Of a stretch of DNA of 64,000 bases, positions 1 to 64,000 are shown one piece after another. This DNA comes from Candidatus Levyibacteriota bacterium (GTDB lineage Bacteria > Patescibacteriota > Microgenomatia > Levybacterales > UBA12049). The first letter of the stretch is position 1. Every line of letters starts with the position of its first letter. The notes beneath the pieces were generated by a model. The model was not told the origin of the DNA. It was given only the letters and a program-made list of their open reading frames with translations, and made no database searches. A program made the translations under genes and the position numbers. The stretch spans positions 46,312 through 110,311 of the forward strand of contig JACPLF010000006.1 of the NCBI GenBank assembly GCA_016186645.1, in the 5' to 3' direction.

Positions 1-428
1 ATTTAGATAATCCCTGGAATAAAGACGTAGTGATTATAAGGGAGAAAATTAAATCAAACAAAAAAATTATTTGCCTGGGTTTTGTTTCCAACGAGGAGCT
101 CGTAGCCTTATACAATGCTGCGACTGTTTTTGCTATGCCATCCCTGTACGAAGGATTTGGCTTGCCAATACTTGAGGCTATGAGCTGTGGCTGTCCTGTT
201 GTGACATCCAAAGAAGGTTCAATTCCTGAAATCACTGGCGAGGCCACCCTGAGCGTAGACGCTTATCACGTTGGGAGCATTGCAAAGGGAATTAAAGACG
301 TATTTGATGACAAAGACTTGCAAGCTACACTGTCTGAAGAAGGAATAGAACAGTCAAAGAAGTTCAGCTGGGAAAAGACAGCCATAGAGACAATGTCCGT
401 ATACAGAAAAGTCACCCGCAAGCCTTAG
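1..428 (+). CDS. Glycosyltransferase family 1 (GT4-like), C-terminal part; 5' end lies outside the window
   Basis: Frame is open from nt 3. The EGFGLPILEAMSCGCPVVTS motif is typical of the GT4 C-terminal Rossmann domain. Confidence 0.8.
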   Translation, partial: LDNPWNKDVVIIREKIKSNKKIICLGFVSNEELVALYNAATVFAMPSLYEGFGLPILEAMSCGCPVVTSKEGSIPEITGEATLSVDAYHVGSIAKGIKDVFDDKDLQATLSEEGIEQSKKFSWEKTAIETMSVYRKVTRKP

Positions 429-468
429 ATTCTTTGCAAATGCAGGCCTTTTTTAATAGAATAATAGT

Positions 469-1041
469 ATGGATTTTATTACGCTTAGCAATCTTAGTAG
501 CACAAAATTAATCAAGGACACTTTGGTTCATCCTCTCAAAATCAACAGAGACGCATCAGGAATTCTGGTTGAGACGTTGAGAAAAGATTGGAAGAATATT
601 TATGGTCCAGGCCGTGAATTTGCAATGCAATATTACTCTGTAACAGATAGCGGTGTAGCTCGGGATGAAGATGTTTGGCATTATCATCCGACAGTCCAAG
701 AAGACAGATTCTTGGTGGTTCAAGGTGAGATTATTGTGGCCGTAGCAGATAAAAGGGAGGGTTCAAGTACGAATGGATTATTAAATCTTTTTTATATGCA
801 GGCAGATAAAGATCCTTATATATTGTTAGTTCCTAAAAAGACATTGCATACTTTTATGGTAGTTTCCAAAAAACCGGCAATAATACTTAACTATGCAACC
901 AAGCTTTATAATCCGGCCGAAGAGGGAAGAATACCTTTCGAAGAAGCAGGAGTAAAACTTGCGGATGAGGAATTATTTACATGGGAAAAAGCCAGAAGGG
1001 AATTTCCTAAATTCTACTCTTCTATAAATGCGCAACATTAA
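469..1041 (+). CDS. RmlC-like cupin, dTDP-4-dehydrorhamnose 3,5-epimerase family
   Basis: 190 aa. RGFxETLRxD-like start, a WHYH cupin His motif and a C-terminal YNPxxEGxIPF block, with spacing that fits RmlC. Confidence 0.55.
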   Translation: MDFITLSNLSSTKLIKDTLVHPLKINRDASGILVETLRKDWKNIYGPGREFAMQYYSVTDSGVARDEDVWHYHPTVQEDRFLVVQGEIIVAVADKREGSSTNGLLNLFYMQADKDPYILLVPKKTLHTFMVVSKKPAIILNYATKLYNPAEEGRIPFEEAGVKLADEELFTWEKARREFPKFYSSINAQH

Positions 1042-1768
1042 TTTTCTATCTGTTGTTATTCCTGCTTACAAGCAAGAAAAAACAATCTTAAAAGACATAA
1101 GAGATCTTGATGAGTCACTTAAAAGCCTGCCTTATAAGTATGAAATTATCGTAGTTGTGGATGGTTTTATAGACACAACTTTTGGAAAAGCAAAGCAAAT
1201 AGATAAAGAGCATATAAAAGTTTTCGGTTATGAGAAAAACGAAGGCAAAGGTCATGCGGTGAAGTATGGCATGCTGAAGGCAAAAGGTGACGTAATAGGT
1301 TTTGTAGATGCCGGAATGGACTTAAGCCCAACTGGAATTTCTATCCTTTTGGATTCTATGATGTGGCAGGATGCAGATATCATAGTAGGCAGCAAACTCC
1401 ATCCGGATTCAAGAGTAGATTATCCTTATTTTCGTAGAATTCTTTCCTGGGGTTACAGAACATTAACCCATTTATTATTTGGATTCAGCGTTCGCGATAC
1501 GCAGGTCGGGATGAAATTTTTTAAAAGAGAACTAGTTGAAAAAGTTTTCCCAAAACTGTTGGTTAAGGCTTTTGCTTTTGACGTTGAGATTTTGGCAGTT
1601 GCAAATTCGATGGGTTATAAAAAGATAATTGAGGGACCAGTTGAGCTCAATTTCAAAGGAGGAAGCAGTATAACATCGGGAAATTTTTGGATTATTGTAC
1701 TTCTTATGCTTTGGGATACAATGGCAGTTTTTTACAGACTAAAAATTCTTAACTATTATAAAAAATGA
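1028..1768 (+). CDS. Glycosyltransferase family 2
   Basis: N-terminal VVIPAYKQE...EIIVVVDG and a DAG (DxD-like) motif, GT-A fold signature. Confidence 0.85.
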   Translation: MRNINFLSVVIPAYKQEKTILKDIRDLDESLKSLPYKYEIIVVVDGFIDTTFGKAKQIDKEHIKVFGYEKNEGKGHAVKYGMLKAKGDVIGFVDAGMDLSPTGISILLDSMMWQDADIIVGSKLHPDSRVDYPYFRRILSWGYRTLTHLLFGFSVRDTQVGMKFFKRELVEKVFPKLLVKAFAFDVEILAVANSMGYKKIIEGPVELNFKGGSSITSGNFWIIVLLMLWDTMAVFYRLKILNYYKK

Positions 1769-3045
1769 AAAAAATAATTAAGTCTGCGATGAATCATCCG
1801 TTAGTTACCGGAAGCACAATTATTTTTTTTGGCTCAATGACAGCCAATATACTCAATTATCTCTTTAATTTAGGAATGGGAAGATTTCTCCTAGAGTCAG
1901 AGTATGGGACATTTATATCTTTAATATCAGTATTCAATATTTTCTCAGTTTTATCTACGACCGTAAACACTGTTTTTACAAAATTTTCAGCAGTATTGGT
2001 CGGCCAGAAAAAAGAGGAATTTATAGGCCAGCTTTTTATATCTGGCAGTTGGTGGATTGGAATAATAGCATTTTGCATTACGGGATTTATAATTATATTT
2101 TCTTATCATATCTCGCGTTTTCTTAATATTAACTCAACAATTTTGATAGACATTACTGCTCTTGCTCTTTTTTTCTCCTATTTATCTTTTGTTGGCAATG
2201 GAATTCTTCAGGGTCTTCTTAAATTCGGATATTACTCATTTATAAATATATTTTCTTCTTTGTCAAAGCTTATTTTGGGTCTTGGCTTTATTTTTTTAGG
2301 GTTTAAAGTTTTCGGAGCAATTAGTGCATTTTTCCTGTCTGCTTTGATTGGATATCTGTTGGTCTTTTTCCCCTTACGAAAATTTTTAAAAAATAGCGGA
2401 AAAAAAGATTTTCATTTCTCTAATTTACGGAAAAAACTTTCCCTATATGCACTTCCGGTTTTTTTAGCCAATATTGGGATGACGGCATTCATAACAATAG
2501 ATATTATTTTGGTAAAGCATTTTTTTGAACCAACGACAGCAGGACAATATGCGGCAATATCCACCATGGGCAGATCTATATTTTACGCAGTATCTCCGAT
2601 CGCCTTAGTCCTTTTTCCTTTAGTGGCACAGAGAAAAGAAAGAGGAGAAAATTTAACCGGAATTACGCTTTTGTCTTTATTTTTAATAGGAGTTCCATCT
2701 TTGTTTTTAAGCTTGTTTTATTTTACGTTCCCGGAATTTGTACGTACAATCTTTTATCCTTCTTTTAGCCAAATAATAAATCAATATCTGGGGCCATTCT
2801 CTCTATTTGTCTTATTCTATACACTCTCGTATGTCTTAAATATCTTTTATCTTTCCATTGGCAAAATAAGAGTATACATAATTACAATTTTGGCAGCATG
2901 CGCTGAGACTGCTTTGATATGGTTTTTGCACGATAGTGTTAGTCAGGTAATAAATATTCTAATTTTAAGTTCCTTTTTGTTGTTTTTATCATTGCTATTT
3001 TACTATCCGATCGCAACCAAAAAAACAAGACCTAATTCTATATGA
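1765..3045 (+). CDS. Polysaccharide or oligosaccharide flippase-like polytopic membrane protein (Wzx/MOP superfamily-like)
   Basis: 426 aa, about 12-14 hydrophobic segments, ATGA overlap with the upstream GT2. Confidence 0.6.
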   Translation: MKKIIKSAMNHPLVTGSTIIFFGSMTANILNYLFNLGMGRFLLESEYGTFISLISVFNIFSVLSTTVNTVFTKFSAVLVGQKKEEFIGQLFISGSWWIGIIAFCITGFIIIFSYHISRFLNINSTILIDITALALFFSYLSFVGNGILQGLLKFGYYSFINIFSSLSKLILGLGFIFLGFKVFGAISAFFLSALIGYLLVFFPLRKFLKNSGKKDFHFSNLRKKLSLYALPVFLANIGMTAFITIDIILVKHFFEPTTAGQYAAISTMGRSIFYAVSPIALVLFPLVAQRKERGENLTGITLLSLFLIGVPSLFLSLFYFTFPEFVRTIFYPSFSQIINQYLGPFSLFVLFYTLSYVLNIFYLSIGKIRVYIITILAACAETALIWFLHDSVSQVINILILSSFLLFLSLLFYYPIATKKTRPNSI

Positions 3046-4142
3046 ATATCCTTATTTTTAACTGGAGAGATATAAAACATCCTTTGGCTGGAGGAGCCGA
3101 GATCTCTCTTTTTGAACACGCAAAATATTGGGAGAAGAAAGGGGCAAGCGTCACGTGGTTTGCATCCTCATTTCCTAAAGGGAAAGAAAGAGAAGATGTG
3201 GAAGGAATAAAAATTATAAGAAAGGGTTCTCATTATTCTGTTCACTTTCTTGCATTTTTAAATTATCTGCAAGGTCGTCTGGGCAATCCCAGTATTGTTA
3301 TTGACAGTTTCCATTTTTTACCTTTTTTCACACCTCTTTATATCAAAAAAGCAAAAATAGTAGGACTAATAAACGAAGTTGCAGGAAGAGTTTGGTTCTC
3401 AAATATTATTTTTCCTTTGTCTTTGATTGGTTATTTAATTGAGTCATTATTTTTTGCTTTTTACAAAAATACAAAATTTATTACGAGCTCTGATTCAACA
3501 AGAGATGAGCTTATAAAGTTCGGAATCCTCAAAGAATTTGTAAACATAGTTCATCACGGTGTAACTGTAAAAAAAATAAAAAAAGATATTGTTAAGGAAA
3601 AAAATCCAACGATAATTTTCTTAGGACGTATATCAGAGGACAAGGGTATAAAAGATGCTCTTATGGCTTTCAGTGAATTGAAAGGTAAAATTAAAAACTG
3701 TAAGTTGTGGATTGCGGGTAGAGAAGAAAATGAGGGATATCTGGAAGGATTGATAAAAGGTGTTGGGCTTAACAAATTTAGATCTGAAATTATATATTTT
3801 GATTATGTTTCGGAGGAGAAAAAGTTCGAACTCTTGAAGAAGGCTTGGGTGTTGATTCATCCATCAAGAAAAGAAGGATGGGGCCTTAACGTTATCGAAG
3901 CTGCATCCCAAGGGACGCCTACTGTAGGTTATAACACAGAGGGCCTGAGAGACTCCATTGTAGATGACAAGACTGGTCTTTTGTCCGATCCCAATCCTAA
4001 ATCTTTGGCAGATAAAGCCTTTAAGCTTATTTCAGATAAGAGACTTTACTATAAGTTAGAATTGGGAGCAGAAGAATGGGCCAATAAGTTTAATTGGGAA
4101 GAAAGTAATAGGCAGAGTTGGGAAGTTATAAAAAATATATGA
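3042..4142 (+). CDS. Glycosyltransferase family 1 (GT4)
   Basis: EGWGLNVIEAASQGTPTVG...GLRD motif of the GT4 C-terminal domain. Confidence 0.85.
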   Translation: MNILIFNWRDIKHPLAGGAEISLFEHAKYWEKKGASVTWFASSFPKGKEREDVEGIKIIRKGSHYSVHFLAFLNYLQGRLGNPSIVIDSFHFLPFFTPLYIKKAKIVGLINEVAGRVWFSNIIFPLSLIGYLIESLFFAFYKNTKFITSSDSTRDELIKFGILKEFVNIVHHGVTVKKIKKDIVKEKNPTIIFLGRISEDKGIKDALMAFSELKGKIKNCKLWIAGREENEGYLEGLIKGVGLNKFRSEIIYFDYVSEEKKFELLKKAWVLIHPSRKEGWGLNVIEAASQGTPTVGYNTEGLRDSIVDDKTGLLSDPNPKSLADKAFKLISDKRLYYKLELGAEEWANKFNWEESNRQSWEVIKNI

Positions 4143-6127
4143 AAAACATTAAAAACTTTTTTAAATCTTACTGGATCGGGATTTTAATTGCTTTAACATT
4201 CTTTTTTGTGGGATTGAGCACTCTTTCTCATTACGGAATAAATATTGATGAGCCTATTCATTTTGAAAGAGGGAATGCTTATCTGGACCTTTTCCTAACA
4301 GGAAGAACAAAATATACGAATGCTGATTTTCAAAGCCCCAGAGTAAGTGAATGGAAATATAAGGGTTATGATGCAGATTATTTTATAAAAAATGACAGCG
4401 GTCATCCTCCGCTTAGCGGCATTTTAGCAGCCGCAACCAACAGAATTCTTTATGAGAAGTTAGGAGTAATGGATGACTTGGAAGCTTATCATGCATTTGA
4501 ATTATTCATTTCAGCTCTTCTTGTTTTTCTTGTTTTTGCCATGATTAAAAGAAGATATGGCACATTCGCAGGGACTATAGCATGCTTATCGATGGCTCTT
4601 TATCCTTTGTTTTATGGAGAGTCTCACTATAATATTAAGGATCCAATTGAGGCTTCATTTTTTGCTTTTACTCTTTATTTTTTATATCTTGGCGTAGAGA
4701 ATCTTAAAGCAAAATATTTTTTTATTTCAAGTTTTTTTTGTGCCCTAGCTTTTGGAACGAAATTCAATATAATCTTTCTGCCTTTCATAATCATTCCGTA
4801 TCTTTTTGTACGCTTTGGTTTTTCTTTAAATTTTAAAAAGATACCTAAAGGTGTTTATGTAAGCTTATTTTTGTATACAATTATTGTTTTAGTTATTCAT
4901 TTTCTCTCCAGACCCTTTCTGTGGCAGGATCCAATAAACCGTTTCCTATATATAATTGCGTATTATAAAAACATCGGAACAGGGACAAATTTTGAACCAA
5001 TGTTTCTCAAATATGGATGGAACACCTATCCAACATTTTTCGTTGGAATATCTACCCCCCTTGTTATCCTTATTTTATTTATTATTGGCGTATTAGTTGT
5101 CTTATTCAGGATAAAGAAAGAAAAAGATAAGTTCTCTTTCCTTCTACTTTTGTGGTTTGGAGTTACCATTCTTAGGGTTTCACTTCCTGGTACTTCAATA
5201 TATGGTGGAGTAAGGCAGATTATGGAATATATTCCTGCTATGGCAGGAATTGCTGGGTTGGGAGCCTTATATATTCGCGGTCTATTATTCAAGTTTATAA
5301 ATATCAAATTAGCCTCCATAATAATTTTTGCAGCATTTGTTCCTTTGATGGCAACTCTTGTGAGGTTACACCCAAATGAAAATTTATTTATAAATAGTTT
5401 GGTAGGAGGATTGAAGGGGGCAACTGAAAAAAAAATAATGGGAAACGCTTATCTGCAAGGGATATTGTGGCTGAACGAACATGCGGAACAAGGAGCTCGT
5501 TTTGGATTTCCTGTGGGACTTGGATCTAACTTTCCGCCTCAATTCGTACGCAAAGATATTAAATTTGGCGGCCATTTTTCAGGAATGAAACGAGGCGGAG
5601 AATATATGATAGAAATGTTTTCTGTTGAGTTTCCGATCCACAAGTATTCTTATGATTATTTGGATCGCTTTCTTATTCCAGTACATGTAAAGGCTGTAGA
5701 TGGAGTACCAATACTGAAAATTTGGAAAAACGATATAGCCCACACGAGGACTGGATTTGTAAATGAGATAGAGGAAGGAAGAATTTTAGTTGAAAAATCA
5801 GGAGACGGATTATCTTTCTCTGTAAAGCTCAAGGAGCCAGCATTTGTTACTAGAATTGAGATTAATTATAGCAATGATGATTGTACTCGCGAATTTAATG
5901 GAGATTTTAGTTACTCTTATGACGGAGATAAGGAGTATCTTTCTCCCGATGAATCTCCTTTAAATCAGGGTAGATACGTAATTTCCTTACAGACAGTTAA
6001 TAAGCTTGTTTATTTTTTCCCTGCTGTAAAAGCCAAGTGGGTATACGTTACGCCCCATGATTCAAACTCATGTTTGTTGAATGTTAAAAACGTGAGAATT
6101 TTTTCTTTGAAAGATATTAAGCCTTAA
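4139..6127 (+). CDS. GT-C-type integral membrane glycosyltransferase-like protein (paralog family A) with extracytoplasmic C-terminal beta-rich domain
   Basis: ATG at 4139 overlaps the upstream stop (ATGA); the track ORF starts earlier at a TTG at 4118. About 430 aa polytopic region followed by about 230 aa soluble domain. Paralogous to 7411..9334 and 42113..44191. Confidence 0.75.
   Translation: MKNIKNFFKSYWIGILIALTFFFVGLSTLSHYGINIDEPIHFERGNAYLDLFLTGRTKYTNADFQSPRVSEWKYKGYDADYFIKNDSGHPPLSGILAAATNRILYEKLGVMDDLEAYHAFELFISALLVFLVFAMIKRRYGTFAGTIACLSMALYPLFYGESHYNIKDPIEASFFAFTLYFLYLGVENLKAKYFFISSFFCALAFGTKFNIIFLPFIIIPYLFVRFGFSLNFKKIPKGVYVSLFLYTIIVLVIHFLSRPFLWQDPINRFLYIIAYYKNIGTGTNFEPMFLKYGWNTYPTFFVGISTPLVILILFIIGVLVVLFRIKKEKDKFSFLLLLWFGVTILRVSLPGTSIYGGVRQIMEYIPAMAGIAGLGALYIRGLLFKFINIKLASIIIFAAFVPLMATLVRLHPNENLFINSLVGGLKGATEKKIMGNAYLQGILWLNEHAEQGARFGFPVGLGSNFPPQFVRKDIKFGGHFSGMKRGGEYMIEMFSVEFPIHKYSYDYLDRFLIPVHVKAVDGVPILKIWKNDIAHTRTGFVNEIEEGRILVEKSGDGLSFSVKLKEPAFVTRIEINYSNDDCTREFNGDFSYSYDGDKEYLSPDESPLNQGRYVISLQTVNKLVYFFPAVKAKWVYVTPHDSNSCLLNVKNVRIFSLKDIKP
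5296..5436 (+). repeat. 141-nt tract identical to 8598..8738 in the downstream paralog, ending in an A9 homopolymer
   Basis: By eye the tracts match base for base, whereas flanking paralog sequence is only about 65-75% identical. Confidence 0.85.
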
Positions 6128-7361
6128 TGTTTGTGGAAAGCATTTTTTCTATGTGTGACTTCATTTTGTCGAAGCCAAAACGGCTTTTATATGTTTTGTA
6201 GGCATTTTCGCCCAGCCTTTTGCGAAGCGCCGGATTTTTTATCAGTTTTTCTAGAGCTTTCGCCAATGAAGCTTCGTTGCCGCTTTCTACGATTAATCCT
6301 GAAAAATTATCCTTAATATCTTCGGGTATACCATCGCAATTACTTACCACAAGTGTTTTACCGTAACTCATTGATTCCAAAACTGTTAATGCACTACTTC
6401 CCTGGCGCAGAGGAACAACAACTGTTATATCTGCCTCGGTTAAAATAGGGTTGATATCAGCTACAAAGCCTAAGAAAATGACTTTCTTGGTAATATTTAA
6501 TTTTTCCGCTAATTTTTTATTTAATTCATAAAACGATCCAGATCCAACTATTAAGCAGGTGATATTAGGATATTTCTGAGATAGTATTTTTATGGCATGA
6601 ATAATAAAATTTATACCTTTTCTTGGATCTTGTCTGCAAATAGAAACAATAAGAGGGCGAGAATATTTGGTTGTTTCTATGCTCTTGTCTCCTTCTCTTT
6701 TGAAAGTTTCTGCGTACCAAGGAAACATATGAATTTTTTTGTCTTCAACATTAAAGCCTTCTCTGATTATTTTTTTCGAGGAGTTGTAGTGTATTACTAC
6801 CAGATCGCAAAAATCCAAGGTTATTTTCTCAAATAGATTAAATACCCTCGCGACTATTTCATAGACAACTAAATATTTAATTTTAGGTATCAGTCCATAA
6901 TCTTTGACTCTTATTGCATCCAAGGCTCCTTTCATTTCATGACGAGTACTTGTGAAATAACTCGACATCATGGTCATATGAACATTTTTTTGAGGAAATA
7001 TCTTCAGAAAAGCACCCGGAAATGCCCATGGCCCCATTCCCCAAAGGATAAATTTAGCGATTTTCTTTTCTTTGACTATTCTTTTTATTTCTTTAGCAAA
7101 AATAAAGCTATAATAAGGAAGTCCTGCTAATGCTAGATGATGAAGAAATGGAAAAAGTTTCAGTAATTTTGTGTTCAAAATATGAATATCTCCATATTCT
7201 GTCTTTTCAACTCCTTGTTTTTTACCTATTGCTAGGGTGTGAACGGGGTAACCAAGGGAAGTTAGTGTGATTGCCAGAATTCGAGCGTATGCAGGGTACC
7301 CTCCGGGATCTTCTAGGGGAGATTTTCCGCTAATAATGAATACAGGTAGCTTAACTTTCAT
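6117..7361 (-). CDS. Glycosyltransferase family 1 (GT4)
   Basis: LESMSYGKTLVVSNCDGIPEDIKDNFSGLIV motif; 414 aa. Confidence 0.85.
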   Translation of the reverse strand: MKVKLPVFIISGKSPLEDPGGYPAYARILAITLTSLGYPVHTLAIGKKQGVEKTEYGDIHILNTKLLKLFPFLHHLALAGLPYYSFIFAKEIKRIVKEKKIAKFILWGMGPWAFPGAFLKIFPQKNVHMTMMSSYFTSTRHEMKGALDAIRVKDYGLIPKIKYLVVYEIVARVFNLFEKITLDFCDLVVIHYNSSKKIIREGFNVEDKKIHMFPWYAETFKREGDKSIETTKYSRPLIVSICRQDPRKGINFIIHAIKILSQKYPNITCLIVGSGSFYELNKKLAEKLNITKKVIFLGFVADINPILTEADITVVVPLRQGSSALTVLESMSYGKTLVVSNCDGIPEDIKDNFSGLIVESGNEASLAKALEKLIKNPALRKRLGENAYKTYKSRFGFDKMKSHIEKMLSTNIKA

Positions 7362-7372
7362 AGCTGATTATT

Positions 7373-7381
7373 GTGTTATAA
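7373..7381 (+). promoter_or_regulatory. Extended -10 promoter-like element TGTTATAAT in a divergent intergenic region
   Basis: TGnTATAAT match, 30 nt upstream of the ATG at 7411. The same 13-mer ATTGTGTTATAAT recurs at 54209..54221. Confidence 0.3.
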
Positions 7382-7410
7382 TGCAAATCTAGGGATGTTC
7401 TAAATTATAC

Positions 7411-9334
7411 ATGATTAAATCTTCTAAATCTACTAAATGGCTTGACAAAATTGGCTCTTTTTTGAAATTTTATTGGGTTGGAGTTTTAATTTCTTTGATA
7501 TTTTTTGTTGTAGGAATTATAACCCTTTCTCATTATGGAAATAACATAGATGAGCCAATGCATTTTGAAAAGGGAAATGCGTATCTCGACTTCTTCTTAA
7601 CCGGCAGAGAAAAATATACGGATGCCGATTTCACAAGTAAGCGTATCAGTGAATGGAAATATAGAGGATTTGATACGGCATTTTTCTTGAAGACCGATTG
7701 TTGCCATCCTTCTCTGAATGATATTCTGGCCGCTGGGACTAATAGAGTTCTTTATGGACAGTTTGGAATAATGGGTGATCTAGAATCGTATCATGTATTC
7801 GAATTATTTATCTCAACGCTTCTTATATTTCTAGTATTTGCAATGATTAGAAGGAGATACGGTATTTTTGCTGGAACGATAGCGTCTTTATCAATAGCCC
7901 TCTATCCTTTATTCTATGGAGAAGCTCGTTTTAATATTAAAGATCCTATTGAAGCTTCATTTTTCGCTTTTACTCTTTATTTCTTTTATTTAGGTGTTGA
8001 AAAAGCGAGAGCAAAATATTTTTTAATATCAAGTATATTTTGCGCCCTTGCTTTCGGAACTAAATTCAACATTATCTTTTTGCCATTCATAATTATTCCA
8101 TATCTCTTAGTACGTTTTGGTTTTAGTTTTAATTTTAAAAAAATACCCAAAAGAATTTATTTAAGTCTATTTATTTATCCGATTATAGTTTTGGGAGTCA
8201 ATTTTATCTTCAGACCTTATTTGTGGCAAGACCCCATTAATCGTTTCTTGAGTGTTGCCCAATATTATAAAGACATTGGGACAGGGACAGATTATCAGTC
8301 TGCATTTCTTAAATTTGGTTGGAATACGTATCCAACTTTTTTCGTTGGAATTTCTACGCCTCTTATTATTCTCGGATTATTTCTTGTCGGGGTGGTAATT
8401 GCTTTATTTAGAGTAAAACGTGAAAAAGATAAATTTTCCTTTCTTATACTTTTGTGGTTTGCAATTACTATTCTCAGAGTATCAATTCCAGGGACTTCAA
8501 TATATGGGGGAGTAAGACAGATTATGGAGTACGTTCCTGCCATGGCGGCAATTTCAGGATTAGGAGCTTTATACCTTAGAAGTCTCTTGTCCAGATATAT
8601 AAATATCAAATTAGCCTCCATAATAATTTTTGCAGCATTTGTTCCTTTGATGGCAACTCTTGTGAGGTTACACCCAAATGAAAATTTATTTATAAATAGT
8701 TTGGTAGGAGGATTGAAGGGGGCAACTGAAAAAAAAATCTAATTTTCCTCCTCAATTTTTACGTAAAGACATTAAATTTGGTGCAGTAATTTCCGGCATG
8801 AAGCGTAACGGAGAGTATATGATGGAAATGTTTTCTGTGGAATATCCCTCTTCCCGCTATAATATAGATTACCTGGAAAATCTCCTAGATCCTGTATATG
8901 TTTATTATGTTGATGGTGTGCCAATCCTGAAAGTTTGGAAGAACGACATCGTTCACACAAAACCAGCTTTCGCTCTCGAAGTGGAGCTTCATGATCTTAC
9001 TATAAGCGGAGGAGCTAAAGAGGGATTCATACTGCTTGAGCTTAAAAATCCAGCTAGCATATCTAGAATTGAAATAGATCATGATCGCAATTCTTGTAAA
9101 GACGAGAGCACTGGAAGAGTTATGTACTTATCCTTAGACGAAGAAGAAATTCTGCTGCCCGATGATCTCTTTAGATCTCAAAGTTTGTATCCATTATCTC
9201 TTCAAACCCCAACACATTTTGTCTATTTTTTAACAGGACAAAAAACAAAGCAAATTACAATAATTCCTGAAAATAAAAATCTTTGTTTGTTGCAATTCAG
9301 AGCAGTAAAAATATTTGGACTGGCAAGTAAGTGA
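7411..9334 (+). pseudogene. Family A GT-C paralog, currently split into 7411..8742 and 8798..9334 by an 89-nt deletion at an A9 tract; one A fewer would restore a single ORF
   Basis: Both fragments align to the 4139..6127 protein. The stop falls immediately after the A9 tract, and the downstream fragment frame reads through upstream (KKSNFPPQFLRKDIKFG...) if the tract were A8. Confidence 0.7.
8729..8737 (+). repeat. Poly(A)9 homopolymer at the frameshift point of the split paralog
   Basis: Read directly: gaaaaaaaaat. Confidence 0.9.
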
Positions 9335-9342
9335 TTTGATGT

Positions 9343-10560
9343 ATGAAAAAAATAAAAATTTTGGTGGTAACGAGCTCTTTCCCGCGCAGTAAAGCCGATT
9401 GGTGGGGACAATTCATTTTAAAAATTTATGAGCATTTACCTAAAGATAGATTTGCAATAACTATTTTAGCTCCACATTCTCCAGGCGCTAAGTTAAAAGA
9501 AAATTTTGAAGATATTAACATTTTCAGATTTCCATATTTTTACCCCTTTTCCCAAGAAATCTTAACAACAGGAAGCGGTATCTTACATAGTAAAGGCAAT
9601 ATTCTTGCAAAAATACAGGTTTCCACTTTTTTATTATCAGAATTTGTTTACGTAATTTTTATTCTCTTAACAAAGAAATTTGATATAGTTCATTCGCATT
9701 GGATTCTGCCTCAGGGTTTTTTTGGAGTTATAGCAAAATATATATTTAAAATACCTTTAATTGTTACTATACATGGAAGCGATATCTTTGCATTAAAAAA
9801 ACTTAACCTTATTAAATCTTTTGTATTAAGAAAATCAACCATCGTTACCGCAAATAGTACTGCAACACAAAGAGAAGCTTACGCAGTTAGTTCTAATTCA
9901 AATCCACTTTTAATACCAGAAGGTGTAGATTTAAACGTATTCAATTCCAAGAAAAGGGACTTACAATGGAGAAAAAAAATGAATAATAATGACCAAATTA
10001 TTATTGCAGTGGGAAGGCTGATAAAGTGGAAGGGTTTTGACTATCTTATAAAGGCAATGCCTAAAATACTTAAAAAGTTTCCTAAAGTAAAACTTGTTAT
10101 TGTAGGTTCAGGTCCTGAAGAAATGAATTTAAAAAAAATTGTAGAATTTTTGGGATTAGATAAAAATGTTGTATTTTTAAAAAATGTATCTCATGACAAA
10201 CTTTCAGTGATGTATGCATCGAGCGATATTTTCGTGTCTCCATCAATAACGAATGAAGCTAGTGGAGAAAAAGAAGCATTGGGGATTGTTATTATAGAAG
10301 CGATTGCCTCAGGAATTCCGGTTGTTGCGAGCAATAGCGGTGGCATTAGAGATACTGTAGATGGCAAATCAACGGGATTTCTTGCAAAAGAAAAAGATCC
10401 TGATGATATAGCTCAAAAGACAACGGATTTACTATCTAATTTGAAAATTAGAAGAGAAATCATCAAAAAAGGCTTAAGACATGTTGAGAAAAGATATTCA
10501 TGGGATATTCTGGCAAAGAAATATAGTGACTTATATGAAAAATGCATGAAGTTGACATAA
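9343..10560 (+). CDS. Glycosyltransferase family 1 (GT4)
   Basis: EALGIVIIEAIASGIPVVASNSGGIRDTV motif. Confidence 0.85.
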   Translation: MKKIKILVVTSSFPRSKADWWGQFILKIYEHLPKDRFAITILAPHSPGAKLKENFEDINIFRFPYFYPFSQEILTTGSGILHSKGNILAKIQVSTFLLSEFVYVIFILLTKKFDIVHSHWILPQGFFGVIAKYIFKIPLIVTIHGSDIFALKKLNLIKSFVLRKSTIVTANSTATQREAYAVSSNSNPLLIPEGVDLNVFNSKKRDLQWRKKMNNNDQIIIAVGRLIKWKGFDYLIKAMPKILKKFPKVKLVIVGSGPEEMNLKKIVEFLGLDKNVVFLKNVSHDKLSVMYASSDIFVSPSITNEASGEKEALGIVIIEAIASGIPVVASNSGGIRDTVDGKSTGFLAKEKDPDDIAQKTTDLLSNLKIRREIIKKGLRHVEKRYSWDILAKKYSDLYEKCMKLT

Positions 10561-10605
10561 AGAAGCAGAATAACTACGATATATGCTGTTATTCAAAAAG
10601 CATAC

Positions 10606-11391
10606 ATGAGAGACAATAAGAAAACACGTGAGCGTATAACAGGAGAAGATAGCGGAAATTCAATTATTTTTAACCGCCATTTGGCAGCTTACAAATACGC
10701 TGCTTCTTATGTGGATAGGAAAAAAAGCGTATTGGATTTAGGCTGCAGTGATGGCTATGGAAGCTTTTTAATTGCAAAGATATCAAAGGAGACTGTTGCG
10801 CTAGATATTGATAAAAAGACAATCGAAGATGCAAGAAAAAAATACAGTATGGCAAACCTTAAGTTTGTTCTCGGGAACGCACTATCTTTAAAATGGAAAA
10901 ATAAATTTGATATTGTAGTGTCTTTTCAGGTTATTGAACATATCGAAGATGTAAATTTGTATCTTCACCAGATTAAAAAAGTTTTGAAAAAAGGAGGAAT
11001 TTTTATTCTTTCTACCCCAAACAGATTGCTCCGATTGAGAAACGGGGAAAAACCCTGGAATAAATTTCATATTCATGAATTCGAAAAGGAGGAATTAACG
11101 TCTTTTCTTAAAAAACATTTCTCAAAAATTGAAGCAATGGGATTGCATTCTTCAGAAGATATTTATGAAGCCGAGAGGAAAAGACTATACATAAGAAGGT
11201 TAATTGCGAAATTTGATTTATTTGATTTTTACTCGCATCTACCTCGTGAATTCACAGATAGGATTGTTGGGTTAATTAAAAAATTGACCTTAAGAAAAAA
11301 AGATAAAAAAACTACAAATCAAAATGATTTTTGGTTCAGCAAGGACAAGGTAGATATTTCCCTAGATTTACTGAGCGTATGCACAAAATAA
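10606..11391 (+). CDS. Class I SAM-dependent methyltransferase
   Basis: VLDLGCSDGYG motif I and a later LKKGGIFILSTPN block. Confidence 0.8.
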   Translation: MRDNKKTRERITGEDSGNSIIFNRHLAAYKYAASYVDRKKSVLDLGCSDGYGSFLIAKISKETVALDIDKKTIEDARKKYSMANLKFVLGNALSLKWKNKFDIVVSFQVIEHIEDVNLYLHQIKKVLKKGGIFILSTPNRLLRLRNGEKPWNKFHIHEFEKEELTSFLKKHFSKIEAMGLHSSEDIYEAERKRLYIRRLIAKFDLFDFYSHLPREFTDRIVGLIKKLTLRKKDKKTTNQNDFWFSKDKVDISLDLLSVCTK

Positions 11392-11415
11392 ATACATATC
11401 AAGGTTTTTAGCTTT

Positions 11416-12597
11416 ATGGTCAAATTAATTAAGTCTACTTTTTATAATGAATATAATACGAAAGAAAAATTGTGTGAATTTATTAAAAATGCTAAGCAGC
11501 TTAGTTTTGGGACAGAGTGCGAGAAGTTTGAACAAAATTTTGCTAAGTGGCAGAAAAGAAAGCATTGTATATTTTTGAATAGCGGAAGTTCCGCCAACTT
11601 AGCTATAGTTCAAGCGCTTCTGAATGAAGGTAGCATCAAAAAAGGGGATAATGTCGGGTTTTCAGCTCTCACCTGGTCCACAAATGTGATGCCAATAATT
11701 CAATTGGGATTGAATGCGATACCCATAGATGTCGAGTTAAACACTTTAAATGTTTCCAGCAGAATGCTTAGAGAAGTTATTGAAAAACATTCTTTGAAGA
11801 TGCTATTTATTACTAATCTTCTTGGATTTTGCGACGACATAGATGAAATAAGAAAAATTTGCGATGAAAAGAAAATAATTTTTATAGAGGATAACTGTGA
11901 ATCGTTAGGTACAGTTTACAAAGGAAAATTATTGGGCAATTATGGGATAGCTTCTACATTTTCCTTTTATGTCGGGCACCACATGTCTACGATTGAGGGC
12001 GGAGCAGTTTGTACTGATGATGATAAGCTTGCAACCATGCTTCGCTTGGTTAGGGCGCATGGGTGGGATCGTAATTTAAGCCAAGAACAGCAATTAAAAA
12101 TTAGAAACAAGTTTAAAGTTAACTCCACATTTTACTCAAGGTATACGTTCTACAATTTGGGTTATAATCTACGGCCAACAGAAATAAATGGACTTATCGG
12201 TAATTTACAAATTAAGTACCTTACAGAAATTATAGAGATAAGAAGCAAAAATTTTTTTGATTTATCGTTGCCTATTTATAAGCAGGAAAATAAGTATTTT
12301 ACGATTAAATATAAACATATCGATTTCCTTTCTAGCTTCGCTATTCCTGTAATATGCAAGAGTCAAAAAATAAGAGACGAATTGGTTGAAAAATGCAAAG
12401 ATAAGATTGAGATCAGGCCAATTGTAGGTGGAGATATGACAAGACAGCCTTTCTTCATGAAGTACATGAAGAAATATGCAGATTCATTTAATGACTCAAA
12501 TGCTAAGTTAGTGCATGATCAGGGGTTATATTTCGGCAACAATCCTGAGCTAACATCTGAAGAAAAGAAAATAATTTTAGACGTATTTACTAAGTAG
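11416..12597 (+). CDS. DegT/DnrJ/EryC1-family enzyme with His replacing the PLP lysine: putative PMP-dependent nucleotide-sugar 3-dehydratase (ColD/E1-like)
   Basis: SFYVGHHMSTIEGG in place of the canonical SF..K..GEGG; 393 aa; no C-terminal Cys cluster. Confidence 0.65.
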   Translation: MVKLIKSTFYNEYNTKEKLCEFIKNAKQLSFGTECEKFEQNFAKWQKRKHCIFLNSGSSANLAIVQALLNEGSIKKGDNVGFSALTWSTNVMPIIQLGLNAIPIDVELNTLNVSSRMLREVIEKHSLKMLFITNLLGFCDDIDEIRKICDEKKIIFIEDNCESLGTVYKGKLLGNYGIASTFSFYVGHHMSTIEGGAVCTDDDKLATMLRLVRAHGWDRNLSQEQQLKIRNKFKVNSTFYSRYTFYNLGYNLRPTEINGLIGNLQIKYLTEIIEIRSKNFFDLSLPIYKQENKYFTIKYKHIDFLSSFAIPVICKSQKIRDELVEKCKDKIEIRPIVGGDMTRQPFFMKYMKKYADSFNDSNAKLVHDQGLYFGNNPELTSEEKKIILDVFTK

Positions 12598-13507
12598 GTC
12601 GGTCTTTTTTCTTTTGCGCAAGGTAATATGTGACCATTTCCGCAATTAGCCCTGTTGATAAAAGCTGCACTCCTAAAAGCATGAAGAATACTCCAGCAAT
12701 CAAAAGGGGAATCTTACCTTGAGTTGTGCCTGTTGTTAATTTGACATAAGTTACGTAAGCATCCATTAAAAAACCGGCAGAAAAAAGTGAAAGTCCTATT
12801 ACGCCGAAAAAATGTGCAGGTTTTGCAGCAAAGTCGCTTATAAAGATCGCAGTCAGAAGATCTAAAATGCCTCTCCAGCTTCTCCCAAAACCAAATTTGG
12901 ATTTCCCATATTTTCTTAACCTATTATTGACTTGAATTTCCGTAACCTTATATTTCTTTTTTGCTGCCAATATAGGGATGAATCTGTGTAGCTCGCCATA
13001 AATACTTAACTCGTCCGCAACTTCTTTTCTCAATATTTTTAGTCCACAATTAAAATCATGTAATTCTACTCCGGATAGAAATGCGGAGCCCTTATTAAAC
13101 AATATGCTTGAAATTTTCTTGGATAATGTATCTGCTCTTTTTTTCCTCCATCCATTAACCAGATCGTATCCTTCTTCTAATTTGGCGATTAGTTTTGGGA
13201 TATCCATAGGATCGTCTTGCAAGTCTGCATCCATCGCGATAATTACCTCTCCCGTTGCTTCTCCAAACCCGGTGGATAGAGCCAATGATTTGCCAAAGTT
13301 TGCTCTAAAAGTAATAAGCTTAATATTGTTGTTGGTTTTTTGAAGCTCAGCAATTATCTTACTTGAATTATCTTCGGATCCATCGTCAATAAAAATAATC
13401 TCATAAGGCTTGTTAAGTTTTTTTAAAGCTTTTGCTAGCTCATTGTGGAGTGTAGGAAGAGACTGAGCTTCGTCTTTTAAAGGGATTACTATGGAATAGG
13501 CAATCAT
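12590..13507 (-). CDS. Polyprenyl-phosphate glycosyltransferase (GT2, GtrB/ArnC/DPM1-like) with C-terminal transmembrane hairpin
   Basis: IVIPLKDE...IIFIDDGSED...DADLQDDP plus two C-terminal hydrophobic helices. Confidence 0.8.
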   Translation of the reverse strand: MIAYSIVIPLKDEAQSLPTLHNELAKALKKLNKPYEIIFIDDGSEDNSSKIIAELQKTNNNIKLITFRANFGKSLALSTGFGEATGEVIIAMDADLQDDPMDIPKLIAKLEEGYDLVNGWRKKRADTLSKKISSILFNKGSAFLSGVELHDFNCGLKILRKEVADELSIYGELHRFIPILAAKKKYKVTEIQVNNRLRKYGKSKFGFGRSWRGILDLLTAIFISDFAAKPAHFFGVIGLSLFSAGFLMDAYVTYVKLTTGTTQGKIPLLIAGVFFMLLGVQLLSTGLIAEMVTYYLAQKKKDRPT

Positions 13508-14133
13508 TGTTTGTTGTAGTATTTTTTATTTTGGAGTTTTTCTATGGTTTGCAAATTTGTCTTTGAAAAATTGACTACAATAATAAACGTTTTTTGGTTC
13601 TGAGCTGGAACTCTTTCTATTAGCGTACCAAGAACCTCCTGATGTTTTCTGGAAGCAGTTTTTAACTTATTAAACAAGTCATCGTTTGGTTTTTCTGACA
13701 TTTTTTTAAGCTCGTATGTTACAAGAGTCATATTGTGTTCTGCTTTTAATGCTGTTTGCTCTGCCAGCGCAACTTTGTTTTTATCTATCAGCATAGCTGT
13801 AGCCAATATGCCCTTATCTGCCTGCAATAGGTAAAATTCAATCCTCTTATACTGATCGCTTATGAGCACTATGCTTATTTTGTCTCTTAGGACTTTCAAT
13901 TTATACAGGGGATTATCAGGCAAAATACCGGGGAAAGCCAGATCGTAGTCTATTTTAGCGATCTCCATTTTAGGGTCAGCTGATTCAGTTTCCATTGAGT
14001 TTTGCTCCTTAGCTTCAGCCGAGATTGCAAAAAACAGAGAAAAAACGACAAAAACCAATATGAATAAATTCAATTTACGCACATTTTGAGTATAGTCTAA
14101 TACGATGAAAGTGTCAACATCTCTATTTGACAA
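13504..14133 (-). CDS. Secreted or membrane-anchored hypothetical protein (DUF5667-like)
   Basis: N-terminal hydrophobic helix, then PGILPDNPLYKLK and coiled-coil-like Ala/Lys/Glu-rich sequence. Confidence 0.4.
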   Translation of the reverse strand: MSNRDVDTFIVLDYTQNVRKLNLFILVFVVFSLFFAISAEAKEQNSMETESADPKMEIAKIDYDLAFPGILPDNPLYKLKVLRDKISIVLISDQYKRIEFYLLQADKGILATAMLIDKNKVALAEQTALKAEHNMTLVTYELKKMSEKPNDDLFNKLKTASRKHQEVLGTLIERVPAQNQKTFIIVVNFSKTNLQTIEKLQNKKYYNKQ

Positions 14134-15109
14134 GGTCTTTTAAATAGTTTTGAGTAAAATATTCAACGCCTTTTACATTTAAGTGTTCACGGTCCCAATA
14201 AAACTCCTGTTTTTGCATTTCTAGTGCGAAATCAAAATACTCTGTTTTGTATTTCTTTTTAAGCTCGGACAGTAACTTTATCACATTATCATGTCCGGGC
14301 ATTTCTCCCATAAGAGTGGGTGGTATTATGAAGGAAATTGCTGCATCATTCTTTTTTGCTAACAATATAATTTGTTCGACATGCTTTGAATACTTTGAGA
14401 AATTTTTATCACTTAACCCCTCATTATATGATATTTCCAGTCTTTGTTTATCTTCAGCTTGGTTAGCTAGCTGTTGTTCTTCCGGAGTCTTCTGAGCCAT
14501 TCGCGCTTCTCTTTTTCCAGCCTCAACCTTAGCAGAGTCCTCACTAGGAATTTCTTTATTGTCAGGTTGTAGATTTTCTACGGGTTTAATTTTCTCAGGG
14601 GATATAGTTTTAGGCATTAGCAGTTCCCTCATAAATTTATCAGAATTGTCTGTCAACTTATCTCTAAAGTAATTAAATACCACTTTTGTACTCACTTTGT
14701 TTTCGATTAGCTTAGAGAGGTATGAGTATTCGATTCCTTCCTGTTGAAGAATATAATTATCCTCATTCCAGCGAGACGAATAAAGCGCCCACGGATCTAA
14801 AAAATAAATAACTTGATTAGTTTTATTGTTTGCCTCAAAAAAACAAGTGAGAAATATTTTTTCCGGAACAACACCAGCAGCTCCTGTTGCCAAATTTTTC
14901 ATTTTTTTCTGTATAATTTTTTCTACTATGTGATCGTAAAATACTTGTGTATGTGATGTTCCCATTAGTAAGAAATCATATTCTCCGTTTCTAGGAGCTG
15001 TACAAGCAGATTCAAGGAAAGACTTGTTGTATAAAAGGTACATAATCACATTGTAGATAACGATATTAACTACCATTAGAATTAAAACTTTTAAAATAAA
15101 TCTTTTCAT
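14123..15109 (-). CDS. DltD/SGNH-like membrane-anchored acyltransferase partner protein (putative)
   Basis: N-terminal TM, GTSH (GDS-like) block, C-terminal DREHLNVKG (DxxH) block; sits directly downstream of the MBOAT gene. Confidence 0.45.
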   Translation of the reverse strand: MKRFILKVLILMVVNIVIYNVIMYLLYNKSFLESACTAPRNGEYDFLLMGTSHTQVFYDHIVEKIIQKKMKNLATGAAGVVPEKIFLTCFFEANNKTNQVIYFLDPWALYSSRWNEDNYILQQEGIEYSYLSKLIENKVSTKVVFNYFRDKLTDNSDKFMRELLMPKTISPEKIKPVENLQPDNKEIPSEDSAKVEAGKREARMAQKTPEEQQLANQAEDKQRLEISYNEGLSDKNFSKYSKHVEQIILLAKKNDAAISFIIPPTLMGEMPGHDNVIKLLSELKKKYKTEYFDFALEMQKQEFYWDREHLNVKGVEYFTQNYLKDLVK

Positions 15110-15114
15110 TTCGC

Positions 15115-16614
15115 TTAAAATGCAAAATAGATAAACTGTTTTTTTGCAAATTCACCAAACGTCATAATGGTCCAAAATAAAAATGAATAAGCTGTCCAGC
15201 GGATATAGAAAGGTTTTTTAGACAAATATCCCCACATATCGCCATTTCTTTGAAAGAAATATACCGTCTGCATTACAATAATTGCAAAAGTTACAATTGC
15301 CAAATCGCTAATGCCTCGTGTGGCTAGTATTGGTTTTGCGATTGTCTCCAGCGGCAAAGCATTATACGCTGCCGTATACGAGACTGCGTCTTGAATATAT
15401 GAATCCAGACCTTTGAATAAATGAGTAGAAATATAATTAGCATCCAATACATCTTTTGCTCTGAAAAATATCCAGGCAAAACTTACAAGACAGAAAGTAG
15501 CAGCAATTTGGATCAAATATGTAATTTTCCACTTCATAATTTCGACCCCCAGAGAAAATGCATTCATAAAATTACCAAATAGTGTAGAAACAATAATATA
15601 AATTCCGTGCAATGTCCCCCAAATTATAAAAGTCCAATTCGCTCCGTGCCAAAGTCCGCTTAAAATAAAAGTTATAAGCACATTAATTGCCCACCTAATC
15701 TTTGGAACTTTATTTCCTCCAAGCGGAATATATATGTAGTCTCTAAGCCATGAGGAGAGCGATATGTGCCATCTTCTCCAAAAATCAGAAGGTGAATTGG
15801 CAAAATACGGACTGTTAAAGTTATTTATCAGCCTAAAACCTAAGACTTGGGCTGTTCCAACTGCAATGTCTGAGTATCCGGAGAAGTCGCAGTAAATTTG
15901 ATAGGAAAAAAGAATTGTTGCAAATACAAAGGATATTCCCGACTGAGCTACCGGATTATTGTTATAAATTGGATCTACGAAAAGAGCTAACCTATCTGCA
16001 ATTACTACTTTCTTAAAAAATCCCCATGCGATTAATTTGATTCCGTTGGTCACTCTTTCATAGTCGAAATAATGTTTTTCTCTAAATTGATGAAGCAAAT
16101 GCTGAGGTCTTTCAATAGGTCCTGCAACCAGCTGAGGGAAAAACATTACATATAGTGCGTAATGGAAAAAATTCTTCTCAGGTTTTTGTTTTCTTTTGTA
16201 GACTTCTATTGTGTAGCTCATTGCCTGAAAGGTATGGAAAGAAAGTCCTAAGGGAAGCAGAATAGATAGTGTTGGGAAATCATGCGACATCTTAAGAAAA
16301 TTAAATATATAAGAAATACTGTCAAAAACGAAATTAAAATATTTAAAATAAAAAAGTATCCCAAGGTTAGCAACAAGGCTTAATAATAAATATATTTTTC
16401 TTTTTATTCCTCCTTCTTTTGCGATAAAAAATGCCGCAAAATAATCAACTATTATTAAAAAGAAAAGTATAAATATGTATTCAACCTTGAAAGTCATGTA
16501 GAAGATAGAACTTGCTATCAAAAGGAAAATCACCCTAAGTTTATGTGGAAGAAGGAAATATAGAAGAACTACGAGTGGGAAAAATATTAAAAATTCAAAA
16601 GAATTAAATAGCAT
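15115..16614 (-). CDS. MBOAT-family membrane O-acyltransferase (AlgI/DltB/PatA-like)
   Basis: RRWHISLSSWLRDYIYIPLGG with the conserved His, WHGANWTF, and multiple TMs. Confidence 0.9.
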   Translation of the reverse strand: MLFNSFEFLIFFPLVVLLYFLLPHKLRVIFLLIASSIFYMTFKVEYIFILFFLIIVDYFAAFFIAKEGGIKRKIYLLLSLVANLGILFYFKYFNFVFDSISYIFNFLKMSHDFPTLSILLPLGLSFHTFQAMSYTIEVYKRKQKPEKNFFHYALYVMFFPQLVAGPIERPQHLLHQFREKHYFDYERVTNGIKLIAWGFFKKVVIADRLALFVDPIYNNNPVAQSGISFVFATILFSYQIYCDFSGYSDIAVGTAQVLGFRLINNFNSPYFANSPSDFWRRWHISLSSWLRDYIYIPLGGNKVPKIRWAINVLITFILSGLWHGANWTFIIWGTLHGIYIIVSTLFGNFMNAFSLGVEIMKWKITYLIQIAATFCLVSFAWIFFRAKDVLDANYISTHLFKGLDSYIQDAVSYTAAYNALPLETIAKPILATRGISDLAIVTFAIIVMQTVYFFQRNGDMWGYLSKKPFYIRWTAYSFLFWTIMTFGEFAKKQFIYFAF

Positions 16615-16625
16615 AATTTGGAGAA

Positions 16626-17348
16626 TTAATTAGACATTTTTATTCTGATAATTCCTAGCAGTGCAGACACAAATTCTTTTACTCCCGCACTAGACTTACC
16701 ATAAGTTCTATCTGTGAAATTAATGGGTACTTCGGCAATTTTAAAGCCATTCTTTTTTAATCTAAAGGCAATTTCGGAGAGAGCAATAAAACCTTTTTCT
16801 CTTAGTTTTATTTTTGTTAAAAATTCCACAGATTTTCTGTTGTAGAGTCTGAAGCCGTTGGTATAATCACTGATTTTAAGACCCAGCCAGATATTTATAA
16901 AACTGTTGATTATTTTGCTCAATATTAGCCTTTTTAGAGGCCATTTAATTATTTTGCTTTCTTCTAAGTATCGTGACCCAATAACTAGATCTGCTTCTTT
17001 AGATTTTATGGTACCCAAAAATTTACTAAAATCTTCGGGATCATGAGCCATATCCGCATCCATTTCAAAAAAATATTTTATTTGCTTATTTTTAAACATT
17101 TCTCTGAAACCTGTTATTATCGCACTGCCTCTGCCCATTTTTTTAAATCTTGAAATTAGAATAACTTTATTTTTTAATTGCGAATCGGATTTAAGTAGTC
17201 TTTTTAGTTTTAGATTATTTTCGATTTTAGAATCATCAACGACTATTATTTTTGCATCCGGCAAAAAAGATAATATTTTTTTTGTAAGTAAGGAAATATT
17301 CTTTGTTTCGTTAAACGAGGGGATGATAACGCCAACAGATAATTTCAT
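16626..17348 (-). CDS. Glycosyltransferase family 2
   Basis: GVIIPSFNE...IIVVDDS GT-A motifs. Confidence 0.8.
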   Translation of the reverse strand: MKLSVGVIIPSFNETKNISLLTKKILSFLPDAKIIVVDDSKIENNLKLKRLLKSDSQLKNKVILISRFKKMGRGSAIITGFREMFKNKQIKYFFEMDADMAHDPEDFSKFLGTIKSKEADLVIGSRYLEESKIIKWPLKRLILSKIINSFINIWLGLKISDYTNGFRLYNRKSVEFLTKIKLREKGFIALSEIAFRLKKNGFKIAEVPINFTDRTYGKSSAGVKEFVSALLGIIRIKMSN

Positions 17349-17402
17349 TATAATACGCTTGATTATACCACCTTTTTTGCGAAATGAGCTATAATATCTG
17401 AA

Positions 17403-19658
17403 ATGAGTAAAGCAAAAGAAATTATATTAGCACCCTCCAATTATTTATTAATATCCATTTTCCTTTTAGCCATATTCCTGAGATTTTTAGGTGTCAATCC
17501 CGGTTTTCCCCCTAACCATCCGGATGAGCCTACTATTTACGGTTCAGTTAGACAGCTGATATTATCCGGAGAATTTAAGCCGGTTCTTTATTCATATGGA
17601 GGTCTTCTCTACGAGTTATATGCAATTATTATAGCCGCATTATTCATTCCATTATCTTTCTTAGGTTTTCTTGTGTCCCACTTAAAAGAATTTATGAATA
17701 GCGGGGTTGCCGGGTTTATAGAGGAATACAGGCATTCTCAATTATTGTCAGGCCAAAATTTTTTGTATTGGACAAGGTATCTTAATGCATTTTTTGGGTC
17801 TCTTGCCGTAATTGCAGTATATCTTCTTGGGAAAAAATTGTTTGGTAAATCTGTGGGACTAGTTGCTGCTTTTTTGTTAGCTGTAAATTATAGACACGTT
17901 GTAAGTAGCGTCCTTGTTTTAGCGGATGCGCCGGTATCTTTTTTTGCACTACTTTCTATCATATTAAGTTTTAATTTAATCAAAAATAGATCAATGAAAT
18001 CTTATTTATTGGCAGGTATTGGTTTGGGACTGTCGCTATCTGTAAAATATTTTGTATACGTTATTCCGTTTTTTTTCCTGTGTCATTTGCTAAGTGTATT
18101 TGACAGAAGAAACTTAGCTCTTAATAAAAAAATATTTCTACTTTTTATCTCAAAAAATTTGCTACTTTCTTTAGGTATTTTTGCGATTACTTTTTTTATA
18201 ATAAATCCTTTTATTTTTTTAGATTCTAAAAATTTCCTGACTGAATATAGTTATGATTCCCAGAGGTTTGGAGTCACTTCTCCAATTTCAATTTTATTAA
18301 ACTATGATTACCACCGATCTTTAGTCGGACTATATTACCTTATAAGATATGCAATAGGAGATTGGCTAAGCCTTGCAATTATAGTCGGTTTTTTTTATTC
18401 GGCGATAAGAGGTTTTAAAAATACACTTATTTTGTCATTTGTAATAATCCCATTTTTGATCGTGTTTTTGGTCATAGCTGCTCCCTCATCCGCTAGATAC
18501 TATACGGCAATTATGCCCTTGCTATTGCTTTTTCCATCGTTTCTCATAATAGATATTTTAAGATTTGTTAAACCCAAGTTTTTAAAAATAACGTTAACTA
18601 TTGTTGTCATTTTTGCTCTTGCTGCACCATCAATAAAAAATAGTTTTCTGACTGCCCTTTATTTTTCTTGGCCCCAAAATCAAGTTTTGGCAGACAAATG
18701 GCTGGCGGAAAACTTATCTGAAGAAAGTGTGGTTGCCGTTTCTGCCGTTTCTTTGCCCCTAACAAAAAATATCAAAGAGATTGATATTAACCCTGCCGGT
18801 GCCACGACCTTAATGTCTATGGAGGAGCTTAAGAAAAATAATGCTCAATGGATAGTGGTTAGCTCTTTTTTTACTTCTTCTGCTAACGCTCAGGCATGGA
18901 TAAATAGCAATTTGGTCAAAGAAATGTTTTTTAATGATGATTTATTCTGGAAGTTAATAAATAATACATATATAAGCCTTACATTGAATGATGTTGGAGC
19001 ATATCGGGTGAAGGAATTTGTTAAGCCCTTTTGGCAATCTCCTGATAGAGCAATTATTATTGCAAAAATGCCGGATTTTTGGAAAATAAGAAAAGATAAA
19101 TTGATATATGATTATAAATTCAATAATGCTAAAGATAGAGAGCTTTTTTTGAAAGTCTCATTTATCGGAGAAGAAGAATTACCATCATTTTCCCCTGAGG
19201 TCGGACACGATAATTTTGGGAGTCTGTATTTAGAGTCAACAGAATGTCAAGCCCAAACAAGATTTTCTTCTAAGAGTTTTTCTGTTGATCCAGGAAAATG
19301 GTATTCGGCAATTGGTTTTGGAAAAAGAGAAAGTAATCCGATTTACTCAGGCTATAAGGATGGATTTTTGAGATTAGATTTTTATTCGGAAAATAACACA
19401 AAGCTTAAAGCATATGTTTCCAGACTTCTTGAATCCAGTGAGGATTGGCAGGAGCTAACGCTTGCAGGTCTTTCGCCGGCAGATTCCAAATATGGGAGAT
19501 TAAGTTTTCAGCTGGATAAATGTTTCCCCGGAGAAAAATATTTTATTGATGATTTACAGATATTTTCGTCTGATGAAGTCAAAAGTATAAATATTAAAGA
19601 ATATCCTTTCTATGATAAAGGGGTTCCTGAGAATTTGCTTTGGCTTCCTGAATTATAG
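17403..19658 (+). CDS. GT-C-type polytopic membrane glycosyltransferase-like protein (ArnT/PMT-like) with about 300 aa C-terminal soluble domain
   Basis: 751 aa; N-terminal half has more than 10 hydrophobic segments and a DE-containing first loop (NHPDEPTIYG). Confidence 0.6.
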   Translation: MSKAKEIILAPSNYLLISIFLLAIFLRFLGVNPGFPPNHPDEPTIYGSVRQLILSGEFKPVLYSYGGLLYELYAIIIAALFIPLSFLGFLVSHLKEFMNSGVAGFIEEYRHSQLLSGQNFLYWTRYLNAFFGSLAVIAVYLLGKKLFGKSVGLVAAFLLAVNYRHVVSSVLVLADAPVSFFALLSIILSFNLIKNRSMKSYLLAGIGLGLSLSVKYFVYVIPFFFLCHLLSVFDRRNLALNKKIFLLFISKNLLLSLGIFAITFFIINPFIFLDSKNFLTEYSYDSQRFGVTSPISILLNYDYHRSLVGLYYLIRYAIGDWLSLAIIVGFFYSAIRGFKNTLILSFVIIPFLIVFLVIAAPSSARYYTAIMPLLLLFPSFLIIDILRFVKPKFLKITLTIVVIFALAAPSIKNSFLTALYFSWPQNQVLADKWLAENLSEESVVAVSAVSLPLTKNIKEIDINPAGATTLMSMEELKKNNAQWIVVSSFFTSSANAQAWINSNLVKEMFFNDDLFWKLINNTYISLTLNDVGAYRVKEFVKPFWQSPDRAIIIAKMPDFWKIRKDKLIYDYKFNNAKDRELFLKVSFIGEEELPSFSPEVGHDNFGSLYLESTECQAQTRFSSKSFSVDPGKWYSAIGFGKRESNPIYSGYKDGFLRLDFYSENNTKLKAYVSRLLESSEDWQELTLAGLSPADSKYGRLSFQLDKCFPGEKYFIDDLQIFSSDEVKSINIKEYPFYDKGVPENLLWLPEL

Positions 19659-19696
19659 ATAAATTGATCTTATTTTGTTACAATCATTAAGCCTAT

Positions 19697-20521
19697 ATGA
19701 ATAAAAATCCCTTAGTTTCCGTATTGGTTCATACGAAAAATTCCAGCCGTACAATCTTGGAACACTTAGAAAGCATAAAAAATCAGTCCTACAAAAATGT
19801 AGAGATAATAGTTGTTGATAATAATTCACAAGATCAGACTTTAAAAATAGCGAAACAATTTACAGACAATATATTTAATGCGGGTCCTGAGAGAAGTGCG
19901 CAGAGAAATTTTGGGGCAAAAAAAGCAAAGGGAGATTATTATTTGGTTCCGGATTCAGACATGATTTTAGATAAAAACGTGATTAGAGAGTGTGTATTAA
20001 AAGTGGAGGAAGATCCTGAAGTTAAGGCTGTAATAATATGTGAAAAAAGTTTTGGAAAAGGATTTTGGGCAAAATGTAAAACATTGGAGAGAGAATGTTA
20101 TGTTGGAGATAATGCAATTGAGGCTGCAAGATTTTTCGATAAAAATGTTTTTTGGGAAATGGGGGGATATGATGAAAATATGACAGGGCCTGAAGATTGG
20201 GATCTTCCTCAGAGAATAAAGAAAAAGTATCAGATCGGCCGGATAAAAAGTCAGATTATTCATGACGAGGGAAAGGTTACTCTTGCAGGTCTTATGAAAA
20301 AGAAATATTATTATGCGAAAAAAGTATCTGTATATTTAAGAAAGCATCCTTTAAGTACAACTGGAAGTCAAATCATTTATCTTTTAAGGCCCGCTTTTTA
20401 TAGAAATTGGAAAAAACTCGCTAAAAATCCATTAATAACCTGTGGTATGATAATTATGCTTGCTTTTGAGCAAACGGCGGGATTTTTTGGTTTTATTTCC
20501 GCTACTTTTAATTCAAAATGA
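19697..20521 (+). CDS. Glycosyltransferase family 2
   Basis: VSVLVHTKN...EIIVVDNNSQD...DSD motifs. Confidence 0.8.
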   Translation: MNKNPLVSVLVHTKNSSRTILEHLESIKNQSYKNVEIIVVDNNSQDQTLKIAKQFTDNIFNAGPERSAQRNFGAKKAKGDYYLVPDSDMILDKNVIRECVLKVEEDPEVKAVIICEKSFGKGFWAKCKTLERECYVGDNAIEAARFFDKNVFWEMGGYDENMTGPEDWDLPQRIKKKYQIGRIKSQIIHDEGKVTLAGLMKKKYYYAKKVSVYLRKHPLSTTGSQIIYLLRPAFYRNWKKLAKNPLITCGMIIMLAFEQTAGFFGFISATFNSK

Positions 20522-21504
20522 ATATTTTAGTAACTGGAGGAGCGGGATATCTAGGAAGCGTTCTTGTTGGAAAACTTTTGGCGGAAAACAATAAAGTAAG
20601 AGTTTTGGATGCTCTCATGTTTGGAGGAGAGGGAATCTTGCCCTTTATTTATCACAAGAACTTCGAATTTGTAAAAGGGGATACCAGAAATAAAGAAACA
20701 GTTTTAAAATCTTTGGAAGGAGTGGATTGCGTTTTTCATTTGGCAGCTCTTGTTGGTGAGCCTGCTTGCAGCGTTAATCCATCCTTGACAGAGCAAATCA
20801 ATCATGAGTCAGCAGTTCTGGTTGGTAAGTCAGCTAAAGAAAATGGCGTTGAAAGAATTATTTTTACTTCAACTTGCAGCAATTATGGAATATCCAATTT
20901 AGATGAATTGGCAACAGAAGAATCTCCTCTTAATCCCTTGTCTTTGTATGCGGAGACAAAAATAGCAACAGAAAAAGATCTCTTAGAATTATCCGATTCA
21001 AGCTTTACTGTTTGTGTCTTGAGACTAGCTACAATTTTCGGATTATCAGGAAGGATGAGATTCAATCTTTTGATAAATGAAATGGTTAGAGAAGCTTACG
21101 TAAATAAAAAGATTTTATTGTATAAAGAAGATGCTTGGAGGCCTTATGCGCATACGCAGGATGCATCAGATGCTCTGATTAGCGTTTTAAACGCAGAAAG
21201 CTCAAAGATAAATCATGAAATTTTTAATATGGGAACAGAAAACTACCAGAAAAAAGGATTAGTAGAATTGGTAAAGAAATATGTTCCAGATCTAGAAATC
21301 GATAGACAAGGAGGACTTCCTGACAACAGAGACTATAAAGTTTCTTTTGAAAAAATAAAAAGAGTTATAGGTTTTACTCCGAAAAGAAAAGTTGCAGATG
21401 GAGTCGACGAGCTTTTCTGGGCGGTTAAGAATAATGTTTTCAGCAATCTTTATGATGATAGATACGTAAGCTGGATAAATGAAAAAGTTTTGGATAAATT
21501 ATGA
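20518..21504 (+). CDS. NAD-dependent sugar epimerase/dehydratase (SDR)
   Basis: ILVTGGAGYLGS Rossmann motif and a YAETK (YxxxK) catalytic dyad. Confidence 0.8.
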   Translation: MNILVTGGAGYLGSVLVGKLLAENNKVRVLDALMFGGEGILPFIYHKNFEFVKGDTRNKETVLKSLEGVDCVFHLAALVGEPACSVNPSLTEQINHESAVLVGKSAKENGVERIIFTSTCSNYGISNLDELATEESPLNPLSLYAETKIATEKDLLELSDSSFTVCVLRLATIFGLSGRMRFNLLINEMVREAYVNKKILLYKEDAWRPYAHTQDASDALISVLNAESSKINHEIFNMGTENYQKKGLVELVKKYVPDLEIDRQGGLPDNRDYKVSFEKIKRVIGFTPKRKVADGVDELFWAVKNNVFSNLYDDRYVSWINEKVLDKL

Positions 21505-21625
21505 CCCTCCTTCGTGCCTCCTTCGCCGACCTGCGCTTCGCCGCGAAGGCTCCGGCAAGGCGAGAGTGGCTACGAAGGCCGAGTAAAACTACGAAGGGTC
21601 ATGCCGTCGAAGCTGAGTGAAAGTG
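21505..21625 (+). other. GC-rich (about 60%) palindrome-containing intergenic element, candidate structured RNA or attenuator
   Basis: Follows the stop at 21504. Contains repeated CCTTCG/CGAAGG units, a GACCCTCCTTCG...CGAAGGGTC long-range complement and a CTTCGCCGCGAAG hairpin. Confidence 0.4.
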
Positions 21626-21681
21626 TAAAAACAGTTTGATTATGTCAAAATATTATTTAAAGAAAGGATAAGCGAAGTGGT

Positions 21682-22764
21682 ATGAAATTTATTGCACAAA
21701 TGGAGCCATGGATTGGTAAAGAAGAGAAAGAAGCAGTTGATAGCGTTCTTGCATCAGGATGGATAACAGAAGCCTCTAAAACTCGTGAATTTGAAAGCCG
21801 TATCGCATCATTTGTAAAGAGCAAGTATGCAAGTGTTCTTTCCAATGGTACAGTTACTTTATTTGCCGGCTTAAAGGTTTTAGGAGTAGGACCGGGAGAC
21901 GAAGTAATTGTTCCGGATTTCACAATGGTTGCTAGTCCAAATACAGTTGTGATGGTTGGAGCAAAACCTGTATTTGTTGATATAAAAAAAGAAAATCTAT
22001 GTCTTGATCTTACAGAAGTTGAGAAGAAAATTACTAAAAAGACAAAAGCAATTATGCCGGTTGCTATCAACGGACGAGCTCCGGACATGGATAGCCTTAT
22101 GAAATTGGCTAAAAAGTATAAGCTTTTTGTTCTGGAAGATGCTGCGCAGGCTTTTGGAAGTTATTATAAAGGAAAACACTTGGGAACAATTGGAGACATA
22201 GGAAGTTTTTCTTTTAGTACTCCAAAAGTAATAACAACCGGTCAAGGTGGTGCTTTAGTTACGGACAATAAAGAATTTAGCGATAAAATTATAAGGATTA
22301 AAGATTTTGGAAGAATTGACAGGAATACCCAGAACCATGATGAGATAGGATACAACTTCAAATTTACGGACATTCAGGCGGCACTAGGTCTTGCTCAAAT
22401 GGGTAAATTAGAGTGGAGACTGAAAAGAAAAAAAGAAATGTACAAGCTTTATAAAGACTGTTTGAAGGAAGTATCTCAAGTAAAATTTATTAAAACAGAT
22501 CTAGAGCAAACTTCTCCCTGGTTTATAGATATTATGGTTGAGGATCCAATTAAACTATCTAAATATCTTAAAACTAAAAATATAGGGACAAGAGTTTTTT
22601 ATCCTGCGATTCACACTACAAAACCTTATAAGGGTGCAGAAAAATTTCCCAACTCTTTATGGGCATCAACTCATGGCCTTTGGCTTCCGTCATCAACTTT
22701 TCTTACAGAGTCTGATATAATCTTAATTTGCAGCGCCGTAAAAGAGTTTTATGAAAAAAACTGA
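21682..22764 (+). CDS. DegT/DnrJ/EryC1-family PLP-dependent sugar aminotransferase
   Basis: SFSTPKVITTGQGG with the canonical PLP lysine; 360 aa. Confidence 0.85.
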   Translation: MKFIAQMEPWIGKEEKEAVDSVLASGWITEASKTREFESRIASFVKSKYASVLSNGTVTLFAGLKVLGVGPGDEVIVPDFTMVASPNTVVMVGAKPVFVDIKKENLCLDLTEVEKKITKKTKAIMPVAINGRAPDMDSLMKLAKKYKLFVLEDAAQAFGSYYKGKHLGTIGDIGSFSFSTPKVITTGQGGALVTDNKEFSDKIIRIKDFGRIDRNTQNHDEIGYNFKFTDIQAALGLAQMGKLEWRLKRKKEMYKLYKDCLKEVSQVKFIKTDLEQTSPWFIDIMVEDPIKLSKYLKTKNIGTRVFYPAIHTTKPYKGAEKFPNSLWASTHGLWLPSSTFLTESDIILICSAVKEFYEKN

Positions 22765-23836
22765 GCAAGATATCAAGAAAATATTAAATAACAGAACGGT
22801 TTTAATAACTGGGGCAGATGGATTTGTCGCATCCCACTTAACAGAAAAATTAGTAGAGTATGGTTCAAATGTTCATATATTAATTCGTGCCACTTCTTCA
22901 GGAATGCTTCACAATATTCCTCATCTTAGGGGAAAAATGACTGTTCATTACGGAGACCTAACAGACAAGCAGGCGATAAAGGAAGTTTTGAAAATAGTAA
23001 AGAATGAGGGCGGGGAAAAGCCCATTGTTTTTCATCTTGGGGCGCAGGCGCATGTCGGAGAATCCTGGAGAAGATCATATGAAACATTTAATACAAATGC
23101 TCTGGGTACTTTAAATCTTTTGCAGACGATAGTTGATGTAGATTTAGATTTGTTTAAACTCGATACTGCAGGAACCTCAGAGGAATACGGAAATGTAAAT
23201 CCGGAAGTTAGAGATCAATATAGATTTGACAAAAACGGTGGTTTAATTTTGGATGAGAGATCACCTCTAAATCCGCAAAGTATTTATGCTACTTCAAAAG
23301 TCGCAGCTGATTTTCTAACCAGAAATTTCTATGTAGGGTATGGAGTCCCTACGGTTGTAACAAGAATGTTTAACAATTACGGCCCAAGACAAAATCCAAG
23401 ATTTATAACAGGAACAATTATTACTCAAGCTTTGGACAGGGATATCGTAGAATTAGGTTCTTTGACTCCAAAAAGAGATTTCTGCTTTGTGGAAGATGGG
23501 GCAATGGGACACATAAATGTAGCGCTTTTTGGAAATCCGGGTGAGGTATATGTTTATGGTTATGGAGAGACAATTTCAATTGGTGATTGGTACGATCTTA
23601 TTATAAAAGTTGGCCGTGAAAAGGGATACTGGAAAGATAAGAAACTCATTCATAAAGATAGCGGAAAAAGAGGAAGACTGGGAAAAAGCGAGGTTGAAGA
23701 ATTAAGAGTTGATTATACAAAACTTAATAAACTCACTGGTTGGACTCCGAAATTCTCTTGGAAAGAAGGACTTGAAAAAACCATAAAATGGTACGCTGAA
23801 AATAAAGAAAAATGGATAGGAAGGGTTGATTGGTAA
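22751..23836 (+). CDS. NDP-sugar 4,6-dehydratase, GDP-mannose 4,6-dehydratase-like
   Basis: VLITGADGFVASHL, MTVHYGDLTD (Gmd-like HYGDLTD) and YATSK. Confidence 0.7.
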   Translation: MKKTEQDIKKILNNRTVLITGADGFVASHLTEKLVEYGSNVHILIRATSSGMLHNIPHLRGKMTVHYGDLTDKQAIKEVLKIVKNEGGEKPIVFHLGAQAHVGESWRRSYETFNTNALGTLNLLQTIVDVDLDLFKLDTAGTSEEYGNVNPEVRDQYRFDKNGGLILDERSPLNPQSIYATSKVAADFLTRNFYVGYGVPTVVTRMFNNYGPRQNPRFITGTIITQALDRDIVELGSLTPKRDFCFVEDGAMGHINVALFGNPGEVYVYGYGETISIGDWYDLIIKVGREKGYWKDKKLIHKDSGKRGRLGKSEVEELRVDYTKLNKLTGWTPKFSWKEGLEKTIKWYAENKEKWIGRVDW

Positions 23837-24787
23837 ATGGATAAGGGTTTTTGGAAAGGCAAGAAAATACTCGTAACAGGAGGCCGCGGTTTCGTAGGAA
23901 GTCACGTTGTAAAAAATCTTCTTGAAAAAAGAGGCGTTCCAAAAAGCGCTATAATAACTCCTCAAAGCAAGGATTACGACCTAAAGACTTACGATGGAGC
24001 AAGAAGATCAGTCAAGGGAGTAGATGTTGTGTTGCATTTGGCTGCAGATGTAGGCGGAATTGCATACAGCAGCACTCATCCTGCAACTCAAATGAGGAAC
24101 TGTTTGCTTATTGACGCAAATACGTTTGAAGCGGCAGCAAATGAAAAAGTAGAAAAATTCGTTTGTGTATCTAGCGCAGTTGCATATCCCGTTAACGCAT
24201 CATCACCTCTTAAGGAGGAGGATTTATTTATAGGAGAACCAGCAAAAGGCGGATACGGCTATGGATTTGCCAAAAGAATGTCTGTTGTAATGGCAAGAGC
24301 TTACAAAGAGGAAAAAGGATTAGACGCTTCAGTATTACTGTCTTCCAATGCATACGGTCCGGGAGACAATTTTGATCTGTCTCATGGGCACGTGATTCCT
24401 TCTCTTATCAAGAAATGTTTGACAGAAAAGGAGCTTGTTGTCTGGGGAGATGGAAGTCAGGTGAGGGATTTTTTCTTTGTTGAAGATTTTGCAGAAGGAG
24501 TAGTTTTGGCAGCTGAAAAATTACATACCTCAGATCCAGTAAACATTGGCTCAGGGGATCCAATTGCCATTAGAGATTTAGTTAAAATAATTGTTAAATT
24601 GACCAAATTTAAAGGAAAGGTGATATTTGACTCAACAAAACCTCAGGGGCAAAAAATTAGAAACGTTAGTATAGAAAAAGCCTTAAGGTTGATGGGTTTT
24701 GCCCCGTCCTACACTCTTGAGGGAGGTATTAAAAAGACAATAGAATGGTATCTTAAGTATGGAAAAGAAGGTTCAAAAACAACTTAA
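23837..24787 (+). CDS. GDP-L-fucose synthase-like NDP-4-keto-6-deoxyhexose epimerase/reductase (SDR)
   Basis: LAADVGGI, YGYGFAKR and NAYGPGDNF...HVIPSLI blocks in the order of the fucose synthase (GMER) family. Confidence 0.7.
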   Translation: MDKGFWKGKKILVTGGRGFVGSHVVKNLLEKRGVPKSAIITPQSKDYDLKTYDGARRSVKGVDVVLHLAADVGGIAYSSTHPATQMRNCLLIDANTFEAAANEKVEKFVCVSSAVAYPVNASSPLKEEDLFIGEPAKGGYGYGFAKRMSVVMARAYKEEKGLDASVLLSSNAYGPGDNFDLSHGHVIPSLIKKCLTEKELVVWGDGSQVRDFFFVEDFAEGVVLAAEKLHTSDPVNIGSGDPIAIRDLVKIIVKLTKFKGKVIFDSTKPQGQKIRNVSIEKALRLMGFAPSYTLEGGIKKTIEWYLKYGKEGSKTT

Positions 24788-25943
24788 AGACTTAAATGTT
24801 GCAATAGTCACTCATACAAGAACAACCGGATTAAGCCAATTTTTGAAAGATTGGCTACTTAATAAAACAAAAAAACTTGTTTTTATAGGTCACCCTCTAT
24901 ACCCAAGTACTGAATCTAATTCTTTAATGGAAATTTATGAAAAAGGAGCATTAAAAAAAAATTATAATTCTCCATTCATCTTTAAGTCGGGAATTTTACT
25001 TTACATAAAAGATGCATTTCTCACATTTTATTTTTTTCTCAAAATGGGTAGCAAAATAGACATTGCTGTTGGGGTAAATAATCTTAATACGGCAGCTCTA
25101 TTACTTCTTAAGAAAATGAATTTTATAAAAAAAGTTGTATATCATACGGTTGATTATGCCCCAATTCGTTTTGAAAATAAATTACTTAATAATGTTTATC
25201 ATGCGATTGACAAATGGTGCTGTTATAACGCAGACATACTTTGGAACAGTTCCGGAAGAATGAATGAGGGAAGAATAAAAAACGGAATGGATAAGAATAA
25301 AATTGCCAAAACAATTATTACGCCGGACGGAAGCAATTTTGACCCAGAGAAAAGATTAGGCATTTCAGAAATAGATAGGAAAATGGTTGTTTTTTTGGGA
25401 CATCTTAGGGAAAGATTGGGATTAGAGCTATTGGTAGAATCTTTTAGCGATGTTGTTGCGTTTGTTAAGGATGCAAAGTTATTGATAATAGGCGATGGTC
25501 CATTATTAAACAAATTAAAAAATATGGTCAAAGAATTAAAAATTTCAAAAAATGTCGAGTTTACGGGTTTTATAGAGAGACATTCCGATGTGGATAATAA
25601 ATTAAGAAAAGCGGCAATTGGAATCGCAGTGTTTGAGCCCGATAAAAATTCGTATGAATATTACTCCGATGCAGGAAAACCAAAAGTCTATCTAGCTGCA
25701 GGTTTGCCGGTTGTAATAACTAAGGTGCCTGAAATTGCAGATGAAATAGATGCTAAAAAAGCAGGATTTGCCATCGAATACGACAAAAAAGAATTAGCAA
25801 AAGCAATCGTTACGCTTCTTAAAAATGACAAACTCTACGAAGACTACCGAAAAAATGCTATAGAACTTTCTAAGAAATATATTTGGAATAGTCTTTTCTA
25901 TGAGGCCTTTTCCCAAACTTTAAAACATTTCAAGAAGAATTAA
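24759..25943 (+). CDS. Glycosyltransferase, GT4-like; paralog of 52999..54207
   Basis: C-terminal Rossmann-like domain aligns with the 52999 protein (GLPVVITKVPEIADEI vs GLPVITTHVPPLSREI). Confidence 0.55.
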   Translation: MEKKVQKQLKDLNVAIVTHTRTTGLSQFLKDWLLNKTKKLVFIGHPLYPSTESNSLMEIYEKGALKKNYNSPFIFKSGILLYIKDAFLTFYFFLKMGSKIDIAVGVNNLNTAALLLLKKMNFIKKVVYHTVDYAPIRFENKLLNNVYHAIDKWCCYNADILWNSSGRMNEGRIKNGMDKNKIAKTIITPDGSNFDPEKRLGISEIDRKMVVFLGHLRERLGLELLVESFSDVVAFVKDAKLLIIGDGPLLNKLKNMVKELKISKNVEFTGFIERHSDVDNKLRKAAIGIAVFEPDKNSYEYYSDAGKPKVYLAAGLPVVITKVPEIADEIDAKKAGFAIEYDKKELAKAIVTLLKNDKLYEDYRKNAIELSKKYIWNSLFYEAFSQTLKHFKKN

Positions 25944-25945
25944 TT

Positions 25946-26686
25946 ATGAAAAATATTTACCAGGAAAAAACAGAAAAATTTTTTGACAAATATGTTTCAG
26001 CAAAAAAAGACTTAGATCTTCTGAAAATGTCTAGAGCAGGAAGAATAGAATTTGAAAAATTCTTTAATTTTTTAAATTTACCAAAAGGTTCGAATGTAAT
26101 CGAGTTGGGATCAGGTTACGGAAGATTTGTTCTCCAGCTTCTCAAAAGAGGATACAAGGTTACTGCTGTTGATATATCTCAAGAGTCTCTGAATGTACTC
26201 TTGGATCAGGCCAAAAAAAATAATATAGACAAGGATTTAAAATTAGTGAGGTCGGATTTTTCAAAACCGCAGTTTACAGATTCCTATGACGGGGCATATT
26301 GCATTAGTACATTTCATCTCTTGGCAGGGACAGAGGAAAAAAGAATTGAGACTTTTTCAAATTTGATAAAAAGTGTAAAAAAAGGAGGAACGGTTGTTGT
26401 GATCGAACCAAATCCTCTTAATCCTTTTTACTATCCTTTCTATTGGTTTTCAGATCAAGTTGCTTGGGAAATAGAAAAAACTTTTATGCAGAGTACGGAG
26501 TTTAATCTCAGAAATATCTTTAAAAAACTTGGTTTGGTTGATGTAGAGATTTCCTATATGGGGTTTTTGCCAAATAGATTTATAAATAGTATTGAGGCAA
26601 TTAAATATCTGAATGGCTTTATCAATTCAGTACCCTTACTAAACAAATTCTCCAGTTTTATCTACATAAAGGGGAAGAAAAAATAA
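25946..26686 (+). CDS. Class I SAM-dependent methyltransferase
   Basis: VIELGSGYGRF motif I; VKKGGTVVVIEPN. Confidence 0.75.
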   Translation: MKNIYQEKTEKFFDKYVSAKKDLDLLKMSRAGRIEFEKFFNFLNLPKGSNVIELGSGYGRFVLQLLKRGYKVTAVDISQESLNVLLDQAKKNNIDKDLKLVRSDFSKPQFTDSYDGAYCISTFHLLAGTEEKRIETFSNLIKSVKKGGTVVVIEPNPLNPFYYPFYWFSDQVAWEIEKTFMQSTEFNLRNIFKKLGLVDVEISYMGFLPNRFINSIEAIKYLNGFINSVPLLNKFSSFIYIKGKKK

Positions 26687-27319
26687 TTATTTTATATTTT
26701 TTACTGCGAAAAGATCATAGGAAAGTTCAGGAGATGAGTATAAAAAAGGCTCTGAAATAAAAGCTAGAGCTCCCCACAATATCCAAGGCTTGTATTTAAT
26801 TGTCGCATAGTCGCCCCTTAAATACTTAATTCCTCTTAGGCCATATACTTTGTAGCCAAGTCTTTGTAAGTCTTTGGAAGACCATCCGGATTTGTGAATT
26901 TGGTAAGGATTACTATCATATCCGTCCTGAGGATAGAATCCATTTGGAGTAAGAAGAATAACTTTTTTCCTAGCAATCTTTTCCATTTCTTGAATAAGTT
27001 TATATGAATCCTCTTTTGGAAAATGTTCAATCACATCAAGTGCAATTACGGCATCAAAACTTTTTATTTTGAAATTAGACCTTAATCTATTAATATTTCC
27101 AACGGTATATTGATCATGTATTTTTTTGTCTTTGCTTTTTAAAATACTTGGCTTATGGGTATCTACACCATGACTTGAAAAGAATTTTTTTATTTTGGCA
27201 AGAGGAGAATCAGATCCACATCCTACATCAAGAACAGAGGAGCAACCTCTTAAGTGGCTCTCAAGTGTTTTATAATAAAAAACATCCTTGAATTCATTTA
27301 TAATTTTAGTAATTTGCAT
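26687..27319 (-). CDS. Class I SAM-dependent methyltransferase
   Basis: VLDVGCGSDSP motif I. Confidence 0.75.
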   Translation of the reverse strand: MQITKIINEFKDVFYYKTLESHLRGCSSVLDVGCGSDSPLAKIKKFFSSHGVDTHKPSILKSKDKKIHDQYTVGNINRLRSNFKIKSFDAVIALDVIEHFPKEDSYKLIQEMEKIARKKVILLTPNGFYPQDGYDSNPYQIHKSGWSSKDLQRLGYKVYGLRGIKYLRGDYATIKYKPWILWGALAFISEPFLYSSPELSYDLFAVKNIK

Positions 27320-27323
27320 AACG

Positions 27324-28991
27324 TTATTTAAAATCTTTGCGCTCTAACTTTTTTGTCTCGGAGTTATAATATAAGTAAATAACATCGTCCTTGTCAAACA
27401 AATTTTGTCCAATCGCTTTATTTAACTCTAGCTTATCGTAATAATAGCCAAAACCTTTGCCATCTTTTTGTCTATATCCTTGTCCTAAGGTGTCGTATAG
27501 AAATCCAACATCTAATGCTTTTGCAAACGTTGCTTCTTTGAAAAAATCAGGATTTAATTCTCTTTTCGTTGTATATTTAACCATTAGAACATGTCCTAGG
27601 CCAGACTGAAAAGGAGTTTTCAGTTCCGGCAGACCATAGTATCCCTCAGAATTTCCAGTTATAAAAAATACTGTTTTTTTTGGCAATACCGGTACCAAAT
27701 TTTCAACTTGTTTCAAAAAATTTTGTCTTTCTTTGGATCTATCTGCCATAAGCTTTAAATCCGAGAAAAGCGTTGATTCATGGATAAAAACATATAGAAA
27801 TAAAACAAAAACCGCAATTATTTTAAATACCCTTTTGTTGGAGGAAAGCAAATTGAAAATTAATACGGCTAAAAAAATAGCGACTCCAATAGATCCTGCA
27901 TAGTAATATCGGGAATCCAAATATGAGAATGAGCTGTTTATTACAACATAAGGGAGGAAGCTTAAAGCAGCTAAAATAATTGATGCTTTCAAAGCTTTTA
28001 AGGAATTGGAAGAAAATTTTAATTTTCTCATAAGCCAAAATATTAAAATTGCAAAAGCAACCAGTAGAAGTAAAATTGTAATTTCCGCATTAGAATTTTG
28101 ACTTGCGATTAAAAACCCTAAAGAATCAGAAGGTAAGTTGGGATTAACTATTCTTGTTGTTATATCGGATAATTTGAATAAATAGAAATTCGGGATAATT
28201 AATTGCACTATGCCCTCAAGCGGGTATTGTATTGAATGCATAGCTATATTCGGGATTAGTGAGGAGCCGGTGTTCACATAATTCGCCCTGTCTCCAGGAA
28301 TAAACAATACGGTTTTTATAAAGAAAGAAAGCATAATTAATCCTAAAATAATAAGTGTTAAATGTTTTTTCAGCAGTATTTTTATACCCGTTCTTTTTAG
28401 AGAGTAGATTGAGAAAAGAACCGGATAAAAAACAAACGCGAATGCCCCAATTTCTTTAAAAAGAAAGGAAACCCAAAGAAGAAAAGTAGACAGTAAAACA
28501 AGCTTAACTTTTCCATTATCGATAAATTTTAGGAAAAATATTAAAGATAAAAGCAGGAAAAAAACCGAAGTCGAGGATCCTGTCATGGTTCCAAACCAGC
28601 TGTAAGCTTCATGTCCGAGCTCATTTATTAAAAAAAGAAAAGAAGCTAGGGTAGAGATTAATAGATTTTTTGTTAACTTTTTTGTCAATAAAAATATAAG
28701 AAATGCATTGGCCACATGAAAAGTGAATCCAAAAGCACCGTAAGGCAGAGTATTTAGCTCAAATAAATTGAAAAGGCCAAAAGTTATAATTCTTGCTCCA
28801 ATTCTATCGCCCAAAAGAAGTTCTACCAAAGTTTTGTCCACGGTTATATATTTGGTTCCGTAGGATAAGATAATTCCAAATCCATGCCATTCATCCTGTT
28901 GGAAATACTGGAGAAATAGAAGAAAATTAGCCAGCAGAATAATATGTATTAAAATTCCAACAGCGACTATTTTTTTAAAAACTTCACTCAT
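27324..28991 (-). CDS. Polytopic membrane protein, putative GT-C-type glycosyltransferase
   Basis: 555 aa with more than 10 hydrophobic segments; sits in a minus-strand operon with RmlD-like, GT2 and methyltransferase genes. Confidence 0.5.
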   Translation of the reverse strand: MSEVFKKIVAVGILIHIILLANFLLFLQYFQQDEWHGFGIILSYGTKYITVDKTLVELLLGDRIGARIITFGLFNLFELNTLPYGAFGFTFHVANAFLIFLLTKKLTKNLLISTLASFLFLINELGHEAYSWFGTMTGSSTSVFFLLLSLIFFLKFIDNGKVKLVLLSTFLLWVSFLFKEIGAFAFVFYPVLFSIYSLKRTGIKILLKKHLTLIILGLIMLSFFIKTVLFIPGDRANYVNTGSSLIPNIAMHSIQYPLEGIVQLIIPNFYLFKLSDITTRIVNPNLPSDSLGFLIASQNSNAEITILLLLVAFAILIFWLMRKLKFSSNSLKALKASIILAALSFLPYVVINSSFSYLDSRYYYAGSIGVAIFLAVLIFNLLSSNKRVFKIIAVFVLFLYVFIHESTLFSDLKLMADRSKERQNFLKQVENLVPVLPKKTVFFITGNSEGYYGLPELKTPFQSGLGHVLMVKYTTKRELNPDFFKEATFAKALDVGFLYDTLGQGYRQKDGKGFGYYYDKLELNKAIGQNLFDKDDVIYLYYNSETKKLERKDFK

Positions 28992-29683
28992 TTTTTGAAA
29001 TAAAATTTCATCATCTCTTCTATGGTCCTAAATATGACACTTCTGCTTCCTCCCGAAGCCTTGCCAAATTTGCGCGGAAAATGGCTAACAGGTATTTCTT
29101 TTATTTTATATCCTTTATCTCTAAGTTTAATTAAAAGCTCAGCATCTATGAATGAGCTATTGGATGTAAGTTTAATTGAATCGAGAGCTTTTCTGCTGAC
29201 AATCTTCATTGAGCAATTTATGTCTTTTATATCGGTTGAGAAAAGAAATCTGATTAACCAGTTGAAGAGAAGAGTTTGAAGCTGCCTTGAAAATGTTAAG
29301 GCTCTTTTTTTTCTAAAGCCGATAACGGCATCATAATTCTTAAGGTAGGGCAGCATTTTTTCTATTTCTGCTACGTCATATTGGATATCTCCGTCTGTGT
29401 AAAAAGTATAGTCGTATTTTTTCGCATTCCTGAACCCATCTCTTAATGTTGCACCATATCCCATATTTTTTTCGTGGTGAATAACTTTAACAAAAGGTTG
29501 ATATTTGGCGGATAATCTATCGGCTACTTCTTTTGTTTTATCCGGACTGCCATCTTCAACAATCAATATATCAAATGCCGAGGTATTTTCTTTAAGAACC
29601 TTAAAAATTTTAGGAATTAATATTGGCAGATTTTTCTCGTCAAAATATGCAGGACAAAAAAAGGAAATAGATGGCTTTTTCAT
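28988..29683 (-). CDS. Glycosyltransferase family 2 (DPM1-like)
   Basis: ILIVEDGSPD...TDGD motifs. Confidence 0.8.
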   Translation of the reverse strand: MKKPSISFFCPAYFDEKNLPILIPKIFKVLKENTSAFDILIVEDGSPDKTKEVADRLSAKYQPFVKVIHHEKNMGYGATLRDGFRNAKKYDYTFYTDGDIQYDVAEIEKMLPYLKNYDAVIGFRKKRALTFSRQLQTLLFNWLIRFLFSTDIKDINCSMKIVSRKALDSIKLTSNSSFIDAELLIKLRDKGYKIKEIPVSHFPRKFGKASGGSRSVIFRTIEEMMKFYFKK

Positions 29684-30528
29684 AGAAGGTCATTTTCCAT
29701 ATAATTTTTAAGAGTTGTCTGCCAAGATGAAGTTAATGGAAATTTTACGCTTTTAATAACTTCATAAGTCGGTCTGGGAGCAGGGAATTGTTCCGCAAAC
29801 TCCTTAGAAGAAACGGGTTCGATAATAGAATTACTCCTAAACTCTTTTTTTATAAAATTTGCTATGTCAAAACGAGAACACATTCCTTTTGAGCCGAAAT
29901 GAAATAAGCCAAATTCTTTTCTGCTAAGTCTTTCTTTAACAAATTCCAAAAGATCTTTTGCGTAGGTGAGCGTTCCAAAGCGGTCATTAACAACCCTTAA
30001 AGTTTCTCCATTCTTGATCTTGTCAAAAATATACGAGATAAATTTCTTCTCTTTTTTTCCTCCCCCGATCATCCATGCGCCTCTGACTATAATATAATCT
30101 TTAATATTTTCTTTTACTATTTCTTCTCCCAATAATTTGGTTTTGGCATATACATTGGCAGGGTGAGGTTGATCCTCCTCTGAATAACCCTCATTGGGTA
30201 AGTTTTTCCCATCAAAAACAGCTGAAGTAGAGATGTATACAAAGGGGATATTGTACTTTTTTGCTATCAAAGTCATATTTTTAGTTCCATCAGCATTTAT
30301 TTTTTTTGCAAGATCTGGATTTTTCTCACATAGATCAACGTTGGTTAAAGCAGCAAGATGAATTACAACTGTTGGTTTAATTTTATCAAAAACTTTCTTA
30401 ATTTGGTTAACATTAGTTATGTCAAGATCCATTCTCCCCATAATAAAAACGGCGCTCTCATTAAAAGCCGCCTTTGCGTAACTTCCGACCGTTCCCATGC
30501 CTCCCGTAACTAGTATTTTACTATTCAA
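29680..30528 (-). CDS. dTDP-4-dehydrorhamnose reductase (RmlD)-like SDR
   Basis: 282 aa; HLAALTNVD, STSAVFDG (RmlD STDYVFDG-like) and YAKTK. Confidence 0.65.
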   Translation of the reverse strand: MNSKILVTGGMGTVGSYAKAAFNESAVFIMGRMDLDITNVNQIKKVFDKIKPTVVIHLAALTNVDLCEKNPDLAKKINADGTKNMTLIAKKYNIPFVYISTSAVFDGKNLPNEGYSEEDQPHPANVYAKTKLLGEEIVKENIKDYIIVRGAWMIGGGKKEKKFISYIFDKIKNGETLRVVNDRFGTLTYAKDLLEFVKERLSRKEFGLFHFGSKGMCSRFDIANFIKKEFRSNSIIEPVSSKEFAEQFPAPRPTYEVIKSVKFPLTSSWQTTLKNYMENDLL

Positions 30529-30553
30529 TTTGATACCATCAATTATAGTTTAT

Positions 30554-31957
30554 ATGCCAAAAATTTCAATAGCTTTGATCTTTGGATTTCTTCTTTGGGC
30601 ATATTTTGGCATCTATCAGCTCCCATATTACGTTTGGACTTTTGCTCTTACGCAAAACTGGTTCACAGATAACGGTCTTATTTTATTTAAAGATATTATT
30701 TATCATCATACCCAATTACCTCTATTCGCTCTTTTTGGAATGTCCAAAATTTTGGGTAATACTCCGGACATGATGCGGGCGTCGTCGTTTATACTATTGA
30801 TAGTCTTTAGTTTTGGAATATTGCTTTTGGGGAGAAAAATATCTAAGAAGGTTGGCAACATTTCTTTTGCAATTTTTTTATTAACTTTTTTCACTCTTTT
30901 TCATAACTTTCACATAGAAGAAATGATGGCATCTCTTTTCTGTATATACGCAACATTTTTTTACTTAAAATTCTGGGATAAGCTGTCATCTTGGTGGATT
31001 TTTTTCTCGGGAATCTTTGTTTCACTGGGAATAATGTCCAAGCAATCTGTAGGGCTTATTATTCTAGTTTTTCTTTTGGCATCCGTATGGCAAATACGCA
31101 GAAATAAAAAACTAGTAAAAACTACAATAAAAGGATTTATGTATTTTTTTCTAGGATTATTAATTGCGGCTACTCCTTTCTTTTTTTACTATTTTGTAAA
31201 TCATAGTCTAGGAGATTTTTTCTACTGGAATATTATTTTTAATTTTACTATTTATCCCAAACAAAGTATCCCATATGCTCTTAAGGATGGAATGATTGCT
31301 GCCGGTTGGCTGTTATTTTCAATAATTCCGTCAATTTACTTACTATTCACTAAGTTAATAAATAAAGAACTCAGATTTCCATTAATACTTTTAACTTTAT
31401 GCGCAGTATTTTTGAGCACATCTTTGTTGCCAAGTTTTCTAACTTACAAGGCTTTACCTTTTTATCCGTATCCTTTAATAATATGGGGAATACTTTTAGT
31501 TAACATCGATAAGCGGATACTAAAAATATTTATAGTGACAGGGTTATTGTTGCTATTGCCTGCGATAAAATCTTTCTATGTTGATTACTTACCAACAGAT
31601 GCTTTCAATAATAGATTTATCTTGGACTATGGAGACTCAGAATTAAAAATAGTTGATTGGCTTAAGAAAAATACGATCTATAAAGAAAAAATAATGAACT
31701 TAGGACATCATTACGTTACGACTCTTGCTAGAAGATTGCCTCAAAATAGATATGTATATTTATTCCCATGGTTAGTTTCTCCTTTTGATGTTTCTACAAA
31801 AGAAATATTGAAAAATCCTCCCAAAACAGTAGTTGTCGACTGGAGAACTTTTGATGACTTCCCAGTTCTTCATAAATGGCAGTTCATAGATTATGTAAAG
31901 ACTAATTATAAACTTGTTGCAAAATACGATTCTTACGAAATTTTCTCTAATAAATAA
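30554..31957 (+). CDS. Polytopic membrane glycosyltransferase-like protein (paralog family B)
   Basis: Start moved to the ATG at 30554 so it does not overlap the divergent minus-strand gene. C-terminal LPxNxYV.FPW/Y...NPPK block shared with the 31959 and 63497 proteins. Confidence 0.55.
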   Translation: MPKISIALIFGFLLWAYFGIYQLPYYVWTFALTQNWFTDNGLILFKDIIYHHTQLPLFALFGMSKILGNTPDMMRASSFILLIVFSFGILLLGRKISKKVGNISFAIFLLTFFTLFHNFHIEEMMASLFCIYATFFYLKFWDKLSSWWIFFSGIFVSLGIMSKQSVGLIILVFLLASVWQIRRNKKLVKTTIKGFMYFFLGLLIAATPFFFYYFVNHSLGDFFYWNIIFNFTIYPKQSIPYALKDGMIAAGWLLFSIIPSIYLLFTKLINKELRFPLILLTLCAVFLSTSLLPSFLTYKALPFYPYPLIIWGILLVNIDKRILKIFIVTGLLLLLPAIKSFYVDYLPTDAFNNRFILDYGDSELKIVDWLKKNTIYKEKIMNLGHHYVTTLARRLPQNRYVYLFPWLVSPFDVSTKEILKNPPKTVVVDWRTFDDFPVLHKWQFIDYVKTNYKLVAKYDSYEIFSNK

Positions 31958-31958
31958 A

Positions 31959-33389
31959 ATGCGTTTATTTTCTTTCAAGGATTTATTAGTTTTATTTTTA
32001 GGCATCATAGCCATAACTTTGCAGTTATTTTTTCTGCCGTTTCATGTATGGGATGCGGGAGTAGCCCGACCATGGTACATGATGCATGATCTGATTCCTT
32101 ATAAGGATTTTGTTTGGATTAGAATGCCTTTTGATCTATTTCTGCTGGAGACTTGGTATAAAATTTTTGGAGCAAATGGTTTTGCATATCAGCTTTTCAT
32201 ATACGCTTTACTTGTTATTTTAAGTATTGCGGTTTTTGTCTGCGGCCGATTGGTTTTAAAAAAATTTTACTTCCTACCCTTTCTCTTTTTTAATATTTTT
32301 CTTTTTCCACTTTTCCAAAATACGGAGGAGGGGGAAATATTAGTTGGAATTTTCAACATATTATTATTTTTAACCGTATTTTTTTATTTTAAAAAAAGAA
32401 ATATTTGGTATTTATTTATTGCGGGTTTGATTTCCGGACTATCTTTTATAACAAAACAAAACTCTGTTTTGGTTGCAGGCGCTCTTACTGTTACTTTATT
32501 GTTAGATTTTTATCTCCAAAGAGCAAAGTTTATTTTATTAATTAATAGATTAGGCGTTTATTTCTCTGGAATAATAATTCCCATCCTTGGAATCATATTG
32601 TATTTCTCCTTCCATAAAAGTTTGGAGGACTTTTTTTACTATACTTTATTTTTTATCTTGGGAACATATAGTAAAGCTCAAGTTAATCAGGGAAATGGGC
32701 TTTTGATTGTATTCTCATTCCTATCTCTTCTTATCCCATTTGTGTTTGTTGTAAAAAAAGTAGGAGTGAGGCTTCAGTCAGGATTGTTTTTAATACTACA
32801 GATAGTTGCTCTTTTTCCATCTCTTCTCCCATCTTTTCTTTCCTACAGAGCTTTCACAGCTTTTCCTTTAATTTCAATTGTCGCGGGCGTTCTTTTGACA
32901 ACCCTTATTAGAAATAAAATAGGAAAAGTAAGTAAAGTTGCGATTGTCCTCGCATTCGTTTCTTTTTTATTTTTTAATTACACGTTTATTGATTCATATA
33001 TTTCCTCTATTGCAAATGGAGAAATTAAATACGGTCAGTATATAACAAGTTATGGAAAAAAAGAGCTAGAGATAGCAGAATTAATCAGAAAAAATTCCAG
33101 TAAAGATGAAAAAATTATAAGTTATGGTAATGAAATGATTTATGTTTTATCCGATAGATTACCGGCGAATAAATATGTTGATCCTTTTCCTTATTTACTT
33201 CATCCATATGAAGAAACTTCCAAAGTTTTCATAGACAATCCGCCTAAGTTAGTAGTTTATGATGAATCATTGCCTCGCGATCATATCGGATTGGATAAAT
33301 GGCCATTTATTGATTTTTTGCACAAGAATTATGATATATTACAAAGATTCGATAGTGGTTTTGTTTTATATAAATATAAAAAATTATAA
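31959..33389 (+). CDS. Polytopic membrane glycosyltransferase-like protein (family B tandem paralog)
   Basis: ATG lies 1 nt after the upstream stop; clear similarity to the 30554 protein throughout. Confidence 0.55.
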   Translation: MRLFSFKDLLVLFLGIIAITLQLFFLPFHVWDAGVARPWYMMHDLIPYKDFVWIRMPFDLFLLETWYKIFGANGFAYQLFIYALLVILSIAVFVCGRLVLKKFYFLPFLFFNIFLFPLFQNTEEGEILVGIFNILLFLTVFFYFKKRNIWYLFIAGLISGLSFITKQNSVLVAGALTVTLLLDFYLQRAKFILLINRLGVYFSGIIIPILGIILYFSFHKSLEDFFYYTLFFILGTYSKAQVNQGNGLLIVFSFLSLLIPFVFVVKKVGVRLQSGLFLILQIVALFPSLLPSFLSYRAFTAFPLISIVAGVLLTTLIRNKIGKVSKVAIVLAFVSFLFFNYTFIDSYISSIANGEIKYGQYITSYGKKELEIAELIRKNSSKDEKIISYGNEMIYVLSDRLPANKYVDPFPYLLHPYEETSKVFIDNPPKLVVYDESLPRDHIGLDKWPFIDFLHKNYDILQRFDSGFVLYKYKKL

Positions 33390-33391
33390 TT

Positions 33392-34675
33392 ATGAAAGTT
33401 GGTATTATTGGAGCTGGGTTTACTGGTCTTTCAGCAGGATACTACTTAACAAAAGAAGGCCATGATGTAACCATTTTTGATAGGGATGGCGTTCCGGGTG
33501 GTCTGGCTATAGGTTTTCAGGAAAAAAATTGGGAATGGAGTTTGGAAAAGCATTATCATCATTGGTTTACAAATGATAGATCTATTTTAAGTTTGGCCAG
33601 AGAGTTAAATTACAAAGTTTTTATAACACGGCCAAAAACTTCAGTGTATGTAGATGGAAAATTTTTCCAATTAGATTCCCCATTGAATGTACTTCAGTTT
33701 CCAAGACTTCCCATTTTCGATCGGATAAGAATGGCATTTGTTTTAGGGCTGATGAGATACAATCCCTTTTGGAAACCTCTGGAAAAAATTCGGGCAGTTG
33801 ATTTTCTTCCAAAGGTAATGGGAAAAAGAGCATATGAGAAGTTATGGGAACCATTGTTTATCAATAAATTTGGAGACCGAAGGCATGATATATCTTTGGC
33901 ATGGTTTTGGGCAAGGGTTCGTAAGAGAACGCCTAGTCTTGCATATCCGCAGGGGGGATTTTTAAAATTTGCAAATCATTTGGCCAACAGGATTAAAAAA
34001 CAAAAAGGGAAAATATTTTTAAATACAGAAGTCATCAGTGTGGAAAGTGATAAAGAGACTAAGATAAATATTAAGAGAAACTTAGAAATAAAATCAATCA
34101 AATTTGACAAGATTCTTGTTACACTTCCTACTTTCTTTTTTTTAAAACTGGCTAAAAATTTGCCAGGTGATTACGTAAAGAGATTAAGTAAATTGGAGGG
34201 GTTTGGGGCAATAAATCTTGTGATGAGATTAGATAGGAAATTTCTTAATGACAATACTTATTGGCTGAATATTTGCGATAAAAATTCACCTGTAATGGCA
34301 GTTGTGGAGCATACCAATTTTATGAATAGTAAATATTATGATCGGGAACACGTAGTTTATGTAGCAAATTATTTCCTGCCCAATGACCCGCATTTTAAAA
34401 TGACGGATAACGAGCTATTAAAAGAGTGCGATCCATATCTTAAGAAAATTAATAGTAAATACAGGGAAAACCTTATTAGCTATAGTGTTTTTAGAACTCC
34501 TTTCGCTCAGCCTCTTATTCCCATGAATTATTCAAAAATGATCCCGCCAATAGAAACTCCTTTGAAAAATGTGTATCTTTCAAATATCCAACAGGTCTAT
34601 CCTTGGGATAGGGGAACAAATTATTCAGTTGAGAATGGAAGAGAGGTTGCTAAGATGATGATGAATTTGGTATGA
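33392..34675 (+). CDS. FAD/NAD(P)-binding oxidoreductase (amine oxidase / UDP-galactopyranose mutase superfamily)
   Basis: N-terminal VGIIGAGFTGLSAGYYL...DVTIFDRDGVPGG dinucleotide-binding motif. Confidence 0.55.
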   Translation: MKVGIIGAGFTGLSAGYYLTKEGHDVTIFDRDGVPGGLAIGFQEKNWEWSLEKHYHHWFTNDRSILSLARELNYKVFITRPKTSVYVDGKFFQLDSPLNVLQFPRLPIFDRIRMAFVLGLMRYNPFWKPLEKIRAVDFLPKVMGKRAYEKLWEPLFINKFGDRRHDISLAWFWARVRKRTPSLAYPQGGFLKFANHLANRIKKQKGKIFLNTEVISVESDKETKINIKRNLEIKSIKFDKILVTLPTFFFLKLAKNLPGDYVKRLSKLEGFGAINLVMRLDRKFLNDNTYWLNICDKNSPVMAVVEHTNFMNSKYYDREHVVYVANYFLPNDPHFKMTDNELLKECDPYLKKINSKYRENLISYSVFRTPFAQPLIPMNYSKMIPPIETPLKNVYLSNIQQVYPWDRGTNYSVENGREVAKMMMNLV

Positions 34676-34684
34676 TTTTTTCTT

Positions 34685-35653
34685 ATGATTCAAAATTTTC
34701 TACTAGACCAATTTAGGATTTTAAGGAATAATTACTTTAGACTAAGACTGAGAGCTTCACATTCACGACTTGCAGAAATTAAAGCTTATCAAAGAAAACA
34801 GTTTGATAAACTATCTATTACTTTCTCAAAAAAATATTACAGGCTTAACAGTCTTGATATTAGCAAATTTACAACTCCTCTTTGGAGAAAATTTAATTCG
34901 CAAATAGAAAAGAGTCTCTTACCTATTCCTTCTTTTTCTTTTTTGAACGACCCGACAGTAATGGTATCTATGTTTGCAACTGCAGGAGGAGGATGGTTAA
35001 AAAAAGAACTAAAATTTCTTCAGGAGAAAATGGACAAAAAAGTATTAAAAAAAGTCTTGGAGGAAGATTATGCAGGAGAGCCGTTGCTTCTCAATTCTTA
35101 TTACCTAACATCTCACACTGTTATTCACCATTTGCATCATCTTATCAAATTTACCGAAAGGACAAAAACAAAATTGGAAAACTTAAATACTATTGTTGAA
35201 TGGGGAGGAGGATATGGAAGTTTAATCAGAATATTAAAAAAAATCAATCAAAAAAAGACAACATATATTTCTATCGATACGCCTCTTTTTGTTTGTCTTC
35301 AGTGGCTTTATTTGAGTACTATTTTCGGAGAAAAAGAAATTAACCTGCTTTTAGGCCCAAAGGATAAAATAAAAAATAATAAGATAAACTTATTGCCTCT
35401 TCCATTCTTGGAAAATCATGAGATTAATGCTGATTTGTTCATTTCAACGTGGGCGCTTTCGGAAAGCTCAAAGTATTCTCAGGATTATGTTCTTAAGAAA
35501 AATTGGTTTAATGCTAAGCATTTACTTTTGGCTTATCAAGATAACCCTTCGGGCTTATTCAATCCATCCCGTATTGGTAAATTAGCAAAAGATAAGGGAG
35601 CAATTATCGAAGACATGGAGTTTCTTCCCGGAAATCACTACGCCTTTCTCTGA
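34685..35653 (+). CDS. Hypothetical protein, possible SAM-dependent sugar O-methyltransferase-like
   Basis: EWGGGYGSLIRIL glycine-rich motif resembling methyltransferase motif I; no other recognisable signature. Confidence 0.3.
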   Translation: MIQNFLLDQFRILRNNYFRLRLRASHSRLAEIKAYQRKQFDKLSITFSKKYYRLNSLDISKFTTPLWRKFNSQIEKSLLPIPSFSFLNDPTVMVSMFATAGGGWLKKELKFLQEKMDKKVLKKVLEEDYAGEPLLLNSYYLTSHTVIHHLHHLIKFTERTKTKLENLNTIVEWGGGYGSLIRILKKINQKKTTYISIDTPLFVCLQWLYLSTIFGEKEINLLLGPKDKIKNNKINLLPLPFLENHEINADLFISTWALSESSKYSQDYVLKKNWFNAKHLLLAYQDNPSGLFNPSRIGKLAKDKGAIIEDMEFLPGNHYAFL

Positions 35654-36636
35654 CTTCTCCTGAATAATTTTTTGGCTTGATTTTCTATAACCGCATAAGC
35701 ATATACCATTATTGTTAGCCATGATATAAAGGGATGCCAGAACCAAGCTATTTTTCCGCTCTTCCTGTATTCTTTTATAGCCTCGAACAATGGACCAATT
35801 ATAGAGAGGTTATACATCACAGCCCAGAAAAAGCTATCTTGCTGCGCGTGGTCAACCCATGTTTTTTGTTTTCTTGCCTTTCTTCCTAAGAATTTACGCC
35901 CAATCTTTACTCTTTTTTTAATATAACTCCAAATGGATGTGCAGTAATAATGATAAATTCCAACGTCTTTAACTTCAGCATAAGATAAATATCCACCAGC
36001 AATAACTCTTGCTATAAAATTGACCTCTTCAAATTTTTGCTCATATCCTCCAACAGAATCAATGACCCCCCTCCTCCACAAAAATCCATTTGCACCAACC
36101 ACAGGAGTATCTCCAAGCTTTGCTCTATAAACTACATATTTGCCTTTATCAATAACTTCCATTTGTGGGTGGAAACGTCTAGCCAAAGGGTCTGCGATTT
36201 TAATTAGAGTTTCATATTGATTAATTGATGGGTCGTCTTTTCTCATAAGCCATGGAGAAGCTACTCCAAAGATTGTCTCGTCTTCCATAAGGGGTAAAAC
36301 CATTGTTTTAAACCACTTCGGGGAACTTAGCTCATTGTCGGCATCAATTAAGGCAACTATTTCTCCCTTTGCACTATGGAGTCCGATGCTCTTTCCCTCA
36401 TCGCAATCTCTAAAAGGATTAAAAAGTATTTTTGTTTTGAAAGCTTTGAATTCTCGCACTATTTCAAGGGTTCTATCTCTGCTTCCTCCGTCAATGACTA
36501 TTACTTCAAGCTTGTCTTTTGGGTAATCCTGCATGGCAATGCTGTTCAAGCAGTTTTCAATGTCTTTTTCTGCTTGATAAGTAGGTAAGATTACGGAGAT
36601 GGTGGGATAATTATCCTTTATTTTGCTTTTATCCAT
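35638..36636 (-). CDS. Glycosyltransferase family 2
   Basis: ISVILPTYQAE...VIVIDGGSRD...DAD motifs. Confidence 0.8.
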   Translation of the reverse strand: MDKSKIKDNYPTISVILPTYQAEKDIENCLNSIAMQDYPKDKLEVIVIDGGSRDRTLEIVREFKAFKTKILFNPFRDCDEGKSIGLHSAKGEIVALIDADNELSSPKWFKTMVLPLMEDETIFGVASPWLMRKDDPSINQYETLIKIADPLARRFHPQMEVIDKGKYVVYRAKLGDTPVVGANGFLWRRGVIDSVGGYEQKFEEVNFIARVIAGGYLSYAEVKDVGIYHYYCTSIWSYIKKRVKIGRKFLGRKARKQKTWVDHAQQDSFFWAVMYNLSIIGPLFEAIKEYRKSGKIAWFWHPFISWLTIMVYAYAVIENQAKKLFRRSQRKA

Positions 36637-36655
36637 TTGCTAATTATAACACAAT

Positions 36656-37369
36656 TTAGAGCTTTTTAGCCTTGATGCAGATTCCAAAAGAAAGAAGCTC
36701 AGAAGATCTGGGGAGGATTAAGCTCAAGAGTCTCATAAGAATATATGCCGGAATTACAATAGGGTAAATTAAAAATATGGGGAGAGCTAAAATATTAATC
36801 ATTCTCCATAACACAAGAGGAGTACGAATTATCTCAAGAGTAATAAAATCAAAATAATTTCCATAAGTATAAGTTTTTTCTATTTGGAAGCCATATTTTG
36901 GTAGGTTTTCTTTATAAAAATTTGAAGAAAAACCAGAATAGAAAAAATAAGGAGAATAGTGTGTTAGGGAAGCAAAAGGAGCTGTAAGAATTAAACTGCC
37001 TCCCTTTTTGGTAACACGGGAAAGTTCTTTTAATGCATCGAGAGGTCTTGGTAAATGTTCAAAAACTTCAATACAAAGACTAGAATCAAATTTCCCGGAC
37101 TCAATAGGCATATTTACAATATCCGAAACTATATCTATTTTTGAAAAATCTCTTTTACCTGTTTGTATGCCTTTTTTGTCTCCTTTGCCATCGTATTGGT
37201 TAAAATCCTGGCTGGTATATTTAAGGTGTTGACAGTACTTTTTATACTGGCATTCTCCAGCTCCGGCATCTAAAATTGTTGAGTTTTTAGGAAGCTTAGT
37301 CAGCTCTTTTGCTACCCATTTTTCTCTTTTGCTGTCGCTTTGGGGAATAAATAATGCCAATAAGTTCAT
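36656..37369 (-). CDS. Class I SAM-dependent methyltransferase
   Basis: ILDAGAGEC motif I; EVFEHLPRP; KKGGSLILTAP. Confidence 0.7.
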   Translation of the reverse strand: MNLLALFIPQSDSKREKWVAKELTKLPKNSTILDAGAGECQYKKYCQHLKYTSQDFNQYDGKGDKKGIQTGKRDFSKIDIVSDIVNMPIESGKFDSSLCIEVFEHLPRPLDALKELSRVTKKGGSLILTAPFASLTHYSPYFFYSGFSSNFYKENLPKYGFQIEKTYTYGNYFDFITLEIIRTPLVLWRMINILALPIFLIYPIVIPAYILMRLLSLILPRSSELLSFGICIKAKKL

Positions 37370-37421
37370 TTCAGATTAATTTTATCATATTTATACACAA
37401 TATAATGTATAATTACAGCCT

Positions 37422-38204
37422 ATGGTTAAAAATACTTTATCGGTTGATTTAGAATCTTTTATTCACAGACAACTTAATACTAAAAAAAGAATAGAAAGTG
37501 AAAATGGGGAGACTGCCTTAGCAATTAAATATCTTTTGGATATTTTTGATAAATATAACACAAAAGTAACATTTTTTGTTTTGGGGGAAATTTATGAATG
37601 GTACCCGGATCTTATTGAGGAAATCAAAAAAAGAGGACATGAAATTGGATATCATGGCCACAGGCATATTCTTTTTAGAAATAGAGAGACACTTCTTGAA
37701 GACTTAAAATTATCTAAAAAATTTCTTGATACATATAAGCCTATTGGCTTTCGTGCTCCGAGAATGTTTTTGAAAAAAGAATATTTGAAGATCTTGTCCG
37801 ATTTTGGTTTTAAATATGATTCTTCTGTCTATGGGCAACAAATAGAAGATATAAGGGAATTTGGCATTAAAGAAATTCCTGTTTCTTTATCCAGATATTT
37901 TGGAAACAGCATATTAAATAAATTCCCTCAGGGCATGAGAAAAGAGCTATTGCTTCAGGGAATACCTTATGGATCCGGTTTGTTTATTTCTCTTTTGCAG
38001 AAAAAGATTCAATATTTTATAGAAAAATCCCACAAGAAAAATATTGGCTCTAATCTGTTTATTCATCCATGGCAGCTTAGTGGTTATAAAGAAACGGGTT
38101 CTTTACCTTTGATTCAAAAACTTTCCTATAGAAAAAAGGTGGACAGTGTGATTGAATATTTACTAGGTAGGAATAAATTTTTTCCTTTGAAAGAGCTTGT
38201 ATGA
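37422..38204 (+). CDS. Polysaccharide deacetylase (carbohydrate esterase family 4)
   Basis: KVTFFVLGE...GHEIGYHGHRH NodB-homology motifs. Confidence 0.75.
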   Translation: MVKNTLSVDLESFIHRQLNTKKRIESENGETALAIKYLLDIFDKYNTKVTFFVLGEIYEWYPDLIEEIKKRGHEIGYHGHRHILFRNRETLLEDLKLSKKFLDTYKPIGFRAPRMFLKKEYLKILSDFGFKYDSSVYGQQIEDIREFGIKEIPVSLSRYFGNSILNKFPQGMRKELLLQGIPYGSGLFISLLQKKIQYFIEKSHKKNIGSNLFIHPWQLSGYKETGSLPLIQKLSYRKKVDSVIEYLLGRNKFFPLKELV

Positions 38205-39112
38205 AATATTTAGTAACAGGAGGATTAGGATTTATCGGATCAAATCTCGTTGACTATCTTTTGGAAAAAGGACATGAAATTGTAGTTGTAGATGATTTAT
38301 CTACGGGTAAAGAAAGTTACAAAAATCCTAAGGCAACATATTACAATTATTCAATTGCAGATTTGAATTTAATGACTGAATTAACAAAGGGGATGGATGG
38401 AATTTTTCATTTAGCAGCGTGGGCAAGATTACAAAGAAGTATTAATGATCCTCTTGGAACAAATCACGCAAACGTAACCGGAACCTTAACTTTACTTCAG
38501 GCAGCCCGAGTCAATAAGGTAGAAAAATTTATATTTTCTTCGTCTTCTTCTGTATATGGTATGCAGGAAAATCCAATCATGGAGGAAACAATGTCTACAA
38601 ATCCACTTCATCCCTATGCTTTACAGAAGTTGGTGGGGGAAATGTATTGCAGGTTGTACAGCAAGTTATTTGGTATTAAGACTGTTGCTCTTCGATACTT
38701 TAATGTGTATGGTCCTAGACAAATTATTGACGGGGATTACGCACTTGTGATTGGCACGTTCCTGAAGCAAAAAAGAGAAAATAAAAAGATGACAATTTAT
38801 GGTGATGGTAGACAAACAAGAGCATATACGCATGTTGGCGACGTAGTAAGAGCAAATCTTCTAGCTATGGAATTGTCTATGGAAAAAGGAGAGAGTGAAA
38901 TTTTTAACATTGGCACCGATCGGGAAACATCGATAAATGAAATTGCTAAAATGTTGGGTGGAGAAGTCGAACATATTATTCCTAATCCAAGAGGAGAATT
39001 TGAAGAAAGACGTAAGGCAGCCAATTACTCAAAGGCGTTAAAAATTCTTGGATGGAAACCTACAGTTACTATCGAAGAAGGGATTAAGCGGCTTCTTGGT
39101 CAAAAGAGTTAA
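38201..39112 (+). CDS. NAD-dependent NDP-sugar epimerase/dehydratase (UDP-glucose 4-epimerase-like)
   Basis: YLVTGGLGFIGSNL; YALQK (YxxxK). Confidence 0.8.
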   Translation: MKYLVTGGLGFIGSNLVDYLLEKGHEIVVVDDLSTGKESYKNPKATYYNYSIADLNLMTELTKGMDGIFHLAAWARLQRSINDPLGTNHANVTGTLTLLQAARVNKVEKFIFSSSSSVYGMQENPIMEETMSTNPLHPYALQKLVGEMYCRLYSKLFGIKTVALRYFNVYGPRQIIDGDYALVIGTFLKQKRENKKMTIYGDGRQTRAYTHVGDVVRANLLAMELSMEKGESEIFNIGTDRETSINEIAKMLGGEVEHIIPNPRGEFEERRKAANYSKALKILGWKPTVTIEEGIKRLLGQKS

Positions 39113-40059
39113 ACAATCTCATCTATCAGATAGGTTTCTCTTTTCTGACTGCTGATTGCATCATAGCTTATCATATCCGCTATAAATCCAAACCCCAAAA
39201 ACATAATCCCTAGTAAAATCAATACGACCCCGAGTATTATAGATGGAAGATCTTGATATAAATGACGTCCAAAAAATATCTTTTCATAAGCAAAGAAAAA
39301 ATTTATTAGAAAGCCACTTAGGAAAGATACAATCCCTAAAAAACCAAAAATATGAAAAGGCCTTGTCGAATACTTCATGAAGAATTTTATGGTAAGTAGG
39401 TCAAGAAAGCCTCTGAAAATTCTGGTGTAATTGTAATTTGTTTTTCCATTAGCTCTTTTTCTTATATTGATAGGAACTTCGGTAACCCTAAATCCTTTCC
39501 AAAGAGCAAGAAGGGGTAAGTATCTGTGCATTTCACCATATAGATGTATATTCTCAACAACCCTTCGTGTAAATGCCCTCATTCCGCCTGTTGAGTCATT
39601 TAATTTACTTCCGGTTATAATTCTGACTAAAATATTTGCTAATTTAGATGGGATAGTTTTTCTTATCAAGGAGTCTGAAGAGTTTCTGTTTTTTCTCCAT
39701 CCGCACACCACATGGTACCCTTCATTTATCTTTTTAATCAATGGCAAAATATCTTTTGGATCATGCTGCATATCGGAGTCCATAGTCACAATTATATTCC
39801 CAGCGCAATTTGTGATGCCGGCAGAGATTGCGTTAGATTGTCCGTAATTTGACATTAGCTTTACAATTTTAACTTTTTTATCCTTTGAAGCAATTCTTTT
39901 TAGTAAATTAAAAGACTCATCTTTTGATCCATCGTCTACGAACACTATTTCATAGGAGTCTTTATCCGGCAAAACTTCATTTATTTCGTTGTATAATTTC
40001 TGAATGTTTCCTTCCTCATTAAATATGGGGATGATAACAGATATGCCTACTGGCTTCAT
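39109..40059 (-). CDS. Polyprenyl-phosphate glycosyltransferase (GT2, GtrB/ArnC-like) with C-terminal TM hairpin
   Basis: ISVIIPIFNEE...IVFVDDGSKD...DSDMQHDP plus two C-terminal helices. Confidence 0.8.
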   Translation of the reverse strand: MKPVGISVIIPIFNEEGNIQKLYNEINEVLPDKDSYEIVFVDDGSKDESFNLLKRIASKDKKVKIVKLMSNYGQSNAISAGITNCAGNIIVTMDSDMQHDPKDILPLIKKINEGYHVVCGWRKNRNSSDSLIRKTIPSKLANILVRIITGSKLNDSTGGMRAFTRRVVENIHLYGEMHRYLPLLALWKGFRVTEVPINIRKRANGKTNYNYTRIFRGFLDLLTIKFFMKYSTRPFHIFGFLGIVSFLSGFLINFFFAYEKIFFGRHLYQDLPSIILGVVLILLGIMFLGFGFIADMISYDAISSQKRETYLIDEIV

Positions 40060-40091
40060 AATGCATATTTTATCATAAAACTGATCAATTA

Positions 40092-40754
40092 ATGTATAAT
40101 ATTGTGATGAACAAGACTGAGGCTAAAAAGATTTTGTCTTTATATAAAAACCTATCTTTTTTCGATAGGTTTCACATCTACATAAGATTGCGCCGATTGC
40201 CATTTGAGACTATTGAAAAGTATATTCCAAAAAATGGAAAAATTTTGGATTTTGGATGCGGACATGGTTTTTTCTCTTTATACATGTCACAAAAATCTCC
40301 TGCAAGAAACATTATCGGGGTTGATATATCTAAGGAAAAAATCAATGTAGCTAAGGCTTCAAAACACAGCAATAAAGTTTCTTTTAGTTATGACCTAAGA
40401 AGCATGTCGTTTCTAGAAAAACAACTTGATTATGATTGCATAGTGATTATAAACGTGCTATATCTTCTCAGAAGAAAAGAGCAAGAAAAAGTCTTGGAAA
40501 AGGCAAGTAAAGCCTTGGTTAAAAACGGAAAACTTTTGATAGTCGAACCTGATGCTAATTTAAAATTCAGAACTTTTTATGAGATAATACGGGAGTCTAT
40601 AATGCTGAAATTACTAAGAAGAACGCAGGGGAAGGGTTTAACTTTCAATACGAAAGAATGGTGGATAGAAAATCTAAAAAAATACCTAAAGAAGGTAGAG
40701 GTTAGAGAGTTTCCTAACAAAAAGCATCACTTGTTATATATCTGCACAAAATAA
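40092..40754 (+). CDS. Class I SAM-dependent methyltransferase
   Basis: ILDFGCGHGFF motif I. Confidence 0.75.
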   Translation: MYNIVMNKTEAKKILSLYKNLSFFDRFHIYIRLRRLPFETIEKYIPKNGKILDFGCGHGFFSLYMSQKSPARNIIGVDISKEKINVAKASKHSNKVSFSYDLRSMSFLEKQLDYDCIVIINVLYLLRRKEQEKVLEKASKALVKNGKLLIVEPDANLKFRTFYEIIRESIMLKLLRRTQGKGLTFNTKEWWIENLKKYLKKVEVREFPNKKHHLLYICTK

Positions 40755-40758
40755 ACCT

Positions 40759-41508
40759 ATGAATGACAAAAAATTAAATGTGGGGATTGTTGGTGTTGGA
40801 GAAGTTGGGTCATCAGTATTGGCTTTGGTTTCCAGAGTACACAATGTTTTTATGAGAGATATAGACAAAGATACAATCAAAAATCAAAAATTGGATGTTC
40901 TTCATGTTTGTATTCCATATGGCAAAGATTTTGAAAAAATAGTTATAGAAAATGTTAAACGGAATAATCCAGATTTGACAATAATTGAATCAACTATTTT
41001 GGTAAAAACAACAGAAAACATTTACAAATTGATAAAAAAACCCATTGTTCATTCTCCTGTAAGAGGTTTTCATACAACCATGGTTGGTGATCTTAAAAGA
41101 TTTGTTAAATTTGTTGGGTCTGTCGATAGGAAGTTTGCGCAGGATGCAAAAAAATATTACAAAACTTTGGGAGTTAATGCGCAGGTTGTAACTTCATCCC
41201 GCGAGACAGAAATGGGAAAACTTTTGGACACAACTTATTACGCTTTATGTATTGCATGGCATCAAGAGATGGATAGATTTTGCAAGAAATATAATATTAA
41301 CTTTGATGAAGCGGTAACTGCTTTTAACAAAACTTATAACGATGGATATAGAAATTCAAAGCCCAATGTAATTAGACCTGTTTTAACTCCAGGATTTATT
41401 GGAGGACATTGTCTTATGCCAAACATTGAGATTTTGAAGAAATCTTTCAAGTCAGATTTTCTCAGGGTTGTAGAAGAATCTAATGACAAAAAGAAAAAAA
41501 ATATCTAA
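40759..41508 (+). CDS. NAD(P)-binding Rossmann protein, short nucleotide-sugar dehydrogenase-like
   Basis: VGIVGVGEVGSS dinucleotide motif; PGFIGGHCLMPN resembles the UDP-glucose dehydrogenase catalytic PGxGFGGSCxPKD loop but with His for Ser; only 249 aa. Confidence 0.35.
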   Translation: MNDKKLNVGIVGVGEVGSSVLALVSRVHNVFMRDIDKDTIKNQKLDVLHVCIPYGKDFEKIVIENVKRNNPDLTIIESTILVKTTENIYKLIKKPIVHSPVRGFHTTMVGDLKRFVKFVGSVDRKFAQDAKKYYKTLGVNAQVVTSSRETEMGKLLDTTYYALCIAWHQEMDRFCKKYNINFDEAVTAFNKTYNDGYRNSKPNVIRPVLTPGFIGGHCLMPNIEILKKSFKSDFLRVVEESNDKKKKNI

Positions 41509-42113
41509 TGGACATTCTTTCTATAATTCAACATCTGCCTTTGGATATAGGACAAGCTGATAGAAAGCATAAAACAGCAGGAAAAAAAATTGCTCTATCT
41601 TTTATTCGGGAAGGAAAAGGAAAACTTGCTCTTGATATTGGATGTAGAGATGGTTATTGGTCAGAAGTTCTAAAGAAAAAAGGATACATAGTTAAATCTT
41701 TAGATATAGAGCCGCATTATAAAGGGGCATTAAAACACGATGTTGAAAAAGGACTGCCATTTGAGAATAAGACGTTTGATTTGATTTGGTGCACGGAAGT
41801 TTTGGAGCATCTCAAGAATCCTGAATTTTTAATTAAAGAAATAGGTAGAGTGATGAAAAAAAATGGAGTGGCAATTTTGACTACTCCAAATTCCAATTGG
41901 TGGGCATATTGGTTAGTAAAGCTTTGGGGTTGGACGCCAAAAAAACTTCAGAATAAAGATCACAAGCAATTTTTCGATGAAAATACTTTAAGAAATATTA
42001 CATCAGGATATGACATCTTTGGATATTTTCCCTATGCCCTTATCTTTTTAAAAATAAAATTTTTCCTAGGAATTCTATCTCCAACATTTATTTTGAGAAA
42101 GAATTTTAAATAA
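41508..42113 (+). CDS. Class I SAM-dependent methyltransferase
   Basis: LALDIGCRDGYW motif I; IWCTEVLEHL; KKNGVAILTTPN. Confidence 0.75.
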   Translation: MDILSIIQHLPLDIGQADRKHKTAGKKIALSFIREGKGKLALDIGCRDGYWSEVLKKKGYIVKSLDIEPHYKGALKHDVEKGLPFENKTFDLIWCTEVLEHLKNPEFLIKEIGRVMKKNGVAILTTPNSNWWAYWLVKLWGWTPKKLQNKDHKQFFDENTLRNITSGYDIFGYFPYALIFLKIKFFLGILSPTFILRKNFK

Positions 42114-44191
42114 TGTTCAATTTTTTATCAAATAAAAAAATCTTGGCTTTAATAGTGGGATGCATATATTTCATTTTATTGTTGGTTAGTATGCCTGACT
42201 ACAATATTTTTTGGGATGCCAGAAATCATTATTTTAAGGGCCAGGCATTTGTAAGTTTTTTTCTTTCTGGGAGAAAAGATTATGAAGGATTACCAATCAC
42301 CAAGGACTATGCTCGTTATCATCGGGATTATGTGAGCAAATATTCCCCTGATCCAAATATTGCAAGTAGGATTTCTAAAGACCCAAATTACAGAAGAAGT
42401 ATATATCAGGATGATGTTCACACTTTCGATTGGTTAATGAAATCCAATCAAATAGAGCACCCTGTTTTTAGTGATATAGCCTCAACTTTTTCCAATGTTT
42501 TATTTTATGAAAAACTTGGGTGGCTTAGGGACGACTATTCTTATCGTATTTATACTTTATCTTTGGCTTCGATTCTGGTTACTGTTATTTTTTATTGGCT
42601 TTTTAGTCTTTACGGTTTTATCGCTGCAATAATTGGTACACTTACTTTAGCAACAACTCCTCTTTTTTGGGCAGAAAGCCATTTTAATTTAAAGGATATT
42701 CCTCAAATGACTTTTTTTGCTTTAGCTATTTGGCAGTTTTATAACGGAATTGTTTCTAAATCAAAAAAGAAAATAATTTTTTCGGCAATTTTTGCAGCTT
42801 GTGCATTTTCAACAAAATTAAACATTGTTTTTCTGCCATTTATTTTAGCTCCATGGTTTATTATTTTTTATCTCAAAGAGAAAGAAGAAGAAAGGAGCAA
42901 ATATCATAGTTGGTGGTGGTTATTGTTGGCATATCCTGCAATTATGTTCGGAATTTTTATTGCAGTTTGGCCTCAGATGTGGCAAACACCAGTCAAGAGC
43001 TTTCTGGATGTTATAGAAATTTATAGACAGATAGGAGTTGCGCCTGATTACACTCCTACATTTAGAACAATATTTGGATTTAGTACTTACGCAGCTATTT
43101 GGATATTTCTTACAACTTATCCGTGGGTTGGGATTTTATCCATTTTTGGTATAGCAGCAGCAATACTTAATTTCAAAAAAGTGAAAAATTATCTTCCATT
43201 TTTATTGTTATTATGGCTTTTTGTTCCAATAGCAAGAGCTTCTCTTCCTTTCACTTCAATCTTTGGTGGAGTAAGGCATATCATGGAATACATTCCGGCG
43301 TTAGCTATGCTGGTTGGATATGGCACCTACAATCTCCTCAAGTTTTTTCCGAGCAGATTAAAAGGAATTATTGGATTAATTCTGATTTTGGGTTTTATAC
43401 CTCTTATTTTGACTTTGGTTAAGCTGCATCCTGCAGAAAATGTTTATTTCAATTCTTTGATTGGGGGTTTAAGCGGAGCTAAAAAAGCAAATATTACTGG
43501 TTGGGGATACAATGACGGAGGAATTTACAGAAAAGCAACAGTTTGGCTTAATGAACATGCAGAAAAAGGATCTCATGTGGCTGTCACTTTTAGCGAACCT
43601 GCGGATTTTTATATTCCAGAGTTAAGAGACGATTTATTAGCAGATAATTCTTTTAGCGGATATTTGCAAAAAGGAGAGTATATCATTGGGTTAACTCATG
43701 ATACAGGCTTGGATCATGTTTACAGAGTTAAATATTCTGAGGACTTCTTAGAGCCTCTATATTTATTTTCTATTGATAATGTGCCACTGTTAAAAATATG
43801 GAAAAATGAAAAGAAATATCTTAAAAAAGATTTTTCAAAGCTTGATTTTAAAAACCTAAGCATAATGCCGGAAAAATTAGAGGACATATTACAGTGGAAA
43901 TTAGATAGTGAAAAAATAATTATGGGAATTGAGGTTTCATTTGACGAAAACGGATCTTGTAAAAAATTAACAAACGCATATTTTCAAGTGTCTGAAGATG
44001 GAGAAAATTGGGAGATTCTGCCAGATATTTATCCTGGCGGAACTTTGAGCTTTCTAGGAGACCAGCCAAAAGATGGAAAATTAGTTGCGCCAATTGTAGG
44101 AGTGAAAATCCAGTATGTTTCTTTAGTTATTGACCCTCAAGATTCATGTATATTTAATCTGAAAAATAGCGAAATTGTTGTGCTGGAATAA
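42113..44191 (+). CDS. GT-C-type integral membrane glycosyltransferase-like protein (family A paralog) with discoidin-like C-terminal domain
   Basis: Shares SIFGGVRHIMEYIPA and the HFNLKD block with the 4139 protein; 692 aa. Confidence 0.7.
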   Translation: MFNFLSNKKILALIVGCIYFILLLVSMPDYNIFWDARNHYFKGQAFVSFFLSGRKDYEGLPITKDYARYHRDYVSKYSPDPNIASRISKDPNYRRSIYQDDVHTFDWLMKSNQIEHPVFSDIASTFSNVLFYEKLGWLRDDYSYRIYTLSLASILVTVIFYWLFSLYGFIAAIIGTLTLATTPLFWAESHFNLKDIPQMTFFALAIWQFYNGIVSKSKKKIIFSAIFAACAFSTKLNIVFLPFILAPWFIIFYLKEKEEERSKYHSWWWLLLAYPAIMFGIFIAVWPQMWQTPVKSFLDVIEIYRQIGVAPDYTPTFRTIFGFSTYAAIWIFLTTYPWVGILSIFGIAAAILNFKKVKNYLPFLLLLWLFVPIARASLPFTSIFGGVRHIMEYIPALAMLVGYGTYNLLKFFPSRLKGIIGLILILGFIPLILTLVKLHPAENVYFNSLIGGLSGAKKANITGWGYNDGGIYRKATVWLNEHAEKGSHVAVTFSEPADFYIPELRDDLLADNSFSGYLQKGEYIIGLTHDTGLDHVYRVKYSEDFLEPLYLFSIDNVPLLKIWKNEKKYLKKDFSKLDFKNLSIMPEKLEDILQWKLDSEKIIMGIEVSFDENGSCKKLTNAYFQVSEDGENWEILPDIYPGGTLSFLGDQPKDGKLVAPIVGVKIQYVSLVIDPQDSCIFNLKNSEIVVLE

Positions 44192-44215
44192 TATTTTGTT
44201 GTATACTTGTTAACT

Positions 44216-45427
44216 ATGGATGGTAAATTGCGGGTTACATATGCCAAGGCGGTATATGATGATAAGGAAATAGAAAGAGTTGTCAGCGTTTTGAAAGAGC
44301 ATAGGGAAGCAGTTGGTCGTGAGACTGATGAATTTGAGAAAAGAGTATCAAGGGCTTTTGGGAAAAAATATGGAATAATGGTTAACTCCGGTTCATCCGC
44401 AAATCTTTTAGCATTTGAGCTTATTAATTTAAAACCAGGATCCGAAGTTATCACTCCTCTTCTTACTTTTTCAACAACTGTAAGTCCAATAATACAGAAA
44501 GGGTTGGTTCCTGTATTTGCAGATGTTGAGGAGGGAAAATATATAATTGATGTATCTCAAATTGAAAAATTAATTACAAAAAAGACAAAAGCGATTATGA
44601 TACCTCTTTTGATAGGAAATATTCCAAATATGAAAAAAATTTCGGCAATTGCAAAAAAACATAAACTCTTTCTTATTGAAGATTCTTGTGATACGTTTCA
44701 AGGATTTTTTGATGGCAAACCAACAGGAACTTATTCGGACATTACTACTACAAGTTTCTATGGGTCTCATATCATTACTGCTGCGGCAGGGGGAGGGATG
44801 ATAATGGTAAATAGTGAAGGATATCGTGATAGGGCAAAGGTATTAAGGGGTTGGGGAAGACAGTCTTCTCTTTTTAATGAATCGGAAAGCATTGATAAAA
44901 GATTTAACTCCAAAACCAAAATAGAAGGAGCGCTATATGATGCAAAATTTATTTTTTCAGAAATAGGCTACAATTTTTTGCCTCTTGAAATAAGCGCTGC
45001 GTTTGGAAATGCGCAACTAGATAAACTTCCCGTTTTTAGAAAAAAGAGAGAGGAAAACTTCAGACATTTGCTTAATTTTTTCAAAAAGTATGAAAAGTTT
45101 TTCATCCTTCCAAAACAAGATGCTATGGTTGGTACTCAATGGCTTGCATTCCCATTAACAATAAAAAAGAATGCTCCCTTTACCCGTTTCGAAATTGTAA
45201 AGTTTCTTGAGGAGAATAACATTCAGACCCGTCCTATTTTAGCAGGTAATGTGCTTAAGCAACCCGGCTTTACAGAGATAAAGAACAGAATAATAAAAGG
45301 CGGATGCCCAGTAACGGAACTAATTATGAAAAATGGATTTGTGGTTGGTTGTCATCAGGGACTTGAAGATGTTCACCTTGAGCGGATTAAAGAATCAATA
45401 GCAGCTTTTATCAAAAGTCTTTCTTAA
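44216..45427 (+). CDS. DegT-family enzyme with His replacing the PLP lysine: putative nucleotide-sugar 3-dehydratase (ColD/E1-like), second copy
   Basis: SFYGSHIITAAAGGG. ATG at 44216 preferred over the upstream TTG at 44207 used by the track. Confidence 0.65.
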   Translation: MDGKLRVTYAKAVYDDKEIERVVSVLKEHREAVGRETDEFEKRVSRAFGKKYGIMVNSGSSANLLAFELINLKPGSEVITPLLTFSTTVSPIIQKGLVPVFADVEEGKYIIDVSQIEKLITKKTKAIMIPLLIGNIPNMKKISAIAKKHKLFLIEDSCDTFQGFFDGKPTGTYSDITTTSFYGSHIITAAAGGGMIMVNSEGYRDRAKVLRGWGRQSSLFNESESIDKRFNSKTKIEGALYDAKFIFSEIGYNFLPLEISAAFGNAQLDKLPVFRKKREENFRHLLNFFKKYEKFFILPKQDAMVGTQWLAFPLTIKKNAPFTRFEIVKFLEENNIQTRPILAGNVLKQPGFTEIKNRIIKGGCPVTELIMKNGFVVGCHQGLEDVHLERIKESIAAFIKSLS

Positions 45428-46356
45428 TCTTTATTTTTAAAAATACTTTTTACAATAAATTTAGGTCTTTGTTTTACCTCTTCAAATATTTTGCCAATGT
45501 ATTCTCCAAGAACACTTATTCCCAATAATTGGATTGCTCCGATAAATAACACTGCAATTAATACTGTTGTAGTTCCTTGAGGAGTGTTTGGCAAGACAAG
45601 CCTTAATATTATCTGTACTACTATCGCAACAAGGGCAATAAAGAAAACAATGAACGAGAGCATTGTCATAATTTGCAAAGGAACGTAGGAGAAAGAAAGT
45701 ATTCCCTTTGTTGCCCAATTAATATTTTTAAGAAGGCTATTGGTTGACCTGCCAAACATTCTTTCAGGCCTTGTGTAGGGTATTCCTGTTTGTCTAAATC
45801 CAACCCATGCCCTTAGTCCTCTTAGGAATCTGTCTCTTTCGGGAAAAGTTTTCAGGATTTGTACAACCTTGTTGTCTATTAAAGAGAAATCTCCGGCATC
45901 AAGAGGCATTTTTATGTAAGACAATTTGTGGAAGATTCTGTAGAAAAGCTTATAGGCAATGGCCATGTAAAGAGGCGCTTCTCTTTTTGTTCTTATTCCA
46001 TAAACAACATCATATCCCTGAATCCATTTCTCATAAAGTTTTTCTATTAATTCCGGAGGATCCTGTAAATCCCCATCCAGCAGCACTACTGCATCAGAGT
46101 TAGCAATTTCCATGCCGCTTGTGAATGCCATTTGTGAGCTGAAATTTCTCGAATGGTTTATCGCAATTACGTGTTTATCTTTTTTTACAAGATTTTCCAG
46201 GATTTGTTCTGTCTTGTCAGGACTCCCGTCATTTACAAAAATTATTTCATAATCAGTACCAATTTTTTCAAAAGTCTTTTTAAGCCTTTCATACATTATG
46301 GGAATTGCCTGTTCATCTTTGTAGCATGCGATAACTGCAGATAATTTTTTATTCAT
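45424..46356 (-). CDS. Polyprenyl-phosphate glycosyltransferase (GT2, GtrB-like) with C-terminal TM hairpin
   Basis: SAVIACYKDE...IIFVNDGSPD...DGDLQDPPE; C-terminal hydrophobic helices. Confidence 0.8.
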   Translation of the reverse strand: MNKKLSAVIACYKDEQAIPIMYERLKKTFEKIGTDYEIIFVNDGSPDKTEQILENLVKKDKHVIAINHSRNFSSQMAFTSGMEIANSDAVVLLDGDLQDPPELIEKLYEKWIQGYDVVYGIRTKREAPLYMAIAYKLFYRIFHKLSYIKMPLDAGDFSLIDNKVVQILKTFPERDRFLRGLRAWVGFRQTGIPYTRPERMFGRSTNSLLKNINWATKGILSFSYVPLQIMTMLSFIVFFIALVAIVVQIILRLVLPNTPQGTTTVLIAVLFIGAIQLLGISVLGEYIGKIFEEVKQRPKFIVKSIFKNKD

Positions 46357-46380
46357 ATTTTAATTTCTAGTTTCCATTTT

Positions 46381-46875
46381 CTATCTTCTAAGGTTTACAT
46401 ACCAAGGTTTGTCACTTTTTATCATATCATTAACAAGTCCTGGAATTTCTTCCAGAGTTTCAGGCCATCTTGAATCTATATTTTTAAATATTTTCATAAC
46501 TTCCCTATCTTCTTCTGCCCAATGGCAAAATCCATGGTCTGAATAATCTTTATCTCGTCCACCCCCAATTAACTTAACAGGAATACTTTCGTGATCTAAG
46601 TAATTCCTAATCGTTTCAAACGGACGGTATAAGAGGAAGGTTGTGATAGAGTAGATTATTGGTATTTTTCCTTGTAGAGCCAATCCAACTCCTATTCCTA
46701 CCATTGCTTGTTCTGCCGCCCCAACGTTTAATACTCTGTCAGGGTAAGAAGATCTCAGATCATCTAACATCTTATATCCTAGATCACCGGTAAGTATATA
46801 TATTTTCTTATTCGACTTCATTCGCTGAAAAAGTTCGTAAACGAACCATCCGCGCATTGAATTATGTCTTTTCAT
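46381..46875 (-). CDS. Transketolase-like pyrimidine-binding domain protein, C-terminal half of a split mini-transketolase
   Basis: GDLGYKML...FPDRVLNVGAAEQAMVGIGVGLALQGKIP resembles the transketolase Pyr domain; 164 aa; no transketolase C-terminal domain. Confidence 0.65.
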   Translation of the reverse strand: MKRHNSMRGWFVYELFQRMKSNKKIYILTGDLGYKMLDDLRSSYPDRVLNVGAAEQAMVGIGVGLALQGKIPIIYSITTFLLYRPFETIRNYLDHESIPVKLIGGGRDKDYSDHGFCHWAEEDREVMKIFKNIDSRWPETLEEIPGLVNDMIKSDKPWYVNLRR

Positions 46876-47501
46876 CTTAGTATCTCTAATGCTTTCTTAT
46901 ACTCATCATCAGTCATTGCATGATAATGAGCATCCAATCCTTTAAGAAAGGGTAATTGCTCAACTGTTGTTAATCTTATATTAATTTCAGGACAGAATGC
47001 CTTCAGCCTTTTGGTTAATTGAATGGGATTGATAGCGTCATACGCTCCATAGCCATTTAGATTTATATACACTTTTAGATTATCTACTTTTAGATCAGTT
47101 TTTATTCTTAATGTTTCCCATACGCTTCCTTCCGCACATTCACCATCACTTATCATGCAATAAACATTTTTCGATCTGTCGGCGATTGCCATTCCCAAAG
47201 CAACAGGCAATCCTTGCCCAAGACTTCCAGTTGTACACCAAATACCATTTTTTTCGTCCTTACTCGGATGAATCCCATATCTCCTAAGCAGGTATTCAGG
47301 GTCTCTTCTTTCATGTTTTTCTAGAATGCAATAAAAAGCAAGTCCTGCGTGTCCTTCTGATAATATAAATTTTTCGTCTTCTCTTTTTAAATCGTATATC
47401 TCCTCGATAATATCTACAGCTGATAAACAGCTTCCAAGATGATATTTTTTGTATTTATAGCTAATCTCAATTATTCGTCTTTTTAAATCTTTATTTTTCA
47501 T
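46872..47501 (-). CDS. Transketolase-like thiamine-diphosphate-binding N-terminal subunit (split mini-transketolase)
   Basis: SEGHAGLAFYCIL, GSLGQGLPVALGMA and ISDGECAEGSVWE motifs; 209 aa. Confidence 0.7.
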   Translation of the reverse strand: MKNKDLKRRIIEISYKYKKYHLGSCLSAVDIIEEIYDLKREDEKFILSEGHAGLAFYCILEKHERRDPEYLLRRYGIHPSKDEKNGIWCTTGSLGQGLPVALGMAIADRSKNVYCMISDGECAEGSVWETLRIKTDLKVDNLKVYINLNGYGAYDAINPIQLTKRLKAFCPEINIRLTTVEQLPFLKGLDAHYHAMTDDEYKKALEILR

Positions 47502-47503
47502 TT

Positions 47504-48451
47504 TTAAAGATACTTTTTAAACCATTGATAGGTTTCTTTAAGTCCCTCTTCCAAGCTATATTTCGGTTCCCAATCGAGATATTTTTTGGTTTTTGATATA
47601 TCTGCTACCCAATGAGAAGTATCCCACAAACGTTTCGGAAATACACCTTTTTCGATTTTTACTTTTTTCCCTGTTACTTTGAAAAGTTTTTCCACCACCT
47701 CATCATTTGTAAATTCAAGACCGGTTCCCATATTTAGAATTTGTCCTGAAAGCTCTTTTCCTTTAGATATAGTTTTAATATAAATATCTACGACATCTTT
47801 TATATAAACAAAATCTCTTCTCTGCGTTCCTGATGTAAGTTTAATAGGGTGCCTTTGTATAGCTGCCTTAATGATTATAGGGATAAAACGTTTCTCTTCT
47901 TCGTGCGGTCCGAAAACAGAAAAAGGTCTTAGCGTAACAATTGGTTTTTGATGCTCTTTAGAAAATACTTGGCAGAGAAGTGTTGCTGATGCTTTTGTAG
48001 CGGCATAAAAGCTAATAGGTTCCAAAATATCATCTTCTTTCATTGGGTTTTCTTTGATTCCATATTCGGAAGAAGATCCGGTGTTTATAAAGATTTTATA
48101 ATTTATATCCTTTGAAGATATAAGTAAATTCATGGTACCCTTTATATTTACTTCAATCATTTCAAGCGCAGCTGTATGATCTCTATACGCGCTATATGTT
48201 GCCAAATGAATAATTATAGAAGGATTAATTTTCTCAACTATAGTTTTTAATTCATCCTTGTCCAAAAGATCAACTTCGTGAAGACGGATTTTTGGAAGAA
48301 CATTTTTTAGGCGTTTGAGGTCCGTTGAATTTCGTATAAGTAAATTAATATTTTTATAACCCAAATCCAATAGTTTGTTAACTAAATTAGCGCCAATAAA
48401 TCCAGCACCTCCTGTTATTAAAACAGGATCGCGTGTTATAATGGGAGACAT
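47504..48451 (-). CDS. NAD-dependent sugar epimerase/dehydratase (SDR)
   Basis: VLITGGAGFIGANL and YAATK. Start chosen at the internal Met (MSPIITRD); the track start at 48481 adds 10 residues and overlaps the divergent gene. Confidence 0.75.
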   Translation of the reverse strand: MSPIITRDPVLITGGAGFIGANLVNKLLDLGYKNINLLIRNSTDLKRLKNVLPKIRLHEVDLLDKDELKTIVEKINPSIIIHLATYSAYRDHTAALEMIEVNIKGTMNLLISSKDINYKIFINTGSSSEYGIKENPMKEDDILEPISFYAATKASATLLCQVFSKEHQKPIVTLRPFSVFGPHEEEKRFIPIIIKAAIQRHPIKLTSGTQRRDFVYIKDVVDIYIKTISKGKELSGQILNMGTGLEFTNDEVVEKLFKVTGKKVKIEKGVFPKRLWDTSHWVADISKTKKYLDWEPKYSLEEGLKETYQWFKKYL

Positions 48452-49349
48452 GATTGATATTATATGTGCTTTGTGTGGCAAAAAGCAACAAGTTAAGACT
48501 CTTTATCCTGCCACTTTTAAGGAAAATGCTATCCCTAAAAACATCTATTCCGCCAGACGTTTTCCGGATAAGGTACATTATAAAATTAATAAATGCTCAA
48601 ACTGTAGTTTAGTTTTTTCTTCGCCTATTTTGCCCTTGGAGAAATTATTTCCCCTTTATAGGGAAAGCTTGTGTAATTATCAAGATCAAATACCATATCT
48701 AATTAAAACTTATTTCAAAATTGTCAATGAAATTAAGAAAGATCTCCCCAAAAATCCAAAAGTTTTGGAGGTTGGTTGTGGTAACGGTTTCTTTCTGAAG
48801 GCTTTAAAAGATTTAAATTTCACGCAGAATGTTTTTGGAGTGGAGCCCAGCTACAAAATGGTTTCTAAAGCAGACTCGTCTATAAGGAACAGAATTAAAA
48901 TAGATGTTTTCAATTCCAATCTATTTCCTAAGAATAGTTTTGATCTTGCTTTGTGTTTCCATACCTTGGATCACATGATTGACCCGAACGATTTTATTAA
49001 AGGAGCAAATTCAATGCTGAAGAAAAACGGATATGTAATTGTAGTTGTCCACGACACGCAGGGACTGTCAGTGAAATTATTTGGAGAAAGCTCAGCAATT
49101 TTTGACGTAGAACACATATATTTATTTAACAAAAAAACTTTACGAGAAATATTTATAAAAAATCAATTTAAAGCGATAAAAGTTTTTAACGTGGTCAACA
49201 AATACCCTTTGAATTATTGGGTTAAAATGAGTGGCTTTCCTCTTGTTATTAGAAAAATTGTCAATTATACTATTAGACTAATTGGCTTGAGCAAAATACC
49301 GGTACCAATTCCTGCTGGAAATATTGGTATTATTGCAAGAAAAACCTGA
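48450..49349 (+). CDS. Class I SAM-dependent methyltransferase with N-terminal Cys4 zinc-ribbon
   Basis: CALCG...CSNC pair followed by VLEVGCGNGFF motif I. Start ambiguous (48441 or 48450). Confidence 0.7.
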   Translation: MIDIICALCGKKQQVKTLYPATFKENAIPKNIYSARRFPDKVHYKINKCSNCSLVFSSPILPLEKLFPLYRESLCNYQDQIPYLIKTYFKIVNEIKKDLPKNPKVLEVGCGNGFFLKALKDLNFTQNVFGVEPSYKMVSKADSSIRNRIKIDVFNSNLFPKNSFDLALCFHTLDHMIDPNDFIKGANSMLKKNGYVIVVVHDTQGLSVKLFGESSAIFDVEHIYLFNKKTLREIFIKNQFKAIKVFNVVNKYPLNYWVKMSGFPLVIRKIVNYTIRLIGLSKIPVPIPAGNIGIIARKT

Positions 49350-49360
49350 ATTCATCTTTT

Positions 49361-50116
49361 ATGAAGCTTCCTTTGACACTTATTGTACCTGCTAAAAAAG
49401 AAGAAGAAGCGGTTATCCATACATTGGAAAAAATTAAAGAAAGAGTCAAAATTAATCACAAAGTAATAGTTGTAAATGACTCTTTTGAAGGGGACAAGAC
49501 AGGTGAAATTGTTAAAAAATATGCAGAAAAAAATAAAAATGTTTCGGTAGTTATCAATAGGAATAATCCTCACCCGACTTTTGCAAGCGCATTAATCTTG
49601 GGATTTGATAAAGTGAAAGACGGCGTAGCTATTCCTATAATGGCTGATTTGTGTGACAGACTGGAGGACATAGAAATTATGTATAAGAAAATCCATGAGG
49701 GTTGGGATATTGTCTGCGGTAGCAGATATATAAGGGGAGGGGGAAAAAAAGGAGGACCATTAATTCAGTCGGTAGGCTCATTTCTTATTTGTTCTTTCTT
49801 ACATTATGTGACAGGTATTCCCACAACAGATGTAAGCAATGCTTTCAAAATGTATAGAAAAAACGTTTTGGAAAAAGCGATTATCCATCCAAGAAGCGGA
49901 GTTGAGGCATCTATGGCAATTACGCTGCAGGCGTATTTTGACAAGGCAAAAATCACAGAAATTCCAACTCGCTGGATTGGCAGAACTTTGGGAAACTCTA
50001 AATTTAAAATAATTGAAAGAACGCCTCCTTACTACAAAATTTGCGTATGGGCAGTCAAAAATACCATAAGAAAATACTTGCATCTTAAGCCTCTAAAATA
50101 TAATATAGATTATTAA
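49361..50116 (+). CDS. Glycosyltransferase family 2 (DPM1-like)
   Basis: LIVPAKKEE...VIVVNDS...ADL motifs. Confidence 0.7.
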   Translation: MKLPLTLIVPAKKEEEAVIHTLEKIKERVKINHKVIVVNDSFEGDKTGEIVKKYAEKNKNVSVVINRNNPHPTFASALILGFDKVKDGVAIPIMADLCDRLEDIEIMYKKIHEGWDIVCGSRYIRGGGKKGGPLIQSVGSFLICSFLHYVTGIPTTDVSNAFKMYRKNVLEKAIIHPRSGVEASMAITLQAYFDKAKITEIPTRWIGRTLGNSKFKIIERTPPYYKICVWAVKNTIRKYLHLKPLKYNIDY

Positions 50117-50125
50117 TCGTCTTTA

Positions 50126-53002
50126 ATGAGAAAAATTTCTATATTTATCAAAACTTTTTCTAATTTTTTCAATAAATACTACCCCATATCTGCTTTAGTT
50201 TTTCTTGCGCTGGTAGTTGTTGCAGCCTTGTGGCAGGTCTCAAATTTGTATTTCTGGACAGACGATTGGGATCTATTCCTAAGAATAACCCATCCCAATC
50301 TTGAGCTTTGGGGAATGAAGCCTGGATGGTTTGGCAGCGGTCCGTATCGTTACCTTCCGACTCCCTTCATGCCTTTCTTTCCAATATTTGGTCTTAATCC
50401 AACTCCTTATTTTATTGGCAGTATTTTCGTTTATTTTATCGCCACTGTAAGCGTATTTTTGCTGTTTCTTGAGATTACACGGAAAAGGTCTTTAGCAATT
50501 GGAGCAGCTGCAATTTATGGTGCGTCAGGATATATTGGGAGCTATACAATTTTTCATTTGTCTAATTCTTATCAGAATCTGGGTGCTGTAATATTTACCA
50601 CTTTGACTCTTTGGATTTTGGCAAAACATTATAAAACAAATAATATTTTGTATTACTTGTTAAGCATCTTTCTGTTTTATGCATCTTTGGAGATAGAAAA
50701 TCTTAGGGCTCATGGACTTATATTTTTAGTTTTGGGTTTAACAATTTTATTTGCGAGATGGGAAAAATCTATAGGAAATATCTTGCTTAATTTAGTAAAA
50801 TTAATTCCCTTTGTCTTAGTTTATAGGAATTTGTACAGCGCTACGTTGGGGTCCGGACATACGACTACTGTTGGAGCATTTTTCTACACAATGGGGAGAG
50901 ATAAATTATATGCATATTTTATTAACCCATTTGCAAGTTTTAGTAACGTTATTATTCCGGACAATATAACAAAATTTATCTATAGCTTTTTTGGTAAGCT
51001 ACCAGGCAACCCAGTCCCTGAAATTATCCTCATTTTGCTTTTTACTTTGGCGACATTGTTTATTGTTTTTAAAAATAAAAGTTTAGTTCAGAAGTATTTT
51101 GGTTTGATTTTAATTGCCACAGAAATTGCATATTTCTTCTTCAATAAATGGGCGATAAAACAGCCCATACTTTCAAATCTTGAGATACATGCCGGTTTTA
51201 CTTCTATGCTGGGTATGACACTTTTGCTGTCATTATTGCTGGTCAGTTTCAGATTATGGAAAAACAGGGAAAATATTCTTAGCAGAGTCTTACTTTTTGG
51301 AGTAGTTTTAATTTTTGGGCATTATATTGGTTATTTTGTTGGCGTTCCCGGATATAGCTATCTTATAACTACCGATAGATACTTAACGCCCTCTGCTGTT
51401 GGGACAGCACTTATATTGGGAACTTTGTTTTACGTGATTAAGTTTAAAAAGATAGCTTTTTTCCCAATCTTTGTATTTTTTTACTCTGCATATTTAATAA
51501 TTCTTATGAATATAGCTGCTTATCAAACAGTCAACGATGTCAGTAAACCTACAAGACGAATATATGATAATATAAGGAAAATTACCCCATCCATACCTAA
51601 AAATTCAGTATTGTTGTTAAATATTGAAAATACTTCTAACTTGAGATACTTAGTTGGGAGTTCTTTTCCTAGCACTGCATTTGCATTATTTTATGGATTT
51701 CCAAATAGGGTTCCTGCTGTGCGTTCCTTTGATGAGTATCTTTATGATGTGAAAATGGGGAAGATGAAATTGGATGACTTACAAAGTTTTTATATCGATC
51801 AATGGAAAATCATAGATACAACTAAGGAAATAATATCACTTTTGAAAAATCCAACAGTCCCTAGTGTATTAAATCTTTCAAAATGGTCTAGCAATACTCC
51901 GTTCTCAAATAATAATTCGTTTAGTACCGGTTCTTTTATTTTAGAAAGAGAAAAGGATACTGTGGGGGTTAACCCGCAAATAGATGCAAATATAGATTAT
52001 AAAAGTATTGTTCCTGCAATGCTTAGTCTAACCATTACTGCGAGTCCGGCTATTTTGGATGGGAAAAAACTTCCCTATCGTGATATTTCCACTACTGTAG
52101 GAGATGAAATTATAAAAGAAGATTTAGTGAATTTGGTAATTGATGAGGTTATGGATCCAGCATCATGTAAAAATATTCCTATGTTTATCGCTTTAGATAA
52201 AGAGCGTAAAGAATTTGTAAAACAGGGAAGTATAGACGTTACTTCGCAAACTCAATATAGTGAAAAAGAATTTTTGTACGATGGCTTATTTAATACTAAT
52301 TGGTCGGGGCATGTGTTGGATTGGGCTAATGAGAAGTTAGTAGAAGTAACTTTGGACTTAAAAACCATAAAGCCTGTAACTGCATTTGTTTGGGTGAACT
52401 ATCTAGAAAGAACTACGCCCACTCAATATGTTATTTTGGGATCAGAAGATGGTACGAATTGGAAAAAATTAAAAGAGGTCAATAAGGGGCCGGGAAGATT
52501 GGACGGAGAATTCGTTTTGGAAAACTTTCCAGAAACAAACGCTAGGTACATAAAAATGATTATTACAGATATTTTGATAAAAAATGCCCCAGCTATGTCT
52601 GAAATTTGGACAAGTTCGCAAAGTAAAACAGAGGATTTGAAAGGTTATTCAAAACATCTAATTGATAATCCAATGCAATGTTCTTTAAAAGGTATTAATG
52701 AATACACAAGTCTTATTACCTCTCTTGATTTTCAGGCCAAAGCTAAGATTTGGTGGTTAACAGATAGCTGGGAAAATTTCAGCGAAAATAATTCTAAAGA
52801 GTTTAGTGTAATTTTGGATGGTCAGCCTCATACTTATAATATTTTTATCCCGGCCCAGGGAACCATGCTTGAGAAAATAAGAATAAATAATTTTCAATTG
52901 CCTATTAATTTAAATATTCAAAAAGCAGTAATTCGTTCTTTAACTTTTAAAGAAATTGATGAAACGGGGCATATAAGTATGCCTACAGGATCCACCAATT
53001 AA
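50126..53002 (+). CDS. Large polytopic membrane protein (GT-C-like) with C-terminal F5/8 type C discoidin-like carbohydrate-binding domain
   Basis: 958 aa. The N-terminal roughly 470 aa is hydrophobic. C-terminal NWSGHV...VTAFVWVNY...GSEDGTNWKKL...ARYIKM resembles a discoidin domain. Confidence 0.6.
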   Translation: MRKISIFIKTFSNFFNKYYPISALVFLALVVVAALWQVSNLYFWTDDWDLFLRITHPNLELWGMKPGWFGSGPYRYLPTPFMPFFPIFGLNPTPYFIGSIFVYFIATVSVFLLFLEITRKRSLAIGAAAIYGASGYIGSYTIFHLSNSYQNLGAVIFTTLTLWILAKHYKTNNILYYLLSIFLFYASLEIENLRAHGLIFLVLGLTILFARWEKSIGNILLNLVKLIPFVLVYRNLYSATLGSGHTTTVGAFFYTMGRDKLYAYFINPFASFSNVIIPDNITKFIYSFFGKLPGNPVPEIILILLFTLATLFIVFKNKSLVQKYFGLILIATEIAYFFFNKWAIKQPILSNLEIHAGFTSMLGMTLLLSLLLVSFRLWKNRENILSRVLLFGVVLIFGHYIGYFVGVPGYSYLITTDRYLTPSAVGTALILGTLFYVIKFKKIAFFPIFVFFYSAYLIILMNIAAYQTVNDVSKPTRRIYDNIRKITPSIPKNSVLLLNIENTSNLRYLVGSSFPSTAFALFYGFPNRVPAVRSFDEYLYDVKMGKMKLDDLQSFYIDQWKIIDTTKEIISLLKNPTVPSVLNLSKWSSNTPFSNNNSFSTGSFILEREKDTVGVNPQIDANIDYKSIVPAMLSLTITASPAILDGKKLPYRDISTTVGDEIIKEDLVNLVIDEVMDPASCKNIPMFIALDKERKEFVKQGSIDVTSQTQYSEKEFLYDGLFNTNWSGHVLDWANEKLVEVTLDLKTIKPVTAFVWVNYLERTTPTQYVILGSEDGTNWKKLKEVNKGPGRLDGEFVLENFPETNARYIKMIITDILIKNAPAMSEIWTSSQSKTEDLKGYSKHLIDNPMQCSLKGINEYTSLITSLDFQAKAKIWWLTDSWENFSENNSKEFSVILDGQPHTYNIFIPAQGTMLEKIRINNFQLPINLNIQKAVIRSLTFKEIDETGHISMPTGSTN

Positions 53003-54207
53003 ATTGTACCCATTTTTTTTAAAGCAGAGCTGTAAGAATTTTTCCAAGTATTATTCTTAGCAAAGTTAATCGCTTCTTTTCTCATTCGCATGTAAAGATT
53101 GTTATCTTCAAAAACTTTAATTACTGCGTTGGCTAAATCTTCCTCGTTATCTTTTATAATAATCCCTGATCCATATTTTTCTATCTCACGGCTTAGAGGA
53201 GGTACATGAGTTGTGATTACTGGTAATCCTGCTCCAAAGTAAAGTCTTATTTTGGTTGCGTCACCATACCATCTTGCGGAATCAGGATAAGACATGTAGG
53301 GAGCAATACCTAGACTCGATTCTTTAACAATATTGGAAAGTTTGTTTGCGTCTTGTATAAAACCGTGGAAAATTATATTTTTTTCAACTTTATTATCCCT
53401 TGCCAAATTTTCAAGTTCTTTTTGCGGAGTATGGCCTCCTCCGAGAATGCTAAGTTTTGCTTTAGGAAATTTGTTTAATATTCTTTTCATAGCAAGGATT
53501 GCGATAGGAAGTCCATTTTCAGGACCGAATGTTCCTGCAAAAACCAACGTGAAGGGTTTGATTTTATCCAAGGGTAAGTAAGAAATCTGTTTTGGAAATA
53601 AAGCATTGGGTACCAAAATTACAGGTGCAGATTTTTTTGGATCAAGACCAGCTTTAATTCTTGCATCAAACATTGCCGGTGATACGTCCCAAATAAAGTC
53701 GGCTGAATAGCAGCAAAACCTATCAAGAGAAAGATACAAATTATTCAGCCATTTTTGTGAATATCTATTTGGAATATAGTCTGAAACATAATAAACAACT
53801 GTTTTAGTCAGTCCCAATCTTTTCAGTATTATTCCGGCAATTGTGTAGATAGACTCAAGTCCTATGAAAAGATCGTATTTTGTTTTGGAAATAATAAATA
53901 GTTCAAAGACCGTTAGAAAATCCCGTAATTTAAATAATATTTGTGTACCATTGATATTTATTATTTTAAGTAATGGAAACATGAGGATACTAACCAGAGA
54001 TAATGATTTTTTTTTAAGGCTCCCGTTAGCGTATCGGTCAAAACGTGTTATGACGGTGCTGCTTCCCGGATGCGGTCCATCAATTAGATCGACTATTTTG
54101 CTTTGGGGCAAGAAAAAGGAAAGCAATGGCTCAATCATGCCGTTTATGGATGTTTGTCCTTTGGAATTCCAAATGGAGAACGTTGCAATGAGTATTTTGT
54201 CAGGCAT
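52999..54207 (-). CDS. Glycosyltransferase, GT4-like; paralog of 24759..25943
   Basis: 402 aa; C-terminal domain similarity to the 24759 protein. Confidence 0.7.
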   Translation of the reverse strand: MPDKILIATFSIWNSKGQTSINGMIEPLLSFFLPQSKIVDLIDGPHPGSSTVITRFDRYANGSLKKKSLSLVSILMFPLLKIININGTQILFKLRDFLTVFELFIISKTKYDLFIGLESIYTIAGIILKRLGLTKTVVYYVSDYIPNRYSQKWLNNLYLSLDRFCCYSADFIWDVSPAMFDARIKAGLDPKKSAPVILVPNALFPKQISYLPLDKIKPFTLVFAGTFGPENGLPIAILAMKRILNKFPKAKLSILGGGHTPQKELENLARDNKVEKNIIFHGFIQDANKLSNIVKESSLGIAPYMSYPDSARWYGDATKIRLYFGAGLPVITTHVPPLSREIEKYGSGIIIKDNEEDLANAVIKVFEDNNLYMRMRKEAINFAKNNTWKNSYSSALKKMGTI

Positions 54208-54212
54208 AATTG

Positions 54213-54221
54213 TGTTATAAT
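54213..54221 (+). promoter_or_regulatory. Extended -10 promoter-like element TGTTATAAT, second copy of the ATTGTGTTATAAT motif
   Basis: Lies in the divergent intergenic region 54208..54260, about 39 nt upstream of the ATG at 54261. Confidence 0.3.
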
Positions 54222-54260
54222 ATTTTACATTATTCAGAGACCAAATTAAATACTTAGAAT

Positions 54261-55313
54261 ATGTCGAAAAAGATTTTAGTGACAGGGTCTGCGGGACTTA
54301 TCGGATCTGAATCAGTTAAATTTTTCGCCGAAAAAGACTTTGAAATCATCGGAATAGACAACGACATGCGGGCATATTTTTTCGGGAAAGAAGCGAGTAC
54401 TTCCTGGAACAGAAAGTTTTTGGAAACAAAATATAAAAACTACAAGCACTACAACCTAGATATTCGCGATCAAGAAGGCCTTGAGAAAATTTTCAAAGAG
54501 CATAAATTTGATTTAATAATTCACACTGCTGCTCAGCCATCGCATGATTGGGCTTCAAAAGAGCCTCTAACCGATTTTGGAGTAAATGCATTAGGAACTT
54601 TGTATCTTTTGGAAAACTTTAGAAAATATAGCCCTTCATCTGTTTTTATTTTTACATCTACGAATAAAGTATATGGAGATACTCCGAATAGTCTTCCTTT
54701 AATCGAAGAAAAGTTGCGTTATGAGTTGCCCAAAACCCACAAATATTACAAGGGAATAGACGAGTCGATGAGCATTGATAATTCAAAACATAGTATTTTT
54801 GGCGCATCAAAAGTCGCAGCAGATGTTATGGTTCAGGAGTACGGAAAATATTTTGGACTCAAAACAACGGTTTTTAGAGGAGGATGTCTGACAGGTCCTG
54901 CACATTCAGGAACAAAGCTTCACGGATTTTTGGCATATTTGGTTAAATGTATTGCGACGGGTCAGAAATATACGATTTATGGATACAAAGGGAAGCAAGT
55001 TAGGGACAATATTCACTCTTTTGATTTGGTTAATGCTTTTTATCATGTCTACAAAAATCCAAGAATGGGAGAGGCTTACAACATAGGAGGCTCTCGCCAT
55101 TCAAACATATCAATTCTCGAAGCAATCGAAAAGATAGAAAAAATTCTAAAACGTAAAGCTAACTTCGATTATGATAATGAAAATAGATCCGGAGACCATA
55201 TTTGGTACATTTCTGATGTGTCTAAATTCAAATCTCACTATCCTAAGTGGGATTTCAAATACTCAGGCGATATGATTCTTGAAAACATCTGCCGCTTTGG
55301 GCATTTCTCCTAA
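54261..55313 (+). CDS. CDP-paratose 2-epimerase (tyvelose epimerase)-like SDR
   Basis: [27 protein letters not shown]...NISILE blocks align with the RfbE/Tyv family; 350 aa. Confidence 0.65.
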
Positions 55314-55314
55314 T

Positions 55315-56382
55315 ATGAAATATAAAAAAATTCTTGTGACTGGCGGAGCCGGATTTGTAGGATCGAATATCTGCATAAAATTAAAACAAGAATTCCCGCA
55401 AATTCAAATCACGGCTTTTGATAACTTGATTAGGAAAGGATCCGAACTTAATCTTCCTCGATTCAAGAAGCAGGGAATTGGTTTTATTCGTGGAGATGTC
55501 AGAAATAGAGCTGACCTTGCTCTTTCAGATATAGATCTTATTATTGAATGTTCTGCTGAGCCATCGGTTATGGCTGGGGTAACATCATCTCCGGAATATC
55601 TTGTAGACACCAACCTTATTGGCGCCTTAAACTGTTTTGAGTTGGCGAGAAAAACAAAAGCAGACGTAGTATTTTTGTCCACAAGCAGAGTCTATCCGGT
55701 AAAACATTTAAATAATCTGTCGTTTAAAGAAGATAAAACACGATTTTCACTTGTTAGCGATCAGTCAATAAGGGGTAGTTCGGAAGAAGGGATAACAGAA
55801 GATTTTCCTTTGGACGGAGTTAGGACTTTGTATGGAGCAACAAAATTGTCTGCAGAGTTTATGTTGACAGAGTACATCAACAATTATGGGATAAAGGGAA
55901 TCATAAATAGATGCGGCCTTATTACTGGCCCTTGGCAGATGGGAAAAGTGGACCAGGGAGTTATCGTGTTATGGATGGCAAAGCACGTGTACAAAAAACC
56001 TCTATCATACATAGGATTTGGAGGAGAGGGAAAACAGGTTAGGGACATAATAGATATAGACGATCTGTTCGATCTTTTAAAAATTCAACTGGAGGATATA
56101 GAAAAATATAGTGGAGAAATATTTAATGTTGGAGGAGGAAGAAAAAATAGTCTTTCTCTTTTAGAATTAACAAATCTTTGCAGGAATATTTCTGGGAATG
56201 AAATAAAAATAGAAAAAGTAAAAGAAGATAGGGCGGGGGATGTAAGGATATACATTGGGGATAACAGTAAAATAACAAAATTGTCCGGATGGAGTCCAAA
56301 AAAATCCACGAAAAAGACTTTAGAGGAAATTTATAAATGGATAATAGGTAATAAAGATAATCTTGAACCGATTCTTTCTTAA
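55315..56382 (+). CDS. CDP-paratose 2-epimerase-like SDR, tandem paralog
   Basis: Start at MKYKKILVTGGAGFVGS; YGATKLSAEFMLTEY; NVGGG...SLSLLEL. Confidence 0.65.
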   Translation: MKYKKILVTGGAGFVGSNICIKLKQEFPQIQITAFDNLIRKGSELNLPRFKKQGIGFIRGDVRNRADLALSDIDLIIECSAEPSVMAGVTSSPEYLVDTNLIGALNCFELARKTKADVVFLSTSRVYPVKHLNNLSFKEDKTRFSLVSDQSIRGSSEEGITEDFPLDGVRTLYGATKLSAEFMLTEYINNYGIKGIINRCGLITGPWQMGKVDQGVIVLWMAKHVYKKPLSYIGFGGEGKQVRDIIDIDDLFDLLKIQLEDIEKYSGEIFNVGGGRKNSLSLLELTNLCRNISGNEIKIEKVKEDRAGDVRIYIGDNSKITKLSGWSPKKSTKKTLEEIYKWIIGNKDNLEPILS

Positions 56383-56383
56383 C

Positions 56384-59300
56384 ATGAAATTACGAAAAAT
56401 AATTTTGACTATACTTTTGTTTTCGTTATCATTTGTTCCGTTTTTATGGTTCCCTAAAGACCAAATTCTAATAGGCTATGACAATGTTTACCCTCTTAAT
56501 GCGGCAGCTTTCCTAAAAGATAGAATATTTTCATGGACTACAACATCTGGGTTTGACATGGATCAGTCCGGTATTCAGGGGAGCTTAGTTATTCACTTTG
56601 TGGATAGCATTCCTCAGTTGTTGGGACTTCCGGTCCAGCTTAGTCAAAAAATCGTGTTCAGCTTTTGGTTCTTTTTACTATTATTCTCTCCCTATTTTTT
56701 TATCACCAGACTTGAAAAGGCTGGTCTAATCAAAAGTTCATATCTTCGATATTTTTTCCCTGTTTTATATGCATTTAATTTCTACATTCTTCAGGCATGG
56801 TGGGTAGCAGAACGAACAAAGTTTTCTCTCGTTGTTGTTATGCCTCTAATTCTTTCGCTTCTTATACCTATGGCCCTGCAGAAGCTTACTTTGAGAAATA
56901 TAATAAAAACCGCACTTACTTGCTCTATATTACTATCCATCTTTAACGGCGGGGGATGGGTTGGTTTCCCTCTTTACGGAGGCTTACTTATTGCGCTTTC
57001 AGTTTATTATTTCTTTTTTCTTGGTTTCTATTTCTTTACAAACCAGAAGAGAAATATTGGGTATCTTACTTTATTTTTTCTTTGCTTTGGATTTTCGTAT
57101 ATTTTGCTTAATGCTTATACTTTGGTTCCATTCTTGCTGACAACTTTACGGGAATACAGCGCTCTTGTGCAAAGCTCGGGAGGAGTCTTGGGGCTTATTG
57201 AGTGGGCAAAATATTTAAGTTCCGACACCAGCATAGCTAACCTTTTGCGTCTGCAGGGAATACCGGATTGGTATAATAGCGGGAAAGATCACCCCTACGC
57301 GTTAATATATTTACAAAATCCTTTTTTTATCATTGCCAGCTTTCTTTTTCCCGCTTTTCTTTTTCTTTCTTTTCTGAGAAAGAAAAAAGAGAATACTCTA
57401 CTTATTTTTTTCTTTCTCATACTCCTTCTTGTCTCCCTTCTTTTTACTCAGGGCGTACATAAGCCGCTGGGCTCCATAATGGAGTTTTTAATGGAGGTTA
57501 TTCCCGGTTTTATTGCATTTCGTTCGGCAATTTTCAAATTCGGATATGCCTACTGGTTTTCTATAAGCTTTCTTATTGGACTTTTTTTGAGCGAAGCAAT
57601 TGAGTTTATTCTAGGGAAGATAAAACAGAGACAAATAAGCTCTCCCCTAAAGGTTCTATTGCCGCTTGTAATTATATTATTGCTTATTTTATATCATTTT
57701 CCCTACCTGACCGGTAATATTTTCCGAATTGAATCAAGGCAAATTGCCTCGCGCGTAACAGTTCCGTCTTATGTGCATGAATTTTCCAAATGGTGGAGGG
57801 AAAATGGGAAAAACGATAAAGTACTGCTGCTTCCGCAGCTAAATAGCAATTGGGGTTTGGAACAATATAGATGGGGATATATGAGCCTTGCTCCAATTTT
57901 GGGAAATTTTGCCAACAAAAATATTATTGAAAATACAGTTGTTCTTTCCTCTGCGGAAACAAGAATATTAAACGATTTCTACTCTGCTGTTAACGAAAAA
58001 AATTATCTAAAAATGGATGCAAATGCAAATGCGCTTAGTATTAAATATTTTTTGGCCCGAAAAGATTTCTATTATGATATTCCGGATCAGGAAACAACAG
58101 ACCCTTTACTTTTGGAGGAAAGGTTATTGGGGAATCCAAAAATTGTTAAAGTTAAATCATTCGGCCAATGGGACTTATATGCGTACACAGAGGAAAAACC
58201 GCTCTTTTTTGCAAGAACGTCAGCTATCCTGGGAATTGGAAATACAGCAAATGAGCACTATACTATTGCAGATAATGCACTCATTCTCGAAGGAGACAGT
58301 TTTATAAAAAACCCTCAGACTTTTTCTCACACATTTATTCAGCCGTCGTGTCTCAACTGCGATATAGAAAAAGAGGATTTGCAGCTGATTGTACCAAAGC
58401 CACGCGTGTTGATTGATTCAAAGTTCTACCAATTCGTAGAATTGCGGGACAGAATTTTCAGCCCAAAGTATAAATCCGTAGATAGCTATGTTGTAAATCT
58501 TCTTGGAGAAACATTAAAACTTAGCGGACAAATAAACGAGCTTGTTTCACAGGGGAGAAATGAAGAATATATTGCTTTTGCAAAAAATAAATTTATTCAC
58601 AATCTGGACCTAGTTGGCCAAGAGCTCCCAAATATTTTTGAAAAATCCGCGAACCCTTATTATACTTTTTTTGTTATCCAGCAGTATTTGGAGGCAGAAG
58701 ACAAATACATTTCAAACATTATTTCTACAAAGATTGATAGCAAAAGCGTATTCTCTGATCTGGAAAAAATACTTCTTTCAATAAGTCAGCTTAATAATGA
58801 AGTTCAGGCATCTTATACAATTGGAAATGCAAGTATTGAAAAAAAATATAGATTCGTAACGGAAGAAAGCGGAAATTACTTTGTCCGTATACGCCGTGAC
58901 ACAATTGGTACGTTGGTAAATAATGATCCGTCAAGTATCATAGTTTCCATTAATGATAAGCCCGTAAAAATAGATCCGAAACTTGATTATAAATATATAA
59001 TATTAGGAGATTTATATTTTGGTCAGGGAGATCAAATATTGACATTAGTTTTTCCTGAGCAGAAAAATCTTTTTACTCCTGGTACGCTGCAAACTATCGC
59101 CGCAAGAAACTGCGTCTCTTCAGTGATTAACAATTTTTCTCCAGCAAAAACATATAGTCTTAGGTTTTTATCCCGAAATAATTTTGATCAAAGCTTTTAT
59201 CTTTTTATCGATAATGCTGAAACATACGCCCCTACATACAGATCTTTTTTTCCGATTTCAAGAGAACACGTGACCAATAATAAGATAACTGTTTCTTCCA

Positions 59301-59764
59301 ATACAATGCATTTAAACAAATATTCAAATAGGCTACGTATCGCTTTTTGTGCAGCAACATTAACTGAAGATTTATTTAAAGAAAATATTTCCGATCTCGC
59401 TCTCATAGAGCTTACAAGTCCGATAGTAACGTTAGTTAAACAAGATAAAAATGTTTTTCAAAACATACCAGAGATAACTTTTGAAGAAGAAAATCAAACT
59501 CACTATAAAGTGCATGTTGAAAAAGCAGATGAACCATTTTACCTTGTTTTTAGCAGGAGATATTCGTCTGGGTGGAAAGCAAACATTGGTGATCATGTCA
59601 TCGGAAATAAATATGCAAATGTTTGGTATGTTGATAAAACCGGAGATATGGATATTGATGTCGTTTATGGTCCGCAAAGATATTTTACGTTTGGCGCAAT
59701 TATATCGCTATTATCAATCACTGCAGTTATAGGAATAATTATAAGATTAAAAAAATATGCGTAA
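56384..59764 (+). CDS. Very large polytopic membrane protein with roughly 650 aa extracytoplasmic domain, putative GT-C glycosyltransferase
   Basis: 1133 aa. N-terminal roughly 450 aa is highly hydrophobic; C-terminal TM anchor (IISLLSITAVIGIII). Start at the ATG just after the upstream stop. Confidence 0.5.
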   Translation: MKLRKIILTILLFSLSFVPFLWFPKDQILIGYDNVYPLNAAAFLKDRIFSWTTTSGFDMDQSGIQGSLVIHFVDSIPQLLGLPVQLSQKIVFSFWFFLLLFSPYFFITRLEKAGLIKSSYLRYFFPVLYAFNFYILQAWWVAERTKFSLVVVMPLILSLLIPMALQKLTLRNIIKTALTCSILLSIFNGGGWVGFPLYGGLLIALSVYYFFFLGFYFFTNQKRNIGYLTLFFLCFGFSYILLNAYTLVPFLLTTLREYSALVQSSGGVLGLIEWAKYLSSDTSIANLLRLQGIPDWYNSGKDHPYALIYLQNPFFIIASFLFPAFLFLSFLRKKKENTLLIFFFLILLLVSLLFTQGVHKPLGSIMEFLMEVIPGFIAFRSAIFKFGYAYWFSISFLIGLFLSEAIEFILGKIKQRQISSPLKVLLPLVIILLLILYHFPYLTGNIFRIESRQIASRVTVPSYVHEFSKWWRENGKNDKVLLLPQLNSNWGLEQYRWGYMSLAPILGNFANKNIIENTVVLSSAETRILNDFYSAVNEKNYLKMDANANALSIKYFLARKDFYYDIPDQETTDPLLLEERLLGNPKIVKVKSFGQWDLYAYTEEKPLFFARTSAILGIGNTANEHYTIADNALILEGDSFIKNPQTFSHTFIQPSCLNCDIEKEDLQLIVPKPRVLIDSKFYQFVELRDRIFSPKYKSVDSYVVNLLGETLKLSGQINELVSQGRNEEYIAFAKNKFIHNLDLVGQELPNIFEKSANPYYTFFVIQQYLEAEDKYISNIISTKIDSKSVFSDLEKILLSISQLNNEVQASYTIGNASIEKKYRFVTEESGNYFVRIRRDTIGTLVNNDPSSIIVSINDKPVKIDPKLDYKYIILGDLYFGQGDQILTLVFPEQKNLFTPGTLQTIAARNCVSSVINNFSPAKTYSLRFLSRNNFDQSFYLFIDNAETYAPTYRSFFPISREHVTNNKITVSSNTMHLNKYSNRLRIAFCAATLTEDLFKENISDLALIELTSPIVTLVKQDKNVFQNIPEITFEEENQTHYKVHVEKADEPFYLVFSRRYSSGWKANIGDHVIGNKYANVWYVDKTGDMDIDVVYGPQRYFTFGAIISLLSITAVIGIIIRLKKYA

Positions 59765-60119
59765 TAACATTAGTAGGCTTATTGAATGGTATCATGTAAA
59801 TCTGGGAAGAGTAGTTTCTCTTTTTCTTCTTATAGTTGTGTTAGCGCTTCTATTTATCTACATTCCCTTTGTCAATATCATACTTTCTCCACAGTTAAGT
59901 ATTGTGATAATTTTGACGTCTTGGGGCATACTGTTTACGCCTTCCGTAAAAACATTGGTCTTATTCGCATTTTTTGTTCTGCTTATGGATATCATCCTAA
60001 CTTTTTTTGGTTTGGATGCGTTTGTTGACCCGCTTGGAAACATTTTTTATTTTCTGCTCATTTTTATATGCGTTAATTATGCAAAGGAAGTTTTTCAGAT
60101 GTACAAAAATAAAGAATGA
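59757..60119 (+). CDS. Small 3-4 TM membrane protein, hypothetical
   Basis: 120 aa; overlaps both neighbours by a few nt (operonic). Confidence 0.45.
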   Translation: MRNNISRLIEWYHVNLGRVVSLFLLIVVLALLFIYIPFVNIILSPQLSIVIILTSWGILFTPSVKTLVLFAFFVLLMDIILTFFGLDAFVDPLGNIFYFLLIFICVNYAKEVFQMYKNKE

Positions 60120-61777
60120 GATATTTTCTTGTAGTTATTATAATTCTCTTTATTTACTTACCATGGTTTCAGTTTTCGAAAACTTTATCAAGCGGAGATT
60201 GGCCATATTTGTTTGTAGAAAATATTCAGGCGTTTAAGATTCCAACAGATCTGCCCTTTCTGTGGCTTGAGCCTTACTATCAGCTGACAGCCAAGCTTGG
60301 AGTTCAGTTTTTTTCTTTGCCTTGGGAAGCAGCAGAGAAGATCTTTTGGTTTTTTCCATTTTTGGTAATTAGCTTGGTATCTTCATATTTTTTCTTAAAA
60401 TACCTAGCCTATAAATTTGAGATTGATGGCAAAGAATCTACGATTTTTATATCGCTAGGAAAAATTATTTTTACAGCAAACACTTATATTCTAATGTTGG
60501 TTGGCGGAGGGCAGATGGGAGTTGCAATCGCTTACTCCATGATCCCTCTTGTTTTCCTATTTTTTTTGAAACTTATTGATTCAAATAGTTCTTCGAGTCT
60601 TAATTCAAAATTCAAAATTCAAAATTCAAAATTATATATTTTTGCAATTTTGGCTTTGGGAACCCAATTAATGTTTGATCCGAGAATATTCTTATTGAGT
60701 GTATTTATCGCAGCTCTATATATTTTATTCAGATATAAAGAATTTAATGTAAAAATTTTAAAAAGAATTCTTGTAGTTTTAGTTCTAACTATTGCAACCA
60801 ACTTGTTTTGGATTTTACCTAATTTTGGTTATTTTAATACAGAATATAAATCTGCAATCGACGCAGCAAACGCAGATTTTCTAAGTTTTGCAACCTTTTC
60901 AAATTCAATTTCTCTTTTACACCCAAATTGGCCGGAAAATATATTTGGAAAAATCGGGTTTATGAAACCAGAGTTTATTTTAATACCTATTATTGCATTT
61001 TCCTCCCTTATCTTAGGCAATTCAACAATGAAACAATTTAACAATCGCATAGTCTTATTTTTCGCCTTTTTAGGAATTTTGGGAGCATTCTTTGCTAAAG
61101 GTACAAATCCTCCATTCGGAGAATTATATGGATGGTTATCGAATTTTCCGGGATTTTCTGTCTTCAGAGATCCAACGAAATTTTACATTTTAATAGCGGT
61201 TTCATATATGGTATTAATACCTTTAAGTTTATATAAACTCAGTGAAAAAGTATCAAGTATTAAGTATCCCCCCTTCGCCAAGGCTTTGGCGGGCAGGCAA
61301 GTATTAAGTATAGTTTTTATGGCATTTTGGTTAATAACAATTCATCCTGCTATGCTGGGAAACTTAACGGGAACTTTCAAGCCGCATGATGTTCCAAAAG
61401 AATATATTAGTCTTAAAAACTTTTTGTATTCTCAGACGGCTTTTACAAAAACACTTTGGGTTCCACAGATTGAAAGATTTGGTTTTAATTCAAGGACTAT
61501 TCCTGCGATATCTTCAATGGAGTTGTTTGGAGTAAGTTCCGTCTCCGAAGTATTGGATAAATTTAATACGTTAGAGACAAAAAAACAATTAATAGATGAA
61601 GAAGTAAAATATATTATTATTCCCTATGACTATCTGAAAGAACTTTTCTTAACAGAAAGAAAATACGATGAAAAGTTATATACGGCAACCATTAATAAAT
61701 TGGGAAAAGTTAACTGGCTTTCTGAGATGGAAAGTAAAAGCTTCGGAAAAATTAAAGTGTTTAAGTTATTAGATTAG
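60116..61777 (+). CDS. Polytopic membrane protein, putative GT-C-type glycosyltransferase; contains an in-frame heptanucleotide repeat
   Basis: 553 aa with more than 10 hydrophobic segments; N-terminal LPWFQF...GDW motif similar to the 50126 and 56384 proteins. Confidence 0.5.
   Translation: MRYFLVVIIILFIYLPWFQFSKTLSSGDWPYLFVENIQAFKIPTDLPFLWLEPYYQLTAKLGVQFFSLPWEAAEKIFWFFPFLVISLVSSYFFLKYLAYKFEIDGKESTIFISLGKIIFTANTYILMLVGGGQMGVAIAYSMIPLVFLFFLKLIDSNSSSSLNSKFKIQNSKLYIFAILALGTQLMFDPRIFLLSVFIAALYILFRYKEFNVKILKRILVVLVLTIATNLFWILPNFGYFNTEYKSAIDAANADFLSFATFSNSISLLHPNWPENIFGKIGFMKPEFILIPIIAFSSLILGNSTMKQFNNRIVLFFAFLGILGAFFAKGTNPPFGELYGWLSNFPGFSVFRDPTKFYILIAVSYMVLIPLSLYKLSEKVSSIKYPPFAKALAGRQVLSIVFMAFWLITIHPAMLGNLTGTFKPHDVPKEYISLKNFLYSQTAFTKTLWVPQIERFGFNSRTIPAISSMELFGVSSVSEVLDKFNTLETKKQLIDEEVKYIIIPYDYLKELFLTERKYDEKLYTATINKLGKVNWLSEMESKSFGKIKVFKLLD
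60602..60633 (+). repeat. (AATTCAA)x4.5 tandem heptanucleotide repeat inside a coding region
   Basis: Read directly: aattcaa aattcaa aattcaa aattcaa aatt; encodes NSKFKIQNSK. Confidence 0.9.
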
Positions 61778-62377
61778 TTATTTCTCCCCTAAGACAAGTA
61801 TCCAAGGGAAAGGAAGTTTTACTGTTTTTACCTTTACCTCATTTTTTTTAAGAAAATTTAAAAAAGATGCAATTGCCCAATGATTTATATGTCCAGGATC
61901 ATTTCCAAGCCGTGACAAATTCTTTCCTCTCATGAAATTACCCAGCATAAAGAAAGGTTCATTAGGGATAGAGATCAAAACGTGTTTTTTTGACGTTCTT
62001 AATACTTCGCTAAGTACTTTTGCGGGACGTTCCAAATGTTCCAGTACCTCAGTGCAAACAACAAGATCAAAAGAATTATCTTTATAGGGTAGCTGATAAG
62101 CGCTTCCCTCTTTGAATGTTAAGTTTGGAAAGAGTTCTCTTCCAAGAGCTATTGCTTCCTTTGAATGCTCAACCCCCTCTATTTTTTTACCTACTCCAAA
62201 TTTAGCTAACTTATCCATGGTAAATCCTTCCCCACAGCCAGCGTCAAGAATTGTTTGTGGCGATAAAGGTTTTGCCAAGGCAATTAGCGATGAGTAAAAG
62301 TTACTGATTAACAATCTTTGTAAGGGGTTTTTGCTAGTATGTTTGACGAAATTAGTAGGTAGAGAAGTTTTTGTCAT
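61778..62377 (-). CDS. Class I SAM-dependent methyltransferase
   Basis: ILDAGCGEGF motif I; VVCTEVLEHLERP. Confidence 0.8.
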   Translation of the reverse strand: MTKTSLPTNFVKHTSKNPLQRLLISNFYSSLIALAKPLSPQTILDAGCGEGFTMDKLAKFGVGKKIEGVEHSKEAIALGRELFPNLTFKEGSAYQLPYKDNSFDLVVCTEVLEHLERPAKVLSEVLRTSKKHVLISIPNEPFFMLGNFMRGKNLSRLGNDPGHINHWAIASFLNFLKKNEVKVKTVKLPFPWILVLGEK

Positions 62378-62418
62378 TTAATGGGTTTTGTGTAATAATT
62401 CATTATAGATAAAACATA

Positions 62419-62634
62419 ATGAAGATACAAGATATAGCTTTTTTTGTGGTTTTGGCCTTATTGATTTTTAAACGTAATCCCAAGCTTGCAGTATTTTGCG
62501 GAATTCTGTGTCTTTTCTTGTCAATTCCTCTTTTTTCTTTCTGGATTTTCTTCACAGCAGAACGACTTACATGGTATGCCGCAGCATTTTTTTTCCTAGC
62601 GATTATTTTTTATTTGTTTAAATTCAAAAAATGA
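62419..62634 (+). CDS. Small membrane protein, hypothetical
   Basis: 71 aa, two or three hydrophobic helices; ATGA overlap with the downstream EamA gene. Confidence 0.4.
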   Translation: MKIQDIAFFVVLALLIFKRNPKLAVFCGILCLFLSIPLFSFWIFFTAERLTWYAAAFFFLAIIFYLFKFKK

Positions 62635-63500
62635 GCGATAAACAAAAAGCCCTCGTTTTTATCTTATTAGCGTCTGTCTTAGGAGGAGCGACACAAGCCG
62701 TTATAAAGATTGGTCTTGTGAGTATTCCTCCTTTGGCTTTTGCTTTTATTCGCTTTTTAATTGCAGGAGTTATTATTTCCCCTTTTCTTTTGAAAACTAA
62801 TTTTTTTAAGGATTTAAAACAACTTATACCCTTTTCCCTATTAGGGACGATCAACATTGTATTTTTCATCTTAGGAATTAAAACAACAACTGCAACAATT
62901 GGTACATTGCTATATGCAGGAGTTCCCCTTTTAACAGCCATATTCCTTTTTATTTTGTTTGGAGATCGATTGAATCAAAGAAAAAAAATCGGCATAGCAC
63001 TTGGATTTTTGGGAGTAGTGCTTGTGGCCTTGCTTCCAGTTCTTGAAAAAGAAGTAAAATTTTCCGGTGATCTTTTAGGAAACATGCTTATTAGTATGGG
63101 TGTTGTTTCTTGGTCTTTGTATATGGCGTATTCAAAAAAGAAGCTACAATCTTTTTCTCCGTTCGTTGTTACCTCAGCTTTTATATGGGTAACTTGCATA
63201 GGACTATTTCCATTATTTCTGATTGAGTTAACCTTTTATCCTAATTGGTGGCAGAAACTAACATTTTCCGGCGCTTTGTCTTTGAGTTATATAAGTATTA
63301 TTTCAACTATTATAGTTTATCTGTTAAATCAGTACGCAATAAAGCATGGGGGATCTATTTTGGCTTCCATGCAATTTTATCTTCTTCCAATTTTTGCGTA
63401 CTTATCAGCTTTTTTTCTTTTGGGAGAGCAACTAACAACAGGACTTATTATTGGTGGAATATTAGCGCTTTTGGGAGTTTATATTACAACTAAGAAATGA
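62631..63500 (+). CDS. EamA/DMT-superfamily transporter
   Basis: 289 aa, 10 predicted TMs, duplicated EamA-like halves. Confidence 0.8.
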   Translation: MSDKQKALVFILLASVLGGATQAVIKIGLVSIPPLAFAFIRFLIAGVIISPFLLKTNFFKDLKQLIPFSLLGTINIVFFILGIKTTTATIGTLLYAGVPLLTAIFLFILFGDRLNQRKKIGIALGFLGVVLVALLPVLEKEVKFSGDLLGNMLISMGVVSWSLYMAYSKKKLQSFSPFVVTSAFIWVTCIGLFPLFLIELTFYPNWWQKLTFSGALSLSYISIISTIIVYLLNQYAIKHGGSILASMQFYLLPIFAYLSAFFLLGEQLTTGLIIGGILALLGVYITTKK

Positions 63501-64000
63501 AAATAAAAATAAATTTTTCTAATAAGTTAATTAAGACTTTAATTTTTTCCTTCCTTCTTTTGCCTTTTTTTATATTACTTTTCAAGATTTCTTACCAGAG
63601 ATTTGCGATGTTTGGATGTTTTGATGAGTGCTTTAATTACCTCGCCGGCTATTTCATGTTTGATGGAAAAATATTATATAAAGATATTTTTTTTCACCAT
63701 CAAATGTTAATGCCATACCTAAGTTACGTAATACATCTTATCTCTCATCCGGATTCCATCTATCAATTAGTTCTTTATCATCGCATGTTCATATTCGTCT
63801 TTGCTTTTTTAATGGATTTGTTTATTATCTATCGTTTTGGTAAGCCAGGAGTTGGTTTTGTTCTTTTATTTGAAGCCACAAAATTTTATTTTATGGGAAG
63901 TCTTTTTCTTCCGGAATCTCTAGTCGTATATTTGCAGGTATATTTACTTGGATTGTGTTGGGTAAAATTGACCGGAAAAAACCTATCTTCCTTTGATTAT
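63497..64000 (+). CDS. Polytopic membrane glycosyltransferase-like protein (family B), 3' end outside the window
   Basis: ATGA overlap with the EamA stop; open to the window end. ILYKDIFFHHQ... aligns with LILFKDIIYHHTQ of the 30554 protein. Confidence 0.55.
   Translation, partial: MKIKINFSNKLIKTLIFSFLLLPFFILLFKISYQRFAMFGCFDECFNYLAGYFMFDGKILYKDIFFHHQMLMPYLSYVIHLISHPDSIYQLVLYHRMFIFVFAFLMDLFIIYRFGKPGVGFVLLFEATKFYFMGSLFLPESLVVYLQVYLLGLCWVKLTGKNLSSFDY

What the first reader, a model, noticed from the sequence alone, without database searches (positions are those of the whole stretch)
5296..8738. Perfectly identical 141-nt tract shared by two diverged tandem GT-C paralogs, a gene-conversion or recombination footprint
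Genes 4139..6127 and 7411..9334 are only roughly 65-75% identical at the DNA level. Yet 5296..5436 and 8598..8738 appear to be base-for-base identical, with a sharp boundary on the 5' side. On the 3' side the identity ends at an A9 tract that coincides with an 89-nt deletion in the second copy. Identical tracts inside diverged paralogs indicate recent intrachromosomal gene conversion. A conversion tract ending at an indel suggests the deletion arose in the same event. This is a mechanism for generating glycosyltransferase variants.
Basis: seen in the sequence. Interest (0 to 1): 0.7.

Follow-up and report, generated by a model that had tools for sequence, protein, structure and literature searches.

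The report
Real conversion tract, artefactual adjacent deletion
Two diverged neighbouring glycosyltransferase genes of a groundwater Levybacteria genome really do share a short identical stretch, an ordinary gene-conversion footprint, but the adjacent "deletion" and broken second gene are assembly errors caused by that repeat.

Summary
Window 5296-5436 and 8598-8738 are identical over 141 nt, while the two GT39/PMT_2 genes are about 76% identical elsewhere and their next longest exact run is 17 nt.

The 3' end of the tract is an assembly artefact. This covers the A9 boundary, the 89-nt deletion and the frameshift that splits gene 2. Independent Logan assemblies (k=31) of at least four SRA runs of the same population match the window with 0 mismatches over more than 16 kb. 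They carry the sequence the window lacks:
- 18 nt in gene 1, encoding the conserved PGVGET motif.
- 107 nt in gene 2.

Both genes are therefore intact, at about 668 and 676 aa.

The contig ends show a true shared repeat of about 177 nt: 5296-5436, the 18 missing nt, then 5437-5454. It ends at a synonymous difference.

The figure of 141 equals the largest default k of MEGAHIT. The probable source study used MEGAHIT followed by IDBA-UD scaffolding. Contigs would stop 141 nt into the repeat, and the next contigs were joined after over-trimming.

What remains is a recent short gene-conversion tract between two old, functional paralogs. Synonymous sites are saturated outside it and show no differences inside it. 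This is a known kind of event and of low interest. The public annotations MBI2613547 and MBI2613548 are fragments of one gene.

The parts
4139..6127 (+). Gene 1, a GT39/PMT_2 (GT-C) glycosyltransferase. It is 662 aa as assembled (NCBI MBI2613545) and about 668 aa in reality.
   Evidence: Pfam PMT_2, E=8e-13. It equals P0001. The closest homologues aligned carry 6 residues, PG[AV]GET, that the window copy lacks. Logan contigs L008 and L009 restore VGET.
5296..5436 (+). Copy 1 of the identical tract, the first 141 nt of a true repeat of about 177 nt. It encodes a hydrophobic stretch, probably the last membrane helix (not computed), and the conserved HPNENLFINSLVGGLKGATEKKI segment.
   Evidence: Exact identity. 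Logan contigs L014 and L015 match window positions up to 5325 with 0 mismatches and stop 30 nt into the tract, as expected for k=31 at a true repeat.
5436..5437 (.). Misjoin in gene 1. 18 nt are missing (xCCxGG + AGTTGGAGAGAC, completing the Ile codon and encoding PGVGE plus the first two bases of the Thr codon).
   Evidence: L008 and L009 are identical to the window from 5437 to 7549 or 7491, but read AGTTGGAGAGAC just before 5437.
5437..5454 (+). The last 18 nt of the true identical tract in gene 1 (AATGGGAAACGCTTATCT). The first real g1/g2 difference is at 5455, G versus T, a synonymous Leu change.
   Evidence: L008 (reverse complement) and L010 share a 30-nt prefix and then diverge.
5427..5435 (+). 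A9 run (codons E-K-K-I) near the end of the 141-mer. It is not a biological boundary.
   Evidence: Relatives have interrupted A runs at the same codons.
6117..7361 (-). GT4 glycosyltransferase, convergent with gene 1 and overlapping it by 11 nt. It sits between the two paralogs.
   Evidence: Pfam Glycos_transf_1. The exact protein is present in Logan assemblies. The same PMT_2 plus GT4(-) module occurs in relative L004.
7411..9334 (+). Gene 2, a second GT39/PMT_2 glycosyltransferase. In this assembly it is split into 7411-8742 (MBI2613547, 443 aa) and 8798-9334 (MBI2613548, 178 aa). In reality it is one intact gene of about 676 aa.
   Evidence: Reconstruction with L010 gives one open frame of 676 codons.
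8598..8738 (+). Copy 2 of the identical tract (first 141 nt).
8738..8739 (.). Misjoin in gene 2. 107 nt are missing: 36 nt that complete the shared tract and 71 nt of gene-2-specific sequence encoding QGILWLNEHAEKDAKFGIPVGLG.
   Evidence: L010, L011 and L013 (three runs) are identical to the window from 8738 rightwards (to 18068 for L010, 0 mismatches). They carry 100 nt upstream of 8738 that differ from the window.

Best explanation
Two things are superimposed.

1. Real biology. Two old paralogous GT39/PMT_2 genes lie in a cell-surface glycosylation cluster of a Candidatus Levybacteria genome. They share a stretch of about 177 nt of perfect identity, produced by a recent, short, non-reciprocal recombination (gene conversion) between the copies 3.3 kb apart. 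Both genes are intact and under purifying selection.

2. Artefact. The repeat is longer than the assembler's largest k, inferred to be MEGAHIT's default maximum of 141. Contigs therefore ended exactly 141 nt into the repeat. The scaffolder then abutted the next contigs after trimming too much, losing 18 nt in gene 1 and 107 nt in gene 2. This produced three false features: the sharp 3' boundary at the A9 tract, the 89-nt deletion, and the frameshift that splits gene 2.

Shown: the identity, the missing sequence, intact frames in independent assemblies, and repeat-type contig breaks.
Inferred: the conversion mechanism and its direction (undetermined), the identity of the assembler, and the trimming step.
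For: Identity and background divergence:
- 141/141 identity against a 75.7% background, with the next longest run at 17 nt.
- Outside the tract, synonymous sites are saturated (pS 0.68 and 0.77). dN/dS is about 0.09 in the N-terminal part.
- In the 57 scorable codons of the 59-codon tract window, the only difference is the synonymous boundary Leu codon.

The paralogs are old:
- They are 73% identical (aa) in the N part and 46% in the C part, no closer to each other than to homologues from other genomes. They are 100% identical in the tract, a phylogenetic incongruence.

Independent Logan assemblies of runs SRR12113383, -384, -420 and -430 match the window with 0 mismatches over 1-5325, 5437-7549 and 8738-18068. 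They differ exactly at the two junctions:
- The g1-side contigs read ...VGET|MGN.
- The g2-side contigs carry gene 2's own version of the 'deleted' segment, 74% identical to gene 1, in frame.

Contig ends behave as expected for a true repeat:
- The left contigs stop 30 nt into the tract, and both right contigs start with the same 30-mer.
- A k=31 de Bruijn simulation of a 177-nt repeat reproduces exactly these ends. With k=141 it gives 140, or 141 if the branching node is included.

Other support:
- The closest homologues aligned have the 6 residues that the window's gene 1 lacks. 45 of the proteins of 600 aa or more, nearly all among the closer homologues, carry the PGxxET-MGN-type motif.
- He et al. 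2021 state MEGAHIT v1.2.9 with default parameters, then the IDBA-UD scaffolding function. That study is BioProject PRJNA640378, the probable origin of the MAG and of the runs.
- 'k-max 141' co-occurs with MEGAHIT in 61 papers.
Against: - No reads could be inspected.
- Six nt of the repeat (R142-147) were not seen in any sequence held.
- The link from the MAG (MBI26135xx, locus tag HYW62) to PRJNA640378 and MEGAHIT is an inference. It rests on accession style, on run numbers (SRR12113421 is attributed to that project by elimination) and on 100% sequence identity. The record itself was not read.
- The behaviour of IDBA-UD's scaffolder with negative gap estimates is recalled from memory.
- A minor subpopulation carrying real deletions cannot be formally excluded.
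- RecA-type conversion between sequences whose flanks now share at most 17 nt of exact identity is unusual.
Confidence: 0.78

Rival explanations
1. A real gene conversion whose 3' end coincides with a real 89-nt deletion made in the same event, which inactivates or remodels gene 2, with the A9 tract as the breakpoint.
For: The window sequence reads this way. There is an AT microhomology at the junction. Apart from this one lesion both halves of gene 2 are open, as expected for a very recent event.
Against: - Contigs from three runs of the same zero-SNP population carry the undeleted, in-frame gene 2.
- Gene 1 shows a second 'deletion' starting at the same nucleotide, and it too is absent from independent contigs.
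- The shared piece is exactly 141 nt, the assembler's largest k.
- The Logan contigs run through 5437 and 8739 without the branch that a frequent deletion allele would create.
Confidence: 0.05
2. The identical tract is itself an assembly chimera. Gene 2 has its own diverged sequence there, and gene 1's sequence was pasted in.
For: The same contig demonstrably has two misjoins at this repeat. No independent contig covering 7550-8597 plus the junction could be fetched.
Against: - L014 and L015 end exactly at 5325, 30 nt into the tract. With k=31 this requires another 31-mer in the sample that shares tract bases 1-30 but differs at the base before them, which is what gene 2 shows (T versus A).
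- The right-hand contigs of both genes share their first 30 nt.
- A MEGAHIT contig ending in the 141-mer needs read-derived k-mers that chain from gene 2's unique flank into the tract.
Confidence: 0.07
3. The identity is kept by selection on the nucleotide sequence, for example an RNA or regulatory element embedded in the coding sequence, rather than by recombination.
For: The tract encodes the most conserved protein segment of the family.
Against: - Orthologous tracts in L001-L003 differ from it and from each other at many synonymous sites.
- About 39 synonymous sites carry no differences apart from the boundary codon, where pS is 0.68-0.77 elsewhere.
- Paralog pairs in L004 and L005 share no run longer than 23 nt.
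Confidence: 0.02
4. Homopolymer phase variation or transcriptional slippage. The A9 run at the frame break lets gene 2 switch on (A9 to A8) and gene 1 switch off.
For: In the window, the C-terminal frame of gene 2 is open from 8717 and overlaps the A9. Loss of one A would fuse the frames. A9 is among the longest homopolymers in the window.
Against: The frame break is an artefact of the 107-nt loss. In the reconstructed gene the A9 lies in frame in both copies. The run simply follows from the GAA-AAA-AAA-AT codons for the conserved EKKI.
Confidence: 0.02

Closest known systems
Short-tract gene conversion between dispersed or tandem paralogs in bacteria. From general knowledge: the tufA/tufB genes, rRNA operons, and surface-protein gene families.
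   Same: A perfectly identical segment lies inside otherwise diverged paralogs. The boundaries are sharp, the event is recent, and the tract tree disagrees with the flank trees.
   Different: The background divergence is high, at 24%, with saturated synonymous sites. Exact flank matches are at most 17 nt, well below the usual minimal homology for RecA-mediated exchange. Only one tract is seen, so there is no evidence of ongoing concerted evolution or of a variation system. The direction is unknown.
Repeat-induced misassembly in de Bruijn-graph metagenome assemblies (contigs ending k nt into a repeat, followed by scaffold joins with wrong gap or overlap estimates).
   Same: The shared piece equals the largest default k (141). 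Both losses start at the same nucleotide at the end of that k-mer. Independent assemblies restore the sequence. A simulation reproduces the contig ends.
   Different: The joins left no N run (the window contains no N), so the error looks like a clean deletion and frameshift. NCBI annotated the result as two separate proteins.
GT39/PMT_2 (ArnT/PMT-like) GT-C glycosyltransferases encoded in Microgenomates surface-glycan clusters.
   Same: There is a Pfam PMT_2 hit and a conserved DE motif near the N-terminus. The neighbours are GT4, GT2, a Wzx-like flippase, DegT and MBOAT genes, and the order is syntenic with relatives.
   Different: No solved structure is detectable by sequence. The substrate is unknown. 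This genome has two copies at the locus, where relatives L001-L003 have one there.

Membership tests
Gene conversion tract between paralogs | A run of identity far longer than the background divergence allows | tested here: met
   141 nt in the window, about 177 nt reconstructed. The next longest run is 17 nt. The shuffle maximum is 56. The expected number of such runs is about 3e-15.
Gene conversion tract between paralogs | Normal divergence resumes on both sides | tested here: met
   Left: 75.7% identity upstream. Right, using the independent contigs: 74/100 identical after the shared 30-mer.
Gene conversion tract between paralogs | Synonymous sites are homogenised inside the tract only | tested here: met
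   pS is 0.68 and 0.77 outside. Inside, across about 39 synonymous sites, the only change is the boundary codon.
Gene conversion tract between paralogs | Phylogenetic incongruence between the tract and its flanks | tested here: met
   g1 and g2 are no closer to each other than to other genomes' homologues in the N part (73%) and the C part (46%), but are identical in the tract.
Gene conversion tract between paralogs | Non-reciprocal transfer with an identifiable donor and recipient | tested here: inconclusive
   No close ortholog of either gene exists in the databases; the best is 68-70% aa. The tract's affinities do not discriminate between the two genes.
Gene conversion tract between paralogs | The tract is present in the organism and not only in one assembly | tested here: met
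   Logan k=31 contig ends at both edges of the repeat, from several runs. The interior positions 31-141 are supported only by the MAG contig.
Conversion-associated deletion / pseudogenisation of gene 2 | The deletion junction is present in sequence data of the population | tested here: not met
   L010, L011 and L013 carry the undeleted, in-frame sequence. L008 and L009 do the same for gene 1.
Assembly artefact at a repeat longer than k | The length of the duplicated end equals the assembler's k | tested here: met
   The length is 141 nt. The probable source study used MEGAHIT defaults. k-max 141 is taken from the software documentation (memory). The link between the MAG and that study is inferred.
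Assembly artefact at a repeat longer than k | An independent assembly of the same population disagrees exactly at the junctions and nowhere else | tested here: met
   0 mismatches over 1-5325, 5437-7549 and 8738-18068. Differences occur only left of 5437 and left of 8738.
Assembly artefact at a repeat longer than k | Read-level support is absent for the junctions as assembled | not testable with these tools
   No access to reads.
GT-C fold, GT39/PMT_2 | Match to the family profile above the curated threshold | tested here: met
   PF13231: 49.4 and 50.8 bits against a cut-off of 26.1.
GT-C fold, GT39/PMT_2 | Acidic DE motif near the N-terminus (the first extracytoplasmic loop in characterised family members) | tested here: met
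   NIDEP at residue 35 (g1) and residue 45 (g2). A DE motif is present in 139 of 150 homologues. The functional role of the motif is from general knowledge of PMT enzymes.
GT-C fold, GT39/PMT_2 | Multi-spanning membrane fold and lipid-linked sugar donor | not tested
   No structure prediction was run. No solved relative is detectable by sequence.

The most novel reading that the evidence does not exclude
The tract is a true homeologous conversion. About 177 nt were exchanged between sequences that are 24% diverged and whose flanks share no exact match longer than 17 nt. This would suggest that this CPR bacterium recombines with unusually relaxed homology requirements, for example through weak mismatch-repair policing or a template-switching route. 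Such recombination could repeatedly homogenise the conserved helix-loop segment of paralogous surface glycosyltransferases.
Probability: 0.15. Interest if true: 0.4.

Novelty: new member of a known kind. Interest (0 to 1): 0.12.

Why it matters
Biologically it matters little. It is one more example of short-tract gene conversion between paralogs, here in a CPR surface-glycosylation locus, and both enzymes remain intact.

The practical consequences are larger:
- A public MAG contig carries two clean-looking misjoins at a 177-nt repeat. They create a false in-frame deletion of a conserved motif in one gene (MBI2613545).
- They also create a false frameshift that splits another gene into two deposited proteins (MBI2613547 and MBI2613548).
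- A repeat of exactly the assembler's k, followed by an indel, is a useful warning sign when scanning MEGAHIT-plus-scaffolder assemblies for pseudogenes, phase variation or recombination-coupled deletions.

Tried and rejected
- Exact look-ups of gene 1 and of the gene 2 N-terminal ORF in the contig index found nothing. The flanking genes had to be used instead.
- An exact 34-nt pattern from the tract found nothing in genome contigs or metagenome contigs. The population is not in those collections.
- The third protein search, with a 70-aa query spanning the reconstructed tract, was meant to fetch the Logan unitig of the repeat. It returned no scored candidates and was wasted.
The A2|tract junction therefore has no independent contig.
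- I tried to infer the direction of conversion from the tract's similarity to homologues. It was not informative, and no close ortholog of gene 2 exists.
- I looked for recurrent conversion in two related loci with two paralogs, L004 and L005. None was found, with longest runs of 20 and 23 nt.
- I considered phase variation or transcriptional slippage at the A9 run and a split-gene reading of gene 2. Both were rejected once the frame break proved artefactual.
- I considered Campbell-type integration or unequal crossover at the repeat. They were rejected because they do not predict the observed structure, and because the two-gene arrangement is old.
- Run numbers and the locus tag were not found in the held supplementary tables of He et al..
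Full report
**Observation**

Window 5296-5436 and 8598-8738 are identical base for base over 141 nt, and the bases immediately outside differ on both sides. The tract lies at the same relative position in two genes of the same family. Gene 1 is 4139-6127. Gene 2 is 7411-9334, which in the window is broken into ORFs 7411-8742 and 8798-9334. A global alignment gives 78% identity over aligned columns and 75.7% upstream of the tract. The second longest exact run is 17 nt. Shuffling the match vector gave a longest run averaging 25.6, with a maximum of 56 in 2000 trials. The expected number of 141-nt runs is about 3e-15. In the window the tract ends in A9T. Gene 2 then lacks 89 nt relative to gene 1, which shifts the frame and places a stop right after ...EKKI. 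The description is accurate for the sequence as given.

**What the genes are**

Both genes hit Pfam PMT_2 (GT39, GT-C) above threshold. They sit in a glycan-synthesis cluster with a dTDP-sugar isomerase, a GT2, a Wzx-like flippase, several GT4 genes, DegT and MBOAT. The same order is seen in relatives. The proteins are NCBI MBI2613545 (gene 1), MBI2613547 (gene 2 N-part) and MBI2613548 (gene 2 C-part, annotated 'hypothetical'). They come from a Candidatus Levybacteria MAG contig of 214,814 bp.

The paralogs are old. They are 73% identical at the protein level before the tract and only 46% after it, no closer to each other than to homologues from other genomes. Synonymous sites are saturated (pS 0.68 and 0.77), with dN/dS near 0.09 in the N-terminal part. 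Related loci carry one copy (L001-L003) or two (L004, L005). One of these has the same PMT_2 plus convergent GT4 module.

**First warning sign**

In an alignment with the closest homologues, every one has EKKI-PG[AV]GET-MGNAYLQG. Gene 1 of the window lacks the six residues PGVGET, exactly after the A9T. Gene 2 lacks 36 residues starting at the same nucleotide. Two 'deletions' beginning at the same base, at the end of a repeat whose length equals MEGAHIT's largest default k (141), suggested an assembly problem.

**Decisive evidence**

The flanking GT4 genes are present, as exact proteins, in Logan assemblies (k=31) of SRA runs SRR12113383, -384, -420 and -430. These contigs are the same strain. 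They match the window with 0 mismatches over three stretches:
- 1-5325 (L014; L015 covers 1705-5325)
- 5437-7549 (L008; L009 runs to 7491)
- 8738-18068 (L010; L011, L013 and L012 are likewise identical)

The contigs disagree with the window only at the two junctions:
- Left of 5437, L008 and L009 read AGTTGGAGAGAC (..V G E T), not TGAAAAAAAAAT.
- Left of 8738, L010, L011 and L013 carry 100 nt that the window lacks: AGTTGGAGAGACAATGGGAAACGCTTATCT, followed by 70 nt specific to gene 2. These 70 nt encode QGILWLNEHAEKDAKFGIPVGLG and are 74% identical to gene 1's counterpart.

With these pieces gene 2 is one open frame of 676 codons and gene 1 has 668, the normal size for the family. The 89-nt deletion, the frameshift, the A9 boundary and gene 1's missing motif are therefore not properties of the population sampled in these runs.

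**Is the tract itself real?**

Yes, as far as this can be tested without reads.
- L014 and L015 stop at 5325, exactly 30 nt into the tract.
- The contigs that run rightward out of gene 1 and out of gene 2 begin with the same 30-mer and diverge at the 31st base (G versus T, a synonymous Leu change).
- A de Bruijn simulation of a locus with a 177-nt repeat reproduces exactly these contig ends for k=31. For k=141 it gives contigs ending 140 nt into the repeat, or 141 if the branching node is included. From memory, MEGAHIT builds unitigs as paths of (k+1)-mer edges, which gives 141.

The true shared segment is thus 5296-5436, plus the 18 lost nt, plus 5437-5454, about 177 nt in total. Six of these bases (xCCxGG) were not seen in any sequence I hold. 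Positions 31-141 are attested as common to both genes only by the MAG contig. Across the 57 scorable codons of the 59-codon tract window, the only difference is the boundary codon.

**How the artefact probably arose (inferred)**

The MAG's accession style and the run numbers point to BioProject PRJNA640378. SRR12113421 is attributed to that project, by elimination, in a paper that reused it. The methods of He et al. 2021 state MEGAHIT v1.2.9 with default parameters, followed by the scaffolding function of IDBA-UD. MEGAHIT's default k list ends at 141, according to the software documentation from memory; 'k-max 141' co-occurs with MEGAHIT in 61 papers.

A 177-nt repeat cannot be traversed at k=141. 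The contigs coming from the left would end with the first 141-mer of the repeat. The 177-nt repeat unitig falls below MEGAHIT's 200-nt minimum contig length (default recalled from memory). The right-hand contigs would start with the last 141 nt of the repeat. The true overlap between neighbouring contigs is 105 nt. The window corresponds to trimming 123 nt and 212 nt from the right-hand contigs, which loses 18 and 107 nt. From memory, IDBA-UD's path assembly trims by the estimated negative distance without checking the overlap. I could not verify this here.

**What is left biologically**

A recent, short gene-conversion-type exchange occurred between two intact, selected paralogs 3.3 kb apart. 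It covers a hydrophobic stretch, probably the last membrane helix (not computed), and the best conserved segment of the enzyme.

The donor cannot be named. No close ortholog of either gene exists; the best hits are 68-70% identical. The tract's affinities do not discriminate between the two genes. Paralog pairs in two relatives show no such tract, so there is no sign of a recurrent mechanism. The one mildly unusual aspect is the high background divergence, with no exact flank match longer than 17 nt. This is low for RecA-dependent exchange, and it is the basis of the 'novel case'.

**Rivals**

- A fully chimeric tract is contradicted by the k=31 contig ends.
- Nucleotide-level selection is contradicted by synonymous divergence in relatives.
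- Phase variation at the A9 run loses its basis once the frame break is removed.

**Verdict**

The tract is an ordinary kind of event, and the feature that made it interesting is an assembly artefact. Interest is low. The useful output is a correction to the public annotation and a diagnostic signature: a repeat of length k followed by an indel.

Noticed in passing
window 7411-8742 and 8798-9334: The deposited proteins MBI2613547 ('glycosyltransferase family 39 protein', 443 aa) and MBI2613548 ('hypothetical protein', 178 aa) are two fragments of one gene of about 676 aa, split by the misjoin. MBI2613545 lacks six conserved residues for the same reason.
   Followed up: yes
window 7491 and 7549 (ends of L009 and L008): Logan contigs from different runs end inside the 5' part of gene 2, at 7491 and 7549. 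The window holds no repeat there. One of these contigs is identical in 4 samples. This suggests a population polymorphism or another shared k-mer elsewhere in the genome. The cause was not determined.
   Followed up: no
window 6117-6127; L004 2589-2599: Gene 1 and the convergent GT4 gene overlap by 11 nt at their 3' ends. The same PMT_2 plus GT4(-) 414-aa module, with the same overlap, occurs in relative L004, so the pair behaves as a unit.
   Followed up: partly
L001 10040-11970, L002 10030-12024, L003 7194-7961, window 9343-11391: The order and orientation of the methyltransferase and GT4 genes next to the PMT_2 gene differ among related Levybacteria loci. They are inverted in L001 and upstream in L003. 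The cluster is rearrangement-prone.
   Followed up: no
window 4139-6127 vs 7411-9334, C-terminal about 220 codons: The C-terminal domains of the paralogs, presumed extracytoplasmic, are far more diverged (46% aa) than the membrane domains (73%). Each is closer to a different set of homologues: g1 to P0005 and P0008, g2 to P0012 and P0007. This suggests domain-level mosaicism or different acceptor specificities.
   Followed up: partly
L002 18008-18028, L003 17437-18046, L010 8766-9431 (about window 17403-18068): In relatives, a further and longer PMT/PMT_2 gene (759-782 aa) lies about 8 kb downstream of the cluster. The window probably has a counterpart near 17.4 kb. It was not examined.
   Followed up: no

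Follow-up and report, generated by a model that had tools for sequence, protein, structure and literature searches.

A predicted ColD-type nucleotide-sugar 3-dehydratase and an E1-lineage relative in a Levybacteria (Patescibacteria) bacterium

The 3,6-dideoxyhexoses are components of the lipopolysaccharide O-antigens and capsules of Gram-negative pathogens (PMC8987622, PMC10440746). The 64-kb window, i.e. the whole stretch of DNA analysed here, comes from a Levybacteria bacterium and encodes a DegT-family protein (P1) which the preliminary description proposed to be a sugar 3-dehydratase, with a histidine in place of the PLP-binding lysine. This raises the questions of whether P1 belongs to that class, to which of its lineages, and on which nucleotide sugar it might act.

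11416..12597, + strand: P1, predicted ColD-type PMP-dependent NDP-4-keto-6-deoxyhexose 3-dehydratase (Pfam, PDB and neighbor-joining tree)
11962..12003, + strand: active-site motif SFYVGHHMSTIEGG, residues 183-196 of P1; the His188 codon is 11977..11979
21682..22764: canonical Lys-containing DegT aminotransferase, motif SFSTPKVIT

The P1 ORF starts with ATG and encodes 393 residues. Its full-length match to Pfam DegT_DnrJ_EryC1 (PF01041; 6.3e-60, residues 19-387) and to solved members, among 57 matched PDB sequences, places it in the DegT/DnrJ/EryC1/StrS (fold-type I) superfamily. The gene appears native, as GC content stays uniform near 33% (31-37%), and recent horizontal acquisition was rejected on these grounds. 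Nor is the gene rare: NCBI already holds an identical protein from a Candidatus Levybacteria MAG, and there are thousands of homologues, of which the nearest 120 clusters share 71-85% identity with P1 and, wherever a source is named, come from Patescibacteria MAGs. In sequence space, the view that such enzymes are mainly enteric is thus not borne out. Several P1 relatives have already been automatically named 3-dehydrase (JGI).

A MAFFT alignment of P1, Escherichia coli ColD, Yersinia E1 and the canonical aminotransferase of the window places P1 His188, the first histidine of the motif, in one column with ColD His188, E1 His220 and the PLP-lysine, confirming the proposed substitution; the same column is fixed when P1 is aligned by HMMER with two mutant chains of ColD, H188N (3b8x) and H188K (2r0t). 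The substitution is not due to chance, His188 being kept in 157/157 members of the P1 clade. A lysine elsewhere that could form the Schiff base, which would have spoken against the proposal, was sought, and no lysine at least 80% conserved was found within residues 172-348 across the 157 members, the sole invariant lysine of the clade being K6. Among positions contacting PMP and phosphate, in numbering common with ColD, S56-G57-S58, D159, E162, S183, R219 and R334 are invariant in all 157. The SGS triplet, D159 and S183 are identical across P1, ColD and E1, and we take them to be, respectively, the phosphate loop, the partner of the pyridine N1 and a cofactor-binding residue; Arg219 and Arg331 of ColD presumably bind the diphosphate. 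W87, E162 and R253 are common to P1 and ColD and occur in neither E1 nor P2, the second histidine enzyme of the window (see below).

With respect to lineage, the best PDB match of P1 is E. coli ColD (2gms; 9e-64, full length, ~35% identity), whereas E1 is more distant (5e-39, 27-29% identity). ColD/WbdK (E. coli O55, Yersinia; PDB 2gms, 2gmu, 3b8x, 2r0t, 3gr9) is a GDP-4-keto-6-deoxy-D-mannose 3-dehydratase, with which P1 shares the histidine at the same number and W87, D159, E162, S183, R219, R253 and R331/334. E1 (RfbH/DdhC/AscC of Yersinia and Salmonella; PDB 3bcx, 3bb8) is a CDP-6-deoxy-L-threo-D-glycero-4-hexulose 3-dehydrase, with which P1 has in common the fold, the Lys-to-His substitution and, by homology, probably the first half-reaction; however, E1 carries a [2Fe-2S] cluster on four cysteines and depends on the E3 reductase. 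The E1 loop carrying three of the ligands, Cys251/253/261, is deleted in both P1 and ColD, and only the equivalent of Cys193 (C161 in P1) is left, as it is in ColD; the deletion favours a ColD-like enzyme, in line with what had been anticipated from the absent cysteine motif. A neighbor-joining tree, distance-based and lacking support values, has the order (E1,(P2,(ColD,(GMD-adjacent L037/L038,(CPR clade including P1))))), with P1 clustering with the proteins of loci L003 and L004. The NCBIfam RfbH model (NF011936, an E1 equivalog) has a cutoff of 423 bits, which neither P1 (213 bits) nor P2 (359 bits) reaches, so the name RfbH/E1 fits neither.

At the level of sequence, then, the fold, the histidine substitution, the absence of Fe-S ligands, the ColD lineage and the conservation of P1 are well established, and P1 is very probably a ColD-type PMP-dependent nucleotide-sugar 3-dehydratase. 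It is a genuine, if unremarkable, ColD-family enzyme of an already known class, although it differs from ColD not only in overall identity and in seven extra conserved cysteines, but also in its host, which is of a Patescibacteria lineage and not a Gram-negative pathogen, and in Gly187, which is conserved in 157/157 clade members where ColD has Ser187, such that the P1 active site is not identical to that of ColD. Two further described systems are comparable. The Campylobacter jejuni HS:5/HS:11 C3-dehydratases are ColD-type enzymes using PLP and L-glutamate on GDP-6-deoxy-4-keto-heptose, and in their pathway a C5 epimerase and then a C4 reductase act next (PMC10440746). Compared by description, the window is similar in encoding an RmlC-like epimerase and SDR reductases, but the C. 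jejuni enzymes have GDP-heptoses as substrates and share 62-67% identity with ColD. SpnQ, the dTDP-4-keto-2,6-dideoxyglucose 3-dehydrase of spinosyn biosynthesis, is, like P1, a histidine-containing DegT-family 3-dehydrase; also by description, it carries a [2Fe-2S] cluster and uses ferredoxin/flavodoxin reductases, whereas P1 is without such a motif.

The preliminary description had correctly located a further histidine enzyme in the window, which it regarded as a second copy:

44216..45427, + strand: P2, E1-lineage His enzyme without [2Fe-2S] cysteines (PDB E1 3bcx, 1e-73)

The called start of P2 is 44216, with the longest ORF beginning at TTG 44207. P2 has its histidine in the E1 His220 column, as do 120/120 of its relatives, all 120 of which are missing the equivalents of E1 Cys251/253/261. 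P1 and P2 are only about 27% identical and belong to the ColD and E1 lineages, respectively; they are therefore not copies of one another. Both signatures are indeed present in the one locus, and other CPR loci (L011, L021) likewise have a ColD-like and an E1-like gene no more than 10 kb apart. In 3/3 E1-like loci, a module of RfbF-like and CDP-glucose-dehydratase-like (SSDKAYG) genes adjoins the E1-like enzyme. P2 is hence a separate, E1-like, Fe-S-free and CDP-associated enzyme, rather than a P1 duplicate.

The immediate surroundings of P1 are as follows:

9343..10560, + strand: GT4 glycosyltransferase (Pfam Glycos_transf_1, 1e-46)
10606..11391, + strand: class I SAM methyltransferase, 24 bp upstream of P1 (Pfam Methyltransf_31/11)
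12590..13507, - strand: ArnC/PgfS-like polyprenyl-phosphate sugar transferase, GT2 (NCBIfam ArnC 180 bits, PgfS 158 bits, both below cutoff)

The methyltransferase is probably co-transcribed with P1, their arrangement recurring on independent Logan contigs, and the GT4, methyltransferase and P1 genes likely form one transcription unit with the GT4 gene first. No terminator-like site was found in 9000..14500, and a promoter scan gave promoter-like matches no more often than expected from shuffled sequence. The ArnC-like GT2 gene is convergent with P1 and shares 8 bp with the 3' end of the latter, an arrangement kept in the Levybacteria locus L005 (64% identity). Unlike ColD, P1 is thus unlinked in the window from genes for a 4,6-dehydratase or a reductase, adjoining instead the methyltransferase, GT4 and ArnC-like GT2 genes. 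Candidate pathway partners lie further away:

469..1041, + strand: RmlC-like cupin epimerase, which may act at C5 or C3,5 on a 4-keto-deoxy sugar (Pfam dTDP_sugar_isom, 1e-12)
22751..23836, + strand: GMD/LegB-like NDP-hexose 4,6-dehydratase, candidate supplier of the 4-keto-6-deoxy substrate (Pfam GDP_Man_Dehyd, 1e-60)
23837..24787, + strand: Fcl/ColC-like 3,5-epimerase/4-reductase, candidate last step after P1 (NCBIfam, PDB)
54261..55313, + strand: CDP-tyvelose 2-epimerase-like (TyvE-like) SDR (PDB 9rl0 4e-44, 1orr 1e-34)
55279..56382, + strand: second TyvE-like paralogue, in tandem with and overlapping the first (PDB 9rl0 3e-45, 1orr 9e-39)

The dehydratase scores below cutoff on both NCBIfam LegB (183 bits) and gmd (TIGR01472, 106 bits), and its GTSEEYG motif resembles STSELYG/SSSEMFG of GMD seeds. 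Its Fcl-like neighbour reaches 215 bits on GDP-L-fucose synthase (cutoff 500), matches GDP-fucose synthase in the PDB (1e-41), and is 41% identical to the Fcl-like gene directly after the P1 orthologue in L001 and L003. The RmlC-like gene is 56-67% identical to RmlC-like genes of L011, L020, L027, L046 and L048. The first TyvE-like gene is orthologous (74-77%) to the gene directly downstream of the ColD-like gene in L003, L004 and L020 (by blastp, 77% to L003 and 74% to L004). Neither a nucleotidyltransferase nor a bona fide GMD was found within the 64-kb window, and the ~4 kb to its left, as covered by Logan contigs, contain only GT4, PTPS_related and MptA_B-family genes.

The P1 substrate would be supplied by a 4,6-dehydratase. 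If P1 follows the ColD mechanism reviewed in PMC8987622, PMP bound non-covalently would condense as a Schiff base with this NDP-4-keto-6-deoxyhexose at its C4 keto group; His188 would take the C4' proton and the hydroxyl at C3 would leave. P1 has no Fe-S cluster and lacks a partner of the E3 reductase type, for which reason the ene-amine intermediate would be hydrolysed, giving NDP-4-keto-3,6-dideoxyhexose, ammonia and PLP, with PMP being regenerated by transamination with L-glutamate; we infer the chemistry, glutamate dependence, substrate and product of P1 by this analogy. The Fcl/ColC-like epimerase-reductase, possibly with the RmlC-like or TyvE-like epimerases, might then complete a 3,6-dideoxyhexose, to be added by GT4/GT2 enzymes of what would be a very large surface-glycan locus or, alternatively, to enter via the ArnC-like polyprenyl-phosphate transferase and GT-C (PMT_2) enzymes.

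Two other readings of P1 itself have to be set against 3-dehydration with hydrolysis. P1 might be a 4-aminotransferase with non-covalent PLP/PMP, making a 4-amino-4,6-dideoxy sugar with no removal of the 3-hydroxyl; such behaviour has a precedent in SpnQ, which transaminates with PLP and glutamate when its reductase is absent, but ColD and E1 showed no transferase activity under similar conditions (PMC8987622). Glycine at position 187, where ColD has serine, would leave room for it. However, the locus already has the canonical Lys-containing aminotransferase, and P1 orthologues pair with Fcl-like reductases, which require a 4-keto product and so count against this reading; we consider it very unlikely. 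Slimmer still is the chance that P1 is a reductase-fed enzyme of the E1/SpnQ type, with the conserved cysteines of its clade forming an unusual metal or Fe-S site. The cysteines are certainly striking, with 8/9 in P1 being at least 95% conserved in the clade, versus 38% of all positions (p = 0.002), with C161 matching the E1 ligand Cys193, and with the P2 clade carrying only 3 cysteines. The seven that are extra relative to ColD are, however, scattered over all three regions of the fold, at positions that are buried and hydrophobic in ColD and E1, which fits free thiols in a cytoplasmic enzyme of an anaerobe; moreover, the loop for three of the four E1 ligands is deleted, and the window has no reductase or ferredoxin gene for such electron transfer, no E3-like gene (Fer2/FAD_binding_6) being present among its 58 annotated ORFs.

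With P1 read as a ColD-type 3-dehydratase, its nucleotide carrier was considered through a census of gene context around P1 orthologues (37 loci, neighbours within 10 kb). GDP, as the name ColD implies, is a plausible carrier and, for a colitose-type pathway, the one that we modestly prefer; CDP is a possible carrier of lower probability, and any other carrier is improbable. The preference for GDP follows from the homology to ColD and from the Fcl/ColC-like gene being the most frequent direct neighbour of the orthologues (within 10 kb in 15/37 loci and directly after the orthologue in about 10), as well as from the presence of a true GMD (523-608 bits, cutoff 415) directly upstream of P1 relatives, basal in the clade, in L032, L035, L037 and L038, and of the GMD-motif dehydratase and Fcl-like gene 10-11 kb downstream of P1 in the window itself.

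It is nonetheless worth weighing, although unlikely, that the CPR crown clade of P1 applies ColD-type chemistry to a CDP-sugar. The substrate would then be, with a similarly low likelihood, CDP-4-keto-6-deoxy-glucose or its manno epimer made via the TyvE-like 2-epimerase, and the outcome, no likelier, a path, independent of a reductase, to CDP-3,6-dideoxyhexoses resembling paratose, tyvelose or ascarylose. P1 groups in the tree with L003 and L004, the closest relatives with an informative context, which have a TyvE-like partner, RfbF nearby and no GMD. The conserved TyvE-like gene of the window has counterparts that abut or overlap the ColD-like or Fcl-like gene in L003, L004, L020 and L029. 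Across the 37 loci, GMD never co-occurs with TyvE-like, RfbF-like or SDR309 genes; the last of these, directly upstream of the ColD-like gene in 5 loci, was rejected as an alternative 4,6-dehydratase, having STTHVYG in place of the dehydratase motif STDEVYG. An RfbF-like glucose-1-phosphate cytidylyltransferase, the only strong nucleotidyltransferase type near ColD-like genes, lies within 10 kb in 7 loci. Such proximity was, however, downgraded as evidence of CDP use by P1, since the adjacency of the RfbF module to the E1-like gene in 3/3 E1-like loci means that its nearness to ColD-like genes may be incidental. Similarly, Salmonella TyvE is reported to epimerise GDP-glucose as well (PMC12188384), on which basis a TyvE-like partner is no proof of CDP. 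All solved relatives of the Fcl-like protein, the most frequent direct partner, bind GDP-sugars, and the GMD-adjacent clade members are 64-65% identical to P1. More doubtful again is the full proposal that the crown clade has shifted reductase-free ColD-type chemistry to a CDP/TyvE-coupled pathway, yielding tyvelose-, paratose- or ascarylose-like CDP-3,6-dideoxyhexoses without E1/E3, and with its eight conserved cysteines possibly functional. If true, then, together with the Fe-S-free E1-like P2, CPR 3,6-dideoxyhexose surface glycans would be built entirely without the iron-sulfur E1/E3 system.

Given that P1 is predictable from ColD, the value of these results lies mainly in pathway annotation and in a lead for CPR glycobiology, rather than in new enzymology. 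A literature search found no colitose, tyvelose or ascarylose in the 15 top-ranked papers mentioning Patescibacteria. The P1 clade is very large and strongly conserved (mean pairwise identity ~71%), which suggests that 3,6-dideoxyhexoses are common on the surfaces of these ultrasmall episymbiotic bacteria. On the gene content described here, the Levybacteria bacterium probably decorates its own surface with a 3,6-dideoxy sugar, and the cell-surface chemistry of ultrasmall episymbionts, which is almost unstudied, probably matters for attachment to their hosts.

Sequence comparisons support the predicted identity of P1, a His-containing DegT-family protein, as a ColD-type sugar 3-dehydratase, and every feature of the ColD subtype that can be tested in this way is found in it.

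11416..12597, forward strand: P1, open reading frame from ATG to stop, 393 residues

An AAGG lies ~11 nt 5' of the ATG, and Pfam assigns residues 19-387 to DegT_DnrJ_EryC1 (6e-60). The preliminary description held that His replaces the PLP-binding lysine. This is borne out by an alignment of P1, P2 (the second His-containing DegT protein), the canonical DegT aminotransferase at 21682..22764, E. coli ColD and Yersinia E1, the last two rebuilt from printed PDB alignments. The aminotransferase Lys (SFSTPKVIT) shares a column with the first His of P1 (SFYVGHHMSTIEGG, residues 183-196), that of P2, ColD His188 and E1 His220, and it is at this column, that of P1 His188, that the ColD mutant PDB chains H188N and H188K depart from wild type; the substitution is thus real. 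His188 is kept in all 157 compared members of the clade of P1 relatives (mean pairwise identity 0.71) and is not sporadic. An alternative Schiff-base lysine, named beforehand as grounds against the proposal, was looked for and none is conserved near the site: across the 157 members no Lys reaches 80% conservation within residues 172-348, and K6 is the sole invariant Lys. Invariant in the clade, with numbering shared with ColD, are S56-G57-S58, D159, E162, S183, R219 and R334, while W87, E162 and R253 are common to P1 and ColD and occur in neither E1 nor P2.

Nucleotide-sugar 3-dehydratases are marked by an aminotransferase fold with a Lys-to-His change; in E1 and SpnQ a [2Fe-2S] site with four Cys is added and a reductase is required, whereas ColD has no cluster, its ene-amine intermediate being hydrolysed and PMP regenerated from L-glutamate (PMC8987622). 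In a PDB search the best solved relatives of P1 were four ColD/WbdK entries (9e-64 to 2e-62, over residues 18-377; ~35% identity to ColD), compared with 5e-39 for E1 and 1e-27 or weaker for ordinary sugar aminotransferases. The E1 loop WGRDCYCAPGCDNTCKKRF carries three of the four cluster ligands; P1 lacks it, and a gap of ~12 residues common to P1 and ColD falls exactly there. The only ligand left in P1 is C161, equivalent to E1 Cys193, which ColD also has. The earlier view that the E1 cysteine motif is absent, favouring a ColD-like enzyme, therefore stands. Neighbour-joining gave (E1,(P2,(ColD,((L037,L038),(CPR clade including P1))))), L037 and L038 being loci of Caldisericia and Prolixibacteraceae, respectively. 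P1 scores 213 bits against NCBIfam RfbH (cutoff 423) and so should not be named E1/RfbH.

Eight of the nine P1 cysteines (C35, C51, C139, C149, C161, C199, C314 and C327) are at least 95% conserved in the 157 clade members, a level that 38% of positions overall reach (hypergeometric p = 0.002). Seven of these, scattered through the fold, take the place of hydrophobic residues of ColD/E1, with C161 alone common to both. Most simply, they are probably free thiols buried in the enzyme of an anaerobe; a metal site built from them is a possible but unlikely alternative.

For the reaction order in P1, we infer the most likely chemistry from homology, the observations being sequence features alone. 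A 4,6-dehydratase would generate an NDP-4-keto-6-deoxyhexose, with the C4 of which PMP, held non-covalently in P1, would form a ketimine; His188 would then take the C4' proton and the 3-OH would depart. Since neither an Fe-S cluster nor a reductase is available, hydrolysis of the intermediate would release ammonia and leave PLP and the 3,6-dideoxy-4-keto sugar, L-glutamate would restore PMP, and an Fcl-like epimerase/reductase (ColC role), perhaps with RmlC-like or TyvE-like (CDP-tyvelose 2-epimerase-like) epimerases, would finish the 3,6-dideoxyhexose. The same chemistry has been shown with PLP and L-glutamate for C. jejuni ColD-type enzymes (PMC10440746).

Annotation of all 58 substantial ORFs reveals that the whole 64 kb is a glycan-biosynthesis region, with many GT2, GT4 and GT-C (PMT_2, AftD-like) genes, about ten SAM methyltransferases, an MBOAT protein, a flippase and sugar-nucleotide enzymes; none of the 58 ORFs of the 64-kb window encodes a nucleotidyltransferase, a bona fide GDP-mannose-type 4,6-dehydratase (GMD) or an E3-like ferredoxin-reductase. 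The methyltransferase gene 5' of P1 stops 24 bp before it, no terminator-like site was found in 9000..14500, and P1, a GT4 and the methyltransferase appear to form one unit.

12590..13507, reverse strand: ArnC/PgfS-like polyprenyl-phosphate transferase, converging on P1 (180 and 158 bits)
21682..25943, forward strand: operon of four overlapping ORFs, 10-11 kb 3' of P1, encoding a LegC/PseC-like aminotransferase of the canonical type, with its Lys; a 4,6-dehydratase bearing the GMD-type motif GTSEEYG (183 bits to LegB, 106 to gmd); an Fcl-like epimerase/reductase (215 bits to GDP-fucose synthase; PDB 1e-41); and a GT4

The operon, whose dehydratase has an unusually long insert ahead of YxxxK, is a GDP-sugar-like module and could feed P1 as well; plausible suppliers and consumers are thus present in the window, at a distance rather than adjacent. 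The convergence of P1 and the ArnC-like gene is kept in another Levybacteria genome, L005 (81% and 64% identity). Each His-DegT gene converges on, and slightly overlaps, an ArnC/PgfS-like transferase (12590..13507 and 45424..46356, both reverse), and the window encodes eight or more membrane transferases of the GT-C type (PMT_2 or AftD-like), which together suggest lipid-phosphate-sugar donors used outside the membrane.

Several other ORFs of the window were recorded, including four of 300-550 residues among those with no Pfam match (14123..15109, 27324..28991, 34685..35653 and 60116..61777).

33392..34675, forward strand: FAD-dependent amine-oxidase-fold protein among GT-C genes, passing the cutoff of the NCBIfam PRK07233 'hypothetical protein' equivalog (413 bits, cutoff 252)
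40759..41508, forward strand: 249-residue nucleotide-sugar dehydrogenase-like ORF between two methyltransferase genes, matching N-terminal and central domains only, with no C-terminal domain; it may be truncated or degenerate
50126..53002, forward strand: 958 residues, F5/8 type C (discoidin) carbohydrate-binding domain
56363..59764, forward strand: 1,133 residues, AftD-like GT-C domain

Neighbourhoods of P1 orthologues were compared at 37 loci, of which 34 belong to genomes representing their species and three were reached by looking up the exact protein. The commonest neighbour is Fcl-like, within 10 kb in 15 of the 37 and directly 3' of the orthologue in ~10. A true GMD (TIGR01472 523-608 bits, cutoff 415) lies directly upstream of the ColD-like gene in four loci, the proteins of which are 53% (L037), 50% (L038) and 64-65% (L032 and L035) identical to P1; GMD-seed homologues (48-51% identity) lie 4-9 kb off in L010, L018 and L024, that of L018, the one scanned of the three, scoring 385 bits, just under the cutoff. 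In a different set of loci there is a gene for a TyvE-like SDR, which ranks second in conservation within the module; it abuts or overlaps that for the ColD-like or Fcl-like protein in L003, L004, L020 and L029 and lies 3.3 kb downstream in L016.

54261..55313, forward strand: TyvE-like SDR, 77% identical to the L003 copy and 74% to the L004 copy

Among solved structures it comes closest to the CDP-tyvelose 2-epimerases 9rl0 (4e-44) and 1orr (1e-34); 54261..56382 (forward) holds two overlapping tandem paralogues of this type (9rl0, 4e-44 and 3e-45; ~30% mutual identity). Loci with the TyvE-like SDR also have another SDR, SDR309, directly upstream of the ColD-like gene; the idea that it is an alternative dehydratase was dropped, as it has STTHVYG where the STDEVYG acid/base dyad is expected, and a role as reductase or epimerase is more likely. 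An RfbF-like glucose-1-phosphate cytidylyltransferase lies within 10 kb in seven loci (TIGR02623, 260 bits in L003). GMD occurs together with a TyvE-like, SDR309 or RfbF-like gene in none of the 37 loci, and GMD-adjacent sequences branch basally in the tree, where P1 clusters with L005, L003, L004 and L001. Ten of the loci (L012, L013, L016, L022, L023, L026, L027, L030, L032 and L036) come from TPA assemblies titled 'uncultured Gammaproteobacteria'; their ColD-like proteins nest within the Patescibacteria clade, several (e.g. L012, L016, L022 and L023) have the same flippase-containing cassette, and the labels look doubtful.

44216..45427, forward strand: P2, 403 residues from the called start 44216; longest ORF from TTG 44207

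The preliminary description noted the His signature twice in one locus, calling this unusual. The second His-DegT protein is indeed present, but it is no duplicate of P1: the two are ~27% identical, the best solved relative of P2 is E1 (1e-73), and P2 branches outside ColD plus P1. The pairing is uncommon yet not unique, as L011 and L021 also have a P1-type and a P2-type gene no more than 10 kb apart. P2 keeps the E1 loop, but without its cysteines; of 120 relatives at 63-87% identity, every one retains the His and every one lacks Cys251, Cys253 and Cys261. P2 is thus an E1-lineage enzyme free of Fe-S, arguably a more unusual find than P1, and probably acts in a CDP pathway. Within a few kb of the P2-type gene, all three loci examined have an RfbF-like gene (68-71% identity), which is adjacent in L048 and at a distance of 2-2.5 kb in L046 and L047. 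Next to it in L047 and L048 is a dehydratase gene whose product shares 59-60% identity with the RfbF-adjacent dehydratase of L003, which has SSDKAYG, the Asp-Lys signature of CDP-glucose 4,6-dehydratases. These genes belong to the same GT4-flippase-RmlC-like-GT2-GT4 core cassette. Adjoining P2 and its PgfS-like GT2, at 46381..48481 (reverse), are an SDR and a split transketolase-like pair (164 and 209 residues; NF004559 41 and 86 bits, far under cutoff); in L031 similar transketolase and SDR genes come after RfbF and the CDP-type dehydratase, and a YerE-like TPP enzyme is encoded close to the E1-like gene of L047. Such genes may point to a yersiniose-like dideoxy sugar, branched-chain and made by a ThDP-dependent route.

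Evidence on the nucleotide carrier of P1 is mixed, GDP and CDP each having support. We lean slightly towards GDP, given the homology of P1 to ColD, an Fcl-like partner for which every solved relative is a GDP-sugar enzyme, and GMD adjacency inside the same clade at 64-65% identity. CDP, which we would propose only tentatively, would account for the TyvE-like partner, the RfbF genes nearby and the lack of GMD in P1's subclade; however, the RfbF module seems to go with the P2-type (E1-like) enzyme, not the ColD-like one, and the TyvE-like partner is no proof of CDP, since Salmonella TyvE is reported to be repurposable for converting GDP-glucose to GDP-mannose (PMC12188384). It is possible that ColD chemistry has shifted to a CDP/TyvE-coupled route, which, if true, would be the most interesting reading.

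P1 is a predictable enzyme, already in public databases and partly already named: an identical NCBI protein is entered as 'aminotransferase class V-fold PLP-dependent enzyme [Candidatus Levybacteria bacterium]', and JGI labels several relatives 'CDP-6-deoxy-D-xylo-4-hexulose-3-dehydrase' or 'E1'. At least 7,729 homologues have E <= 1e-20, out of just 8,000 candidates for which a score was computed; each of the best 120 clusters shares 71-85% identity with P1, and the few of these with organism names are Patescibacteria MAGs. GC is uniform across the window (~33%), so P1 looks native. P1 would imply that 3,6-dideoxyhexose surface glycans occur in CPR bacteria; colitose, tyvelose and ascarylose are not mentioned in the 15 top-ranked Patescibacteria papers of the literature searched, within which such glycans thus appear unexplored.

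Follow-up and report, generated by a model that had tools for sequence, protein, structure and literature searches.

Judging from its sequence, the protein encoded at 44216..45427 of the window (the whole 64-kb stretch of DNA analyzed here, from an uncultured Levybacteria-type bacterium), hereafter the target, is very probably an enzyme that takes the 3-hydroxyl group off a nucleotide-activated sugar. It belongs to a subfamily related to the iron-sulfur enzyme E1 (RfbH/AscC/DdhC) but without the iron-sulfur cysteines, and it lies within a conserved group of genes that includes a split transketolase-like enzyme and glycosyltransferases (Table 1). Taken as a whole, the locus suggests that a branched deoxysugar for the cell surface is made by an undescribed pathway.

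Table 1. Features of the window discussed in the text (positions counted from the first letter of the window)
Feature	Position	Strand	Details and basis
ColD-like 3-dehydratase, second His-for-Lys DegT	11416..12597	+	PDB 2gms (wild-type ColD) 9e-64 vs E1 5e-39
Third DegT, Lys kept (FSFSTPK), ordinary sugar aminotransferase, tree outgroup	21682..22764	+	FSFSTPKVITTGQGG
RmlD-like reductase	29680..30528		Profile match
Methyltransferase	40092..40754	+	Pfam; co-oriented upstream of target
Truncated UDP-glucose-dehydrogenase-like protein	40759..41508	+	Pfam; 249 aa, no C-terminal domain
Second methyltransferase	41508..42113	+	Pfam; co-oriented upstream of target
GT-C fold membrane glycosyltransferase, PMT_2/ArnT-like	42113..44191	+	692 aa; Pfam PMT_2 6.9e-07
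Target, predicted NDP(CDP)-4-keto-6-deoxyhexose 3-dehydratase	44216..45427	+	403 aa; DegT/DnrJ/EryC1 family, E1-related subfamily without iron-sulfur cysteines
GtrB/ArnC-like polyprenyl-phosphate GT2	45424..46356	-	Pfam Glycos_transf_2; PDB GtrB sll0501, ArnC
Pyr subunit, miniature split transketolase-like ThDP enzyme	46381..46875	-	164 aa; Pfam Transket_pyr
PP (N) subunit, split transketolase-like ThDP enzyme	46872..47501	-	209 aa; Pfam Transketolase_N
Extended SDR, first gene of the SDR-TK-TK-GT2 operon	47504..48481	-	Pfam Epimerase 2.3e-50
Two tandem SDRs, possible tailoring enzymes downstream for a CDP-3,6-dideoxyhexose	54261..56382	+	Pfam, NCBIfam
Second of the tandem SDRs	55279..56382	+	Pfam, NCBIfam

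The target ORF starts with ATG at 44216 and stops with TAA at 45425-45427 (an alternative in-frame TTG lies at 44207), contains the peptide SFYGSHIITAAAGGG, and matches the Pfam profile DegT_DnrJ_EryC1 (PF01041) with E = 4.4e-75 over profile positions 4-359 of 360. The Schiff-base lysine of the SFxxxK strand, a feature of true aminotransferases, is absent and His185 (SFYGSH) stands in its place, in agreement with the Lys-to-His substitution claimed in the first-pass annotation. In residue-level alignments, His185 falls on His220 of Yersinia E1 (SFYPAH220H), on the lysine introduced there in the H220K mutant (3bb8), and on the lysine of the aminotransferase 7b0m (SFNGNK). Histidine occupies this position in all 120 of the closest database homologs, so the substitution is conserved in the family and does not stem from faulty sequencing. 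The residue preceding it is Ser, as in ColD, whereas E1 has Ala, and the target histidine is probably equivalent to ColD H188. Its apparent match to H189 in a HMMER alignment was rejected as a one-residue local misalignment around the shifted SSFY of ColD, which was shown by comparing 3b8x (H188N) with 2gms (wild type), anchored on the downstream EGG motif.

Among solved relatives, E1 from Yersinia pseudotuberculosis (CDP-6-deoxy-L-threo-D-glycero-4-hexulose 3-dehydrase, PDB 3bcx) is the best match in both sequence and fold: it scores 251 bits (1e-73, 35% identity), compared with 177 bits for ColD (5e-51, ~30% identity) and at most 144 bits for aminotransferases, and the AF2 model of the target (pLDDT 93.4) fits it best with a TM of 0.90, in a superfamily many of whose members reach 0.83-0.90. 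RfbH (NF011936) was also the best NCBIfam model, although its score of 358.6 bits is under the equivalog cut-off of 423. A neighbor-joining tree (100 bootstraps, ~400 columns, references without SpnQ) placed all His-bearing proteins in one clade apart from Lys-bearing DegTs in 100/100 bootstraps; this clade comprised 140 sequences including 123 representatives, all with the histidine. The target grouped with E1 to the exclusion of ColD in 85/100 bootstraps and with ColD in 3/100; in 100/100 it lay within a clade, at least 25 members strong, in which no protein had the Cys motif. A second His-for-Lys copy had also been claimed, and ORF 11416..12597 (FSFYVGHH) indeed carries its first His on ColD His188, GHH aligning to ColD S187-H188-H189. 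The two copies are not equivalent, however, as they share only ~30% identity and represent separate subfamilies, one E1-derived and the other ColD-like (grouping with ColD in 94/100 bootstraps). In the phylogeny of both copies that had been proposed as a check, each fell inside the NDP-sugar 3-dehydratase clade, and thus neither clustered with ordinary aminotransferases.

The [2Fe-2S] cluster of E1 is bound by a C-X57-C-X1-C-X7-C motif (C193, C251, C253, and C261). Three of these four ligands are replaced in the target, where C251, C253, and C261 read S, L, and I; the only one kept is the equivalent of C193, a Cys that ColD keeps too. The loop from WGR to KRF is almost equal in length in the target and E1, but SSxFxESE takes the place of the cysteines, and the Cys-free motif WGRxSSxFxESE(xxxRF) is conserved across the clade of the target: 39 of 40 variants of the WGRxSSxFxESExxxRF stretch among the 120 closest homologs have no Cys. 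Because the cluster ligands are missing and the RfbH score lies below its cut-off, the target is not a classical E1/RfbH. Neither profile scans nor tblastn detected an E3/FNR-like or ferredoxin-type reductase ORF (E3/AscD/RfbI) in the 64-kb window. The comparison covered 90 related loci (27 Cys-bearing and 63 Cys-less); for finding such loci, an alignment-based metagenome scan was far more productive than a single-protein contig scan (only nine loci, four of them distant DegTs). A regex search for an E3-type ferredoxin-FNR protein gave no match; a 229-aa FNR-like family emerged from unsupervised clustering of neighboring ORFs. An FNR-like gene abuts the dehydratase gene in 6 of the 27 Cys-bearing loci and in none of the 63 Cys-less ones (Fisher p = 5e-4), the low share among the former limiting the weight of its absence elsewhere.

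The Cys-free loop, the lack of a reductase partner, and this uneven distribution suggest that an E1-type scaffold here carries out ColD-like chemistry without a reductase, which is most likely the mode of turnover of the target; a free ferredoxin/flavodoxin system or another reductant may instead serve it, as missing cysteines are no proof of ColD-like turnover. ColD (GDP-4-keto-6-deoxy-D-mannose 3-dehydratase, E. coli O55, PDB 2gms), in which a Ser-preceded His likewise replaces Lys, has no iron-sulfur cluster and requires no reductase, and the same chemistry is predicted for the target. ColD differs from the target in being more distant from it than E1 is, in having no counterpart of the long loop common to the target and E1, and in using a GDP-mannose-derived substrate. 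How ColD and E1/SpnQ differ in mechanism has been described (PMC8987622).

With regard to the substrate, relatives of the target at 42-68% identity adjoin genes for glucose-1-phosphate cytidylyltransferase and CDP-glucose 4,6-dehydratase, a likeness to E1 in gene association that makes a CDP-sugar likely, most likely CDP-4-keto-6-deoxy-D-glucose. A cytidylyltransferase-like gene occurs within 10 kb in 14 of the 23 Cys-less loci with at least 8 kb of flank. One locus (L011) encodes a genuine CDP-glucose 4,6-dehydratase (460 bits vs a cut-off of 278), and the cytidylyltransferase of another (L007) reaches 273 bits, under the cut-off of 300. The absence of a nucleotidyltransferase gene from the window, already remarked in the first-pass annotation, was borne out by Pfam and NCBIfam scans of all listed ORFs that are 150 aa or longer and by tblastn with cytidylyltransferase and RmlA seeds. 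As neither such a gene nor a recognizable CDP-glucose 4,6-dehydratase was found in the window or within 10 kb around L004-L006, the loci of the three closest relatives, the substrate assignment depends on the more distant orthologs.

The neighbors named by the first-pass annotation, a GT2 and the two halves of a split transketolase, were recovered by profile and PDB matches. The PP subunit matches the split-transketolase N-chain 6yak (1e-14) and keeps the expected motifs (His, SEGHA, TGSLGQGL, SDGE(x)EG, with SDGE replacing GDG, and N-x-N). The Pyr subunit, which is 100% identical to HYW62_02335 of a Candidatus Levybacteria MAG, matches no more than the first 192 residues of the C-chain 6yaj (4e-16), keeps the cofactor-activating Glu (AEQ), and belongs to a family with 2241 matches, mostly of 164-170 aa. 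Both chains are reduced: the PP subunit is without a segment of ~26 residues, and the Pyr subunit ends before any Transketolase_C domain, whereas Pyr subunits that have this domain in related loci measure 304-316 aa. Truncated in this way, the enzyme could have a different or reduced activity. A phosphonopyruvate/sulfopyruvate decarboxylase was considered for the ThDP genes and rejected, given the domain order (PP then Pyr), best matches to transketolases, and no PEP mutase in the Pfam and NCBIfam scans.

The split transketolase had been taken for a mere neighbor, but such genes are repeatedly joined in operons to 3-dehydratase genes, in several independent loci. In four related loci (L017, L044, L061, and L083), a split-TK gene abuts or overlaps the dehydratase gene and shares its strand, and in a fifth (L026) it lies ~1.7 kb downstream, again with strand shared, while AHAS/YerE-like genes were found in L001, L008, L010, L011, and L058. 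Overall, a gene of either kind occurs within 10 kb in 11/23 Cys-less loci and 8/18 E1-type loci. In the window itself, the transketolase operon and the target converge, and the two are not co-transcribed. The operonic contacts elsewhere favor a C-branched, yersiniose-like sugar over plain colitose or tyvelose, and the most likely product is a C-branched 3,6-dideoxyhexose, with gene association suggesting the coupling of transketolase and target. The yersiniose system (YerE/YerF) likewise has genes for a ThDP enzyme and a reductase beside that for an E1-type dehydratase; YerE is AHAS-type, whereas the ThDP enzyme of the window is transketolase-type, split, and, in this lineage, pared down to its PP and Pyr parts. 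The split-gene transketolases of miharamycin and amipurimycin are likewise proposed keto-sugar branching enzymes. YerE acts as the ThDP enzyme that C-branches CDP-3,6-dideoxy-4-keto-glucose, and split transketolases have been proposed for keto-sugar branching, all from Streptomycetes so far and none characterized or biochemically shown to branch a sugar (PMC12247030). Beyond this ThDP review, no literature was found on a transketolase linked to rfbH/ddhC or on dideoxyhexoses in Patescibacteria.

It is considered reasonably probable that the locus encodes a PMP/PLP-dependent 3-dehydratase with ColD-like turnover, followed by transketolase branching at C4, SDR reduction, and delivery by the GT2 and GT-C enzymes. 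The target would have descended from E1, its [2Fe-2S]-binding loop being swapped for the conserved Cys-free loop. His185 would act as the general base, abstracting the C4' proton of the PMP-ketimine so that the 3-OH of an NDP-4-keto-6-deoxyhexose is expelled; the enamine would then be released and hydrolyzed to a 3,6-dideoxy-4-keto sugar and ammonia, and PMP would be regenerated from an amino donor, e.g., glutamate. The ketone of this 4-keto product would probably accept a C2 unit at C4 from the neighboring miniature split transketolase, in analogy to YerE, after which an SDR would reduce the branched product, the GtrB-like GT2 would load the finished sugar on polyprenyl phosphate, and the upstream GT-C would move it to a cell-surface acceptor. 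The extended SDR of the operon (315 aa from a later start in gene calls on identical contigs) may be a ketoreductase, an epimerase, or an atypical dehydratase. Its best PDB match is the dTDP-glucose 4,6-dehydratase 6bi4 (122 bits); a typical 4,6-dehydratase is doubtful, as the catalytic TDE reads SSE and the protein is below every NCBIfam cut-off.

An unlikely but serious alternative is a classical unbranched 3,6-dideoxyhexose (paratose/tyvelose/abequose/colitose class), in which the target would be the equivalent of E1/RfbH, the SDRs would reduce and epimerize its product, and the transketolase would be unrelated. This class had been put forward in the first-pass annotation, and some of its elements are present. 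For the SDR at 54261..55313, described there as CDP-paratose 2-epimerase-like, the best solved relative is CDP-tyvelose 2-epimerase (154 bits vs 87 for the next family; PDB 9rl0 4e-44 and 1orr 1e-34, next family 1e-23), the RmlD-like reductase was confirmed and an RmlC-like gene is also present, RfbH is the top NCBIfam model of the target, and about half of the long-flank related loci have no nearby ThDP enzyme. A CDP-linked route to a 3,6-dideoxyhexose is indeed plausible from the tyvelose-epimerase-like SDRs and from the orthologs beside CDP-glucose genes. However, the target has neither the iron-sulfur ligands of E1 nor an E3 partner and is sub-threshold for RfbH, the tyvelose-epimerase-like genes are ~9 kb off with several genes between, and the SDR-TK-TK-GT2 block is kept beside the gene in all close relatives, with split transketolases abutting dehydratase genes elsewhere; this last point favors a C-branched sugar over the colitose/tyvelose assignment. 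The further statement that the locus has what is needed for such a pathway did not hold, since the window is without a nucleotidyltransferase, a recognizable CDP-glucose 4,6-dehydratase, and an E3 reductase. Similarly, the proposed Gmd/Fcl-like pair shows loose similarity but scores far under the cut-offs (106 bits vs 415 for gmd and 215 vs 500 for Fcl), and by the NCBIfam cut-off there is no bona fide Gmd (GDP-mannose 4,6-dehydratase) in the window.

An Arn-like lipid-linked route is improbable. Here, oxidative decarboxylation by the UGDH-like protein and the SDR would yield a UDP-4-keto-pentose, the His-bearing DegT would take the place of ArnB in modifying it, and the ArnC-like GT2 and ArnT-like GT-C would deliver the sugar. 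The set of a PMT_2 GT-C, a GT2, a DegT, an SDR, and a UDPG_MGDP_dh-like ORF does resemble an arn operon, and the GT2 scores 145 bits (2.6e-41) to ArnC; nevertheless, it is nearer to GtrB sll0501 (250 bits, 2.6e-73, residues 4-305), the UGDH-like ORF is truncated, and the SDR reaches only 38-52 bits to ArnA/UDP-4-keto-pentose synthase vs 144-151 to 4,6-dehydratase models. Moreover, orthologs of the target accompany CDP-glucose genes, and the target itself falls in the dehydratase clade instead of with ArnB-like transaminases. The least probable reading, a Lys-less transaminase or other PMP-dependent activity that would place an amino group on C4 to give a 4-amino sugar, as SpnQ can in vitro, draws on the aminotransferase activity of SpnQ without a supplied reductase (PMC8987622) and on the ColD-like Ser before the His, a two-residue change being enough to make ColD an aminotransferase (PDB 3gr9 title), but ColD and E1 give no transamination under the same conditions (PMC8987622), the His is invariant in the close homologs and in the 140/140 His-clade tree sequences, and a normal Lys-bearing DegT is already present in the window.

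If 3-deoxygenation by the target is followed by branching, a broader picture may tentatively be drawn, which is possible though doubtful: a large E1-derived 3-dehydratase lineage without iron-sulfur cluster and reductase, abundant in Patescibacteria and also found in marine bacteria, would work with split transketolases (here minimal two-domain ones) to make an undescribed C4-branched 3,6-dideoxyhexose that is exported on polyprenyl phosphate by a GtrB-like GT2 and a GT-C and decorates the surface of an ultrasmall episymbiont. Sugar C-3 deoxygenation has two mechanistic solutions on one scaffold, namely the iron-sulfur cluster and reductase of E1/SpnQ and the hydrolysis and transamination of ColD. 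A widespread clade that is E1 by descent yet ColD-like in cofactors would, if real, show conversion between the two, and its enzymes, simple and in no need of a reductase, could be used to make CDP-3,6-dideoxy-4-keto sugars. To our knowledge, C-branching of nucleotide sugars by a transketolase-type enzyme, as proposed for miharamycin, has never been demonstrated; the repeated occurrence of split transketolases in operons with 3-dehydratases provides a concrete candidate. The organism, a bacterium of the Patescibacteria group, has no LPS; in Patescibacteria surface glycans likely mediate attachment to hosts, and the 64-kb island suggests unusually elaborate ones.

As to gene order, the GT-C gene lies directly upstream of the target on the same strand, and the GT2 gene is convergent with the target and overlaps its end by 4 nt. 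Both arrangements, together with the whole SDR-TK-TK-GT2 and GT-C-DegT order, are conserved in the loci of the three closest relatives, and synteny of the target with the upstream genes at 40092..42113 is kept in two of them (L005 and L006). The GT-C is the predicted user of the polyprenyl-P-sugar. As in the three-component GtrA/GtrB/Gtr(type) and ArnC/ArnT systems, a GtrB/ArnC-like GT2 and a PMT_2 GT-C flank sugar-modifying genes here; unlike in the Gtr systems, no flippase was identified next to these two genes. Many GT-C, GT2, and methyltransferase genes are present in the 64-kb island.

The protein encoded by ORF 44216..45427 (hereafter the target) contains the string SFYGSHIITAAAGGG and is covered end to end by Pfam DegT_DnrJ_EryC1 (E = 4.4e-75); an in-frame TTG lies 9 bases upstream of its start. 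In HMMER alignments to solved structures, His185 of the target falls on His220 of the Yersinia [2Fe-2S] 3-dehydratase E1 (RfbH/AscC/DdhC; SFYPA-H220-H), on the Lys of the E1 H220K mutant (3bb8) and on the Lys of the sugar transaminase 7b0m (SFNGNK), and this His was kept in 120/120 of the closest database homologues (motif SF[FY]G[SA]H). BLAST against the ORFs of the window detected two further DegT proteins, each ~30% identical to the target: one Lys-bearing, the other a second His-for-Lys protein, as the first-pass annotation had stated. The two His proteins diverged long ago and do not stem from a recent duplication.

Coordinates of the target and other features of the window
Feature	Position	Strand	Remarks
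Wzx-like flippase	1765..3045		
Other His-for-Lys DegT (ColD-like copy)	11416..12597	+	FSFYVGHH; first His aligns to ColD His188
GT2	12590..13507	-	31% identity to GtrB-like GT2 beside target
MBOAT	15115..16614		
Lys-bearing DegT	21682..22764		FSFSTPK, lysine retained
Amine-oxidase-fold protein	33392..34675		427 aa, FAD-dependent
Polysaccharide deacetylase	37422..38204		
Truncated UGDH-like protein	40759..41508	+	249 aa
Target	44216..45427	+	ATG start, TAA stop, 403 aa
Split transketolase pair	46381..47501	-	TK_pyr 46381..46875 (164 aa); TK_N 46872..47501 (209 aa)
Mechanical ORF	47504..48481		TTG start
Mechanical ORF	48375..49349		TTG start
F5/8 type C protein	50126..53002		958 aa
SDR	54261..55313		

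The best NCBIfam model for the target was RfbH (358.6 bits, under the 423-bit cut-off), and its closest solved structures were E1 (251 bits), the cluster-free 3-dehydratase ColD (177 bits) and then aminotransferases (<=144 bits). A confident AlphaFold model (pLDDT 93.4), built with a family alignment of 26 sequences as input, superposed best on E1 (TM 0.90) and next on ColD (TM 0.86). A neighbour-joining tree of 145 sequences (100 bootstraps) was calculated from the three DegT proteins of the window, E1 and ColD (sequences from PDB alignments), 15 close homologues, 123 representatives from a 1.8-billion-protein library and two Lys-bearing DegTs from related loci. The His-bearing proteins were monophyletic with respect to the Lys-bearing ones (bootstrap 100), and therefore the two copies do not fall among ordinary aminotransferases, the outcome that the first-pass annotation had named as contrary to its proposal. 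The target grouped with E1 to the exclusion of ColD and the other His copy (bootstrap 85), and the latter with ColD to the exclusion of E1 and the target (94); a grouping of the target with ColD without E1 received a bootstrap of 3. The target also belongs to a clade of at least 25 members containing no Cys-motif protein (bootstrap 100). The observation itself was confirmed, and the first-pass proposal of a role in 3,6-dideoxyhexose synthesis was supported in part: the target belongs to the NDP-sugar 3-dehydratases, but it lacks two defining attributes of E1 proper, the cluster motif and the reductase partner, and is not ColD by descent.

E1 and SpnQ bind a [2Fe-2S] cluster via a four-cysteine motif and require a reductase, whereas ColD has neither cluster nor reductase (PMC8987622); the E1 motif is quoted there as C193-X57-C251-X1-C253-X7-C261 (Agnihotri et al. 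2004, via PMC8987622). In a residue-numbered alignment, WGRDC251YC253APGCDNTC261KKRF of E1 is matched by WGRQSSLFNESE-SIDKRF of the target, which keeps only the C193 equivalent among the cluster ligands, a residue that is not diagnostic because it is present in ColD too. The conserved stretch WGRxSSxFxESExxxRF was Cys-free in 39/40 of its variants among the 120 closest homologues and was also kept in most Cys-less metagenomic relatives. Judging from these alignments, the loss of the E1 cysteines in this lineage is a replacement by a conserved motif and not decay. No ferredoxin or FNR-type ORF was found in the window by Pfam and NCBIfam scans, tblastn and HMM searches.

Ninety non-redundant related loci, each with a dehydratase gene, were classed by the E1 cluster loop as Cys-less (63) or E1-type (27), the latter with 3-4 loop Cys and, in most cases, the motif SFYPAHHIT. 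Unsupervised clustering of neighbouring ORFs yielded a 229-aa FNR-like family (Pfam FAD_binding_8 and NAD_binding_1, no ferredoxin domain), a candidate equivalent of the E1 reductase E3 that is shorter than AscD (329 aa). Its gene adjoins E1-type genes only (6/27 vs 0/63 Cys-less loci, Fisher p = 5e-4; 5/18 vs 0/23 when flanks of >=8 kb were required). In all six loci, which are metagenomic (L071, L079, L080, L086, L089 and L095), it is co-oriented with the dehydratase gene, at a distance of <= ~110 bp in five and ~560 bp downstream in L079. Such a pattern would be expected if the Cys-less lineage dispenses with electron input, and we infer a ColD-like turnover for this lineage, in which the target would release ammonia by enamine hydrolysis and PMP would be regenerated from glutamate. 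In the same comparison, B12-binding radical SAM genes were specific to E1-type loci (5/27 vs 0/63), and RmlC-like cupin (3,5-epimerase-like) genes occurred only with Cys-less dehydratases (13/63 vs 0/27, Fisher p = 0.008), a hint that the products of the latter may be L-configured or epimerised.

On the plus strand, the target is preceded, with tight spacing, by genes for a methyltransferase, a truncated UGDH-like protein, another methyltransferase and a GT-C (PMT_2, 692 aa), and it converges, with a 4-nt overlap, on a minus-strand set of SDR, TK_N, TK_pyr and GT2. Both arrangements are kept in the three closest relatives (L004-L006, 70-87% identity). The polyprenyl-phosphate GT2 and split transketolase reported as neighbours were both borne out: the GT2 is of GtrB/ArnC type (sll0501 250 bits, ArnC 145 bits), and TK_N and TK_pyr, the PP-domain and Pyr-domain halves, both match the Carboxydothermus split transketolase and retain the motifs for ThDP binding and catalysis (His...G, SxGHA, TGSLGQG, S/GDGE..EG, N and the activating Glu in AEQ). 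The pair is a miniature form without a Transketolase_C domain, and TK_N lacks a ~26-residue segment present in L004 and L005. The family of 164-170-aa Pyr-only proteins is large (2241 database matches), mostly 'hypothetical protein' in Levybacteria. The UGDH-like ORF, whose counterparts in L005 and L006 occupy an equivalent position, matches UDP-glucose/GDP-mannose dehydrogenases in the central domain and weakly in the N-terminal one, and has no C-terminal domain. The two mechanical ORFs share 107 nt in head-to-head orientation, an overlap that disappears with the later starts called in identical public contigs (315 and 292 aa).

Co-oriented genes for split transketolases whose C subunits are of full length adjoin or overlap the dehydratase gene in two Cys-less loci (L017, L044) and two E1-type loci (L061, L083); in L026 the pair, again co-oriented, lies ~1.7 kb downstream, with two ORFs between, and in L007 and L058 it lies within the dehydratase cluster. 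The genes typically run in the order cytidylyltransferase, SDR, SDR, TK_N, TK_C, dehydratase. An AHAS/YerE-like ThDP enzyme occurs instead of, or besides, the transketolase in L001, L008, L010, L011 and L058, and among loci with long flanks a ThDP enzyme is encoded <=10 kb from the dehydratase in 11/23 Cys-less and 8/18 E1-type loci. YerE is the established C2-branching enzyme for the E1 product, CDP-3,6-dideoxy-4-keto-D-glucose, and for split transketolases keto-sugar branching has been proposed, never shown, so far only in Streptomycetes (PMC12247030).

The absence of a nucleotidyltransferase gene noted in the first-pass annotation agrees with Pfam/NCBIfam scans and tblastn, which found no sugar-1-phosphate nucleotidyltransferase in the window; none of the window SDRs reached an NCBIfam cut-off. 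Among orthologues with 42-68% identity to the target, a ~258-aa glucose-1-phosphate cytidylyltransferase-like gene lies no more than a few kb away in L001, L002, L007, L008, L010 and L011 (273 bits vs a cut-off of 300 in L007), and L011 encodes a bona fide CDP-glucose 4,6-dehydratase (460 bits vs 278). With long flanks, the cytidylyltransferase-like gene was present in 14/23 Cys-less and 11/18 E1-type loci. Because of these genes, and because the best solved relative of the SDR at 54261..55313 is, by a wide margin, CDP-tyvelose 2-epimerase, the substrate of the target is likely CDP-4-keto-6-deoxy-D-glucose.

The most economical reading of these gene associations is a chain in which the dehydratase product would serve as ketone acceptor for transketolase-type C-branching, the branched product would be reduced by an SDR, and the GtrB-like GT2 would load the sugar onto polyprenyl phosphate for a GT-C enzyme. 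In the literature searched, we found no account of a widespread iron-sulfur-free clade of the E1 lineage, or of split transketolase genes that repeatedly share operons with it. A plain tyvelose, paratose or colitose pathway, with which the absence of a ThDP enzyme from about half of the related loci and the tyvelose-epimerase-like SDRs of the window would agree, is a less probable alternative, with perhaps a one-in-four prospect. An Arn-like UDP-pentose pathway, which the gene set also suggests, is disfavoured by the low ArnA/UXS scores, by truncation of the UGDH-like ORF and by the CDP context in which the orthologues occur. The phylogeny makes it unlikely that the target is a lysine-less transaminase, as does the way in which ColD and E1 behave (PMC8987622). 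As to the donor for C-branching, the AHAS/YerE-like gene accompanies NeuB-like genes in some Cys-less loci (L001 36..6296; L011 2195..5119) and, in L001, also DHQ-synthase-like, FGGY-kinase and HAD-phosphatase genes, which by analogy with erwiniose-/caryophyllose-type long branches might indicate a longer 2-keto-acid donor.

The whole window (1..64000) is a glycosylation island, with at least six GT-C-type membrane glycosyltransferases (at 4118, 7411, 17403, 30497 and 42113, and an AftD-like one at 56363), ~10 GT2s, five GT1/GT4s and ~10 SAM methyltransferases. Three GT2s were judged GtrB-like, 45424 by PDB match and 12590 and 39109 by 27-31% identity to 45424. The amine-oxidase-fold protein (Amino_oxidase, NAD_binding_8), encoded among glycosyltransferases, is not a reductase of the E3 type and might be a sugar-nucleotide mutase or oxidase. 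The ColD-like copy is convergent with the GT2 at 12590, their 3' ends overlapping by 8 nt, and thus the layout of a dehydratase facing a polyprenyl-phosphate GT2 occurs twice in the window.
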